A program made the position numbers and the translations under genes. A stretch of DNA of 35,538 bases from a virus (lineage: Duplodnaviria > Caudoviricetes). Shown in pieces: positions 1 through 35,538 of this stretch. The notes below the pieces were generated by a model. The model did not search any database. It was not told where the DNA came from and saw nothing but the letters and a program-made list of their open reading frames with translations. The stretch lies in the IMG/VR virus record IMGVR_UViG_3300020042_002931, positions 1-35,538 of that record; one strand, given 5' to 3'. Every line of letters begins with the position of its first letter. Position 1 is the stretch's first letter.

Positions 1-2
1 AT

Positions 3-1190
3 AAATTTAATTTATTAGGTTCTGAAAGTAGATACTTTGTTATAACAGGTGGGCGTGGTTCTGGTAAGTCTTATTCTTTAAATTCATTTTTATTAGGATT
101 GACTTATGAAACAGGACACGTTATATTATTTACAAGATATACACTAACATCTGCATCTGTATCTATTATACCTGAATTTATAGATAAGATTGAAACAGCT
201 AATTTAAGTCACGATTTTTATATTACTAAAGATGAAGTCATAAATAGAAAAACAGGTTCTAAGATTCTATTTAAAGGTATTAAAACAAGCAGCGGAACAC
301 AAACGGCATCACTTAAATCTTTAGCAGGTGTTACAACTTGGGTATTAGATGAAGCAGAAGAATTAACAGATGAAGAAACATTTGAAAAAATAGACTTTAG
401 TATAAGAACAAAAGGAATACACAATAGAGTTTTATTAGTTTTAAATCCTGGAACAAAAGAACATTTTATATATAAAAAATTCTTTGAAGATAAAGGAGTA
501 CAAGACGGAAGCAATTTAATAAAAGGAGATACTACATATATTCACACAACATATTTAGATAATATAAATAATCTTTCTGAATCATTTATAAATCAAACAG
601 AGAATATAAAATTAAGAAGACCTGAAAAGTATAAACATCAAATATTAGGTGGATGGTTAGACAAAGCAGAAGGAGTTATATTTACTAACTGGACAATAGG
701 TAAGTACGAACAAGTAGGTAAGTCTATCTTTGGACAGGATTATGGATTTGCTGCAGACGCATCAACTTTAGTAGAATGTAATATAGATACAACAAACAAA
801 CGAATTTATATTAATGAAAGGTTTTATCTACACGGTTTAACTACTTCGCAGATATACCATTTAAACAGGCAACACGCAAATGATTGTTTAATAGTTGCTG
901 ATAGTGCTGAACCAAGATTGATAAGTGAATTAGCTTCATTAGGTTTAAATATAGTTCCTGCAATTAAAGGTCCTGATTCTGTTACTTATGGCATTAGTGT
1001 ATTGCAAGATTATGATTTGATAGTATCTCCTGAATCAATAAACTTAATTAAAGAATTAAACAATTATTGTTGGTTAGAAAAAAGGTCAAAAACTCCAATC
1101 GATGCACACAATCACCTATTAGACCCATTAAGATATTGCGTTACATATCAATTAGGGAATGCCAACAAAGGAAACTACTTTATATATTAA
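3..1190 (+). CDS. terL: Terminase large subunit, PBSX/Terminase_3-like (5'-truncated by window edge)
   Basis: Frame open from the window start with Walker A GGRGSGKS, Walker B WVLDEAEE, nuclease motifs GQDYGF and NHLLDPLRY; near-identical to 31442..32650. Confidence 0.93.
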   Translation, partial: KFNLLGSESRYFVITGGRGSGKSYSLNSFLLGLTYETGHVILFTRYTLTSASVSIIPEFIDKIETANLSHDFYITKDEVINRKTGSKILFKGIKTSSGTQTASLKSLAGVTTWVLDEAEELTDEETFEKIDFSIRTKGIHNRVLLVLNPGTKEHFIYKKFFEDKGVQDGSNLIKGDTTYIHTTYLDNINNLSESFINQTENIKLRRPEKYKHQILGGWLDKAEGVIFTNWTIGKYEQVGKSIFGQDYGFAADASTLVECNIDTTNKRIYINERFYLHGLTTSQIYHLNRQHANDCLIVADSAEPRLISELASLGLNIVPAIKGPDSVTYGISVLQDYDLIVSPESINLIKELNNYCWLEKRSKTPIDAHNHLLDPLRYCVTYQLGNANKGNYFIY

Positions 1191-1253
1191 TGTCGCAAAT
1201 TAATACTATACTTGCGACAAAGTAAACGATGGCGAAAACCTGACTTTTTAACT

Positions 1254-1403
1254 ATGACTTACGGACAAATGATTGCTACGATACAATGTTATTTACATCA
1301 CGTTAAGAATGTAGAAGTAATGATTAACCTACCAAGAAATATAGGCGAAATTAAAAAGATGCAGCAAATGTATTTAATAGCATCAGCTTATTTGAATAGT
1401 TAA
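1254..1403 (+). CDS. Small hypothetical protein (49 aa, MTYGQMIATIQCYLHH...)
   Basis: Conserved as an ORF of the same length in the second copy (32650..32799). Confidence 0.75.
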   Translation: MTYGQMIATIQCYLHHVKNVEVMINLPRNIGEIKKMQQMYLIASAYLNS

Positions 1404-1448
1404 ATATTTGTTAAATGTATTTTATTTAAAACATAAGTATTATATTTG
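1399..1448 (+). promoter_or_regulatory. Bacteroidota-type promoter (-7 box TATATTTG) with upstream tandem GTTAA boxes
   Basis: TAnnTTTG at 1441-1448; GTTAA at 1399 and 1410; ATG follows at 1471. Confidence 0.7.
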
Positions 1449-1470
1449 CTTATAATTAAAAACAAAAGCT

Positions 1471-1584
1471 ATGAATGAATATCCTTTAGAAGAATTAGAA
1501 AACGAATGTGCATATTGCGGAGAAGAATGTGAAAAGACTTATTGCAATAAAGAATGTAAAAAAGCATACGAATCAGAAAATTAA
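1471..1584 (+). CDS. 37-aa Cys-rich mini-protein (CxxC...CxxxC), possible zinc finger
   Basis: MNEYPLEELENECAYCGEECEKTYCNKECKKAYESEN, lying between a promoter and a terminator. Confidence 0.65.
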   Translation: MNEYPLEELENECAYCGEECEKTYCNKECKKAYESEN

Positions 1585-1611
1585 ATTAGGTTAGTTATAT
1601 TTGGTTAAATT

Positions 1612-1640
1612 AGGTACATAGAAATATGTGCCTTTTTTTT
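1612..1640 (+). terminator. Intrinsic terminator
   Basis: AGGTACATA-GAAA-TATGTGCCT plus T-run; copy 2 has compensatory changes (AGGTGTGCA-GAAA-TGTACGCCT). Confidence 0.85.
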
Positions 1641-1647
1641 GTTTAAT

Positions 1648-1670
1648 ACAATTACAACTTTATTTTATTA
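1648..1670 (+). promoter_or_regulatory. Putative late promoter ACAA-N13-TTATTA
   Basis: Same boxes and 13-nt spacing at 8684, 9512, 12736, 31119 and 33134. Confidence 0.6.
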
Positions 1671-1687
1671 TTATCAAAAACAATAAT

Positions 1688-2371
1688 ATGAAGTTAGAAA
1701 TTAGCATACCTACTGAACTAAAAGAAATTAAGTTAGCACAATATCAAGCATTCTTAAAGATAGCCAAAGATAATGAAGATGCAGAATTTCTACATCAAAA
1801 GATGGTACAAACATTTTGCGGAATAGATTTAAAAGAAGTTGCAGAAATAAGATATAAAGATGTAGTTGAAATAACAAACTCTTTAGGTAAAATGTTTGAT
1901 GTTAAAAACCATAAGTTTATAAATAAATTTAAAATGGGTGGAGTTGAATTTGGTTTCATTCCTAATTTAGATGATATGACCTTTGGTGAATATACAGATT
2001 TAGATACATATATAACAGACTGGGAACAGATGCATAAAGCAATGGCAGTATTATATAGACCAATTAAAAAGAATGGCTTAAATGGCACGTATGACATTGA
2101 AAAGTATAATGGTTCAATAACATATAGTGATGTAATGAAACACGCACCGCTTGATGTTGTATTTGGTGCAAATGTTTTTTTTTACACTTTAGGCAACGAA
2201 CTATTGAAAAGTACGATGACTTATTTGGAGAACAACAAGGAGATTCAGACTATTCTGCATCAGCACAATTTGGAAAAAGATGGGGATGGTATAGTTCAAT
2301 CTATGCTATTGCTCAAGGAGACCTTATCCAATTTGATAGAGTTACCGAATTACCAATTAACCAATGTTTAA
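1688..2371 (+). CDS. Putative tail assembly chaperone (G-like), zero-frame product
   Basis: ATG at 1688 (MKLEISIPTEL); T9 slippery run at 2175-2183; lies upstream of tail genes; conserved in copy 2. Confidence 0.65.
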   Translation: MKLEISIPTELKEIKLAQYQAFLKIAKDNEDAEFLHQKMVQTFCGIDLKEVAEIRYKDVVEITNSLGKMFDVKNHKFINKFKMGGVEFGFIPNLDDMTFGEYTDLDTYITDWEQMHKAMAVLYRPIKKNGLNGTYDIEKYNGSITYSDVMKHAPLDVVFGANVFFYTLGNELLKSTMTYLENNKEIQTILHQHNLEKDGDGIVQSMLLLKETLSNLIELPNYQLTNV

Positions 2372-2436
2372 CATATCTAACATTTGAGAAACAAAAGAAT
2401 CAAATAGAATCAGATTTAATAAAGAAAAATAAATGA
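2176..2436 (+). CDS. -1 frameshift extension (GT-like): ...LHFRQRTIEKYDDLFGE...FGKRWGWYSSIYAIAQGD...IKKNK
   Basis: Open -1 frame from the T TTT TTT heptamer to a TGA overlapping the next ATG; also open and conserved in copy 2. Confidence 0.7.
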   Translation, partial: FFLHFRQRTIEKYDDLFGEQQGDSDYSASAQFGKRWGWYSSIYAIAQGDLIQFDRVTELPINQCLTYLTFEKQKNQIESDLIKKNK

Positions 2437-2888
2437 GTACATTTTACGAAATAACGCAGGTAATAAAAAACAAACTACAAGAAGATTTGTTTGTCAATAC
2501 AGTTACAACTGGTGATATATTTAAAGTTGATTTAAACAAGCAAACTATATTCCCTTTAAGTCATATCATTGTAAATTCAGTTTCATATCAAGGTGCTGTA
2601 TTGAATTATAACATATCTATTTTAAGTATGGATATTGTAGATGAAAGTAAAAGTTTAACTACAGATATATTTATAGGTAACGATAACGAACAAGACGTTT
2701 TAAATACACAATTAGCAGTAGCAAATAGATTTTTAGAAGTATTAAGTCGTGGTGCATTAGCTGAAGATTATGAGTTAGTAAATGGTTCTGCATCAATAGA
2801 ATTTTTTGTAGAAAGATTTGAAAATAAATTAGCAGGAGTTACAACTACATTTGATATTGCAATACAAAATCCGATGACTAAATGTTAG
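2433..2888 (+). CDS. Putative tail terminator/completion protein
   Basis: 151 aa; size and position in the tail module; function inferred only. Confidence 0.45.
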   Translation: MSTFYEITQVIKNKLQEDLFVNTVTTGDIFKVDLNKQTIFPLSHIIVNSVSYQGAVLNYNISILSMDIVDESKSLTTDIFIGNDNEQDVLNTQLAVANRFLEVLSRGALAEDYELVNGSASIEFFVERFENKLAGVTTTFDIAIQNPMTKC

Positions 2889-3412
2889 AAGTTGAAAAAG
2901 TTATAACAAAGTTTCGTGATTATGTTATACAGCAATCAAGAAGTAATTTGTCAAAGTCAAGTAAAAACAATTCTAAAGCATTATATAATAGTTTAAAGGG
3001 CGAAGTAGTAACTGAAAACAATTATACTATTGTAGGGTTTCAAATGGCAGATTATGGTACGTTTGTAGATTTAGGTGTTAAAGGTAAAACAAGTTCTAAT
3101 AAAGCACCTAACAGTCCTTATAAGTTTGGTTCAGGTACAGGAAGAAAAGGCGGTTTAACTCAAGGAATAAATCAATGGGTTAAACAAAAAGGGTTTCAAT
3201 TTCGTGATAGAAAATCAGGTAGGTTTTTAAGTTATGAATCAACAGCTTATTTAATTACACGTTCAATATTTCAAAAAGGAATTAAACCAAGTTTGTTTTT
3301 TACAAAACCATTTGAAGCGGGTTACAAAAAATACATAGACGTAGATTTAATAAAAGCATTTGGACAAGATATAGAAACAATGGTAGATTATAATTTAAAA
3401 GATATAAAATGA
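2882..3412 (+). CDS. Putative neck/tail-completion protein (HK97 gp10-like)
   Basis: Basic 176 aa with LYNSL...YGTFVDLGVKG...KGIKPSLFFTKPF pattern typical of virion morphogenesis proteins. Confidence 0.5.
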   Translation: MLEVEKVITKFRDYVIQQSRSNLSKSSKNNSKALYNSLKGEVVTENNYTIVGFQMADYGTFVDLGVKGKTSSNKAPNSPYKFGSGTGRKGGLTQGINQWVKQKGFQFRDRKSGRFLSYESTAYLITRSIFQKGIKPSLFFTKPFEAGYKKYIDVDLIKAFGQDIETMVDYNLKDIK

Positions 3413-3573
3413 ATATAGTGAAAATTTATATAACTGATAACGATTTTGTTAAAAGTTTTACGATTGAAAGCGAAAATGTAATTGACTCAAGTCAATATGT
3501 AATTTTATGGAGTTGCAAAGAAGAAATATATATAGATGAAGAATTAATTGATACAAAATATCATACAATATGA
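3409..3573 (+). CDS. Hypothetical protein (54 aa, MNIVKIYITDND...)
   Basis: ATGA-coupled at both ends; conserved in copy 2 (34903..35064). Confidence 0.7.
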   Translation: MNIVKIYITDNDFVKSFTIESENVIDSSQYVILWSCKEEIYIDEELIDTKYHTI

Positions 3574-4688
3574 AAGTAGTTAAAGTAAGAAGTCCATTTA
3601 TAATCGAAGTAAATGAATCAGGTGCAATAGGAAGTAAAGTTGAATTATTTATTTATAATTATGGCGGTTCAGTTCCTGCAACTCCTACATATACATTATC
3701 AAAACCAAATCCAAGCACAACACAATTAAGCACATCCTATAATGTTTCTAATTATGTTAAAGAATATATAGATAACATAAAAGCTATTTATCCAAATTAT
3801 TATGCCGGTAATGAGGTAGTAAACGAATGGGCATTATTTAGAGTAAAAAGATATAAATTAGTAGGAACTACATATACGCTTTTAGATACTATAGATTATG
3901 TAGGTGTAAATGCTTTCACTAATTATTCAGACGGAATACAAAACCCAAGTGATACTAAAATAAGTATTTTAACAAATACAAATATAAATAAAACGTATTA
4001 TTCACAAGCTACATATCCAAATGATTTAATTCAATATGTAAATTTATTAATAGACAAAACAACAACTACAACAACTATTGTAAATATAAAATATGAAAGA
4101 ATTGATGGAGTTTATTCTTATAATAATAATTCAGATATTTTAGTCGGTTACTCAGGAATATTCAATGTGAAAATACCAATTACCTTAGCTAAAATAGATA
4201 ACAATTTTATAAATAGTTGTAAAGTTACAATTACATACACTCCAGCAAGTGGAAGTTCTATAATACAATCGTTTTATACATACCCAGTAGAAGAATGTAA
4301 ATACACTCCTGTACTTTGTGATTTTATAAATAGATATGGTGGGTGGGAAACTATTACTTTTTTTAAAGCACAAACAAACGCTATAAGCGTAAAAGGTTCA
4401 GAATATAATTTACTACCTTCTGCAATTAATTATAATGTAAATAAAGGACAAAGTAAAGTTTTTAATATAAACGGAACACAAACAGTTAAATTAAATACAG
4501 GTTGGGTTGATGAAAATTACAATGAATTAATAACTGATTTGTTATTAAGCGAAACTGTTTTATTAGATAACAAACCTGTAAAAGTTAAAACACAATCACA
4601 TACTTTTAAAACACAATTAAAAGATAAAATGATAAACTTTGAATTAGACTTTGAATATTCATTTGATTTAATAAATAATGTTATATGA
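3570..4688 (+). CDS. Putative tail tip/distal tail protein
   Basis: 372 aa, beta-rich, FINRYGGWETITF motif; located in the tail module. Confidence 0.5.
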   Translation: MKVVKVRSPFIIEVNESGAIGSKVELFIYNYGGSVPATPTYTLSKPNPSTTQLSTSYNVSNYVKEYIDNIKAIYPNYYAGNEVVNEWALFRVKRYKLVGTTYTLLDTIDYVGVNAFTNYSDGIQNPSDTKISILTNTNINKTYYSQATYPNDLIQYVNLLIDKTTTTTTIVNIKYERIDGVYSYNNNSDILVGYSGIFNVKIPITLAKIDNNFINSCKVTITYTPASGSSIIQSFYTYPVEECKYTPVLCDFINRYGGWETITFFKAQTNAISVKGSEYNLLPSAINYNVNKGQSKVFNINGTQTVKLNTGWVDENYNELITDLLLSETVLLDNKPVKVKTQSHTFKTQLKDKMINFELDFEYSFDLINNVI

Positions 4689-6712
4689 TAGTAGTAGGAA
4701 TATATATAAAGAATTTATCTACATTAAAATATGATAGGGTAGAATTATTTAACGATGAAAAAATATCTGTAACAAGTTCTATTCAAAACATAAATGATAT
4801 ATCTAAAACCTTTACTGATTTTAGCCAAACATTTACAGTTCCAGCTACTAAAAATAATAATAAAATTTTTAAACATTGGTATGAAAATTCTTTAGACACG
4901 CAATTTACTACTTTAACAAAAGCAGACGCATATATTGAACTTGATACAATACCTTTTAGAGTTGGTAAAATACAACTTGAAAGTTGCGATATTAAAAACA
5001 ATGAAGCACAAAGTTATTCAATTACTTTTATAGGTAATTTAGGAAACTTAAAAGATAAATTTGCAGGTTTATTTTTAAAAGATTTAGACACTACTGACTA
5101 TGATATTTCATATACAGCTAATATTGTAAAAGATAAAGTGGTAACAACAGCAGCAAGTGCAGATGTAATGTTTCCTTTAATATCTTCAAATAGATATTGG
5201 AATTATGGTGCTGGTGGAGATAATGATATTACTGTAAATTCACATCCAATAAGATATAATGAATTGTTTCCTGCAGTAAGGTTAAAAACAATTTTTAATA
5301 TGATTGAAGATAAATTCAACGTTAATTTACAAGGAACAACTCAAAATCCAAGTACTTTTTTAGCAGATGCAAGGTTTACAAATGCTTATTTATATTTAAA
5401 AAATGCAGATAGTTTTATTTTAAAAAGTTCACCAAACTTAATAACTTGGGATACTAAAACAACTGCTAATTATTTTGATATTAATTTAACCAATGATACT
5501 TGGCGTTCAACTATAACAGATGAAACTTTAACTGCCGATGATTTTGTGGGACAATTTGCTTTTATTCGCCTTCAATTTACAGTTGTAGGTTTGCCATATA
5601 GTCTTGTTACTTATAAAAACGGAGTTGAAATTTTAAGACAATCTTTTACTACTGTTTCAGATACTGGTAAAATTTATTTAGCAAATGATTTTAACACTAC
5701 TGATATTTATAATGTTAGTATTGTAGCAAACGAGGTTGTTACATTTAATGCTTTTTTACTTTTAGAAACACAATTTGACGACCCAATATCAGGACCGTTT
5801 GTGATTTCTGATGATGCTTTAAAAAATACAAATCAAACTACTGTTACTGCTAAATTATCTTTAAATTCTTATTTTCCCGAAATAAAAATAGAAGATTTCT
5901 TTAGTGGTGTTTTAAAAATGTTTAACCTTACTTGCTTTTCAAGTGATGGAATAAATTACACAATAGATACTTTAGAAAATTTTTACACTATAGGTACTAT
6001 AATAGATTTAACAAAATATATTAAAACAGATGCTACAAATTTAACAAGAGTAAAATCATATAAGAAAATAAATTTTTTATATGAAAAATCAGAATCCTTA
6101 GTTAATGTAGGTTTTCTTTCTGCTAATAATATTGAATATGGAAATCTATTATACACTACAAATAATGATGGAGAAGAATATTCAATTAAATTGCCTTTTG
6201 AAGATTTAAACTTTAACAACTTAAAAGACAAATTACAAGTTGGATATGCTTTAAAAACAGACTTACAAAAATATATACCAAAGCCAATAATTTTATATGA
6301 TTATAATCCAGCATCACTAACCGCTTTAACTGCTACAACTTTTCATTTTTCAAATGTAACAAGTGGAACAGGAACAGCACACACATCTTACAAAGCATTT
6401 GGGCAAGAATTATTAACAGGTGGAATTACTTATTCATTAAATTTTCCTGCTCAACAAAGTACATTAACAAATGTAGTTATAGATAATAGTTTATATCAAA
6501 CTTATTATTCAAATTACATAGGCAATATATTTAACTATAGAGCACGATTAATTAAAGTTAGTGGTATATTACCAACATCACTATTAACGTCTCTTAAATT
6601 AAACAATAGACTTATAATAAGAGACAAACGATACATTATAAATTCTTTTACAACTGATTTAACAACAGGCGAAGCATCATTTGAATTACTAACTGATTTA
6701 AGAACATTATGA
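4685..6712 (+). CDS. Putative tail tip/baseplate hub protein
   Basis: 675 aa with N-terminal FSQTFTVPATKNNNKIF motif; directly before the tape measure gene. Confidence 0.55.
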   Translation: MIVVGIYIKNLSTLKYDRVELFNDEKISVTSSIQNINDISKTFTDFSQTFTVPATKNNNKIFKHWYENSLDTQFTTLTKADAYIELDTIPFRVGKIQLESCDIKNNEAQSYSITFIGNLGNLKDKFAGLFLKDLDTTDYDISYTANIVKDKVVTTAASADVMFPLISSNRYWNYGAGGDNDITVNSHPIRYNELFPAVRLKTIFNMIEDKFNVNLQGTTQNPSTFLADARFTNAYLYLKNADSFILKSSPNLITWDTKTTANYFDINLTNDTWRSTITDETLTADDFVGQFAFIRLQFTVVGLPYSLVTYKNGVEILRQSFTTVSDTGKIYLANDFNTTDIYNVSIVANEVVTFNAFLLLETQFDDPISGPFVISDDALKNTNQTTVTAKLSLNSYFPEIKIEDFFSGVLKMFNLTCFSSDGINYTIDTLENFYTIGTIIDLTKYIKTDATNLTRVKSYKKINFLYEKSESLVNVGFLSANNIEYGNLLYTTNNDGEEYSIKLPFEDLNFNNLKDKLQVGYALKTDLQKYIPKPIILYDYNPASLTALTATTFHFSNVTSGTGTAHTSYKAFGQELLTGGITYSLNFPAQQSTLTNVVIDNSLYQTYYSNYIGNIFNYRARLIKVSGILPTSLLTSLKLNNRLIIRDKRYIINSFTTDLTTGEASFELLTDLRTL

Positions 6713-6855
6713 TAAAACAAATTTTAGAATTATTATCACTACACGAACATTACGGACAAAGTGAAGTTATAGAAATAGCAAAAGGAAAATATCAATTAGT
6801 AAAAACTTGGAAGCAAGGATTTGAACAAATAAAAAGACAATGGAAAATAAAATAG
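6709..6855 (+). CDS. Small hypothetical protein (48 aa, MIKQILELL...IEIAKGKYQL)
   Basis: Fills the gap and overlaps both neighbours. Confidence 0.6.
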   Translation: MIKQILELLSLHEHYGQSEVIEIAKGKYQLVKTWKQGFEQIKRQWKIK

Positions 6856-8678
6856 TTACGTTAAAAATAGAAAGCAATTTAGATAGCATAACTAAAGATG
6901 TTAAAAAATTAGGTAATAGTTTTGAAGATACTGCTGACGAAATAAAAGGCATACAGCAATCAACTAAAAGTGCTGAAGCAGGAGTTAAATCTTTGGCTGA
7001 TGGATTTAAAGGAATGGGTCTTGCTATAAAAGCCATTGGTATTGGTTTGGTAATGGAAGCATTTAATTTATTCAAAGAAGTATTAGGTAAGAATCAAAAA
7101 GTTGTAGATACTTTTAATACTGTTATTGGTGCTTTATCTATTGCATTTAATGATTTGTTTGGATTTGTTTTTGATAACTTTCCATCTGTAGTAACTCTAT
7201 TTAAAGATGTATTTGAAAATCCAACTAAATATTTAAAAAAGTTTGGCGATTTAATTCAAGAGAATTTAATTGAAAGATTTAACTCGTTTTTAGATACAGT
7301 TGGATATTTAGGTGAAGCATTAAAAAATGTATTTGCAGGTGAATTTGATGCTGCAATGGAATCTGTTAAAAAAGCAGGTAAAGAATCTTTAGATGTTTTA
7401 ACAGGTGTTAATGATTCATTTGATAGAGGTAAAAAAATAGTTGGTGATGCTGCTGATGCAATAGCAAATTATGCGGTTAAAACTTTTAAAGCATCTGAAG
7501 CAAATATTAATCTTCAAAATTCTGCTTTAATAGCAGCTGCTCAACAAGCTAAATTAGTTGAACAATATGATAGACAAGCAGAAAGTTTAAGACAAATAAG
7601 AGACAATGATTTATTATCTATTTCAGACAGAATAAAAGCTAATGATAAATTAAAAGTCACATTAGAAAAACAAGAAGCAGCTATGCTTAAAGCTGCAAAT
7701 TTACAAAAAGATGCTGCAGCAGCAACCTATAATCTTAATAAAACAACTGAAAATAGAGTAGCATTAATAAATGCTGAAGCAAATGTAGAAGGTGTATTAG
7801 CACAAATTAAAGGTTTAAAAAGTGAACAACTTGCAAATGAAAATTCTTTAACAAAAGAATCTAATGATTTATTACAAAGTCAAATAGATACTAAAAACGA
7901 ATTAAATGTAAAATCAAAACAATTTGATGCAGAACAACAAACTAATGAATTAACAAAATTAGAAAAGCAAAAAGAAGTTATAATATTACAACAAGAAATA
8001 GACCTTGCAGAATTAGAACGTAAAAGAAAATTATATGCTGATGGAACACAAGCAAGAGTAGACGCTGAAAATGAATTTTTAATTAAAAAGAAAGATACTG
8101 ATAATGCTTTAATTACTAATTCAAAAGCTACTGAAGATAAAATAATTACTGATAAAAAAGCTGCTGAAGATGCAAAAAGAAATATAAATTCTATTGCAAT
8201 ACAATCTGCTCAAGGATTAGTAGGAATATTAGCTGGATTAGGAGAAAAAAATAAAAAATTACAAAAGGCAGCTTTAATTGCAAACGGTGCTTTATCTATT
8301 GCTGAAATTATAAATAATACAAATGTAGGTTCATCTAAAGAAATAGCGACAAAAGGTATATTTGGATTAAGTACATCAGCAGTTTTATATGCTAAAATGG
8401 CTATAAGTATTGGTTCTGTTATTGCTGCTACTGCAAAAGGATTAGGTGCTTTAGGCGGTGGTTCTGCTGCAAGCGCTGGAGGTGGTGAAGGTGGCGGTGG
8501 TGGTACAGCTCCTGCTGCTCCTTCATTTAACGTAGTAGGTGCAAGTTCTACAAATCAATTAGCACAAACAATAGGCAATCAACAACAACAACCGATACAA
8601 GCGTATGTAGTAGCAAATAATGTTACAACAGCACAAGCATTGGATAGAAATATAATACAATCTGCAAGTATAGGTTAA
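6840..8678 (+). CDS. Tape measure protein
   Basis: 612 aa Ala/Lys/Glu-rich helical protein with hydrophobic stretches and a Gly-rich linker near the C-terminus. Confidence 0.75.
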   Translation: MENKIVTLKIESNLDSITKDVKKLGNSFEDTADEIKGIQQSTKSAEAGVKSLADGFKGMGLAIKAIGIGLVMEAFNLFKEVLGKNQKVVDTFNTVIGALSIAFNDLFGFVFDNFPSVVTLFKDVFENPTKYLKKFGDLIQENLIERFNSFLDTVGYLGEALKNVFAGEFDAAMESVKKAGKESLDVLTGVNDSFDRGKKIVGDAADAIANYAVKTFKASEANINLQNSALIAAAQQAKLVEQYDRQAESLRQIRDNDLLSISDRIKANDKLKVTLEKQEAAMLKAANLQKDAAAATYNLNKTTENRVALINAEANVEGVLAQIKGLKSEQLANENSLTKESNDLLQSQIDTKNELNVKSKQFDAEQQTNELTKLEKQKEVIILQQEIDLAELERKRKLYADGTQARVDAENEFLIKKKDTDNALITNSKATEDKIITDKKAAEDAKRNINSIAIQSAQGLVGILAGLGEKNKKLQKAALIANGALSIAEIINNTNVGSSKEIATKGIFGLSTSAVLYAKMAISIGSVIAATAKGLGALGGGSAASAGGGEGGGGGTAPAAPSFNVVGASSTNQLAQTIGNQQQQPIQAYVVANNVTTAQALDRNIIQSASIG

Positions 8679-8683
8679 TTAAA

Positions 8684-8706
8684 ACAAATATAAATTAAAT
8701 TAATTA
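8684..8706 (+). promoter_or_regulatory. Putative late promoter ACAA-N13-TAATTA
   Basis: Fixed-spacing motif upstream of the protease gene. Confidence 0.6.
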
Positions 8707-8724
8707 TAATTAAAAAAATATAAG

Positions 8725-9315
8725 ATGCGTATAGTAGAATTAGTAATAGACGAAAACGAAGATTTAAACGGAATAGAAGCAGTTTCAATAGTAGAATTTC
8801 CTGCAATAGAATCTAACTTTATTGCATTAAGCGAACATTTAGAACTTGCGAAAGTAGATGACGAAAAAAAGATTTTAATGGGGGCTGCATTAATTCCAAA
8901 TAAAAATATTTACAGACGAAATGGCGAAGATGAATATTATATTTTCTTTTCAGAAGATACAGTAAGACACGCAAGTGAATTATTCTTAATGAATAGCAAT
9001 CAAAACAATGCTACATTAGAACACGATAAAAAGTTAAAAGATTTAACTGTAGTTGAAAGTTGGATAGTTGAAGATGTAGATATGGATAAGTCTAAAAAGT
9101 ATGGCTTAAATGCACCCGTAGGCACTTGGATGGTATCTATGAAAGTAAACAATGAAGTTATATGGAATGACTTTGTTAAAACAGGAAAAGTAAAGGGCTT
9201 TAGCATCGAAGGATATTTTTCAGACAAATTAGAAATGAGTTTAGAAGTTGCAAAAGAACAAGAATTAATAGAAAAAATTAAATCAATAATAACTAATGCT
9301 GAAATTAATAAATAA
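8725..9315 (+). CDS. Putative prohead protease, XkdF-like
   Basis: GAALIPN, TLEH, VESW, GTWM and GKVKGFSIEG motifs characteristic of XkdF-like phage serine proteases. Confidence 0.75.
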   Translation: MRIVELVIDENEDLNGIEAVSIVEFPAIESNFIALSEHLELAKVDDEKKILMGAALIPNKNIYRRNGEDEYYIFFSEDTVRHASELFLMNSNQNNATLEHDKKLKDLTVVESWIVEDVDMDKSKKYGLNAPVGTWMVSMKVNNEVIWNDFVKTGKVKGFSIEGYFSDKLEMSLEVAKEQELIEKIKSIITNAEINK

Positions 9316-9319
9316 AATT

Positions 9320-9505
9320 ATGGGAAATAAAACAAGTTCGCCAAAAGGTGGTAAAAGAGGTTGTCTATGTAAAGACGGAAAGTATGATTCAAAATGTTGT
9401 AACGGAGAATTACAAGAACAAGGTATTGGTTCTACAGTAGCACAACAATCAAGTACAGTTACAAACACAAATACTGCAAGAGTTATAACAAGTGTAAGTT
9501 CGTAA
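9320..9505 (+). CDS. Small Cys-rich protein (GCLC...KCC)
   Basis: ATG at 9320 after an A-rich leader; lies in the head module. Confidence 0.6.
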   Translation: MGNKTSSPKGGKRGCLCKDGKYDSKCCNGELQEQGIGSTVAQQSSTVTNTNTARVITSVSS

Positions 9506-9511
9506 TTTATA

Positions 9512-9534
9512 ACAAAAATAAATAATAATAATTA
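9512..9534 (+). promoter_or_regulatory. Putative late promoter ACAA-N13-TAATTA
   Basis: Fixed-spacing motif upstream of the 137-aa/scaffold/capsid genes. Confidence 0.55.
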
Positions 9535-9552
9535 ATACTAAAAAATAAAATT

Positions 9553-9966
9553 ATGTCTACGGAAAAAATTGTAATGAATGCTTTGTTTGGAAAAACAGAA
9601 TTAGCAAGTCAAAAAGTAGAATTAGCAAATTTAAAAGATTTACAATCTGCTTCTGCTAAAGTAACAAAAGATTTAGCTGCAGGTCAAAAATACAAAGACC
9701 AATTAAATAAATTAAAAAATGAATCTTCTGTTTTAGCTAAAAAATTTATTGAATTTTCTGCAAGTGCAAAATCAGGAATGCCTTTATCTGCGAATTTATG
9801 GACTATGATAAAAGAAATTGAAAATTCAGCAAAAGAATTAGGTTTAGATGCTTCTAATACTCCTGCAGTACAAGATGCAAGAATGACTATGAATGCGTGG
9901 GAAGAATGGAAAAAAGAAGTTGCTGATATGGCTACAGAATCTTCTGAATACGCAAAAAGATTTTAA
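9553..9966 (+). CDS. Helical head-module protein of unknown function (possible internal virion protein)
   Basis: 137 aa with ELASQKVELA and AKELG motifs, between protease and scaffold. Confidence 0.6.
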   Translation: MSTEKIVMNALFGKTELASQKVELANLKDLQSASAKVTKDLAAGQKYKDQLNKLKNESSVLAKKFIEFSASAKSGMPLSANLWTMIKEIENSAKELGLDASNTPAVQDARMTMNAWEEWKKEVADMATESSEYAKRF

Positions 9967-9985
9967 TTAAATAAATAAATTAAAT

Positions 9986-10531
9986 ATGAATGTAATTAAT
10001 GAAATCAAAACTCTTTTGGGTATGGAAGTAAAACTTGCTCAAATGAAACTTAAAGATGGAGTTACTGTTATAGAAGCAGATGCTTTTGAAACTGATAATG
10101 CTGTTTTTATTGTAAACGGTGAGGATAGAATTCCTGTACCTGTTGGAGAATACGAAATGGAAGACGGAATGATTTTAGTAGTAGCCGTTGAGGGTGTTAT
10201 TGCTGAAATTAAAGAAGCTGTTGCTGAAGTTGAAGAAGCTCCTGAAGTAGAAGAAGAAGTTGAAGCACAAGCTGAAACAGTAGCTACTCCTAAAAGAATT
10301 GTTGAATCAGTTTCTAAAGAAATGTTCTTTGCAGAAATTGAAAAATTAAGAACTGAAATTGCTGAATTAAAATCAGTAAAAGAAGTTGTTAAAGAAGAAT
10401 TAAGTTCAGAAGTTGTTGTTGAACCATTAACACACTCACCTGAAGTTAAAAGCGAAGTTAAACTAAATAAAATATCAACTAATCGCATAATGACTACACA
10501 AGACGTAGTTAATGCAAAACTTTTTAATTAA
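9986..10531 (+). CDS. Capsid scaffolding protein
   Basis: Very acidic 181 aa with a coiled coil, immediately upstream of the capsid gene. Confidence 0.7.
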   Translation: MNVINEIKTLLGMEVKLAQMKLKDGVTVIEADAFETDNAVFIVNGEDRIPVPVGEYEMEDGMILVVAVEGVIAEIKEAVAEVEEAPEVEEEVEAQAETVATPKRIVESVSKEMFFAEIEKLRTEIAELKSVKEVVKEELSSEVVVEPLTHSPEVKSEVKLNKISTNRIMTTQDVVNAKLFN

Positions 10532-10537
10532 TAAATT

Positions 10538-11482
10538 ATGGCTACTACAACATCAATTACCACAACTTATGCTGGTGAAAATGCAGGAAAATACATCTCT
10601 GCTGCATTGCTTTCAGGTTCTACAATCGCTAATGGCGGTATTGAAGTAAAACCAAACATTAAATTTAAAGAAGTTATCAAAAGAATTGCTACAGATGCAC
10701 TTGTTAAAAATGCAACTTGTGATTTTGATGCTACTTCTACAGTTACATTAACTGAAAGAATTATTACTCCTGAGGAATTTCAAATAAATTTACAACTTTG
10801 TAAAAAAGATTTCCGTTCTGATTGGGATGCAATTTCTATGGGTTATTCTACCTTTGATAATTTGCCTCCAAGTTTTGCAGATTTCTTATTAGCACACGTT
10901 GCTTCTAAAGTTGCTGAAAAAACAGAACAAAACATTTGGAAGGGTGTTAATGCTACTGCTGGTGAATTTGACGGTTTTGTTACACTTGCTACTGCTGATG
11001 CTACTGTACTTGATGTAGCTTCTCCTGCTTCAGGTGGTGTTACTGCTGCTAACGTAATTGCTGAACTTGGAAAAGTTGTAGATTTAATTCCTGCTTCACT
11101 TTATGGAAAAGAAGACTTGTATCTTTACGTTTCACAATCCGTTGCTCGTGATTATATTCGTGCATTAGGAGGATTTGGTGCTGCTGGATTAGGTGCTAAC
11201 GGAACAAACGCACAAGGTACACAATGGTTCAATAACGGTTCATTATCTTTTGATGGTGTTAAAATCTTTGTTGCAACAGGAATGACTAACGATTATATGA
11301 TGGCTGCTCAAAAATCTAACTTATATTTTGGAACAGGTTTACTAAACGACCAAAACGAAGTAAAAGTTATTGATATGGCTGATATTGATGGTTCACAAAA
11401 TGTAAGAGTAGTAGCACGTTTTACAGCTACTGTTCAATATGGTATTGGTGCTGAAATTGTACTTTACACTCCTGCAGCATAA
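10538..11482 (+). CDS. Major capsid protein
   Basis: 314 aa with strongly biased codons; follows the scaffold and is followed by a terminator. Confidence 0.8.
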   Translation: MATTTSITTTYAGENAGKYISAALLSGSTIANGGIEVKPNIKFKEVIKRIATDALVKNATCDFDATSTVTLTERIITPEEFQINLQLCKKDFRSDWDAISMGYSTFDNLPPSFADFLLAHVASKVAEKTEQNIWKGVNATAGEFDGFVTLATADATVLDVASPASGGVTAANVIAELGKVVDLIPASLYGKEDLYLYVSQSVARDYIRALGGFGAAGLGANGTNAQGTQWFNNGSLSFDGVKIFVATGMTNDYMMAAQKSNLYFGTGLLNDQNEVKVIDMADIDGSQNVRVVARFTATVQYGIGAEIVLYTPAA

Positions 11483-11504
11483 TCATTATAATTAATAATT
11501 AAAT

Positions 11505-11535
11505 AAAGGGTAGGTAATATTGCTTACCCTTTTTT
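11505..11535 (+). terminator. Intrinsic terminator after MCP
   Basis: AAAGGGTAGGT...GCTTACCCTTT plus T-run. Confidence 0.8.
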
Positions 11536-11559
11536 ATTAACTTTAAAAAATATAAAACT

Positions 11560-12111
11560 ATGCCTTGCGATATTTCATTAGGAAGAGCCGAACAATGTAA
11601 AAATTCAATCGGTGGATTAAGAGCAGCATACTTCATTAATTGGGGTGATGCTACAACGGTAACATATTCTGCAACTGCAGGAAGTGAAGATGTAATAACT
11701 GCTTTAGGTGGAACTCCTATCGGTTACAAATATGAATTAAAAGGAAGTTCTACATTTGAGCAAACTTTAACTTCATCAAGAGAAAATGGAACTACATTTG
11801 TAGACCAAAAATTATCTTTAAGTATTAAAAAATTAACTGTTGCTGACCACAAACAGTTGAAATTACTTTCTTATGGTAGACCGCAAGTTATTGTAGAAGA
11901 TAACAATGGTAACTTCTTTTTAGCAGGTTTAACTAAAGGAATGGATTTAGTTACTTCAACTATTTCAAGTGGTGCTGGTATGGGCGATATGTCAGGTTAT
12001 AAAATTGAATTTCAAGGTATGGAACCTTTAGCAGCAAATTTTATAGTACCTACTGCTGGTACATTAGTTAGTGCAGTTTTAGCTTCTATTGTTGAAGGTA
12101 CTGTAGCATAA
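11560..12111 (+). CDS. Putative major tail (tube) protein, paralogue 1
   Basis: 183 aa, MPCDISLGRAEQCKNSIGG...SSRENGTTF...GRPQVIVEDNNG. Confidence 0.65.
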   Translation: MPCDISLGRAEQCKNSIGGLRAAYFINWGDATTVTYSATAGSEDVITALGGTPIGYKYELKGSSTFEQTLTSSRENGTTFVDQKLSLSIKKLTVADHKQLKLLSYGRPQVIVEDNNGNFFLAGLTKGMDLVTSTISSGAGMGDMSGYKIEFQGMEPLAANFIVPTAGTLVSAVLASIVEGTVA

Positions 12112-12134
12112 TATTAATTTTAAAAAAATATACT

Positions 12135-12674
12135 ATGCCTTGTGATATAACTTTGGGGAGAGCCGAACAATGTAAGAACGTTATAGGTGGAATAAGGGCA
12201 GTTTGGTTTTTTAATTATCTTAGTAGTACTGTTATAACTGTTGATGGCAATGATGTAATACAAAATGTATCAAATCCTGGTGACGCATCACTATATAAAT
12301 ACGAATTAAAGGGTGCATCAACTTTTGAACAAACAGTTACTTCGTCAAGAGAAAATGGTTCTGCTTTTGTAGAACAGAAATTAACTTTACATTTAAAGAA
12401 GTTATCTATTGCAGACCACAAACAACTTAAAATTTTAAGTTATGGTAGACCAAGAATATTTGTAGAAGATAACAACGGTAACATATTTTTAGCTGGAAAA
12501 GAAAAAGGTATGGAATTAACTTCTTCTACAATTTCTACAGGTGCAACGATGAGTGATATGTCAGGTTATAAATTAGAATTTGTAGGAACTGAATTTATTG
12601 CTGCTAATTTTATTCTCAATAACGATGTAGATGCTGTTGGATTAGAATTTATTGTTGTAGGTACTGTAGCATAA
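12135..12674 (+). CDS. Putative major tail (tube) protein, paralogue 2
   Basis: 179 aa, collinear with paralogue 1; same N-terminal motif and C-terminal GTVA. Confidence 0.65.
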   Translation: MPCDITLGRAEQCKNVIGGIRAVWFFNYLSSTVITVDGNDVIQNVSNPGDASLYKYELKGASTFEQTVTSSRENGSAFVEQKLTLHLKKLSIADHKQLKILSYGRPRIFVEDNNGNIFLAGKEKGMELTSSTISTGATMSDMSGYKLEFVGTEFIAANFILNNDVDAVGLEFIVVGTVA

Positions 12675-12693
12675 TTATTATTTGTTTTTTTTA

Positions 12694-12727
12694 AAAAAAG
12701 GTGTACTTTAATTAGTATGCCTTTTTT
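12694..12727 (+). terminator. Intrinsic terminator
   Basis: AAAAAAGGTGTACT-ttaatt-AGTATGCCTTTTTT. Confidence 0.8.
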
Positions 12728-12735
12728 GTTTTAAA

Positions 12736-12758
12736 ACAATTTGTATTTTAATTTATTA
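12736..12758 (+). promoter_or_regulatory. Putative late promoter ACAA-N13-TTATTA
   Basis: Directly after a terminator and upstream of the portal operon. Confidence 0.6.
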
Positions 12759-12774
12759 ATATAAAAAATATTGT

Positions 12775-13104
12775 ATGATAATTTTAAGAGAACAAAACAC
12801 ATCACAAAGTATAACATTTATTCCAAGAGTAATGAGTGCTACAACTATTGTTTTAAGAAATGAAACTACTAATGTAGAAACTACAATAGCAGCTAATTTT
12901 ACTGTATCAAGTTATTATTTAACTACAACAAATGTTTTAGCATTAAAAGAAAATACATTTTACAATTTAACTATTAAAAACGGTAACAATATAGTTTATA
13001 AAGATAAAATATTTTGTACAAATCAAGTTGTAGCAGATTTTACAGTTAATAAAAATGAATATGTAGCAAACACTACAACAAACGAATTTAAAATATATGA
13101 GTAA
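12775..13104 (+). CDS. Hypothetical virion protein (109 aa, beta-rich)
   Basis: ORF track; overlaps the portal start. Confidence 0.6.
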   Translation: MIILREQNTSQSITFIPRVMSATTIVLRNETTNVETTIAANFTVSSYYLTTTNVLALKENTFYNLTIKNGNNIVYKDKIFCTNQVVADFTVNKNEYVANTTTNEFKIYE

Positions 13105-14890
13105 TATATCAATAGTAAATTTAAGTGCTTACACAAGCCCTGTAATACAAGAAAATAAAAAGAACAATTACATTGAATACGGAAGTGATAACAATTACTT
13201 TCAATATTTAATTGATAGATATTTATATAGTGCTACAAATGGTGCTATTATAACAGGTGTTACAAATATGATTTATGGTAAAGGATTAGATGCTTTAGAT
13301 TCTAATAAAAAGCCAAATGAATATGCACAAATGAAGTCTATTATAAAAGATTCTGATTTAAAGAAAATAGCTTTAGAACGTAAACTTTTAGGAATGGCTG
13401 CTATGCAAGTTGTAATGGAAAACAAACAAGTAAAACAAGTACTTCATTTTCCAATGCACACATTACGAGCAGAAAAATGCAATGACAAAGGACAGATTGA
13501 AGCGTGGTATTATCATTATGATTGGACTAAAAAGAAACCAAGTGAAGAAATTAAAAGAATACCTGCCTTTGGTTTTGGAAATGGTAATGAAGTTGAAATA
13601 TATGTTATACAACCTTATGTAAGTGGGTTTGATTATTATAGTCCTATAGATTATAGTGGTTCTTTACCTTATGCTTTGCTTGAAGAAAATATAGCAGATT
13701 ATCAAATCAATGATTGTCAAAACGGTTTTAGTGGAACAAAAGTTATTAATTTTAATAATGGTGTTCCTACAGAGGAAATGCGGGATAAATTGAAACGTGA
13801 AGTACTTGGAAAACTAACAGGTGCAAGAGGAGAAAAAGTAATTGTAGCTTTTAATGCTAATGCAGAAAGTAAAACAACTGTTGAGGATTTACCTTTAAAT
13901 GATGCTCCTGCTCATTATGAATATTTGTCTAAAGAATGTTTTGATAAATTAATTGTAGGTCATAGAGTTACAAGTCCTATGTTATTAGGAATACGAACAG
14001 GCGATGGTGGATTAGGTAACAATGCAGACGAAATAAAGACTGCTACGCTATTATTTGATAATATAGTTATAAAACCATACCAACTTGAAATAATTGATGC
14101 TATTGATGAAATATTAGCGGTTAATAATATATCATTAAAATTATATTTTAAAACAATACAACCATTAGAATTTGTTGATATTGAAGGTATGAATAAAGAA
14201 ACTACAGAAGAGGAAACAGGGGTTAAAATGTGTTCACATAATTTAGCCACAGATTCTATTGCAGATTTGTTAATTGAAAAAGGAGAAACATTAAGTGATG
14301 AATGGGTTTTAATTGATGAAACTGAAGTAGATTACGATACAGAAGATGAATTAGATTTAGAAATAAATACTTTAAATAATAAAAAGAAAAGCACATTATC
14401 TAAAATATGGAAATTTATTACTTCAACTGGAACTGCAAGACCAAATATTAAAAGTCCAGAACAAGACAAAGTAATTGATGGAGTTCAGTTTGTTACAAGA
14501 TATGTTTATAGTGGTGATTTAAGCGGTGAACGTGAATTTTGCAGTAAAATGTTACGTTCAGACAAAGTATATCGTAAAGAAGATATTATAAATATGGAAA
14601 CGCAAGTTGTTAATGCTGGTTTTGGAGAAAATGGTTCTGATTCTTATTCTGTCTGGTTTTTTAAGGGCGGACCACGATGCAATCATAAATGGTTGCGTAG
14701 AACTTATGCTAATTTTGATGGTGTTAAAATTGACCCTACAAATCCGAATGCAAAAGCTATTAGTTCTGCAACTGCAGAAAAATATGGTTATAGAATTAGA
14801 AATGATAAAGAAGTAGCTATGAAACCAAGTGATATGCCTACAAAAGGTTATACACAAGCGTATTGGGATAAAATGGGATATACAAACTAA
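13097..14890 (+). CDS. Portal protein with C-terminal extension
   Basis: N-terminal ~360 aa portal-like (HRVTSPMLLG...PYQ); acidic linker; C-terminal REFC...KGGPRCNHKW region. Confidence 0.7.
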   Translation: MSNISIVNLSAYTSPVIQENKKNNYIEYGSDNNYFQYLIDRYLYSATNGAIITGVTNMIYGKGLDALDSNKKPNEYAQMKSIIKDSDLKKIALERKLLGMAAMQVVMENKQVKQVLHFPMHTLRAEKCNDKGQIEAWYYHYDWTKKKPSEEIKRIPAFGFGNGNEVEIYVIQPYVSGFDYYSPIDYSGSLPYALLEENIADYQINDCQNGFSGTKVINFNNGVPTEEMRDKLKREVLGKLTGARGEKVIVAFNANAESKTTVEDLPLNDAPAHYEYLSKECFDKLIVGHRVTSPMLLGIRTGDGGLGNNADEIKTATLLFDNIVIKPYQLEIIDAIDEILAVNNISLKLYFKTIQPLEFVDIEGMNKETTEEETGVKMCSHNLATDSIADLLIEKGETLSDEWVLIDETEVDYDTEDELDLEINTLNNKKKSTLSKIWKFITSTGTARPNIKSPEQDKVIDGVQFVTRYVYSGDLSGEREFCSKMLRSDKVYRKEDIINMETQVVNAGFGENGSDSYSVWFFKGGPRCNHKWLRRTYANFDGVKIDPTNPNAKAISSATAEKYGYRIRNDKEVAMKPSDMPTKGYTQAYWDKMGYTN

Positions 14891-14897
14891 TTAAGAT

Positions 14898-15398
14898 ATG
14901 GCACAAGGATTATTTATAAGTACAAATGATATAGTTAAATTTACTAATTTGAATGGTAATTTAGACCCTGATACATATACACAATATATCTTTCAGGCAC
15001 AACAGTTACATATTCAAAATTATTTAGGCACAAAACTATATAATAAAATTAATGATGGAATTGTAGCAGGTAATTTAGCAGCACCATATACAACGCTTTT
15101 AAGCGTATATATTAAACCAATGGTAATACATTGGGCTATGGTAGAGTTTTTACCTTACGCAGCATATAAAGTAACAAATAAAGGAGTATTTAAACATAGT
15201 TCTGAAAGTAGTACATCTGTAGAAAAGAATGAAATAGACTTTTTAATTGAAAAAGAACGTGATGTTGCACAAAGTTATACAAATAGATTTATTAATTATA
15301 TGAGTTTTAACCAAGTTTCTTTTCCTGAATATAACACAAATTCAAATTCAGATGTATTCCCGGATAAAGATGCAAACTTTACAGGATGGATTTTATAA
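14898..15398 (+). CDS. Putative head-tail adaptor
   Basis: 166-aa helical protein following the portal; function inferred from size and position. Confidence 0.5.
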   Translation: MAQGLFISTNDIVKFTNLNGNLDPDTYTQYIFQAQQLHIQNYLGTKLYNKINDGIVAGNLAAPYTTLLSVYIKPMVIHWAMVEFLPYAAYKVTNKGVFKHSSESSTSVEKNEIDFLIEKERDVAQSYTNRFINYMSFNQVSFPEYNTNSNSDVFPDKDANFTGWIL

Positions 15399-15400
15399 TT

Positions 15401-15487
15401 ATGAGTGTAAAAGAAACATATAAACCGAAAGAAGTAAACGTAAAGAAATTAGAAATTTTTTTAAATAAATTACAGAATGGCAAATAG
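15401..15487 (+). CDS. 28-aa hypothetical protein (MSVKETYKPKEVNVKKLEIFL...)
   Basis: Fills the gap and overlaps the next start. Confidence 0.5.
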   Translation: MSVKETYKPKEVNVKKLEIFLNKLQNGK

Positions 15488-15722
15488 TATAGGTTGGGGT
15501 CAAGGAGCAAATAACAATAATATAGGTTGGGGACAAGGTGCTTTTAACAATCTTATTTCTTGGGGTAAATCACATTATTCAAGTTATAGTGGAGAAACAG
15601 ATATTGTAGGAAATGAGGGCGGAATAACATTTAATTTTACAACAAGAGTTTTAGCTGATTCAGGTATATTTGAAGCACAATCTTGCTTATTAACAACATT
15701 AACAAATTTAGATAGTATATGA
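15477..15722 (+). CDS. Small virion protein with WG repeats (IGWGQGA x2, ISWGKS)
   Basis: ORF track; internal repeats are visible. Confidence 0.6.
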   Translation: MANSIGWGQGANNNNIGWGQGAFNNLISWGKSHYSSYSGETDIVGNEGGITFNFTTRVLADSGIFEAQSCLLTTLTNLDSI

Positions 15723-16699
15723 GTTTATTAGATAAAGCAAGTTTGGTAGTAACTCCGAATTCGTATAAAGAAAGTAAGTTATATTCAGTAATTCCAAACA
15801 CAACTTTGGGCGATATGGATGTAGTTCGTGCTACAACAGCAACGAGAGTTAATAGTGCAGGATTGATTGAAAGCGTAGCTGTAAACGTACCCCGTATTGA
15901 TTACACAAACGGAAGTTGTCCAAGTATATTGGTAGAGCCACAAAGAACTAATTTGATTTTTCCAAGTGCTACACTAACAACACAAACAAGAACAGTAACG
16001 GCAGTTTCCCATACTTTATCTTTTTACGGAACAGGTTCAATAGTTCTTTCGGGAGTTCATTCGGCAACATTAACAGGAACAGGAGCAAATAATAGAGTAA
16101 CTTTAACCTTTACGCCAACAGCAGGAAGTTTAATTTTAACAGTTACAGGAAGCGTTACAAATGCTCAATTAGAAGTAGGTTCATACCCAACTTCATACAT
16201 TCCAACAGTTGCATCTACCGTAACTCGTAACGCTGATGTAATATCTAAAACAGGGATAAGTAGTTTAATAGGGCAAACAGAGGGGACTGCGTTTGTAGAT
16301 TTTGTAGTTTATAATAATAACGATACCGTTCCTATATCTTTAGTAAATAATAATTGGTACACTGGTGCAAGTATGTTTTTACAAATCAATACAAGTGGAA
16401 ATTTTCAAATAACAGGATTTAATAATACTGTTTTGTTGATTTCATTTGATACTGGAGTCGCTGCAGTTAAAAATCAAAGATATAAATGTTCTTTAGTTTA
16501 TAATAATACAATTTTAAAACTTTTTATAAATGGTACTTTAATAACTACAAATACCATAGCAACAGCAATTGTAGCAAATAATCTATTTTTGTCTTTATTA
16601 GATACAGGCATTGATAAATACGGACAAAATTATAATTCTATTCAACTTTATAAGACTGCATTAAGCAATACAGAAATGGCAACTTTAACAACCCTATAA
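15719..16699 (+). CDS. Fibre/spike-like protein with probable C-terminal LamG/ConA-like lectin domain
   Basis: RATTATRVN...PRIDY...EPQRTNL and AQLEVGSYPTSYIPT motifs; C-terminal LKLFINGTL...IQLYKTALSNTE. Confidence 0.65.
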   Translation: MSLLDKASLVVTPNSYKESKLYSVIPNTTLGDMDVVRATTATRVNSAGLIESVAVNVPRIDYTNGSCPSILVEPQRTNLIFPSATLTTQTRTVTAVSHTLSFYGTGSIVLSGVHSATLTGTGANNRVTLTFTPTAGSLILTVTGSVTNAQLEVGSYPTSYIPTVASTVTRNADVISKTGISSLIGQTEGTAFVDFVVYNNNDTVPISLVNNNWYTGASMFLQINTSGNFQITGFNNTVLLISFDTGVAAVKNQRYKCSLVYNNTILKLFINGTLITTNTIATAIVANNLFLSLLDTGIDKYGQNYNSIQLYKTALSNTEMATLTTL

Positions 16700-16980
16700 T
16701 GGAAATTTATAAATTAAATTACAAAGACAAAGAAACTGCAATAGCTGATTTATTAGCTAAAGGAGTTTACGTTGAAGTTAAAGACTTAAACGATGAGCCA
16801 CAATTAACATACGGTAAAGGAATACAAGCGGTTGTTGAAATTGGTAAAATAGTTTTAGAAAATGGAACTTACGACGTAATGAGTGATATTGAAATAGTTT
16901 TTGAAAGTGAAATATTCCCTAACAATCCAAGACATAATTTTGCTGGATGTGAGCCAATTAAAGAAATAGATTTTGAGTAA
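16699..16980 (+). CDS. Hypothetical protein, possible fibre-associated chaperone
   Basis: 93 aa, translationally coupled to the fibre gene. Confidence 0.55.
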   Translation: MEIYKLNYKDKETAIADLLAKGVYVEVKDLNDEPQLTYGKGIQAVVEIGKIVLENGTYDVMSDIEIVFESEIFPNNPRHNFAGCEPIKEIDFE

Positions 16981-17155
16981 AGAGCAATTTGATATAATAT
17001 TATCTAAATGGATTTCACGCAAGTTGTTAGTTTTTTTAATAGCTTGTGGAGGTTTATTTAGTGGAACATTAACGAGTGCTGATTGGGTTGTTATTGCAAC
17101 GGCTTACATAGGAATAGAAGGAATTACAAACATAGTTGAAAGATTAAGAAAATGA
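16973..17155 (+). CDS. Holin-like membrane protein
   Basis: 60 aa with two hydrophobic segments and an SRKLL motif, upstream of the lysozyme. Confidence 0.6.
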   Translation: MSKEQFDIILSKWISRKLLVFLIACGGLFSGTLTSADWVVIATAYIGIEGITNIVERLRK

Positions 17156-17325
17156 AACAATACTTTTTAGATTTAAAATTATCATTATTTACAGGAACTT
17201 ATTTTTTAATATCTTTTACTGATGTAGATGCTGCAATGAAAATATTAGCTTTTATAGCTGCCACAGGATATACTTTAAGACGTTGGTATATATTAGAAAA
17301 AAACAATAAAGATGAAGCTAAATAA
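17152..17325 (+). CDS. Second small membrane protein (holin/antiholin candidate, 57 aa)
   Basis: MKQYFLDLKLSLFTGTYFLISFTDVDAAMKILAFIAATGYTLRRWY...; overlaps both neighbours. Confidence 0.6.
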   Translation: MKQYFLDLKLSLFTGTYFLISFTDVDAAMKILAFIAATGYTLRRWYILEKNNKDEAK

Positions 17326-17758
17326 TGCTGGATATTTACTTATTACAGAATTTGAAGGGTATAGTGCAAAACCTTATTTATGTTCTGCAAAAGTACCGAC
17401 AATAGGTTATGGTAATACATATTACAGTAATGGGAAACGTGTAACTTTATTAGATAAAGAAACAACTAAAGTACAAGCGTTTGAAATGTTTAAAACTATT
17501 GCAGATAGATTTGCAAGTAAAGTTTCTAATTTAGTTAAAACACCTTTAAATCAAAATCAGTTTAATGCTTGTGTATCTTTAGCATATAATATTGGAATGG
17601 CAAATTTTATGAATAGTACACTTTTAAAATTAGTTAATAAAAATCACAATGATATTTTAATAGGATTAGAATTTAAGAAGTGGAATAAAGTAAATAAAAA
17701 AGAAGTTGCAGGTTTAACAAAAAGAAGAAAATATGAAAGCGATATATATTTTAGTTAG
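17312..17758 (+). CDS. Endolysin, GH24 (T4-like) lysozyme
   Basis: FEG...YLC...PTIGYG, NQNQFNACVSLAYNIG and GLTKRR motifs. Confidence 0.92.
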   Translation: MKLNNAGYLLITEFEGYSAKPYLCSAKVPTIGYGNTYYSNGKRVTLLDKETTKVQAFEMFKTIADRFASKVSNLVKTPLNQNQFNACVSLAYNIGMANFMNSTLLKLVNKNHNDILIGLEFKKWNKVNKKEVAGLTKRRKYESDIYFS

Positions 17759-18179
17759 TTTAGTTTTATTTAGTTGTGGTTCAAGAAAAGTAGCAATACA
17801 GGAAATTAAAAAAGATTCTTTGAAACAAATAGAAACTAAAATTGTTACAAAAGAAGAAACAAATATTGCTATTAAAAACGATATTTATACAGATGAATTT
17901 ACTATTACACCTTTAGATACTTTAAAAGATATTGTAATAAACGGTATAACGTACAAAAACGTTGTTTTAAGATACAAAAAAGTAAAAGATAATAGTTTAC
18001 ATATAGAAAAGAAAATAGTGTCTAAGAATGAACTAAAAAAGGAGTTAATTAAAACTTCAGTTAAAGAATTTAAAAAGGATATAGATAGAAAACAGAATTA
18101 TTGGAATTATTTGTGGTTGTTATTAATTCCATTAATCATCTATTTATATAAAAATTTAAAATCAAGTTTCTTTTTTTAA
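17733..18179 (+). CDS. Putative unimolecular spanin
   Basis: Lipoprotein signal (LVLFSC) plus C-terminal TM segment (YLWLLLIPLIIYLY), directly after the endolysin. Confidence 0.6.
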   Translation: MKAIYILVSLVLFSCGSRKVAIQEIKKDSLKQIETKIVTKEETNIAIKNDIYTDEFTITPLDTLKDIVINGITYKNVVLRYKKVKDNSLHIEKKIVSKNELKKELIKTSVKEFKKDIDRKQNYWNYLWLLLIPLIIYLYKNLKSSFFF

Positions 18180-18291
18180 GTTTTTTGTAGCCAAGCCCTC
18201 CACTTACTTTGTTTTTATAAACTTTTTTTGCTTTTTTTTTGTCTATTTATTTTGTTTTTTTTAAATGTTTATTTTGTTTTTTGCAACACGG

Positions 18292-18299
18292 CAAAGTTA
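18292..18299 (-). promoter_or_regulatory. Possible leftward -7 box (TAACTTTG)
   Basis: CAAAGTTA on the + strand; intergenic, divergent from the 18389 promoter. Confidence 0.35.
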
Positions 18300-18341
18300 T
18301 AAGATAAAAATTAAAAAGGTTCACTTTTTAAAATAAAGTTT

Positions 18342-18396
18342 TTAACACGATTGTTAATAAAATAAAATTGTATATCTAAATAAATTTATATCTTTG
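18342..18396 (+). promoter_or_regulatory. Promoter (TATCTTTG) for the methyltransferase operon
   Basis: TAnnTTTG at 18389-18396; TTAAC-N6-GTTAA upstream. Confidence 0.6.
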
Positions 18397-18501
18397 TAAA
18401 AGAATTGTGCATAATTCAAACAACTAAAAACATTAATAGCTTTTAAGCGTTAGTAGGTATGCACACCGAAAGCGTTTAAATGCTTTTTTATTTAAAAAAA
18501 T

Positions 18502-19617
18502 ATGATACAAATTAAAGAAGAATTTAAAAAATTAATTCCTGCATTAACAAATGAAGAATTTAAACAACTTGAAGCGAATTGCTTGGCTGAGGGTATTCGT
18601 GAAAAAATTATAACTTGGAATGGGTTTATAATTGATGGGCATAACCGTTTTGAAATTGCTACCCGTTGGAATTTAGATTATCAAACTGAAAGTAAAAGAT
18701 TTGATAATGAAAATGATGTTCGTGAATGGATGATTAACAACCAATTTGGTAGAAGAAATTTAAGTAATTATCAAAGAAGTGTTTTAGCTTTAGAACTTGA
18801 AAGTGTATTTTCTGCAAGAGCAAAAGAAAGAATGTTAAGTGGCAAACCTGTGCCGAAATCAGAACAGGGTAGAACTATTGAAAAAGTTGCTGATGTTGCA
18901 AATGTTGGTAAAGATACAATAGCAAAAGTAAAAGTAATTGAAGCCAAAGCAAGTGAAGAAGTTAAAGCACAATTAAGCACTGGCGAAGTAAGTATAAACC
19001 AAGTTTATCAAGAAATAAAAAAAGAGGAAAAGAAAGCAGTTAGAATTGAATTAATTGAACAACAAATAGAAGATATTGAACAGGGTTTATTGCCTGAATT
19101 AGAAGGTTTATTTGATGTTGTTTCAGTTGACCCGCCTTGGCCTTATGAAGGAGAAAACAAAAATATAACTTCATTTGATTCAGTAGGTAGAAGAGTTGCA
19201 AATCCATATCCTGAAATGAGCATTGAAGATATAAAAAAAATTGAAATGCCTTTAATAAATGATGCTGTTGTATTACTTTGGACTACACATAAATTTTTGC
19301 CTGATGCTTTTGAAATTTTAAAAGAATGGGGATTAGATTACAAAGCAACTTTAGTTTGGAATAAAGAAAAAATGGGAATGGGTGCTTGGTTTAGAATGCA
19401 ATGTGAGTTTTGTATTGTAGGAGTTAAAGGTAAACCATATTGGGAAAATACAACCTTTAGAGATATTTTAAACGAACCAAGAAGGGAACACTCAAGAAAG
19501 CCAGATTCGTTTTTTGAAATGATTGAAAAAATAACAATGGGAAGAAGGTTAGAATATTTTAGTAGAGAAAAAAGAAATGGATGGGAAGTTTTTGGAAACG
19601 ATATAAATAAATTTTAA
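18502..19617 (+). CDS. ParB-like N-terminal domain fused to MT-A70 family N6-adenine methyltransferase
   Basis: IIDGHNR and QFGRRNL (ParB-like); VDPPW, LLWTT, LVWNK, HSRKP and LEYFSR (MT-A70). Confidence 0.88.
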   Translation: MIQIKEEFKKLIPALTNEEFKQLEANCLAEGIREKIITWNGFIIDGHNRFEIATRWNLDYQTESKRFDNENDVREWMINNQFGRRNLSNYQRSVLALELESVFSARAKERMLSGKPVPKSEQGRTIEKVADVANVGKDTIAKVKVIEAKASEEVKAQLSTGEVSINQVYQEIKKEEKKAVRIELIEQQIEDIEQGLLPELEGLFDVVSVDPPWPYEGENKNITSFDSVGRRVANPYPEMSIEDIKKIEMPLINDAVVLLWTTHKFLPDAFEILKEWGLDYKATLVWNKEKMGMGAWFRMQCEFCIVGVKGKPYWENTTFRDILNEPRREHSRKPDSFFEMIEKITMGRRLEYFSREKRNGWEVFGNDINKF

Positions 19618-19620
19618 ATT

Positions 19621-20085
19621 ATGAGTTTTCAAATTAAATTGCAAAAAGGAGAACTTGGAGAACAAATAATTTCAAATTATTTAGAAAAAAAAGGGTGGAT
19701 AGTTTACCGCCCTTTTACAAAAGATAAAGCACATTATTTTGATATGCTTTGTACTTATAATAAAGAAAAAGTTATTGCTATTGATGTAAAAACAAAAGCA
19801 CGATTAAATAAATGGAACGCACAAGGGATAAATATAAAAAGCTATAATGAGTACTTAAATTTTGTAAAAACTACTTCGGTTAATTTTTACCTTATTTTCG
19901 TAGATGACAAAACAGGAGCAGTTCATTTAGCTGATTTAATTAAATTAAAAAACCCAATATATCCAAATGAAAAAATAATAGCTTGGAATTTGAATGATAT
20001 GAAATATTTATTTACAATTACAGAAAATGAAATTAAAGAACTATCTAAATACGACCAAAGAAATTATGAGTTTAAGCCAAGTTAA
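19621..20085 (+). CDS. PD-(D/E)XK nuclease-like protein
   Basis: KGELGEQII...FDML...IDVKTK motif. Confidence 0.6.
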   Translation: MSFQIKLQKGELGEQIISNYLEKKGWIVYRPFTKDKAHYFDMLCTYNKEKVIAIDVKTKARLNKWNAQGINIKSYNEYLNFVKTTSVNFYLIFVDDKTGAVHLADLIKLKNPIYPNEKIIAWNLNDMKYLFTITENEIKELSKYDQRNYEFKPS

Positions 20086-20473
20086 AAAAAAACCAACAAG
20101 GAAAAGTTTAGTTGAAAAATTAGATAAAATCTTCAGTATTTATATTAGAAGAAAAGACGCTATTAATGATATGGCTATTTGCGTAACCTGTAATAAAAAA
20201 AATCATTGGAGTAAATTACAAAACGGTCATTATATGTCAAGACGTCATTATAACACACGTTGGGATGAAGATAATTGCCACGTTCAATGTGCAGGGTGTA
20301 ATGTATTTAAAGCTGGAGAAATATATTTATATGGTAAATATCTTTGTTCAAAATTTGATAATAACTTTCCTGATATGTTGTATGCTAAATCACATAAAGT
20401 TGTTAAATTTGCAGATGTAGATTTAATAGATATGATAGAATACTATACTAATAAGGTTAATGATTTAAGTTAA
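20066..20473 (+). CDS. ninG: NinG/Rap-like recombination endonuclease
   Basis: FSIYIRRKD...CVTC...NGHYMSRR..TRWDEDNCHVQCAGCN. Confidence 0.85.
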   Translation: MSLSQVKKKPTRKSLVEKLDKIFSIYIRRKDAINDMAICVTCNKKNHWSKLQNGHYMSRRHYNTRWDEDNCHVQCAGCNVFKAGEIYLYGKYLCSKFDNNFPDMLYAKSHKVVKFADVDLIDMIEYYTNKVNDLS

Positions 20474-20503
20474 AAATTTGTTTTTGTTTTTCTTTGTTTT
20501 AAG

Positions 20504-20530
20504 AAGCTACTGTAAAAGGTAGCTTTTTTT
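20504..20530 (+). terminator. Intrinsic terminator
   Basis: AAGCTAC...GTAGCTT plus T-run. Confidence 0.75.
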
Positions 20531-20534
20531 ATTT

Positions 20535-20595
20535 GTTAAAGTATTGTTAAAAAAAATTAATATAGTTTTATATTCAAAAAACAGTTATATATTTG
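20535..20595 (+). promoter_or_regulatory. Early promoter (TATATTTG) with tandem GTTAA boxes
   Basis: GTTAA at 20535 and 20546; -7 box at 20588-20595. Confidence 0.7.
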
Positions 20596-20625
20596 CATAA
20601 CAATAATAACTAAAAAACAAACATT

Positions 20626-20715
20626 ATGAAACAAAATTTAAAAGATTTCGCATTATCATTAGCATTTATGATTACATTAACATTAATTTATTTAACAACA
20701 ATTTATTTTTTATAA
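20626..20715 (+). CDS. 29-aa hydrophobic peptide
   Basis: MKQNLKDFALSLAFMITLTLIYLTTIYFL, the first ORF after the promoter. Confidence 0.55.
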   Translation: MKQNLKDFALSLAFMITLTLIYLTTIYFL

Positions 20716-20716
20716 T

Positions 20717-20896
20717 ATGAAAGATTTAATAGACTACCAAAGATTTCAAATTGAAAGTTTACAGGCAAGAGTTTGCGAACTTGAAAACATTAACAACGTA
20801 CTATCAGGATATTGCTTTGAAGCATTAGACAAAGATTGTCCGAAAGAATACAAAGTGATTATTAAAAAAGAAATTTATAACCTAAAATTAAAATAA
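20717..20896 (+). CDS. Hypothetical protein (59 aa, MKDLIDYQRFQIESLQ...)
   Basis: Tightly packed between its neighbours. Confidence 0.65.
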   Translation: MKDLIDYQRFQIESLQARVCELENINNVLSGYCFEALDKDCPKEYKVIIKKEIYNLKLK

Positions 20897-20897
20897 A

Positions 20898-21452
20898 ATG
20901 GAATTAACACTTAATCAAAAACTATCTTTAATTCAAAAAGAATTTAAAGCAAACAAATCAAAATTAAATAGTTTTGGAAAATACAACTTTAGAAGTGCAG
21001 AAGATATATTAGAAGCACTTAAACCTTTTAACGAAAAATATAAAGTGAATTTTACAATTACAGAATCAATAGTTGAATCACAATTTTTACAATTTCCAAT
21101 GTTACGTTCTGTAGCTGCAATAAGTGATGATTTAGACACACTAACGGCTTCAGCAATAGTTGGTGTAGATTTAGAACAAAAAGGAATGCAAATGCCACAA
21201 AAGTTTGGTTCTGCAAGTTCTTATGCTAAAAAGTACGCATTAGGTAATTTATTGCTAATTGACGATACACAAGATGCAGACGCATCAAATAAGCACGAAA
21301 AGAGTACTTCTAAAGAAGAATTAAAATGGTTAAATAAAAATACACCTGAATTTAATAAAGCATTAGAATACGTTAAAAATGGTGGTTTAGTTTCTGCAAT
21401 AGAAGCTAAATATAAAATGACTAAAGAAGTGAAAGACGAATTAACTAAATAA
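20898..21452 (+). CDS. erf: ERF-family single-strand annealing protein
   Basis: YNFRSAEDIL and GSASSYAKKYALGNLLLIDDTQDAD signature. Confidence 0.88.
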   Translation: MELTLNQKLSLIQKEFKANKSKLNSFGKYNFRSAEDILEALKPFNEKYKVNFTITESIVESQFLQFPMLRSVAAISDDLDTLTASAIVGVDLEQKGMQMPQKFGSASSYAKKYALGNLLLIDDTQDADASNKHEKSTSKEELKWLNKNTPEFNKALEYVKNGGLVSAIEAKYKMTKEVKDELTK

Positions 21453-21507
21453 GTTATAACGGTTGAGTGTAAAAAATCGTTTTAATGTTTTTTACACTTT
21501 GTTATAA
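21453..21507. repeat. attC-like hairpin A1
   Basis: GTTATAAC-ggttg-AGTGTAAAAAA-11 nt-TTTTTTACACT-tt-GTTATAA. Confidence 0.8.
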
Positions 21508-21548
21508 GTATGTTAATTTTTAGTTTTACCTTATAAAAAATATATAAT

Positions 21549-21782
21549 ATGAAAAGAGAATTGAAATGTATTCACAATAGAGCAATAAATCCAGAAATGG
21601 GTGTAGTGTGTGATTTAAGACAACCAAACTCATTGTGTAAAAACTGTAAAACATTCAAGGCGAAATACCCAAGTTATTGCTGTCAAAAATGTGGAGAATG
21701 TATAGGTTGGCTTGGTAGATTTATTGAATGGGTTTATTGTGGTTTGATAAAGCATAAATGTAAATCCAAAGCTAAAAATTAA
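21549..21782 (+). CDS. Cassette-borne Cys-rich protein (77 aa)
   Basis: ORF inside GTTA...TAAC unit 21501-21793. Confidence 0.65.
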   Translation: MKRELKCIHNRAINPEMGVVCDLRQPNSLCKNCKTFKAKYPSYCCQKCGECIGWLGRFIEWVYCGLIKHKCKSKAKN

Positions 21783-21786
21783 TTAC

Positions 21787-21917
21787 TTATAACTATCGTA
21801 TAGACGTCTGTTGCGTAAAAACACAAAACCATCTTTCAGTTTAACACGGAATTGAAAGGTACAAAACAATCACTAAATTAATCACAATGTAGCAATAGCG
21901 TGTAATTGCTGTTATAA
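21787..21917. repeat. attC-like hairpin A2
   Basis: TTATAAC...TAGACG[T]CTGTTGC ... GCAATAG-CGTGTA...GTTATAA, with inner stem CTTTCAGTT/AATTGAAAG. Confidence 0.7.
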
Positions 21918-21926
21918 CCAGTTATT

Positions 21927-22142
21927 ATGTGGAATAGAGAATTAAAAGAAAGAATAAAGTTATTAGAATATGAGAATTACTTATTATCTAATAAACTAAA
22001 AGAAATTGAAAAGCAGTTAAAACCAATTATGCCATCATTTTCATTTCCAAGATTAATTAGAGAAGATGGAATTGATTTAAGTTACGAACATTTAAGAAAA
22101 AAATATCGTGATTTCGATGTTATTTACAAAGATGGGTTATAA
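21927..22142 (+). CDS. Cassette-borne hypothetical protein (71 aa)
   Basis: ORF inside unit 21911-22153. Confidence 0.65.
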   Translation: MWNRELKERIKLLEYENYLLSNKLKEIEKQLKPIMPSFSFPRLIREDGIDLSYEHLRKKYRDFDVIYKDGL

Positions 22143-22146
22143 TTGG

Positions 22147-22213
22147 TTATAACGTTTACAGCTATACGTCAGGTTTTGTTTTTCAAAAAACTTGCGTATA
22201 GGTGGTGTTATCG
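22147..22213. repeat. attC-like hairpin A3
   Basis: TTATAAC...CTATACG[T]CAGGTTTT-9 nt-AAAACTTG-CGTATAG...GTTATCG. Confidence 0.8.
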
Positions 22214-22256
22214 GCTGCCCTTCTTTAGGAATGATTAATAATTTAAAATAAATAAA

Positions 22257-22496
22257 ATGGAACAAACAACACTTAAAAAGCTAATTGATTTTAATGATAA
22301 ATTGATAGCTAAAAATGGAGAAACTTTAACTGCATACGAAATTTTACAAAAAGTAATTCGTAAAGCTGCGGAACTTGTTGAAGAAGAAAAAACAATTATT
22401 GCAGATGCTTTTAACGAAGGTTATAGAGCAGGTAATTATGACAGGGGAACTTCTGGAATTGAATACTATGTCGAAAATTTCGGTGATGTCAGTTAG
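22257..22496 (+). CDS. Cassette-borne hypothetical protein (79 aa)
   Basis: ORF inside unit 22207-22509; resembles 30514..30726. Confidence 0.7.
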   Translation: MEQTTLKKLIDFNDKLIAKNGETLTAYEILQKVIRKAAELVEEEKTIIADAFNEGYRAGNYDRGTSGIEYYVENFGDVS

Positions 22497-22502
22497 GGTT
22501 GC

Positions 22503-22578
22503 CGATAACTATCGTATAGACGCTGTAGATTTAAAAAACAAAATAAGTATTATCTATTGCGTTTATACTAAGTTATAA
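22503..22578. repeat. attC-like hairpin A4
   Basis: CGATAAC-tatc-GTATAGACGC-tg-TAGAT ... ATCTA-tt-GCGTTTATAC-taa-GTTATAA. Confidence 0.75.
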
Positions 22579-22582
22579 TTAT

Positions 22583-22590
22583 TATATTTG
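22583..22590 (+). promoter_or_regulatory. Promoter -7 box TATATTTG for the SSB-like gene
   Basis: TAnnTTTG about 55 nt before the ATG at 22646. Confidence 0.6.
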
Positions 22591-22645
22591 TAAAACTGAA
22601 TAGCTGACAACAGTAAAAAAAGGTAAGCAATAAAAAACAAATAAT

Positions 22646-22942
22646 ATGGGTGCATTAATTAATTTAAGTTTAAGAGTAGACAAATTACCAAAAGAGAAGT
22701 TTGTTCAAGGTAAAGATGGAGCAGTTTATTACAATTTTACTATTGGAGTAAATGATGAATCTAACCAATGGGGTCAAAATGTTTCTGCAACAGATTCACA
22801 AACTAAAGAAGAACGTGAAGCTAAAAAGCCAAAGTCTTATTTAGGTAATGGAAATGTAATTTGGACAGATGGTAACATTAAAATTGCTGATAAAAAAGCA
22901 GAAGTTACTGCAGAAGTAGTAGGAGCGGATTTGCCGTTCTAA
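22646..22942 (+). CDS. Putative single-stranded DNA-binding protein
   Basis: 98 aa, beta-rich, C-terminal DLPF tail, near erf. Confidence 0.65.
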   Translation: MGALINLSLRVDKLPKEKFVQGKDGAVYYNFTIGVNDESNQWGQNVSATDSQTKEEREAKKPKSYLGNGNVIWTDGNIKIADKKAEVTAEVVGADLPF

Positions 22943-22950
22943 ATTTAATT

Positions 22951-22977
22951 GGGTAGTGTAAAAGCTACCCTTTTTTT
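22951..22977 (+). terminator. Intrinsic terminator
   Basis: GGGTAGT-gtaaaa-GCTACCC-T7. Confidence 0.85.
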
Positions 22978-22996
22978 AAACAAAGAAAACAATAAT

Positions 22997-23839
22997 ATGG
23001 ATATAGAAGCACAAAGATTATTAATGCAAATGTACGAGGAAGAATGCTTTATTAATCCATTAGAAAAAATAGAACACCCAAAACCTGCAATATCATTTGG
23101 AACTAAAAGTTATGAAACAAAAGATGGCGAAGTAAGTTATCCAGTACCATTAGGAACATACGGAAACTTTAGTTTTATACAAGCACCGCCAAAATCAAAG
23201 AAAACATTTTTTGTAAGTTTATTATCAGCAGTTTATTTAGCTGAAAATTTACAATCATTTGCAGGTGATTTAAAAGCAAATAGACACAATCAGCATTTAG
23301 TACATTTTGATACAGAACAAGGTAACTTTCACGCTGCAATGGTATTTAAAAGACCATTAGATATGACTTCAATAAAATCAGATAAATACCACACATTAGC
23401 ATTAAGACAATTAGGATTTAAAGAACGTATAGACTTTATAGAATATTATCTTTATGACAAATTAGAAGGTAAAAATATTGGATTAGTAATTATTGATGGA
23501 ATTGCAGATTTATGTAGTGATGTAAATAACATTGAAGAATCAAATAATGTGGTTCAAAAGTTAATGAAATGGACAAAAGAATTGAATTGTCATATAATAA
23601 CAGTTATCCATAGTAACTTTGGTTCAGATAAACCAACAGGTCATTTAGGTTCTTTTTTAGAAAAGAAAACAGAAACACAAATACAATTAGAATTAAATAC
23701 AGTAAATAAAGGATTAGTAACCGTAAGTTGTAAACGCTCAAGAAACGCACCATTTGATAACTTTAGCTTTAAAGTTAATAGTTTTGGATTGCCACAAGTT
23801 GAAGGTGCTTTTTACGACCCATTAAAAGATATATTTTAA
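22997..23839 (+). CDS. RecA-like AAA ATPase/helicase (AAA_25-like)
   Basis: Variant Walker A APPKSKKT, FDTEQG, Walker B VIIDGIADL, VIH...GHLGS. Confidence 0.8.
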   Translation: MDIEAQRLLMQMYEEECFINPLEKIEHPKPAISFGTKSYETKDGEVSYPVPLGTYGNFSFIQAPPKSKKTFFVSLLSAVYLAENLQSFAGDLKANRHNQHLVHFDTEQGNFHAAMVFKRPLDMTSIKSDKYHTLALRQLGFKERIDFIEYYLYDKLEGKNIGLVIIDGIADLCSDVNNIEESNNVVQKLMKWTKELNCHIITVIHSNFGSDKPTGHLGSFLEKKTETQIQLELNTVNKGLVTVSCKRSRNAPFDNFSFKVNSFGLPQVEGAFYDPLKDIF

Positions 23840-23840
23840 A

Positions 23841-24290
23841 ATGATAAAATTTGAAAAATTTTTAATAGAAAAAGAATATTTAAAGTTTGCTTTTAATGGC
23901 AAAGAAATGAAGTATTACAAACCAAAAGAACATATTATTTCGACAATGTTAAATTTAGGGCATCGTTATATACATAATTCAGATACTAATTTGTTAAATA
24001 AAATAGAACAAGGTAAAAGTGTTATGGAAAAGGATTTTACTTGGGAAGATAGAAAAGGCGAAATATTTATAGGTTTACACGAAAAAGATAAACCTGTTAC
24101 GCTAATTAGTCCAAGACCAAGAATAGAAATAAAAAGATTAATAGATAATAAAGTAGTTGTTTTTAATGAACGGTATGATAATGAAATGAATGTTGTTTTA
24201 TCAAAAATTGATTTTGAAGATATTTTAAAAGCAATGTATAATAAAGAAATAATATTAAAAATAGATTTAACTAATGGAAACAACAATTAA
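23841..24290 (+). CDS. Hypothetical protein (149 aa)
   Basis: ORF track. Confidence 0.65.
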   Translation: MIKFEKFLIEKEYLKFAFNGKEMKYYKPKEHIISTMLNLGHRYIHNSDTNLLNKIEQGKSVMEKDFTWEDRKGEIFIGLHEKDKPVTLISPRPRIEIKRLIDNKVVVFNERYDNEMNVVLSKIDFEDILKAMYNKEIILKIDLTNGNNN

Positions 24291-24561
24291 AAATCACATA
24301 AACGAATTACAAACTTCTGCGACAAGAATGTTAGTATTAAATTCAGATAACAAAATGTTAATAAGTTATTTTAAAGACTTAACAGAAAAGTTGTTATATT
24401 TGAAACAATTAGTTGATATGGAAACTAAATACAACTGGATTGAAATAGAAAATTTAATGTTAAAGTTAAAAGAAATAGATACAGAATTAACACACATTAA
24501 TATTGAAGTACAAATAGCAGAAGTAAAAACAGAAAAGAAATCAGCATATATAAAAAATTAA
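24274..24561 (+). CDS. Hypothetical protein (95 aa)
   Basis: ORF track; packed operon. Confidence 0.65.
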   Translation: METTIKNHINELQTSATRMLVLNSDNKMLISYFKDLTEKLLYLKQLVDMETKYNWIEIENLMLKLKEIDTELTHINIEVQIAEVKTEKKSAYIKN

Positions 24562-24565
24562 AATT

Positions 24566-24781
24566 ATGGAATTATTTACATTAATATTAGTATTTATTTT
24601 AGCAGTAGTATTTTTAGCAACAAGTTTTTTTGAATGTGATGTAATAATCACGCCAATTAAAGGAGTAATGTTTGGTGCATTATATAACGATGATGTGTAT
24701 ATTACAGAAACAGACCACACAATTCAAATAGTAATATTATTTATATCCTTTAATTTTTTATGGACAACTACAAATGGTTAG
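24566..24781 (+). CDS. Small membrane protein (71 aa)
   Basis: N-terminal hydrophobic helix. Confidence 0.6.
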   Translation: MELFTLILVFILAVVFLATSFFECDVIITPIKGVMFGALYNDDVYITETDHTIQIVILFISFNFLWTTTNG

Positions 24782-25302
24782 AACAGGTTGCAAAACATCA
24801 CAAAGAATGGGTAGAAGTTATTTATAAACTTGGCGAGTATGATTATGCAGAAGATATAGTCCAAGAAAGTTACATTGCTTTAATGAAATATGCTGATGCT
24901 ACAAAGCTAATTGATGTAAATGGTAATGTACGAAAAGGATATATGTTTTTTACTTTACGTTCTTTGTATTATCAGTTTTACAATAAAAAGAAAAAGATTA
25001 ATAAAGTATCTTTTGATGGTTGCTGGGAATTATTTGATGAAACAAACGTAGAAGAACACAAAGCATATCATAATATCTGTTTAATAATAGATGAAGAAAT
25101 AGATAATTGGCATTGGTATGACCGCAAATTGTTTAAATTATACCGAGATACAGATATGTCAATGCGGGATATAGCAAAAGAAACAAACATAAGTTTAATA
25201 TCAATTTTTCATAGCATTAAGAATTACAAAGAAATATTAAATACTAAATTTCAAAAAGATTATCAAGATTATATTACAAATGACTATAATAATATTTACT
25301 AA
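24760..25302 (+). CDS. ECF-type sigma-70-like factor
   Basis: Region 2-like AEDIVQESYI and region 4 HTH SMRDIAKETNISLISIFHSIKN; 180 aa. Confidence 0.75.
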   Translation: MDNYKWLEQVAKHHKEWVEVIYKLGEYDYAEDIVQESYIALMKYADATKLIDVNGNVRKGYMFFTLRSLYYQFYNKKKKINKVSFDGCWELFDETNVEEHKAYHNICLIIDEEIDNWHWYDRKLFKLYRDTDMSMRDIAKETNISLISIFHSIKNYKEILNTKFQKDYQDYITNDYNNIY

Positions 25303-25511
25303 TGAATTGGAATTATATAGAAGGTTTAATTAAATTTTATAATTATATAGATTTTAACACACTATCTAAAGTTAAAATAGAAGAAATACCAGCAACAAAT
25401 GATTTAAAAATGATATTTTCAGTATCTAATATTATTCATTTAGTAAGGGAAAAAGATTACAAAATTACAAAAGAAGATTTGAATTATATAAACAAAATTA
25501 AAAACAATTAA
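25302..25511 (+). CDS. Hypothetical protein (69 aa)
   Basis: TAATG-coupled to the upstream gene. Confidence 0.6.
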   Translation: MNWNYIEGLIKFYNYIDFNTLSKVKIEEIPATNDLKMIFSVSNIIHLVREKDYKITKEDLNYINKIKNN

Positions 25512-25512
25512 A

Positions 25513-25893
25513 ATGGCAAGAGGTAGAAAAGCAAAAGGTTTAGGTGATACAATAGAATCTATCACAACCGCAACAGGAATTAAAGCAGTAGTAGAAACAT
25601 TTAGCAAAGCAACTGGATTAGATTGTGGATGCGACAAACGTAAAGAAACATTAAATAAATTGTTTCCTTATAATTCAAACATTAACTGTTTAACAGAAGC
25701 AGATTATAATTTATTAACAGGGTTTTTAGACCCTTTAAAAAACACATTAACACCAAGTGAACAATTAATAGTATCAGATATTTATTTTAACGTATTTAAT
25801 TATCGTTTGCAATTATCATCTTGTGGTTCTTGTTGGAAAGGGAAAGTAGAAGAATTAAGAAAAGTTTATAACGAATACAAATTAAATGACTAA
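25513..25893 (+). CDS. Phage protein with GLGDT...CGC...CGSC motifs (probable metal binding)
   Basis: ORF track; Cys pattern. Confidence 0.7.
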   Translation: MARGRKAKGLGDTIESITTATGIKAVVETFSKATGLDCGCDKRKETLNKLFPYNSNINCLTEADYNLLTGFLDPLKNTLTPSEQLIVSDIYFNVFNYRLQLSSCGSCWKGKVEELRKVYNEYKLND

Positions 25894-26281
25894 CTGGAAA
25901 GAAGTTGATTTATTTGAATGGTTAAAAGAAAATGTATATCCTGATTTAGTTAAAGCTAAGAATCAAATGTCAAGGTGGGATTGTTACAGTCCCGCTTCAG
26001 GTCATAGATTAGAATTAAAGTGTAGAAAAGCACATTATGGTACTTTATTACTTGAAAAGAAAAAGTACGATGCAATGAAGCAAGAATGTGAAAAGCATTT
26101 AGATACACCAATGTATTTTAATTCAACTCCAAAAGGTATTTATAGTTTTAATTTAAACATAATTATACCTGAATGGGAAACTAACTTTAAGAATCCAGCA
26201 ACAACACAATTTTATAATACCAATAAAGTAGAAAAAGAAGTAGCATATTTAGAAATAACAAAAGCAAAACAATGGAAATAA
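25886..26281 (+). CDS. PD-(D/E)XK nuclease-like protein
   Basis: E...RWDC...LELKCR motif. Confidence 0.6.
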   Translation: MTNWKEVDLFEWLKENVYPDLVKAKNQMSRWDCYSPASGHRLELKCRKAHYGTLLLEKKKYDAMKQECEKHLDTPMYFNSTPKGIYSFNLNIIIPEWETNFKNPATTQFYNTNKVEKEVAYLEITKAKQWK

Positions 26282-26628
26282 ATGTAATACAGCAAGAGTA
26301 TTTAAAATCAGTAATATTAAGTCAATTATTACTTGAAGCAAACGAAAGTTTGTTTTTTACAACACAATACAAACAACAAATTAAACACAAAATAAATAGT
26401 TTAAATAAAGATTTAGAAGAAACAGTAAGAAAAGAATATAGTATAATTTACAATACAGACCCTGAAACAACAACAAACATTTTAAATAGTATTGAAGCAA
26501 TAGTTAAAAAACTGCAAACAAGTTCAATAGATGAATTAGTATTTATAAATGCAGTTATCGACAAATATAAAGAAAACAAAGAATGGTTTTCAGAACACGC
26601 TGAAACAGAGTTTTTAAAATTAAATTAA
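26272..26628 (+). CDS. Hypothetical protein (118 aa)
   Basis: ORF track. Confidence 0.65.
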   Translation: MEINVIQQEYLKSVILSQLLLEANESLFFTTQYKQQIKHKINSLNKDLEETVRKEYSIIYNTDPETTTNILNSIEAIVKKLQTSSIDELVFINAVIDKYKENKEWFSEHAETEFLKLN

Positions 26629-26633
26629 AAAAT

Positions 26634-26810
26634 ATGGAAATTAAAATGGTTTTATATGTAGACGAAAAAAACATATCACAAATAAATTGGAATACAGATA
26701 ATAAATTTATTGCGGAAGATATAAATGAAATATTAAATTCAAAACATATACCAGTAGAAAAAACAATAGAAGTAATTACAAAAATATTAAATAATAAATA
26801 TGAAAAGTAA
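26634..26810 (+). CDS. Hypothetical protein (58 aa, MEIKMVLYVDEK...)
   Basis: Fills the gap; TAATG-coupled to the next gene. Confidence 0.6.
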   Translation: MEIKMVLYVDEKNISQINWNTDNKFIAEDINEILNSKHIPVEKTIEVITKILNNKYEK

Positions 26811-27073
26811 TGGCAAAAAAACAAATAGAAAAATATATTCCTACAGATGCGGAATTACAATGTAGTTACATTTGCCATAAAAATGATTTAGCTTATGTTA
26901 TACAACCAATACAAAATTCAAAGAAATACAAAGTAGTTAAGTTTCAAATATCAAACAGGTTAGAAGTACATACTTTAAAAGATAACGCACAAGATTTAGA
27001 ATTAACAGAATACGAAGCATTAAAGAAAACAATGGAACTTTACACACAACACTCAAAAAGATTTAACAAATGA
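26810..27073 (+). CDS. Hypothetical protein (87 aa)
   Basis: ORF track. Confidence 0.65.
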   Translation: MAKKQIEKYIPTDAELQCSYICHKNDLAYVIQPIQNSKKYKVVKFQISNRLEVHTLKDNAQDLELTEYEALKKTMELYTQHSKRFNK

Positions 27074-27255
27074 AAGATACAATAGTAAAATCAGTTATAA
27101 ATCAATTTAAACAGCGTTCTGAAGTAGGAATTAATAAATATAACACAACATTAGATAGAACAGATTTAACACGCTTAGAATGGTTGCAACACGCACAGGA
27201 AGAAGCAATGGATATGATTTTATATCTTGAAAAATTAAAACAATATGAAAAGTAA
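27070..27255 (+). CDS. Small all-alpha protein, possibly MazG/NTP-pyrophosphatase-like
   Basis: GINKY...WLQHAQEEAMD..LY pattern (EExxD). Confidence 0.5.
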   Translation: MKDTIVKSVINQFKQRSEVGINKYNTTLDRTDLTRLEWLQHAQEEAMDMILYLEKLKQYEK

Positions 27256-27379
27256 ACAATCAGCACTGCAAAGAATAAATAGAATTATAGATTTTAACTG
27301 GAAACGTGGAAACAATAAAGAATCAGTTAATGAAGTTTACAGAAAAATAATTAATCAAAAGCTATCTAATAAAAGGTAG
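27245..27379 (+). CDS. Basic hypothetical protein (44 aa)
   Basis: MKSKQSALQRINRIIDFNWKRG...; overlaps the upstream gene. Confidence 0.55.
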   Translation: MKSKQSALQRINRIIDFNWKRGNNKESVNEVYRKIINQKLSNKR

Positions 27380-27387
27380 CTTTTTTT
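27357..27387 (+). terminator. Intrinsic terminator
   Basis: AAAAGCTATCT-aataaa-AGGTAGCTTTT. Confidence 0.75.
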
Positions 27388-27392
27388 ATTTT

Positions 27393-27453
27393 GTTAAATA
27401 TTTGTTAATTTTTAATAAAAAGTTTTTTAATGTAAATAACTTGTTTATATTTG
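27393..27453 (+). promoter_or_regulatory. Early promoter (TATATTTG) with tandem GTTAA boxes
   Basis: GTTAA at 27393 and 27404; -7 box at 27446-27453. Confidence 0.7.
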
Positions 27454-27476
27454 TATAACAATTAAAAACAAACATT

Positions 27477-27686
27477 ATGACAAAGCAAGAAATTATTGAA
27501 ACATTAAGTAACTGTATTGAAATAGTAAACTTATCAGAAAACACTTATGTAAGAAACAAACTTACACAAGTAGCAGAAGCATTAATAAAAGAATGGAACG
27601 AAAGTGATGCTTATGAGGAAGTAGTTAAACAGGTATTAAATTACGATGAAACAATGTTAAATTTAGATAAAATAAGAATAAGATAG
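27477..27686 (+). CDS. Hypothetical protein (69 aa)
   Basis: First ORF after the promoter. Confidence 0.65.
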   Translation: MTKQEIIETLSNCIEIVNLSENTYVRNKLTQVAEALIKEWNESDAYEEVVKQVLNYDETMLNLDKIRIR

Positions 27687-27700
27687 TAACGGTTGAGTGT

Positions 27701-27850
27701 ATGAGTAGTAAAAATAGAATTATACCAAATGTTCCAAAAGAGGAACGAGTTGGTTTTGAATGTGGTTATCATAAAATACCAAATTGGATGTTAATATTGT
27801 TTGGTATAATTGTATTTGTTGGGATTGTGTGTTGGGTTTATTGTTCATAA
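27701..27850 (+). CDS. 49-aa protein with C-terminal TM helix
   Basis: MSSKNRIIPNVPKEERVGFECGYHKIPNWMLILFGIIVFVGIVCWVYCS; its stop codon lies in the TAAC of the next hairpin. Confidence 0.55.
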   Translation: MSSKNRIIPNVPKEERVGFECGYHKIPNWMLILFGIIVFVGIVCWVYCS

Positions 27851-28057
27851 CGTTTCTCGGCTATACGTCAGGTTTTTTACGGATTTGAAACACTAAATTA
27901 AAATATATGATGCAAGTAATTGAAATGACACACTCTGAAAAAGTAGAGATGTATCAAATGATTGAGAAAGATAGATTGATAGAAATGCTGATAGAAGCGA
28001 ATAATGTTATTAACCGACTAACGGAAGTAAAAAACTTGCGTATAGCCGATGTTAGTG
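27845..28057. repeat. attC-like hairpin A6 with a gene start inside its loop
   Basis: TAAC-gtttc-TCGGCTATACG[T]CAGGTTTTTTAC (27857-27880) ... GTAAAAAACTTG-CGTATAGCCGA (28027-28049)-t-GTTAGTG. Confidence 0.85.
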
Positions 28058-28170
28058 GGCGAAGCGAACTGTTAATTGCCTTGCAGAACATTGAAAAGAT
28101 TTGCGATAACCAAAATCCAACGCACGAAGAAATATGGAGGATTGCTTATGGGGCAATTAATAGCCAGTAA
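27907..28170 (+). CDS. Two-module hypothetical protein spanning a cassette junction (87 aa)
   Basis: Reads through the hairpin arm as KNLRIADVSGRSELL. Confidence 0.7.
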   Translation: MMQVIEMTHSEKVEMYQMIEKDRLIEMLIEANNVINRLTEVKNLRIADVSGRSELLIALQNIEKICDNQNPTHEEIWRIAYGAINSQ

Positions 28171-28261
28171 CGTTTTGCAGCTTTAAGAAGTGGCTGCCTA
28201 AAAATTACTTCATTTGACAAACAATGCTTATGGCAGACATTTTTTAAAGGTGCTGTTATAG
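28165..28261. repeat. attC-like hairpin A7
   Basis: TAAC-gtttt-GCAGCTTTAAGAAGTGGCTGCC ... GGCAGACATTTTTTAAAGGTGC-t-GTTATAG. Confidence 0.8.
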
Positions 28262-28280
28262 GTAGTTAATTTACAGAAAA

Positions 28281-28484
28281 ATGAATAAATTATTACTTAC
28301 ATTAAAAAGAGATTACAACGATTCAATAATTTTAGTTGCAAATAATCATAAGGATTTAGAAGATTACTTACGTTCAAATTATGATTTTCATAAAATAAAT
28401 GTAAATGATGATTCGGTTATTATTGTAGCAAGAGAAGGTTATGAAACAGAATATGGAACACTTGAATGGATACGTCAAGTTTAA
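28281..28484 (+). CDS. Cassette-borne hypothetical protein (67 aa)
   Basis: ORF inside unit 28255-28495. Confidence 0.7.
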   Translation: MNKLLLTLKRDYNDSIILVANNHKDLEDYLRSNYDFHKINVNDDSVIIVAREGYETEYGTLEWIRQV

Positions 28485-28527
28485 TTACCTATAACTACTC
28501 GCTACACGCTATAAATGTATTACAATT

Positions 28528-28710
28528 ATGAAACAGTACACGCAAACAAAAGTAATTCGCATTTCAGAAATGCAATTAAATACGCTTCAAAAAATGAAAT
28601 CTTTAAACGTTGATGTAGGTAATTTTATCAGAATAGCAATACAAGAAAAAATTAAAAGAGATTACAAAGAATTAATATTGAAACCTAAAAAAGAATATTG
28701 TCCGTTTTAA
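28528..28710 (+). CDS. Ribbon-helix-helix-like DNA-binding protein
   Basis: TKVIRISE...VGNFIRIAIQEKI pattern (beta-alpha-alpha). Confidence 0.55.
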   Translation: MKQYTQTKVIRISEMQLNTLQKMKSLNVDVGNFIRIAIQEKIKRDYKELILKPKKEYCPF

Positions 28711-28720
28711 AAAATAAACT

Positions 28721-28924
28721 ATGAATGAATTAGCATTAATAAAAATACAATCTAAAGTAATGGGATTGGATAGAGAATTACACCAAGCAGTTAATGATTT
28801 AATAAGCGGTAAAAGTTTAATTAGTGACGAACATTTAACTGTAGTAATTAACAGTACTGAACGTGAATTAAGAGTTTACAATCATATTTTAAAGTTAATA
28901 ATTAACAATCAAGAAGTAAACTAA
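28721..28924 (+). CDS. Hypothetical protein (67 aa)
   Basis: ORF track. Confidence 0.6.
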   Translation: MNELALIKIQSKVMGLDRELHQAVNDLISGKSLISDEHLTVVINSTERELRVYNHILKLIINNQEVN

Positions 28925-29637
28925 TGGTAGTATTATTTGATGCAGATAGTTTGATATTTTCAAGCTGCTACAAGAAACGTGAAACTCTTGATGACGATGG
29001 ATTTCACCATAATATTGAAGATGCAATGGTAAAATTTGATGAAGTGTTTATGTATATTATAAACTACCTTGAAGATATTTACGAAATAAATGAAGTAAAA
29101 ACATTTTCAGGTTCTAAAGGTAATTTTAGAAAATACATATCACCTAAGTATAAAGCAAATAGAGACTACAATAATCTACCTCCATTACTAAATGAAATGC
29201 ACCAATATGTAAAAGAACAATATAATTCTATATTTGGTTATGGATGTGAAACAGATGATGTAGTTGCTAAATACTGGTTTGAATTATCAAATACAATAGG
29301 CAGAGATAATGTAATAATAGTTTCAATAGATAAAGACTATAAACAATTCCCTTGCTTGATGTATAACTACCATATAAAACATAAATGTATCTATGATATA
29401 TCAGAAGAAGAAGCACTATATAACTTCTATGAACAAATGATAGTAGGCGATACAGCTGATAATGTAAACTACTGCAAAGGATATGGTAAAAAGTATGCAG
29501 AAAAGTATTTAGCAGAATGCAAAACTAAATATGAATATACTAAAAAGATATACCAATTATTTAAAGAATTACACAAAGGAAAAGCAAGGCAAAGATATAT
29601 TGAATGTTGGAACTTATTAAAACTAAAAACAGATTAA
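28924..29637 (+). CDS. 5'-3' exonuclease (T7 gp6/T5 FEN-like)
   Basis: FDADSL, NFRK...YKANR, ETDD, DKD and GDTADN motifs. Confidence 0.88.
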   Translation: MVVLFDADSLIFSSCYKKRETLDDDGFHHNIEDAMVKFDEVFMYIINYLEDIYEINEVKTFSGSKGNFRKYISPKYKANRDYNNLPPLLNEMHQYVKEQYNSIFGYGCETDDVVAKYWFELSNTIGRDNVIIVSIDKDYKQFPCLMYNYHIKHKCIYDISEEEALYNFYEQMIVGDTADNVNYCKGYGKKYAEKYLAECKTKYEYTKKIYQLFKELHKGKARQRYIECWNLLKLKTD

Positions 29638-29638
29638 A

Positions 29639-30166
29639 ATGGACATAACAGAAAGATTAAAAGAAATAATAAAGCAAGAAACAAATACAGATATAGAAAT
29701 AAGAACACGCAAAAGAGAAACAATAGAAATGCGTTCACTATATTGCACTGTATTAAAACAATTAAAGCCAAAGAAAACATTACAAGCAATAGGCGATACA
29801 ATAGATTTAAACCACGCTACAGTAATAAACTCTTTAAACAATTATAAAGTATATGAACAATATAATCCTGAACTAAAAAAGTTTAAAACTACAATACTAT
29901 CTTACTTTACAATGGATGATTCAGAACTAAAAGAACTATTAGAAATAGAAAAGTTAAAGCATAAAGTAATGGAGTTAAAAATAGAAAACGATAGTTTAAG
30001 AATACAGCTTCATAAATTAAATGAAATAAAAACACAAATATATGAATACAAAATAATAGATGAACTAAATACATTAATGACAAATACAAAAGATACAATA
30101 CAACACACATTAATAAAAGATAGATTAGAAGCATTTTATAGAATGAATAAAAACATAAAACTATGA
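29639..30166 (+). CDS. DnaA C-terminal-like HTH protein with coiled coil
   Basis: RKRETIEMR...TLQAIG...NHATVINS resembles DnaA domain IV. Confidence 0.7.
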   Translation: MDITERLKEIIKQETNTDIEIRTRKRETIEMRSLYCTVLKQLKPKKTLQAIGDTIDLNHATVINSLNNYKVYEQYNPELKKFKTTILSYFTMDDSELKELLEIEKLKHKVMELKIENDSLRIQLHKLNEIKTQIYEYKIIDELNTLMTNTKDTIQHTLIKDRLEAFYRMNKNIKL

Positions 30167-30369
30167 CACCACAAGAAAAAGCAAAAGAGTTAGTAGATAA
30201 GTTCGAGGTTAGTTTTGCAGGAGTAATATCTAATGATGAGGATTGGGAAATACTTGCTAAACAATGTGCATTAATAGCAGTTGATGAGATATTAAACGGA
30301 AGTCGTTTATTTTATATTGAAGATTACGATTATTGGCAAAAAGTTAAACAAGAAATAGAAAAATTATGA
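30163..30369 (+). CDS. Hypothetical protein (MTPQEKAKEL... type)
   Basis: ORF track; ATGA-coupled. Confidence 0.7.
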   Translation: MTPQEKAKELVDKFEVSFAGVISNDEDWEILAKQCALIAVDEILNGSRLFYIEDYDYWQKVKQEIEKL

Positions 30370-30509
30370 TAGCAAAAGAAAGAGCAGAAATACTTTACAA
30401 TAAATACAGCAAAGAATATAATAGAACTTTATGTACAGGTACAATGCAACAAACAGAACATTGGAAAGAAGTAACAAAAGAATTAAGTAAACTTTATAAA
30501 AACAAATAA
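30366..30509 (+). CDS. Hypothetical protein (47 aa, MIAKERAEIL...)
   Basis: ATGA-coupled; termini resemble the preceding protein. Confidence 0.6.
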   Translation: MIAKERAEILYNKYSKEYNRTLCTGTMQQTEHWKEVTKELSKLYKNK

Positions 30510-30513
30510 GATT

Positions 30514-30726
30514 ATGACAGCAGTAGAATGGTTAGAACAAGAATTAATTAAAACAGGGTTACCTTTTGTAAAAGGAGAAACCATTGAGATTGAACAAGCC
30601 AAAGAAATGGAAAAGCAACAGATTATTGATGCTTGGGAAAACGGCAATCATACAGAAATGAGAGGTGGCAAAGTTATAAAGTCAATATCAGAACAATACT
30701 ATAACGAAACATTTAAAAAGAAATAA
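30514..30726 (+). CDS. Hypothetical protein (MTAVEWL...AKEMEKQQIIDA type)
   Basis: ORF track. Confidence 0.7.
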   Translation: MTAVEWLEQELIKTGLPFVKGETIEIEQAKEMEKQQIIDAWENGNHTEMRGGKVIKSISEQYYNETFKKK

Positions 30727-30727
30727 G

Positions 30728-30910
30728 ATGCCAGATATAACAATGTGCAGTGGTAACAACTGCGAACTAAGCTCAACTTGTTACAGATATAAAGCAGAAC
30801 CAAGTAAATATTATCAATCGTATTTTACTGAACCGCCTAACGATGGATTAGAATGTGAGTACTATTGGGAAATTAAAACACAAGAAGATGAAAGCAATAT
30901 TAGAATTTAA
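30728..30910 (+). CDS. Small Cys-rich protein (MPDITMC...CYRY...CEYYW)
   Basis: ORF track; four-Cys pattern. Confidence 0.7.
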   Translation: MPDITMCSGNNCELSSTCYRYKAEPSKYYQSYFTEPPNDGLECEYYWEIKTQEDESNIRI

Positions 30911-31118
30911 TCTACCTGAAGATAACCAAGAATATCTTGCTACAATTAAAGCAATGGATATGACTAACTTTATATTTGAATTGGTTTATAATACCAAAAA
31001 AAAGTTATTTGAATCAACAGACGATTTAGAAGTAGAAGAAGGAATTGATATTACTTTCCAAAAGATATATGAACTATTAGAAAAACATAAAATTGATATA
31101 GATGAACTAATAGATTAA
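30888..31118 (+). CDS. Hypothetical protein (MKAILEFNLPED...)
   Basis: ATG at 30888 preferred over 30855. Confidence 0.7.
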   Translation: MKAILEFNLPEDNQEYLATIKAMDMTNFIFELVYNTKKKLFESTDDLEVEEGIDITFQKIYELLEKHKIDIDELID

Positions 31119-31141
31119 ACAACAATAGATTTTATTTATTA
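31119..31141 (+). promoter_or_regulatory. Putative late promoter ACAA-N13-TTATTA
   Basis: Upstream of terS/terL. Confidence 0.6.
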
Positions 31142-31170
31142 TTAAATTGAATAATCAATACTTATTTCAA

Positions 31171-31458
31171 ATGGAAAAAATTAGAGGTGGTGTTAGACCC
31201 AATGCAGGTCGTAAATCAAAAGTAGAAGAAGAAAAAGTAAACAACATATTTGTTAATGCTTTAGGTGAATTATATAATACAGAAACAGAAGATGAAACTA
31301 AAATAGCTTTTGTTAAAGGTACATTGATGCAATCACAAAGAGGTCAGTTATTTATTGCAGAACATATATTTGGTAAACCAAAAGAAATTATAGAAGCTAC
31401 ACACAACGTAAATGATTTTAATATAAAAGATATATTTAAAGTTGGAAATCAATCTTAA
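31171..31458 (+). CDS. terS: Putative terminase small subunit
   Basis: GGVRPNAGRK N-terminal motif; overlaps the terL start. Confidence 0.65.
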   Translation: MEKIRGGVRPNAGRKSKVEEEKVNNIFVNALGELYNTETEDETKIAFVKGTLMQSQRGQLFIAEHIFGKPKEIIEATHNVNDFNIKDIFKVGNQS

Positions 31459-32650
31459 CGATAAATTTAATTTATTAGGTTCTGAAAGTAGATACTTTGT
31501 TATAACAGGTGGACGTGGTTCTGGTAAGTCTTATTCTTTAAATTCATTTTTATTAGGATTGACTTATGAAACAGGACACGTAATATTATTTACAAGATAT
31601 ACATTAACATCTGCATCTGTATCTATTATACCTGAATTTATAGATAAGATTGAAACAGCTAATTTAAGCCACGATTTTTATATAACTAAGGACGAAATCA
31701 TAAATAGAAAAACAGGGTCTAAGATTCTATTTAAAGGTATTAAAACAAGTAGTGGTACACAAACAGCATCACTTAAATCATTAGCAGGTGTTACAACTTG
31801 GGTGTTAGATGAAGCAGAAGAATTAACAGATGAAGAAACATTTGAAAAGATAGACTTTAGCATAAGAACTAAAGGCATACACAATAGAGTTTTATTAGTA
31901 TTAAACCCTGCAACAAAAGAACACTTTATATATAAGAAATTCTTTGAAGATAAAGGAGTAGAAGCCGGTAGTAATTTAATCAAAGGAGATACTACATACA
32001 TACACACAACCTATTTAGATAATATTGAAAACCTATCCGAATCATTTATAAATCAAATAGAGAATATAAAGAATCGTAGACCTGAGAAATACAAACATCA
32101 GATATTAGGTGGATGGTTAGATAAAGCAGAAGGTGTTATCTTTACTAATTGGACTATAGGAGAATATAAACAGGTAGGTAAATCTGTATTCGGCCAAGAT
32201 TATGGATTTGCTGCAGACGCATCAACTTTAGTAGAATGTAATATAGACACAACAAACAAACGAATTTATATTAATGAAAGGTTTTATCTGCACGGTTTAA
32301 CTACTTCGCAGATATACCATTTAAATAGGCAACACGCAAATGATTGTTTAATAGTAGCAGATAGTGCTGAACCAAGATTGATAAGTGAATTAGCTACATT
32401 AGGTTTAAATATAGTTCCTGCAATTAAAGGTCCTGATTCTGTTACTTATGGTATTAGTGTATTGCAAGATTATGATTTGATAGTATCACCTGAATCAATA
32501 AACTTAATTAAAGAATTAAACAATTATTGTTGGTTAGAAAAAAGGTCTAAAACTCCAATCGATGCGCACAATCATATTATTGACCCATTAAGATATTGTA
32601 TTACATATCAATTAGGTAACGCAAACAAAGGTAATTACTTTATATACTAA
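31442..32650 (+). CDS. terL: Terminase large subunit (complete)
   Basis: GGRGSGKS, WVLDEAEE and NHIIDPLRY motifs. Confidence 0.95.
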   Translation: MEINLNDKFNLLGSESRYFVITGGRGSGKSYSLNSFLLGLTYETGHVILFTRYTLTSASVSIIPEFIDKIETANLSHDFYITKDEIINRKTGSKILFKGIKTSSGTQTASLKSLAGVTTWVLDEAEELTDEETFEKIDFSIRTKGIHNRVLLVLNPATKEHFIYKKFFEDKGVEAGSNLIKGDTTYIHTTYLDNIENLSESFINQIENIKNRRPEKYKHQILGGWLDKAEGVIFTNWTIGEYKQVGKSVFGQDYGFAADASTLVECNIDTTNKRIYINERFYLHGLTTSQIYHLNRQHANDCLIVADSAEPRLISELATLGLNIVPAIKGPDSVTYGISVLQDYDLIVSPESINLIKELNNYCWLEKRSKTPIDAHNHIIDPLRYCITYQLGNANKGNYFIY

Positions 32651-32799
32651 TGACATACGGAGAAATAATAGCAGCAATACAATGTTACATACATCACGTT
32701 AAAGGAATAGAAGTGGCTATTAATCTACCACGTAATATAGGTGAAATTAAAAAGATGCAACAGATGTATACTATAGCAGCTGAGTATTTAAAAAGTTAA
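32650..32799 (+). CDS. Small hypothetical protein (49 aa), homologue of 1254..1403
   Basis: MTYGEIIAAIQCYIHHVKG... Confidence 0.75.
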   Translation: MTYGEIIAAIQCYIHHVKGIEVAINLPRNIGEIKKMQQMYTIAAEYLKS

Positions 32800-32844
32800 A
32801 TAATTGTTAAAACTAATTTATGTAACAAATTTATATTATATTTG
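32795..32844 (+). promoter_or_regulatory. Promoter (TATATTTG) with tandem GTTAA boxes
   Basis: GTTAA at 32795 and 32806; -7 box at 32837-32844. Confidence 0.7.
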
Positions 32845-32869
32845 TTAAAAATTTAAAACAAACAAACAA

Positions 32870-33076
32870 ATGAAAAAAATTAAAGTAGCAGTTAATTATT
32901 GTAATATAGAATTTGAAGTAAAAGGATTCTATACAAAAGGTGATTCATATGATTATACAGGTAGCACTATTGAAGATGAAGAAATATTAATAGAAGGTGT
33001 TGATGTGTATGAAATACTATCTTCAAAACAAATGAATGATATAATTGATTTAGCAATACATCAAATAGAAGATTAG
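32870..33076 (+). CDS. Acidic hypothetical protein (68 aa), alternative occupant of the variable slot
   Basis: Unrelated to 1471..1584 at the syntenic position. Confidence 0.7.
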   Translation: MKKIKVAVNYCNIEFEVKGFYTKGDSYDYTGSTIEDEEILIEGVDVYEILSSKQMNDIIDLAIHQIED

Positions 33077-33097
33077 GTTAATTAAATTTGGTTAAAG

Positions 33098-33126
33098 AGG
33101 TGTGCAGAAATGTACGCCTTTTTTTT
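33098..33126 (+). terminator. Intrinsic terminator
   Basis: AGGTGTGCA-GAAA-TGTACGCCT plus T-run. Confidence 0.85.
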
Positions 33127-33133
33127 GTTTAAT

Positions 33134-33156
33134 ACAATATCACAAAATAGTTATTA
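33134..33156 (+). promoter_or_regulatory. Putative late promoter ACAA-N13-TTATTA
   Basis: Boxes retained while the spacer differs from copy 1. Confidence 0.6.
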
Positions 33157-33173
33157 ATATAAAAAACAATAAT

Positions 33174-33857
33174 ATGAAATTAGAAATAAGCATACCTACA
33201 GAATTAAAAGAAATTAAGTTATCACAATATCAAGCGTTCTTAAAGATAGCTAAAGATAATGAAGATGAAGAATTTTTGAATCAGAAAATGGTACAAACAT
33301 TTTGTAATATAGATTTAAAAGATGTAGCTGAAATTAGATTTAAAGATGTATTAGAAATAACTGCATCACTTGGTAAAATGTTTAATGTGCAATCACATAA
33401 ATTTATAAACAGATTTAAACTTGGTGGAGTTGAGTTTGGTTTTATTCCTGAATTAGAAGATATGACCTTTGGTGAATATACAGATTTAGATTCATACATA
33501 GGTGATTGGGATAATATGCACAAAGCTATGGCAGTATTATATAGACCAATTACAAAGAAGGGTTTAAATAACACGTATGAAATAGAAAAGTATAATGGTA
33601 GTATTACATATAGTGATGTAATGAAACACGCACCTTTGGATGTTGTATTTGGTGCTAATGTTTTTTTTTACAATTTAGGCAACGAACTATTGAAAAGTAC
33701 ACTGACTTATTTGGAGAACAATCAGGAGACACAGACTATTCTGCATCAGCACAATTTGGACAACGGTGGGGATGGTACAGTTCAATCTATGCTATTGCTC
33801 AAGGAGATCTTACAAGATTTGATAGAGTTACCGAATTACCAATTAACCAATGTTTAA
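33174..33857 (+). CDS. Putative tail assembly chaperone, copy 2 (-1 extension to 33919)
   Basis: T9 run at 33661-33669; -1 frame open to TAA at 33917-33919. Confidence 0.65.
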   Translation: MKLEISIPTELKEIKLSQYQAFLKIAKDNEDEEFLNQKMVQTFCNIDLKDVAEIRFKDVLEITASLGKMFNVQSHKFINRFKLGGVEFGFIPELEDMTFGEYTDLDSYIGDWDNMHKAMAVLYRPITKKGLNNTYEIEKYNGSITYSDVMKHAPLDVVFGANVFFYNLGNELLKSTLTYLENNQETQTILHQHNLDNGGDGTVQSMLLLKEILQDLIELPNYQLTNV

Positions 33858-33918
33858 CATATTTAACATTTGAGAAACAAAAGAATCAAATAGAATCTGA
33901 TTTAATTAAAAAAAGATA

Positions 33919-34374
33919 ATGAGTACATTTTACGAAATAACACAAGTGATTAAAAACAAACTGCAAGAAGATTTGTTTGTTAATACAGTAACAACTGGTG
34001 ATATATTTAAAGTTGATTTAAATAAGTTAACTATATTTCCTTTAAGTCATATTATAGTTAATTCAGTATCTTATCAAGGTCCTGTATTGAACTATAATAT
34101 ATCTATTTTATGTATGGATATTGTAGATGAATCAAAAGAAAAGGTAACAGATATATTCTTGGGTAATGATAACGAGCAAGATGTATTAAATACACAATTA
34201 GCTGTAGCAAATAGATTCTTAGAATTATTAAGTCGTGGTGATTTAGCTGATGATTATGAATTAGTAAACAATAGTGCAAACATAGAATTTTTTACAGAAC
34301 GATTTGAAAACAAAATAGCAGGTGTTACATTTACTTTTGATATGGCTATTGAAAACAGAATGACAAAATGTTAA
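33919..34374 (+). CDS. Homologue of 2433..2888
   Basis: Same length, highly similar protein. Confidence 0.75.
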   Translation: MSTFYEITQVIKNKLQEDLFVNTVTTGDIFKVDLNKLTIFPLSHIIVNSVSYQGPVLNYNISILCMDIVDESKEKVTDIFLGNDNEQDVLNTQLAVANRFLELLSRGDLADDYELVNNSANIEFFTERFENKIAGVTFTFDMAIENRMTKC

Positions 34375-34906
34375 AACTTGAAAAGGTAAACAAAACTATT
34401 CAAATGTTTCGTGACTATGTTATTCGTGAAGCAAAGGATAATTTAAAAAGCAAAGGTCATAACAATACAAGTTCATTAGCAAATAGTATTAAAGGTGAAG
34501 TAGTAACAGAAAACGATTTTACTATTGTAGGCTTTAAGATGAACGATTATGGTACGTTTGTAGATTTAGGTGTTAAAGGTAAAACAAGTTCTAATAAAGC
34601 GCCTGATTCTCCTTACAAGTTTGGTTCAGGTACAGGTCAAAAAGGCGGTTTAACAAAAGGAATAAATCAATGGGTTAAACAAAAAGGTTTTCAATTTCGT
34701 GATAAAAAATCGGTAGGTTTTTAAGTTATGATTCAACAGCTTATTTAATTACACGTTCTATATTTCACAAAGGAATTAAACCAAGTTTATTTTTTACAAA
34801 ACCATTTGAAGCAGGATATAAGAAATACATCGATGTAGATTTAATAAAAGCATTTGGTCAAGATGTAGAAACAATGGTAGATTATAATTTAAAAGATATA
34901 AAATGA
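34368..34906 (+). pseudogene. Homologue of 2882..3412 with a 1-bp deletion near 34711 (pseudogene or sequence error)
   Basis: aaatcggtagg versus aaatcaggtagg in copy 1; the downstream part stays intact in another frame. Confidence 0.7.
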
Positions 34907-35064
34907 ACATAGTAAAAATTTATAAAGAAAAAGATACAATTCCAACTTTCATAATAGAAAGTGAAAATTTAATTGATACAACTCAATACGTAATTTTATG
35001 GGATTGCAAAGAAGAAATATATATAGATGAAGAATTAATTGATACAAAATATCATACAGTATGA
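34903..35064 (+). CDS. Homologue of 3409..3573
   Basis: MNIVKIYKEKDTIPTF...IDTKYHTV. Confidence 0.7.
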   Translation: MNIVKIYKEKDTIPTFIIESENLIDTTQYVILWDCKEEIYIDEELIDTKYHTV

Positions 35065-35538
35065 AAGTAGTTAGAGTAAGAAGTCCGTTTATAATTGAAG
35101 TAAACGAAGCTGGTTCAATAGGAAGTAAAATTGAATTATTTATTTATAATAATGGAAGTGGAGTTCCTGCTACCCCTACATATACATTATCAAAACCAAA
35201 CCCAAGTGCAACACAATTAAGTACATCTTATAATGTTTCTAATTTTGTTAAAGAATATATAGATAATATAAAACCAAACAATGTTAATAATCCATTAGCA
35301 GGTAGTGAAGCAGTTAAAGAATGGGTTTTATTTACAGTAAAAAGATATAAATTAGTAGGAAGTACATATACACTTTTAGACACTACTATATATTATGGTG
35401 TTAATGGATTCACAAATTATTCAGATGGAATACAAAATCCAAGCAATACTAAAATTCTTCTTTTAGCAAATCCAAATATTAATAATTATTATTATAAAGA
35501 TTCTTATGCTGATTTAAAAATGGAGTATTTAAATCTTT
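35061..35538 (+). CDS. Homologue of 3570..4688 (3'-truncated by window)
   Basis: MKVVRVRSPFIIEVNEAGSIGSK... Confidence 0.8.
   Translation, partial: MKVVRVRSPFIIEVNEAGSIGSKIELFIYNNGSGVPATPTYTLSKPNPSATQLSTSYNVSNFVKEYIDNIKPNNVNNPLAGSEAVKEWVLFTVKRYKLVGSTYTLLDTTIYYGVNGFTNYSDGIQNPSNTKILLLANPNINNYYYKDSYADLKMEYLNL

Follow-up and report, generated by a model that had tools for sequence, protein, structure and literature searches.

Three single-gene units stacked against a fixed terminal hairpin, A4, form an integron-like array in a tailed phage; a Xer-like recombinase from outside the phage likely moves these units out and in at TAAC (a reading to which we give a probability of roughly 70%). The array is real and integrase-less; it acts like an integron yet departs from the definition of one in several respects. 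It lies in IMG/VR record IMGVR_UViG_3300020042_002931, analyzed over its full 35,538 nucleotides (the window). The genes of the record, which include those for terminase, portal, endolysin, ERF, and NinG, are those of a tailed phage of ~31.5 kb and 28% GC. Positions 1-4001 and 31461-35495 are 78-96% identical over ~4 kb, so two strains of a ~31.5-kb circular genome have probably been merged here, and a complete array was found in no single sequencing run; both observations count against our main reading. The runs contained at most 0.24 of the words, which gives no basis for a claim about expression. From the sites common to this phage and cultured Flavobacterium phages, we infer a Bacteroidota host. 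Elsewhere in the window, a tandem pair of phrog_19091 paralogues (11560-12674) is ~74% identical at the DNA level, and an MT-A70 methyltransferase gene is followed by a weak PD-(D/E)XK nuclease match (18502-20085).

The first-pass annotation had described four imperfect TAAC...GTTA palindromes, two of them with an extrahelical T. All four elements are present. A1 (21457-21504) is a 48-nt cassette hairpin that runs from TAACG to TGTTA, and its 11-nt loop is the same as that of a published site, P12002L_attC1. A3 (22150-22210) is a 61-nt cassette hairpin that is reused widely, and A4 (22506-22575), which begins TAAC-TA, is the fixed terminal site and likely an attI-like docking site. A4 (TAACT, spacers of 4 and 3 nt) is of a different kind from A1 and A3 (TAACG, 3-nt asymmetry). 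A2 (21790-21914) is chimeric: an A4-type left 17 nt sits on the body of an intact 127-nt site, whose whole counterpart is found in a related viral locus (L166) and in phage lillamy9-1, and its outer stem is broken. When the + strand was folded, A1, A3, and A4 gave z scores of -4.4, -4.2, and -2.9, respectively, with 0 of 200 shuffles as good for each, and these three are imperfect hairpins with an AAC/GTT outer box, as attC sites have. The palindrome claim does not extend to A2, which is no full palindrome (z = -0.13; 76 of 200 shuffles as good). The extrahelical T appears in the fold of A3 and, by eye only, in the inner stem of A2. We also trained a covariance model on 26 long sites, A2 among them. 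In the window it ranked A2 first, then two sites of a second array, followed by A3, A4, and A1, with E values from 8e-14 to 2e-3; nothing else scored better than E 0.74. A generic stem score (28.5 for A1 and 32 for A4) was not above the best shuffles (up to 33), so the significance of A1 and A4 rests on shuffle folding and the covariance model.

The hairpins alternate with three genes in the same orientation, as had been noted from the letters. Gene 1 (21549-21782, +; 77 aa, cysteine-rich, no PHROG or Pfam family), gene 2 (21927-22142, +; 71 aa, no family), and gene 3 (22257-22496, +; 79 aa, no family) occupy units of ~21460-21792, ~21793-22152, and ~22153-22508. Across each gene, the sequence just after one GTTA is complementary to that just before the following TAAC, in runs of 6, 6, and 5, and pairing between the flanks of a single hairpin is weaker (3, 3, 1, and 1); end pairing across the gene is expected of a unit that circularizes through its two ends. 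Gene 1 has a homologue (81%) in another array, L081, in which the unit ends have co-varied (its other matches were partial and were left out), and A1 with most of gene 1 is unchanged in an independent contig. At a gene 2 homologue (94%) in another array, the right arm of the upstream hairpin is kept and divergence sets in just past the closing TAAC. Gene 3 has 16 homologues, without a Pfam match; no relatives of it were found in viral contigs.

To the left, the array is flanked by an ERF single-strand annealing gene (20898-21452, +; PF04404, E 5e-27), and to the right by a conserved 98-aa gene (22646-22942, +; phrog_24909, 449 relatives), whose product has an SSB-like acidic tail. A TAnnTTTG motif at 20588-20595 (+), presumably the Bacteroidota -7 promoter element, is likely an early promoter that would read through ERF into the array. 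A second such motif, together with a conserved intergenic element (22591-22640), spans 22583-22640 (+), outside the cassettes, and is present in most empty sites. Variant forms of this element recur around non-cassette inserts (L002, L062, L068, and L166), which points to another means of gaining genes at this junction. The earlier observation that no promoter is seen inside the units stood up, as no TAnnTTTG was found there on the + strand and a sigma70 promoter scan was at chance level. In a complete integron the Pc promoter lies at attI; here, the nearest candidate promoter is upstream of ERF, and since the genes point toward A4 they could not be read from a promoter at A4.

We then compared the best 80 of the 449 viral loci that have the right-flank gene; the ERF gene, and thus both flanks, are present in 78. 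Fifty-one of these 78 are empty, A4 stands by itself in 2, and 7 contain different units that end at A4 (two of the seven are near duplicates, and one has a gene without an upstream hairpin); the remaining 18 carry site-less inserts, which count against the main reading. A4 is the final element in all 9 relatives that carry it, and the end of the last unit matches at A4 over a perfect five bases in 4 of 7 (4/5 in L073). L002 has the same left flank as the window but continues directly with A4, which puts the boundary of insertion at TAAC rather than GTT. In a contig assembled from an independent run, ERF is followed by A3 without units 1 and 2, the letters between ERF and A3 being marked as not known. 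A3 itself has a 96.7% match spanning exactly TAAC to GTTA in Flavobacterium phage mymlan6-1, and both of its borders show high depth and loose ends in contigs from three runs. The genes downstream of A3 differ between phages, indicating that hairpins are re-coupled to new genes; this variety, too, counts against the main reading. A gene capture and shuffling platform, proposed from the window alone, is thus upheld by content that varies among relatives with breakpoints at TAAC. The breakpoints had been expected at GTT/AAC, and only the TAAC end was borne out. It follows from this position that a hairpin moves together with the gene lying downstream.

A second array in the window (27687-28520, +) consists of a half site at 27687, sites at 27848-28054 and 28168-28258, and a terminal TAAC-TA site at 28492; its junction is empty in many relatives, and one of its units has unmatched ends. 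The site at 27848-28054 is 207 nt long, with the first part of an ORF in its loop, and ORF starts inside the upstream hairpin were also seen in several relatives. The 60-aa gene that follows (phrog_25647; region 27687-28710) lies behind a similar site in L026, L050, and L156, and the atlas gave no function for it.

The half site and the unmatched unit, together with the broken A2 and a phage that has no recombinase, raise the prospect that the array is a fossil here, brought in from a larger phage as one block through homologous recombination, and that its site-specific shuffling has ceased in this lineage. The adjoining ERF gene fits such an import, as does the duplication of the intergenic element after A4 around other inserts. 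However, six distinct other arrays in the lineage end at the TAAC of A4, and the ERF-to-A3 junction and the precise swaps in recombinase-less cultured phages (below) speak for continued exchange. We consider a fossil unlikely and retain the reading of site-specific exchange at TAAC.

Cultured Flavobacterium phages gain, lose, and reorder such units. Phage lillamy9-1 has a 14-site array that includes two methyltransferase units, and in the aligned stretch it differs from lillamy9-6 by one hairpin-plus-gene swap with TAAC at both borders. Among 17 genes shared by 7 isolates (for lillamy9-7, the comparison covered its first 7 kb), the downstream hairpin had changed in 8 and the upstream hairpin in 3, two of the latter differing near the left end only. 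All 20 junctions shown among the cultured isolates diverge at or just past TAAC(G), consistent with the exchange at AAC of attC sites, the exact bond being beyond the resolution of sequence. In lillamy9-7, one unit with an A2-related hairpin has relocated to the terminal TAAC-TA site. This comparison took the place of an all-against-all linkage test, which yielded 7 pairs, none above the thresholds. Against the main reading, the junction in A2 lies inside a stem rather than at TAAC; together with the 3 of 17 changed upstream hairpins, it indicates that some exchange occurs inside stems too. The available portions of the main text of Nilsson 2020 (PMC7077304) do not contain the words 'cassette' or 'integrase'.

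The sites form a family. In an alignment of 26 sites, 14 of 19 pairs show double changes and 93.5% of cells pair, compared to 33-51% when slid, with the structure derived from the same 26 sequences and the slid control inflated thereby. A heuristic detector found 223 distinct phage units, related loci among them not being independent, in which all five end bases match across the gene in 166 and across the hairpin in 3 (permutation mean 3.7, maximum 12). Bacterial units likewise have perfect ends across the gene in 21 of 30, versus 0 across the hairpin. Family sites start TAACG and finish TGTTA, and their left spacer exceeds the right by 3-4 nt. They also carry a G.T pair at a distance of 15 nt from GTTA; it falls on the TAACG strand in 243/263 phage and 52/55 bacterial sites. 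Bulges are absent from 191 of the 263 phage sites, lie on the AAC arm in 53, and on the other arm in 20. Of the units with matched ends, 180 of 198 from phages have their gene on the TAACG strand, and 20 of 23 from bacteria have it on the opposite strand; the strand of the G.T pair is the same in bacteria although their genes face the other way.

Matches to the covariance model occurred in 59 of the 121 Bacteroidota genomes sampled and in a single one of 71 from Pseudomonadota. The lone Pseudomonadota genome has four matches on one contig (L357-L359, G292:C8), by transfer or mis-binning. Sites were detected by the covariance model only: a two-arm pattern gave 0/201 Bacteroidota genomes, and an exact pattern scan of genome contigs gave 16 stretches, both of those inspected being chance matches. 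In one bacterial array (L212), two ORFs (4121-4669 and 5584-5850) run in the phage direction, one of them for an RNase AS-like exonuclease, and may reflect cassette traffic from phage to host.

The better-folding strand is the mRNA strand in 247 of 281 phage sites, and a start codon often lies in the loop. The hairpins could then be RNA-level elements (terminators, or processing or translation signals), with the genes swapped by homologous or microhomology recombination between repeats; the promoter stem-loop modules of T4-type phages, where genes swap between repeats, are a model for this, and the microhomology junction in A2 agrees with it. Yet only 4-6 nt are common at the breakpoints, the ends co-vary across genes, the strand asymmetry is kept in bacteria with reversed genes, the arrays are polar to a recombinase gene, and Rfam 15 at gathering score gave no relevant family for the window or for 11 array loci. 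We therefore regard the RNA explanation as very unlikely. Under the recombination reading, it counts against us that in bacteria the better fold belongs to the TAACG strand at no more than 32 of 57 sites.

We next considered the enzyme. Bacterial arrays end at a tyrosine recombinase gene (270-360 aa). Among viral loci with this enzyme (the best 80 of 198, several of them duplicates, counted from a table and without a control with another recombinase), 40 have covariance-model matches, and 187 of the 192 matches lie upstream on the same strand. In Bacteroidota, sites occur in 26 of 33 genomes with the enzyme and 33 of 88 without it (Fisher p 7e-5); the 33 genomes that have sites but no close recombinase match, and the 7 of the reverse kind, weigh against the main reading. 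In 17 of 29 phage arrays inspected, the last unit closes on a site with the consensus TAAC-TA-T-n-ATATATA just before the recombinase gene; in 5 the closing partner was another hairpin, and none emerged in the other 7. A4 has the majority base of the 17 recombinase-adjacent sites at 12 of its first 15 positions, in line with its likely role as a docking site. By eye, a TAACT or CAACT site lies near the 3' end of the recombinase gene in ~15/28 bacterial loci. The recombinase gene is on the same strand and reads away from the array in phages, and it mostly converges on the array in the bacteria inspected.

The array-linked enzyme is not an integron integrase by the usual signature. It scored below the cut-off of TIGR02249 (integron integrase), skipping positions ~180-236, and in an alignment with true IntI it is gapped at the IntI insertion, and so lacks the I2 insertion of integron recombinases. 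I2 is the domain that accommodates extrahelical bases (Escudero 2016, PMC4792948, in the portion available), and the accessible text of Smyshlyaev 2021 (PMC8138268) describes an integron-like subgroup of recombinases in which the insertion is not fully conserved. XerA/XerC-type simple recombinases (NF040815; PDB 4A8E and 5HXY) are the nearest family and structures: the enzyme scored 216 bits against NF040815 (cut-off 220), and its best solved structure match was archaeal XerA 4A8E (E 8e-36; IntI4 2A3V, E 6e-23). Unlike these, the array-linked gene heads cassette arrays, and the same genomes hold other Xer-type genes too. A recombinase tree with two outgroups, both long-branched, did not place the family.

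Weaker model matches lie upstream of a related 'integrase' in Polaribacter phages Leef_1 and Freya and, weakly, in Cellulophaga phage Ingeline. These three (L354-L356) may be complete systems in culture; such an integrase gene was taken as a sign of a temperate lifestyle in the part of Bartlau et al. available (PMC8776804). Searches by tblastn found no cultured phage with the phage enzyme at 1e-40 and 34 records with a bacterial query at 1e-25. The differences in size between Freya isolates were not linked to any cassette.

With classical integrons, as described in the available portions of PMC5027507 and PMC4792948, the system shares AAC/GTT-boxed hairpins, units of one gene each that break at the AAC end, a tyrosine recombinase with a fixed end site next to it and likely re-insertion there, and a median site length of 122-126 nt; the bacterial arrays also share the classical gene direction. 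The sites had been likened to classical attC, and this equation did not survive. The classical recombinogenic strand has 2-3 extrahelical bases opposite AAC (PMC5027507, in the part available), whereas most sites of this family lack extrahelical bases or have them on the AAC arm, the spacers are asymmetric by 3-4 nt, a conserved G.T pair is present instead, and the enzyme is not IntI and has no I2. An attC site is 3' of its gene, as in the bacterial arrays, whereas the phage hairpin moves with its downstream gene; with the unit composed of a hairpin plus the gene behind it, phage genes on the AAC strand face opposite to those of classical cassettes.

The accessible text of Qi 2023 (PMC9892861) reports 17 phage CALINs, attC-like clusters without an integrase in virulent phages, as here. 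One of its sites, P12002L_attC1 of a Polaribacter phage, belongs to this family (A1's loop; covariance-model match, E 0.008), the strand cloned as 'bottom' being the gene-sense strand. That text treated it as attC and does not describe a separate site family, a docking site, or a cognate enzyme. As to whether such an array had been described, phage attC clusters have thus been published, one family site included, and our literature search, which covered few subscription papers, found no published description of the system itself.

The array could in principle be a true CALIN, with divergent attC hairpins recombined by a classical IntI of the host. The AAC core, the hairpin form, and the pairing of cassette ends are in common; HattCI called a family site attC, and another P12002L site did recombine with IntI1 (PMC9892861, in the part available). 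One of 5 array-rich genomes also has a true IntI. On the other hand, IntI1 integrated all of six sites except P12002L_attC1 (same source), no model match was found in the 6.6 kb around the true IntI, the array-adjacent gene lacks the IntI insertion, and the spacer asymmetry and bulge positions are those set out above. We judge a CALIN highly improbable and continue with the Xer-like enzyme.

The window itself has no candidate for PF00589, so the phage has no tyrosine recombinase and no IntI in cis. The 32 related records, including the reordering cultured phages, have none either; this absence counts against the main reading, in which the action of a recombinase here is inferred. In the mechanism that we propose, the TAACG strand would fold, and the Xer-like enzyme would pair with the folded site and cut between A and C of AAC, a single-strand chemistry. 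The stem covariation and the strand-specific G.T pair are indirect signs of such chemistry. The hairpin-plus-gene unit would be released as a circle, with the outer stem completed by the complementary ends of the unit, and this circle would re-enter at either A4 or a different hairpin. Either the host or a co-infecting phage would supply the enzyme in trans, and the array genes would be read from the early promoter upstream of ERF.

Overall, this array is likely part of an integron-like shuffling system that occurs in Bacteroidota and their phages, has scarcely been described, and is predicted to run on a Xer-like enzyme. More tentatively, at slightly under even odds, hosts and phages may share a second, separately evolved integron with an I2-less Xer-like recombinase and a different single-strand site code, from which enzyme-less lytic phages capture the docking site only and borrow the enzyme, cassettes passing between host and phage with their direction reversed in phages. 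If so, capture of a docking site would make any early-gene junction a shuffling platform. In the available text, IntegronFinder 2.0 (bioRxiv 2022.02.28.482270) names one complete integron in Bacteroidetes proper and Ghaly 2021 (PMC8618304) merely lists the phylum, compared to a site family in nearly half of the Bacteroidota genomes scanned here. The system would account for the hypervariable small-gene regions of Flavobacterium phages, whose cassettes include DNA methyltransferases; a methyltransferase is linked to, and tracks, plating efficiency in these phages (PMC7077304, available portion). With phages and hosts in culture, a direct test is possible. The system would also provide a natural case of hairpin-site recombination without an I2 domain, and so bears on the origins of integrons.

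What the first reader, a model, noticed from the sequence alone, without database searches (positions are those of the whole stretch)
21501..28495. Gene units have their own unit-specific complementary ends, beyond the 7-bp integron core
Seen: each GTTA...TAAC unit has matching ends of 15-23 nt that differ between units. These are GTTATAAGTA-TG-TTAATTTTTAG / CTAAAAATTAA-T-TACTTATAAC (21501-21793), GTTATAACCAGTTAT / ATAATTGGTTATAAC (21911-22153), GTTATCGGC-TG-CCCT / AGGG-TT-GCCGATAAC (22207-22509), GTTAGTGG..CTGTTAATTGCC / GGCAATTAATAG-CCAGTAAC (28051-28171) and GTTATAGGTAGTTAA / TTAATTACCTATAAC (28255-28495). Stop codons fall in the right arm. Inference: two alternating classes of foldable module, each potentially exchangeable, which departs from classical integrons.
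Basis: partly seen in the sequence, partly recalled or inferred. Interest (0 to 1): 0.82.

Follow-up and report, generated by a model that had tools for sequence, protein, structure and literature searches.

The report
Two-part swappable gene cassettes in phage
This freshwater phage keeps small accessory genes as cassettes whose two ends pair with each other over 15 bases; relatives gain, lose and reorder a cassette together with the DNA hairpin in front of it, and more rarely re-join hairpins to new genes, which builds hybrid reading frames, likely through an integron-like enzyme borrowed from the bacterial host.

Summary
Observation confirmed. The window is a tailed phage with two short cassette arrays and no recombinase. 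Each gene unit's ends pair in a fixed 15-bp pattern with a G·T at position 11. Positions 12-15 pair in 188 of 254 phage units and 34 of 42 Flavobacterium units, but in 1 of 41 classical integron cassettes. The usual moving piece is hairpin plus downstream gene, cut within TAAC: shown by an exact empty site (L108) and by gains, losses and a move among cultured Flavobacterium phages. Hairpins and gene units also re-join at GTTA, more rarely (3 versus 23). The window's ORF 27907-28170 is such a hybrid: its hairpin half and gene half each have other partners in relatives. The likely enzyme is a Xer-like recombinase without the IntI insertion, found in 30 of 51 Flavobacterium genomes. The scan noted this system before on other DNA; I found no paper describing it.

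The parts
20898..21452 (+). ERF single-strand annealing protein gene; fixed left flank of array 1
   Evidence: Pfam ERF E 5e-27; flank shared with relatives
21457..21504 (+). Hairpin H1 (48 nt, TAAC...GTTA), head of cassette 1
   Evidence: folds, z -2.8; 100% copy heads another gene in L067
21501..21793 (+). Gene unit G1: left arm 21501-21523, ORF 21549-21782 (77 aa, Cys-rich, no family), right arm 21772-21793
   Evidence: homologues L266 (92%, arms kept) and L076/L269 (81%, two compensatory pairs)
21790..21914 (+). Hairpin H2 (125 nt); its first 17 nt are a copy of the head of H4, the rest belongs to a known hairpin family, so its inner stem is damaged
   Evidence: fold z -0.14; body 90% to lillamy9 phages
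21911..22153 (+). Gene unit G2: arms 21911-21925 and 22139-22153, ORF 21927-22142 (71 aa)
   Evidence: 9 of 9 pairs; four homologues keep an H2-family body upstream
22150..22210 (+). Hairpin H3 (61 nt); the same hairpin family heads 10 different gene families
   Evidence: fold z -4.85 on +, -2.5 on -; loose contig ends at both borders
22207..22509 (+). Gene unit G3: arms 22207-22221 and 22495-22509, ORF 22257-22496 (79 aa)
   Evidence: 9 of 9 pairs; end-homologous units in L019 and L088 follow other hairpins
22506..22575 (+). H4, fixed terminal site of array 1 (attI-like role inferred)
   Evidence: same site before the same gene in relatives with 0 to 2 called cassettes; exact empty site in L108
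27687..27851 (+). Decayed cassette: hairpin head without its right half, 49-aa ORF 27701-27850, intact right arm
   Evidence: sequence; only a weak hairpin call
27848..28054 (+). Hairpin H6 (207 nt); its loop holds the ATG at 27907 and the first 48 codons of the hybrid ORF
   Evidence: heads two other gene units in L353 and L354
28051..28171 (+). Gene unit G5: left arm 28051-28080 with a 10-nt insert (28059-28068, holds GCGAAGC), right arm 28152-28171; C-terminal part of ORF 27907-28170
   Evidence: follows two other hairpins in L355 and L357, insert conserved
28168..28258 (+). Hairpin H7 (91 nt)
   Evidence: fold -14.4 kcal/mol on +, -7.2 on -
28255..28495 (+). Gene unit G6: arms 28255-28269 and 28481-28495, ORF 28281-28484 (67 aa)
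   Evidence: 9 of 9 pairs; L346 (87%) has two compensatory pairs and another hairpin
28492..28530 (+). Fixed terminal site of array 2 (no partner GTTA called), directly before the conserved 60-aa gene 28528-28710
   Evidence: 25 of 35 relatives of that gene examined have a hairpin within 1.5 kb upstream, most with a similar site

Best explanation
These are arrays of mobile gene cassettes in which each gene's two 15-bp ends and the hairpin in front of it would join, in a predicted excised circle, into one folded single-strand recombination site, likely cut by a host Xer-like tyrosine recombinase. Shown: the unit that is gained, lost or moved is hairpin plus downstream gene, with the crossover inside TAAC; arrays end at a fixed downstream site; arms belong to the gene unit and co-vary; hairpins and gene units are also re-joined at GTTA, less often, giving in-frame hybrid ORFs. 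Inferred: the coding strand is the folded one (G·T wobbles, energies); full arm pairing exists only in the circle, which would favour insertion over excision; GTTA joins come from the same enzyme cutting the other strand's AAC; the enzyme comes from the host or a co-infecting phage.
For: Arm anatomy: positions 1-10 and 12-15 pair, position 11 is T on the right arm in 100% and G on the left in 79% of 254 viral units, nothing pairs after 15. Circle form folds better than array form in 241 of 257 (-22.8 against -16.3 kcal/mol) and the + strand better than the - strand in 249 of 257. Empty site L108. Seven whole-unit differences among six cultured phages all run TAAC to TAAC, including a 439-bp unit moved to the terminal site in lillamy9-3 (same placement in lillamy9-7). 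Contigs of runs X1 and X2 skip H1-G1-H2-G2 at TAAC. ORFs start inside the upstream hairpin in 80 of 250 cassettes and run past TAAC in 2. GTTA joins: 25 of 37 hairpin families head unrelated genes; identity stops within 2 nt of GTTA in 83 of 110 such pairs; H6 and G5 each have other partners. Enzyme: 265-267-aa recombinases directly after the terminal TAAC in L022 and L066; one close homologue in 30 of 51 Flavobacterium genomes, with a hairpin within 4 kb downstream in 11 of 18 fetched and the same arm anatomy.
Against: No recombination, circle or single-strand fold was observed; all of it is read from genome comparison. The window has no recombinase, nor did the cultured lytic phages match the query, and their hosts were not searched. 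No gene unit is shared between the phage set and 42 Flavobacterium chromosomal units, and ORFs face opposite ways in the two sets. Some homologues lack cassette borders (2 of 4 full-length G1, 5 of 7 G6 without a called hairpin). Two of the three upstream swaps break inside or after the arm, and 15 of 110 pairs share 9 or more nt past GTTA, which looks like homologous recombination. 18 of 46 changed arm positions among homologues are unpaired in one copy. Counts are families, not independent events, and share data. Circle-form energies partly restate the pairing.
Confidence: 0.7

Rival explanations
1. Site-specific recombination acts only at TAAC; the GTTA-side joins are made by phage homologous or microhomology recombination (the ERF gene is adjacent) or when cassettes are first built by the host, as with shared Vibrio repeats.
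For: Swaps that break at GTTA+39, at GTTA+59 or inside the arm; tail of 15 of 110 pairs sharing 9 or more nt past GTTA; ERF gene at 20898-21452.
Against: G5 (93% and 88% identical) follows three unlike hairpins that share only a few bases before GTTA, and H6 (95%, 92%) heads three unlike units diverging within 1 nt after GTTA; L033/L088 swap exactly at GTTA.
Confidence: 0.2
2. One reading: hairpin units and gene units are two classes of module that each fold and move on their own.
For: Each gene unit has self-complementary ends; both borders are exchange points.
Against: No lone insertion seen in 13 cultured arrays; strict alternation; 23 versus 3 asymmetry; a lone gene unit has no inner stem.
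Confidence: 0.06
3. The pairing works in RNA (processing, stability or translation control of small early genes) and the mosaic arises by ordinary recombination.
For: G·T wobble on the coding strand also fits RNA G·U; hairpins sit between genes.
Against: Breakpoints at a 4-nt TAAC with only 4-6 nt shared; empty site; the same strand asymmetry lies on the non-coding strand in Flavobacterium arrays; linked recombinase; no Rfam match.
Confidence: 0.04

Closest known systems
Integrons: IntI, attI, attC-bounded cassettes (PMC5027507, PMC2727003, PMC4889954; passages read)
   Same: Conserved AAC/GTT triplets, variable-length hairpin with unpaired spacer and inner stem, strand asymmetry, chimeric sites in the array, fixed insertion site, cassette ends that pair only with each other.
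   Different: Pairing is 15 bp with a fixed G·T at 11, against 9-11 nt (PMC2727003). In the phage the hairpin heads the ORF and often encodes its start; the fixed site is at the downstream end; linked recombinases lack the IntI insertion; a second exchange border at GTTA makes new hairpin-gene pairs.
Phage-borne CALINs (Qi et al. 2023, PMC9892861; section 3.4 and passages read)
   Same: attC-like clusters in lytic phages without an integrase, DNA methyltransferase cargo, one Polaribacter phage among them.
   Different: In what I read they were found with classical attC models and tested with IntI1; no extended arms, hairpin-first cassettes, Xer-like enzyme or Flavobacterium phages are described ('flavobacter' and 'bacteroid' occur 0 times in the main text). 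Supplements not read.
Xer-type tyrosine recombinases (XerA 4A8E, 5HXY; XerC/D)
   Same: Best sequence matches of the array-linked enzymes, co-linear across the patch III region.
   Different: Below all curated cut-offs; Xer acts on double-stranded dif sites (recalled), here the substrate is predicted to be a folded single strand.

Membership tests
Integron | IntI integrase with the ~35-residue insertion near patch III | tested here: not met
   No PF00589 in the record. Linked enzymes score 115.9 and 158 bits against a 265 cut-off for TIGR02249, in two stretches; 34 aa span what takes 82 aa in VchIntIA 2A3V. Criterion from PMC4889954.
Integron | attC-type hairpin with conserved AAC/GTT, unpaired spacer and inner stem | tested here: met
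Integron | Extrahelical G and T at IntI-read positions | tested here: inconclusive
   One bulged base is seen after the inner stem of H3 and H7; positions were not compared with attC models
Integron | Cassette = ORF followed by its attC, recombined on the bottom strand | tested here: not met
   Phage unit is hairpin then ORF; 240 of 254 ORFs lie on the better-folding strand. Flavobacterium chromosomal units have the classical sense, 35 of 41.
Integron | Fixed insertion site (attI) | tested here: met
   Empty site L108; re-insertion at the terminal site in lillamy9-3; it lies downstream of the array, not upstream
Integron | Cassette promoter Pc | not tested
   not scanned
Integron | R-box pairing of 7 nt, up to 9-11 | tested here: not met
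   15 bp; positions 12-15 pair in 188 of 254 against 1 of 41 classical cassettes
CALIN | Cluster of sites scored as attC by IntegronFinder or HattCI, no integrase nearby | not testable with these tools
   No integrase, but the attC models are not available here
Integron | Recombination of a folded single strand by the cognate enzyme | not testable with these tools
   needs a bench assay

The most novel reading that the evidence does not exclude
A Bacteroidota-wide, non-IntI cassette system with two-part sites in which one recombinase uses both borders: TAAC to shuffle whole cassettes and GTTA to join any hairpin-encoded N-terminal leader to any gene-unit C-terminus. Phages would thereby make new small proteins and new cassettes combinatorially, a direct route of cassette genesis.
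Probability: 0.4. Interest if true: 0.9.

Novelty: new variant of a known kind. Interest (0 to 1): 0.78.

Why it matters
Integron-type shuffling is thought to need IntI, and how new cassettes arise is called unknown (PMC4889954, passage read). Here the same logic runs in Bacteroidota phages and hosts with longer two-part sites and a likely different enzyme, and new cassettes and hybrid ORFs visibly arise by re-joining existing parts. It is testable now: cultured Flavobacterium phages differ by exact cassette gains, losses and moves, many cassettes carry DNA methyltransferases, and their describers tied one methyltransferase to plating efficiency (PMC7077304, passages read).

Tried and rejected
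No G3 protein relative in viral contigs and no match for array 2 among annotated phages. Cargo proteins have no Pfam match over cut-off and only G3 has a weak PHROG match. No Rfam family in the window, L116 or L248. Pairing of the two flanks of one hairpin in the array is at chance level, so the arms do not extend the hairpin as it sits. My first reading of H2 as an ordinary hairpin failed: its head is a copy of H4. The class 'both arms replaced with hairpin replaced' (6 of 6; Fisher p 0.014) is overstated: in the G1/L076 pair the outer stem is of one family, so I do not lean on it. One search was badly windowed and not used. Run contigs cannot show circles or rates, and uncovered parts mean nothing. 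A recalled likeness of H4's ends to loxP arms was not tested. Literature searches listed no paper on this system; subscription journals and supplements were not seen. Sites were called with my own pairing-plus-motif finder (4 shuffled against 319 real calls at the threshold), which misses H2 and decayed sites; the classical set used a separate finder on 13 regions.
Full report
Setting. The record is a 35.5-kb virus contig with terminase, virion, ERF, exonuclease and methyltransferase genes; the best-holding public runs are freshwater metagenomes. Two hairpins match cultured Flavobacterium phages at 90-97%, so a Bacteroidota host is inferred. The finding spans two arrays: H1-G1-H2-G2-H3-G3-H4 (21457-22575) between the ERF gene and a 98-aa gene, and a decayed cassette followed by H6-G5-H7-G6 and a terminal site (27687-28530). 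H units run TAAC...GTTA, G units GTTA...TAAC, and neighbours share the four bases.

Own-end pairing beats all 119 other permutations of the five units; G2, G3 and G6 pair 9 of 9 variable positions, G1 7 of 9 with a bulge, and G5 8 of 9 only after skipping a 10-nt insert. In 182 units from 115 viral loci own ends score 7.0 against 0.96 for random pairs and 1.03 for the two flanks of one hairpin. In 254 units the pattern is GTTA-n5-NG-n4 ... n4-(T)T-n5-TAAC: 65-91% pairing at positions 4-10, G·T at 11 (right-arm T 100%), 69-80% at 12-15, background from 16. As a control I took 41 cassettes beside true IntI genes: pairing fades at 9-11 and is background from 12, as PMC2727003 states (passage). 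At least three of positions 12-15 pair in 188 of 254 viral, 34 of 42 Flavobacterium and 1 of 41 classical units. Homologues keep the pairing: G1 against L076 and G6 against L346 each show two compensatory pairs; over all homologous pairs 28 changed positions stay paired and 18 do not.

What moves. Of 14 homologous gene-unit pairs, 10 keep the upstream hairpin and 1 the downstream one. In the larger set, units at 90% or more identity have 3 extra upstream hairpin families against 23 downstream; the 13 cultured arrays, which overlap that set, give the same numbers over 20 shared units. Among lillamy9-1, lillamy9-3, morran9-1, sniff9-2, snork6-2 and hemulen6-1, seven whole-unit differences all run from TAAC to TAAC with only a few shared bases; lillamy9-3 has a 439-bp hairpin-plus-gene unit cut from mid-array and placed at the terminal site. 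For the window itself, L108 joins the ERF end straight to H4 at TAAC, an exact empty site, and L102, L103 and L106 carry one or two other cassettes there. Contigs of runs X1 and X2 skip H1 to G2 at TAAC. ORFs respect this border: 167 of 250 stop in the last 15 nt, 2 run past TAAC, and 80 start inside the upstream hairpin. The crossover can be placed only within TAAC; AA|C is assumed from integrons.

The second border. Of 37 hairpin families seen in two or more contexts, 25 head unrelated genes; H3 heads 10 gene families. For 110 pairs with the same hairpin end and unrelated genes, identity stops within 2 nt of GTTA in 83 (93% expected of random pairs), and 15 share 9 nt or more. The clearest case is in the window: ORF 27907-28170 starts in H6 and reads through GTTA into G5. 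H6 heads two other self-complementary units in L353 and L354 (hairpin 95% and 92% identical), and G5 follows two other hairpins in L355 and L357 (unit 93% and 88%), always in frame. Among the 80 ORFs that start in a hairpin, 51 read GTT as Val, 27 use a second frame and 2 the third; starts are predicted from the longest ATG frame only. G6 and G3 homologues also follow other hairpins, while G1 and G2 keep their families. Against a clean picture, some swaps break inside homologous genes, and 2 of 4 full-length G1 and 5 of 7 G6 homologues have no called hairpin.

Mechanism. The two arms of a gene are 100 to 1000 bases apart in the array and meet only if the hairpin-plus-gene unit is closed into a circle; there they extend the hairpin's base. 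That form folds better than the array form in 241 of 257 units, and better on the coding strand in 249 of 257. G5's insert holds GCGAAGC, described as an unusually stable DNA mini-hairpin (PMC13037366, search listing and abstract start); it is conserved in three homologues with pairing resuming behind it, which fits a folded coding strand, but it occurs in only 2 of 258 units. I infer a two-part site: outer half from the gene unit, inner half from any hairpin. Hybrid sites in the array keep only TAAC/GTTA and the G·T, which would make excision rarer than insertion. GTTA joins would arise when the other strand's AAC is cut, as happens at low rate in some attC sites (PMC5027507, passages). None of this was observed directly.

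Enzyme. The record has no tyrosine recombinase. In L022 and L066 a 265-267-aa recombinase follows the terminal TAAC directly; it is closest to XerA, below the IntI cut-off, and about 48 aa shorter than VchIntIA across the IntI-specific region. One close homologue is in 30 of 51 Flavobacterium genomes. I fetched 18 of the 30; 11 have a hairpin within 4 kb downstream (several contigs end early), with the same arms but ORFs mostly on the other strand, 35 of 41. The cultured lytic phages gave no match to this query, so a host enzyme acting in trans is likely but untested; no gene unit is shared between my phage and chromosomal sets.

Comparison and novelty. It works like an integron but fails membership on the IntI insertion, cassette polarity and arm length. 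Qi et al. (PMC9892861, section 3.4 and passages) report attC clusters in phages; Nilsson et al. (PMC7077304, passages) describe the Flavobacterium phages and their methyltransferase differences, with no cassette account in the passages seen; PMC8618304 (passages) lists Bacteroidota among phyla with integrons. Searches listed no description of this system; supplements and subscription papers were not seen. The scan noted the system in at least 10 other genomes, and those notes gave me the leads to the Xer-like enzyme and the host arrays, which I tested; look-ups for hybrid ORFs and for lillamy found nothing. Verdict: real, a new variant of integron-type cassette shuffling, with a documented second exchange border; interest 0.78.

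Noticed in passing
window 1-4029 and 31461-35517: The record's ends repeat each other at only 79-93% identity, so it may join two related phages or strains; the arrays lie outside the repeat.
   Followed up: partly
window 21790-21806 and 22506-22522: H2 begins with a 17-nt copy of the terminal site H4, non-reciprocal; unexplained, perhaps a displaced resolution, and predicted to weaken that site.
   Followed up: partly
window 28528-28710: A conserved 60-aa gene (phrog_25647) sits directly behind the terminal site in many phages; 25 of 35 relatives have an array upstream. It looks like a small DNA-binding protein (recalled likeness; atlas gave only hypothetical clusters) and could be an accessory factor.
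   Followed up: partly
L109 (matches at 1813 and 2501 on the reverse strand): The ERF gene lies between two H4-type sites, as if a core gene had once been a cassette.
   Followed up: no
window 11560-12111 and 12135-12674: Tandem paralogous structural-region genes, about 70% identical in DNA.
   Followed up: no
L172, L182, L197: Phage-sense arrays, up to 19 hairpins, in contigs binned to non-Bacteroidota genomes; possibly mis-binned phage DNA.
   Followed up: no
L359-L362 upstream of the G2 homologue; L347-L348: Decayed borders (GTTA changed to TTTA, or arms lost) that would fix a cassette in place.
   Followed up: no
window 18502-20085: DNA methyltransferase gene followed by a 154-aa gene of unknown function, outside the arrays.
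   Followed up: no

Follow-up and report, generated by a model that had tools for sequence, protein, structure and literature searches.

Elements that exploit the Xer machinery, such as CTXphi, carry a folded single-stranded attP that is used by a host Xer-type tyrosine recombinase; each has one site, integrates at dif, and is without a cassette array or a translated joint. Closer to the locus described here are the attC clusters, or CALINs, that Qi et al. (2023; PMC9892861) report in phages, among them a Polaribacter phage; the supplements to that paper list further phage clusters, which may include sites of the present kind. Common to both are folded AAC...GTT sites between small genes, complementary cassette ends, precise gain and loss at AA/C on the better-folding strand (a slash marks the position of the cut throughout) and a phage that lacks an integrase. 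Unlike attC arrays, however, the arrays described here have a hairpin that precedes its gene and a bulged T on the AAC arm rather than opposite it, and their loops, which reach ~150 nt, encode the heads of proteins. The accessible text of PMC9892861 mentions no genes that start inside the sites, and the term “start codon” is absent from it.

Coding sites have been described in two other contexts. The synthetic attC peptide linkers of Nivina et al. (2020; PMC7439510) are likewise folded, coding sites for module shuffling, but, as presented there, they are engineered for IntI1, the whole site forms the linker, and the main crossover lies inside the gene. Here the sites are natural, only one arm serves as linker, and the main crossover lies elsewhere than at the translated joint. 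ORF-11 and ORF-18 of attI1, and short ORFs of attC, resemble the present genes in that translation runs from the site across GTT into the next cassette (PMC8876359). The attI1 peptides are described there as 11-18 aa long, acting by translational coupling and belonging to one fixed site, whereas here many hairpins encode heads of 13-50 aa that are fused to tails without a start codon. No published description of these sites, or of natural head-tail shuffling, was found in the literature searched, which takes in few subscription journals.

The window (the whole stretch of DNA analysed, 35,538 nt) is a 35.5-kb phage contig of 27.7% G+C with terminase, lysozyme, ERF and NinG genes; no tyrosine recombinase was matched among the 54 window ORFs scanned. 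Relatives are found in freshwater runs, and no RNA holder is listed among 24 runs. We infer a Bacteroidota host because two of the window's hairpins have their matches mainly in cultured Flavobacterium phages (16/17 records). The window holds two arrays (Table 1), of which the one containing hairpin A6 spans 27688-28520. Both are missing from related phages of the same waters, the joints running from 27685 to 28721/28732 for the A6 array and from 21443/21452 to 22591 for the second.

Table 1. Coordinates of the arrays, joints and associated genes in the window.
Feature	Position	Strand	Remarks
Hairpin A6 (AAC...GTT), 205 nt	27849..28053	+	AT-rich leader, start codon and codons 1-40 in loop
ORF P0001, 87 aa	27907..28170	+	Head, residues 1-48; Val49 at GTT; tail, residues 50-87
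Cargo without start codon	28051..28171	+	Self-complementary ends; provides tail and stop
TAAC joint	27848..27851	+	Probable main crossover for whole cassettes; carries stop codon of ORF 27701-27850
TGTTA joint	28050..28054	+	Translated boundary between head and tail
Weak first hairpin (27688-27733) and its cargo	27688..27850	+	Found by eye, under folding threshold
Hairpin after A6, 89 nt	28169..28257	+	No read-through ORF found
Cargo with own gene (28281-28484)	28255..28495	+	Complementary ends, 10/11 first bases
Array end without right arm	28492..28520	+	Sister-phage contigs rejoin window here
Second array	21458..22574	+	Four hairpins, three cargos with complementary ends
Second-array hairpins	21458-21503, 21791-21913, 22151-22209, 22507-22574	+	AAC..GTT arm scan
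ERF single-strand annealing protein	20898..21452	+	PF04404, E 5e-27; adjoins second array

The outer parts of A6 are AAC at 27849-27851, a 5-nt spacer and GTT at 28051-28053, and its arms occupy 27857-27880 on the left, with a single unpaired T (27868), and 28027-28049 on the right. Among all the AAC..GTT candidates of the window, this arm pair ranks top (score 34; runner-up, 27), and folding of 27840-28062 on the minus strand gives a z of -2.27, with 3 of 200 shuffles as good. The first-pass annotation had placed the start codon and about 40 codons of ORF 27907-28170 within the A6 loop, and had the frame continue through the right arm and GTT into a self-complementary unit, to stop in that unit's TAAC. 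Both statements are borne out. Codons 41-48 of P0001 (VKNLRIAD) coincide with the right arm and the base preceding GTT, the codon for Val49 is GTT itself, and the stop TAA (28168-28170) sits in the TAAC with which the next hairpin begins. The ends of the cargo pair at 7 of the first 8 bases and then in a second stem of ~12 bp beyond a bulge (~20 bp paired); the bulge contains GCGAAGC, reputedly a very stable DNA mini-hairpin.

P0001 has no Pfam or PHROG match, and a tblastn search of 50,697 annotated phages with P0001 as query returned one weak match. An exact DNA pattern taken from the cargo matched none of the viral contigs, and an Rfam scan of 21000-29000 gave no matches at E up to 1. The single-sequence AlphaFold model of P0001 (mean pLDDT, 60.5; pTM, 0.38) is too weak to count; it has helices at 9-41 and 51-85 and a low-confidence stretch at 42-49, an outline that would be compatible with two modules and a linker.

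The remainder of the A6 array is built along similar lines. ORF 27701-27850 starts in the weak first hairpin, and its Val11 codon is again GTT. For the hairpin that follows A6, the minus strand, to which the shuffle test is confined, folds no better than shuffles (z 0.33), and the arms give -14.8 kcal/mol on the plus strand versus -7.1 kcal/mol on the minus strand. The array end is possibly a putative attI-like insertion site, and a host array (L141) ends in the same manner, with an unfolded end site that lacks a right arm. In the second array, the arms of hairpin 22151-22209 are nearly identical to those of A6, but its loop is short. A contig from run X4 proceeds from 21510 through 24 other bases and back to 21454, and so consists of a hairpin with an empty 42-nt cargo; it represents either a tandem or a small circle. 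A nearly identical empty cargo sits in L076 (1737-1778).

The central observation is that the two parts of P0001 are found apart from each other, each with many partners. The first-pass annotation had anticipated that a search with separate halves would uncover proteins sharing one half only, with the break at the junction linker. Among 99 homologues of P0001, 57 share the head only, 41 the tail only, one neither and none both, which disposes of the contrary expectation that the halves always occur together. Identity to P0001 rises among tail-sharers from 9/41 at Asp48 to 40/41 at Val49, and falls among head-sharers from 38/56 at Val49 to 4/54 at Arg52; the break is thus at the Val49 codon, within the expected linker. 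Valine occupies the joint in 40 of the 41 tail-sharers and 38 of the 57 head-sharers (the other 19 lack it). With proteins that lack the Val or have a partner of <10 aa left out, 33 head-sharers lead to 17 tail families and 40 tail-sharers to 20 head families. Six of the 17 tail families carry two or more cysteine pairs, which suggests that these tails may be small zinc-binding modules.

The commonest other head behaves in the same way. Of the 652 proteins that it matched, the best 120 yielded 109 usable sequences, which group into 31 tail families and diverge abruptly at Val. In these 31 families (best 120 of 652), V-5 is Leu in 31/31, the residues before Val are nearly fixed, and V+1 is free, its commonest residue occurring in 11/31. 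Two tail families are carried by both heads, so that all four combinations exist (P0001, P0041, P0035 and P0130). In the DNA, homology to A6 begins at 27839-27847 and ends at 28055-28058 in four distinct loci and at 28082 in a fifth, and homologues of the P0001 cargo stand behind other hairpins (L011, L012/L013). Altogether 53 ORFs start in a hairpin and cross GTT, 38 of them reading it as a Val codon, 11 in the second phase and 4 in the third, in a set that is biased by the search patterns used. In the isolates, read-through genes occur in 13/41 hairpin-cargo pairs (8, 4 and 1 in frames 0, 2 and 1, respectively).

These comparisons bear on whether the window's own head-tail join might be an assembly chimera of two strains. 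P0001 is the sole one of 100 proteins with both halves, and in contigs from runs X1 and X2 the same hairpin is present but the DNA differs from 28069 onwards. The window ends, 1-4029 and 31461-35517, form a diverged ~4-kb repeat of 78-93% identity that includes two terminase genes; here two strains were likely merged during assembly, a sign of strain mixing that also favours a chimera. The join is bridged by none of the contigs listed for runs X1, X2, X3 and X5, in which a contig can speak only for presence. However, the shared stretch at the joint is merely ~30 nt, complete isolate genomes have read-through genes of like build (the 13/41 pairs above), and the general pattern rests on >200 independently assembled proteins. 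We consider a chimeric join very improbable.

A different question is whether the identity of the head matters to the protein. The head might be only a coding translation leader and irrelevant to protein function, a reading that we hold to be a real possibility, short of an even chance. Many hairpin heads are leaders of 13-25 aa on methyltransferases, and short ORFs in attI1 and attC are described as aiding class 1 integron translation (PMC8876359). The P0001 head fits this less well, being 48 aa long, conserved (19 invariant alignment columns across 22 selected sequences) and kept in genes without hairpins; some head-sharers are intact genes with no hairpin round the head. Ordinary cargo genes at L022 (1390), L023 (495) and L029 (1501) open with head-like sequence in the absence of a hairpin, and the tail of the L023 gene is homologous to one that is fused to A6.

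Which of the two joints moves whole cassettes can be judged from loci that share a hairpin family. After removal of 5 minor-strand duplicates and of identical records, there are 514 such locus pairs: the downstream cargo is common to both loci in 34, the upstream cargo in none, and neither cargo in 480. In 13 isolate arrays, clean indels consist of a hairpin plus its downstream cargo; the downstream hairpin varies for 10/29 cargos, and 4/29 occur with two upstream hairpins. In two of these four, the upstream hairpins are related variants; in a third, the arms are changed round a homologous loop; the sole unrelated pair differs for a few bases beyond GTTA. A hairpin that escaped detection probably lies within each of two isolate cargos (457 and 1170 nt). 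By these comparisons, the travelling unit is a hairpin with its downstream cargo, which would be cut at the upstream, untranslated TAAC. A crossover at GTT, with the cargo and the downstream hairpin as the unit, is excluded by the same locus-pair and isolate comparisons. Since whole cassettes move at the TAAC end, the translated GTT is a second joint, at which change is less frequent. The proposal of the first-pass annotation that exchange at GTT makes chimeric proteins therefore stands only in part: chimeras of this kind are seen in the sequence record, but GTT is not the usual joint by which cassettes move. Exchange at GTT is a second process, real in the sequence record, for which the enzyme and chemistry are proposed below.

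One methyltransferase cassette (L102, 1485-1608, and the matching site of L106) has homologous loops within wholly different self-complementary arms; it appears that hairpin arms can be exchanged as pairs round a retained loop. Hairpin 22151-22209 of the window is the converse case, with A6-like arms and a short loop. Annotated DNA methyltransferases are frequent cargos in the Lillamyvirus, Muminvirus and Hattifnattvirus isolates (L102-L115), and vary between isolates.

The two joints also differ in how identity between loci decays, ending sharply at TAAC and more fuzzily past GTT. Where the hairpin is the same and the cargo unrelated, at least 8 identical bases follow GTT in 16.7% of 480 pairs (which are not independent, most belonging to one 59-nt family), against a background of 1.7% of 10,498 pairs; before AAC there is no excess. 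The two ends of a cargo match at 5.67 of 7 bases (n=93), versus 3.12 in random pairs. In L002 and L018, which have the same cargo after an A6-type hairpin, there is a compensating base change at both ends, which suggests either that the ends still pair or that one end was copied from the other.

The excess identity beyond GTT could be taken to favour short-homology recombination between co-infecting phages, by way of their own annealing protein acting on similar arms and cargo leaders, and with no site-specific cut at GTT. The same reading gains from the ERF gene adjoining the second array, the presence of a NinG gene, a sister-phage break at 28069 that falls inside a ~19-nt leader common to many cargos, isolates in which one hairpin is a hybrid and a 5' foot is altered, and the occurrence of the same head with another stem in L004. 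It is harder to reconcile with the second head, whose 31 tail families share little past Val, about 5 common bases (best 120 of 652), or with a right arm that is intact up to Val in 38/57 head-sharers, and we regard it as distinctly unlikely.

The orientation of the cassettes gives the GTT joint a particular position with respect to the gene. In 96/114 families, folding is more stable on the strand in which the sites were detected (mean, 2.0 kcal/mol), a comparison in which the detection threshold may favour that strand; G-T pairs on the better-folding strand number 189 versus 28 for A-C. The longest ORF lies on the folding strand in 76/76 cargos of phage-like loci and in 27/27 of isolates. 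Related hairpins occur in 37/151 genomes of the order to which a Flavobacteriia bin belongs, and in these host loci 39/40 neighbouring ORFs are encoded opposite the folding strand, which is the usual integron layout. The phage cassettes are thus reversed, because their genes sit on the folding strand, opposite to host arrays. As a consequence, each hairpin stands in front of its gene, and the inner boundary between gene and site is the translated GTT.

We put at slightly better than even the reading that a gene such as P0001 combines two modules of an integron-like array, in which a host tyrosine recombinase would reassort hairpin heads and start-less cargo tails. The gene-sense strand would fold and be cut at TAA/C, and intact genes would move; less often, the complementary strand would fold and be cut at its own TAA/C (G/TTA in the sense strand), which would place a cargo behind a new hairpin. 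In a reversed cassette, the hairpin at the 5' end of the gene could supply the start codon and N-terminus, and exchange at G/TTA would yield a chimeric protein whenever both modules share a phase. The enzyme would likely be a host or helper-phage recombinase of ~280 aa, related to IntI/XerA and without the IntI insertion. A cut in the complementary strand is our preferred, hypothetical explanation for exchange at GTT. IntI is described as recombining top strands at lower frequency, with bulge position and strand stability governing which strand it prefers (PMC5027507); here the sense strand is favoured by stability, the bulge faces the AAC of the complementary strand, and both strands might be usable. 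A full two-strand head swap was set aside as indistinguishable, since the filter fixes a T before GTT in 114/114 families.

Several points tell against this two-module reading. All of its support is comparative, and a complementary-strand cut should sometimes leave a shared upstream cargo and hairpin with different DNA downstream, which is the case in 0/514 pairs. The GTT side is partly fuzzy, as the excess identity of 16.7% versus 1.7% indicates, and two phases exist, so that many exchanges would frameshift. Further weight on the same side comes from the isolates, in which no more than 4/29 cargos have two upstream hairpins, and from the head-sharers, of which 19/57 are without Val at the joint and some are intact genes that have no hairpin round the head.

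The reversed orientation also opens the way to an account by cassette birth, in which some cassette-making process would copy a hairpin already present to a fresh gene body, and the pairings would reflect repeated creation rather than later shuffling. Given that orientation, the GTT end is the gene/attC boundary inside an integron cassette. The 59-nt hairpin family, with 35 records and mostly unrelated cargos, would suit such copying, as would the head-like sequence in intact genes that lack a hairpin, some of them with a homologous tail (L022, L023, L029). However, the same cargo stands behind 20 unrelated heads, and there are four-way sets; under cassette birth the body would have to be captured repeatedly with the same precise ends. 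We think this account unlikely.

The two-module reading borrows its machinery from integrons, and the sites resemble attC in part. Inverted AAC...GTT cores closing an imperfect hairpin are present, one strand folds more stably, cassette ends are complementary, and gain and loss occur at AA/C. On the other hand, the core consensus RYYYAAC is found in 7/114 families, and GTTRRRY also in 7/114. Spacers are mostly 5 and 1 nt (48/101 and 19/34 hairpins), as against the unpaired central spacer of 5-6 nt per arm given as the attC norm (PMC5027507). The first bulge is on the AAC arm in 26/40 and 15/16 bulged hairpins, mostly as a T at +16 to +19, and 61/101 and 18/34 hairpins have no bulge in the alignment; the extrahelical G and T of attC, which lie on the arm opposite AAC, are lacking. 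The attC layout, with the gene opposite the folding strand and the site after the gene, is found in host loci and is absent from the phages. The array is integron-like, yet we do not class it as an integron because four attC or IntI features fail.

A candidate enzyme, and no more than a candidate, is the 280-aa tyrosine recombinase of one host array (G066; L141, 7218-8060, minus strand), which is followed by an unfolded end site and then by five hairpin-bounded cassettes. In a second genome (G115), a partial tyrosine recombinase adjoins the array. An intact tyrosine recombinase near the arrays examined is absent in 3/5 host genomes checked, one of which (G045) has a broken recombinase fragment ~4 kb from the array. 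The array-adjacent host enzyme scores 223 against TIGR02249 (cut-off, 265) and is also under the XerC and XerD cut-offs. It is without the IntI4 segment near residues 186-243, which we take to be the IntI region tied to single-strand recognition. An insertion region of IntI has been linked to such recognition (PMC7790495). Close relatives of the 280-aa recombinase occur in 40/151 genomes, comprising 18/37 of those that bear hairpins versus 22/114 of the others (odds ratio, 4.0; p 0.001, with kinship ignored). A hairpin lies within 1.5 kb downstream in only 6 of the 20 recombinase loci with at least 600 nt of downstream sequence, which counts against the two-module reading; 10/30 recombinase contigs stop within 250 bases of the gene. 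In Cellulophaga phage phi19:3, a 418-aa tyrosine recombinase, weakly XerD-like, stands beside an array.

It is a tentative and rather doubtful extension that Bacteroidota phages run a dedicated two-ended shuffling, with whole genes exchanged at one end and, in a fixed phase, heads and tails at the other, both being selected. If so, a phage population would be a combinatorial library of small early proteins and a natural protein-domain recombinator, the translated joint of which would be the boundary at which integron cassettes presumably originate. Reassortment of heads and tails at a single codon would be a concrete source for many small orphan proteins of Bacteroidota phages, and nature would show what attC linkers were engineered to do. 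Because the variable joint is the boundary between gene and site, it also bears on how a gene joins its recombination site. The same hairpins are present in cultured Flavobacterium phage-host pairs, so that both joints and the candidate enzyme are directly testable. The main text of the paper on these cultured phages is without the words integron, cassette or hairpin; in the part accessible, it ties a methyltransferase difference to plating efficiency.

Some further features were seen outside the two arrays and in other records. L075 (1-4991), a contig from a bacterial bin, is made up of nothing but cassettes bounded by hairpins, and two of its genes resemble DNA methyltransferases; it has matching ends ~4850 bases apart and is possibly a multi-cassette circle. 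The window itself has an MT-A70 family methyltransferase gene at 18502-19617, outside both arrays. In its structural region (11547-12674), there are two neighbouring paralogous genes of ~180 aa with 74% DNA identity over 300 bases.
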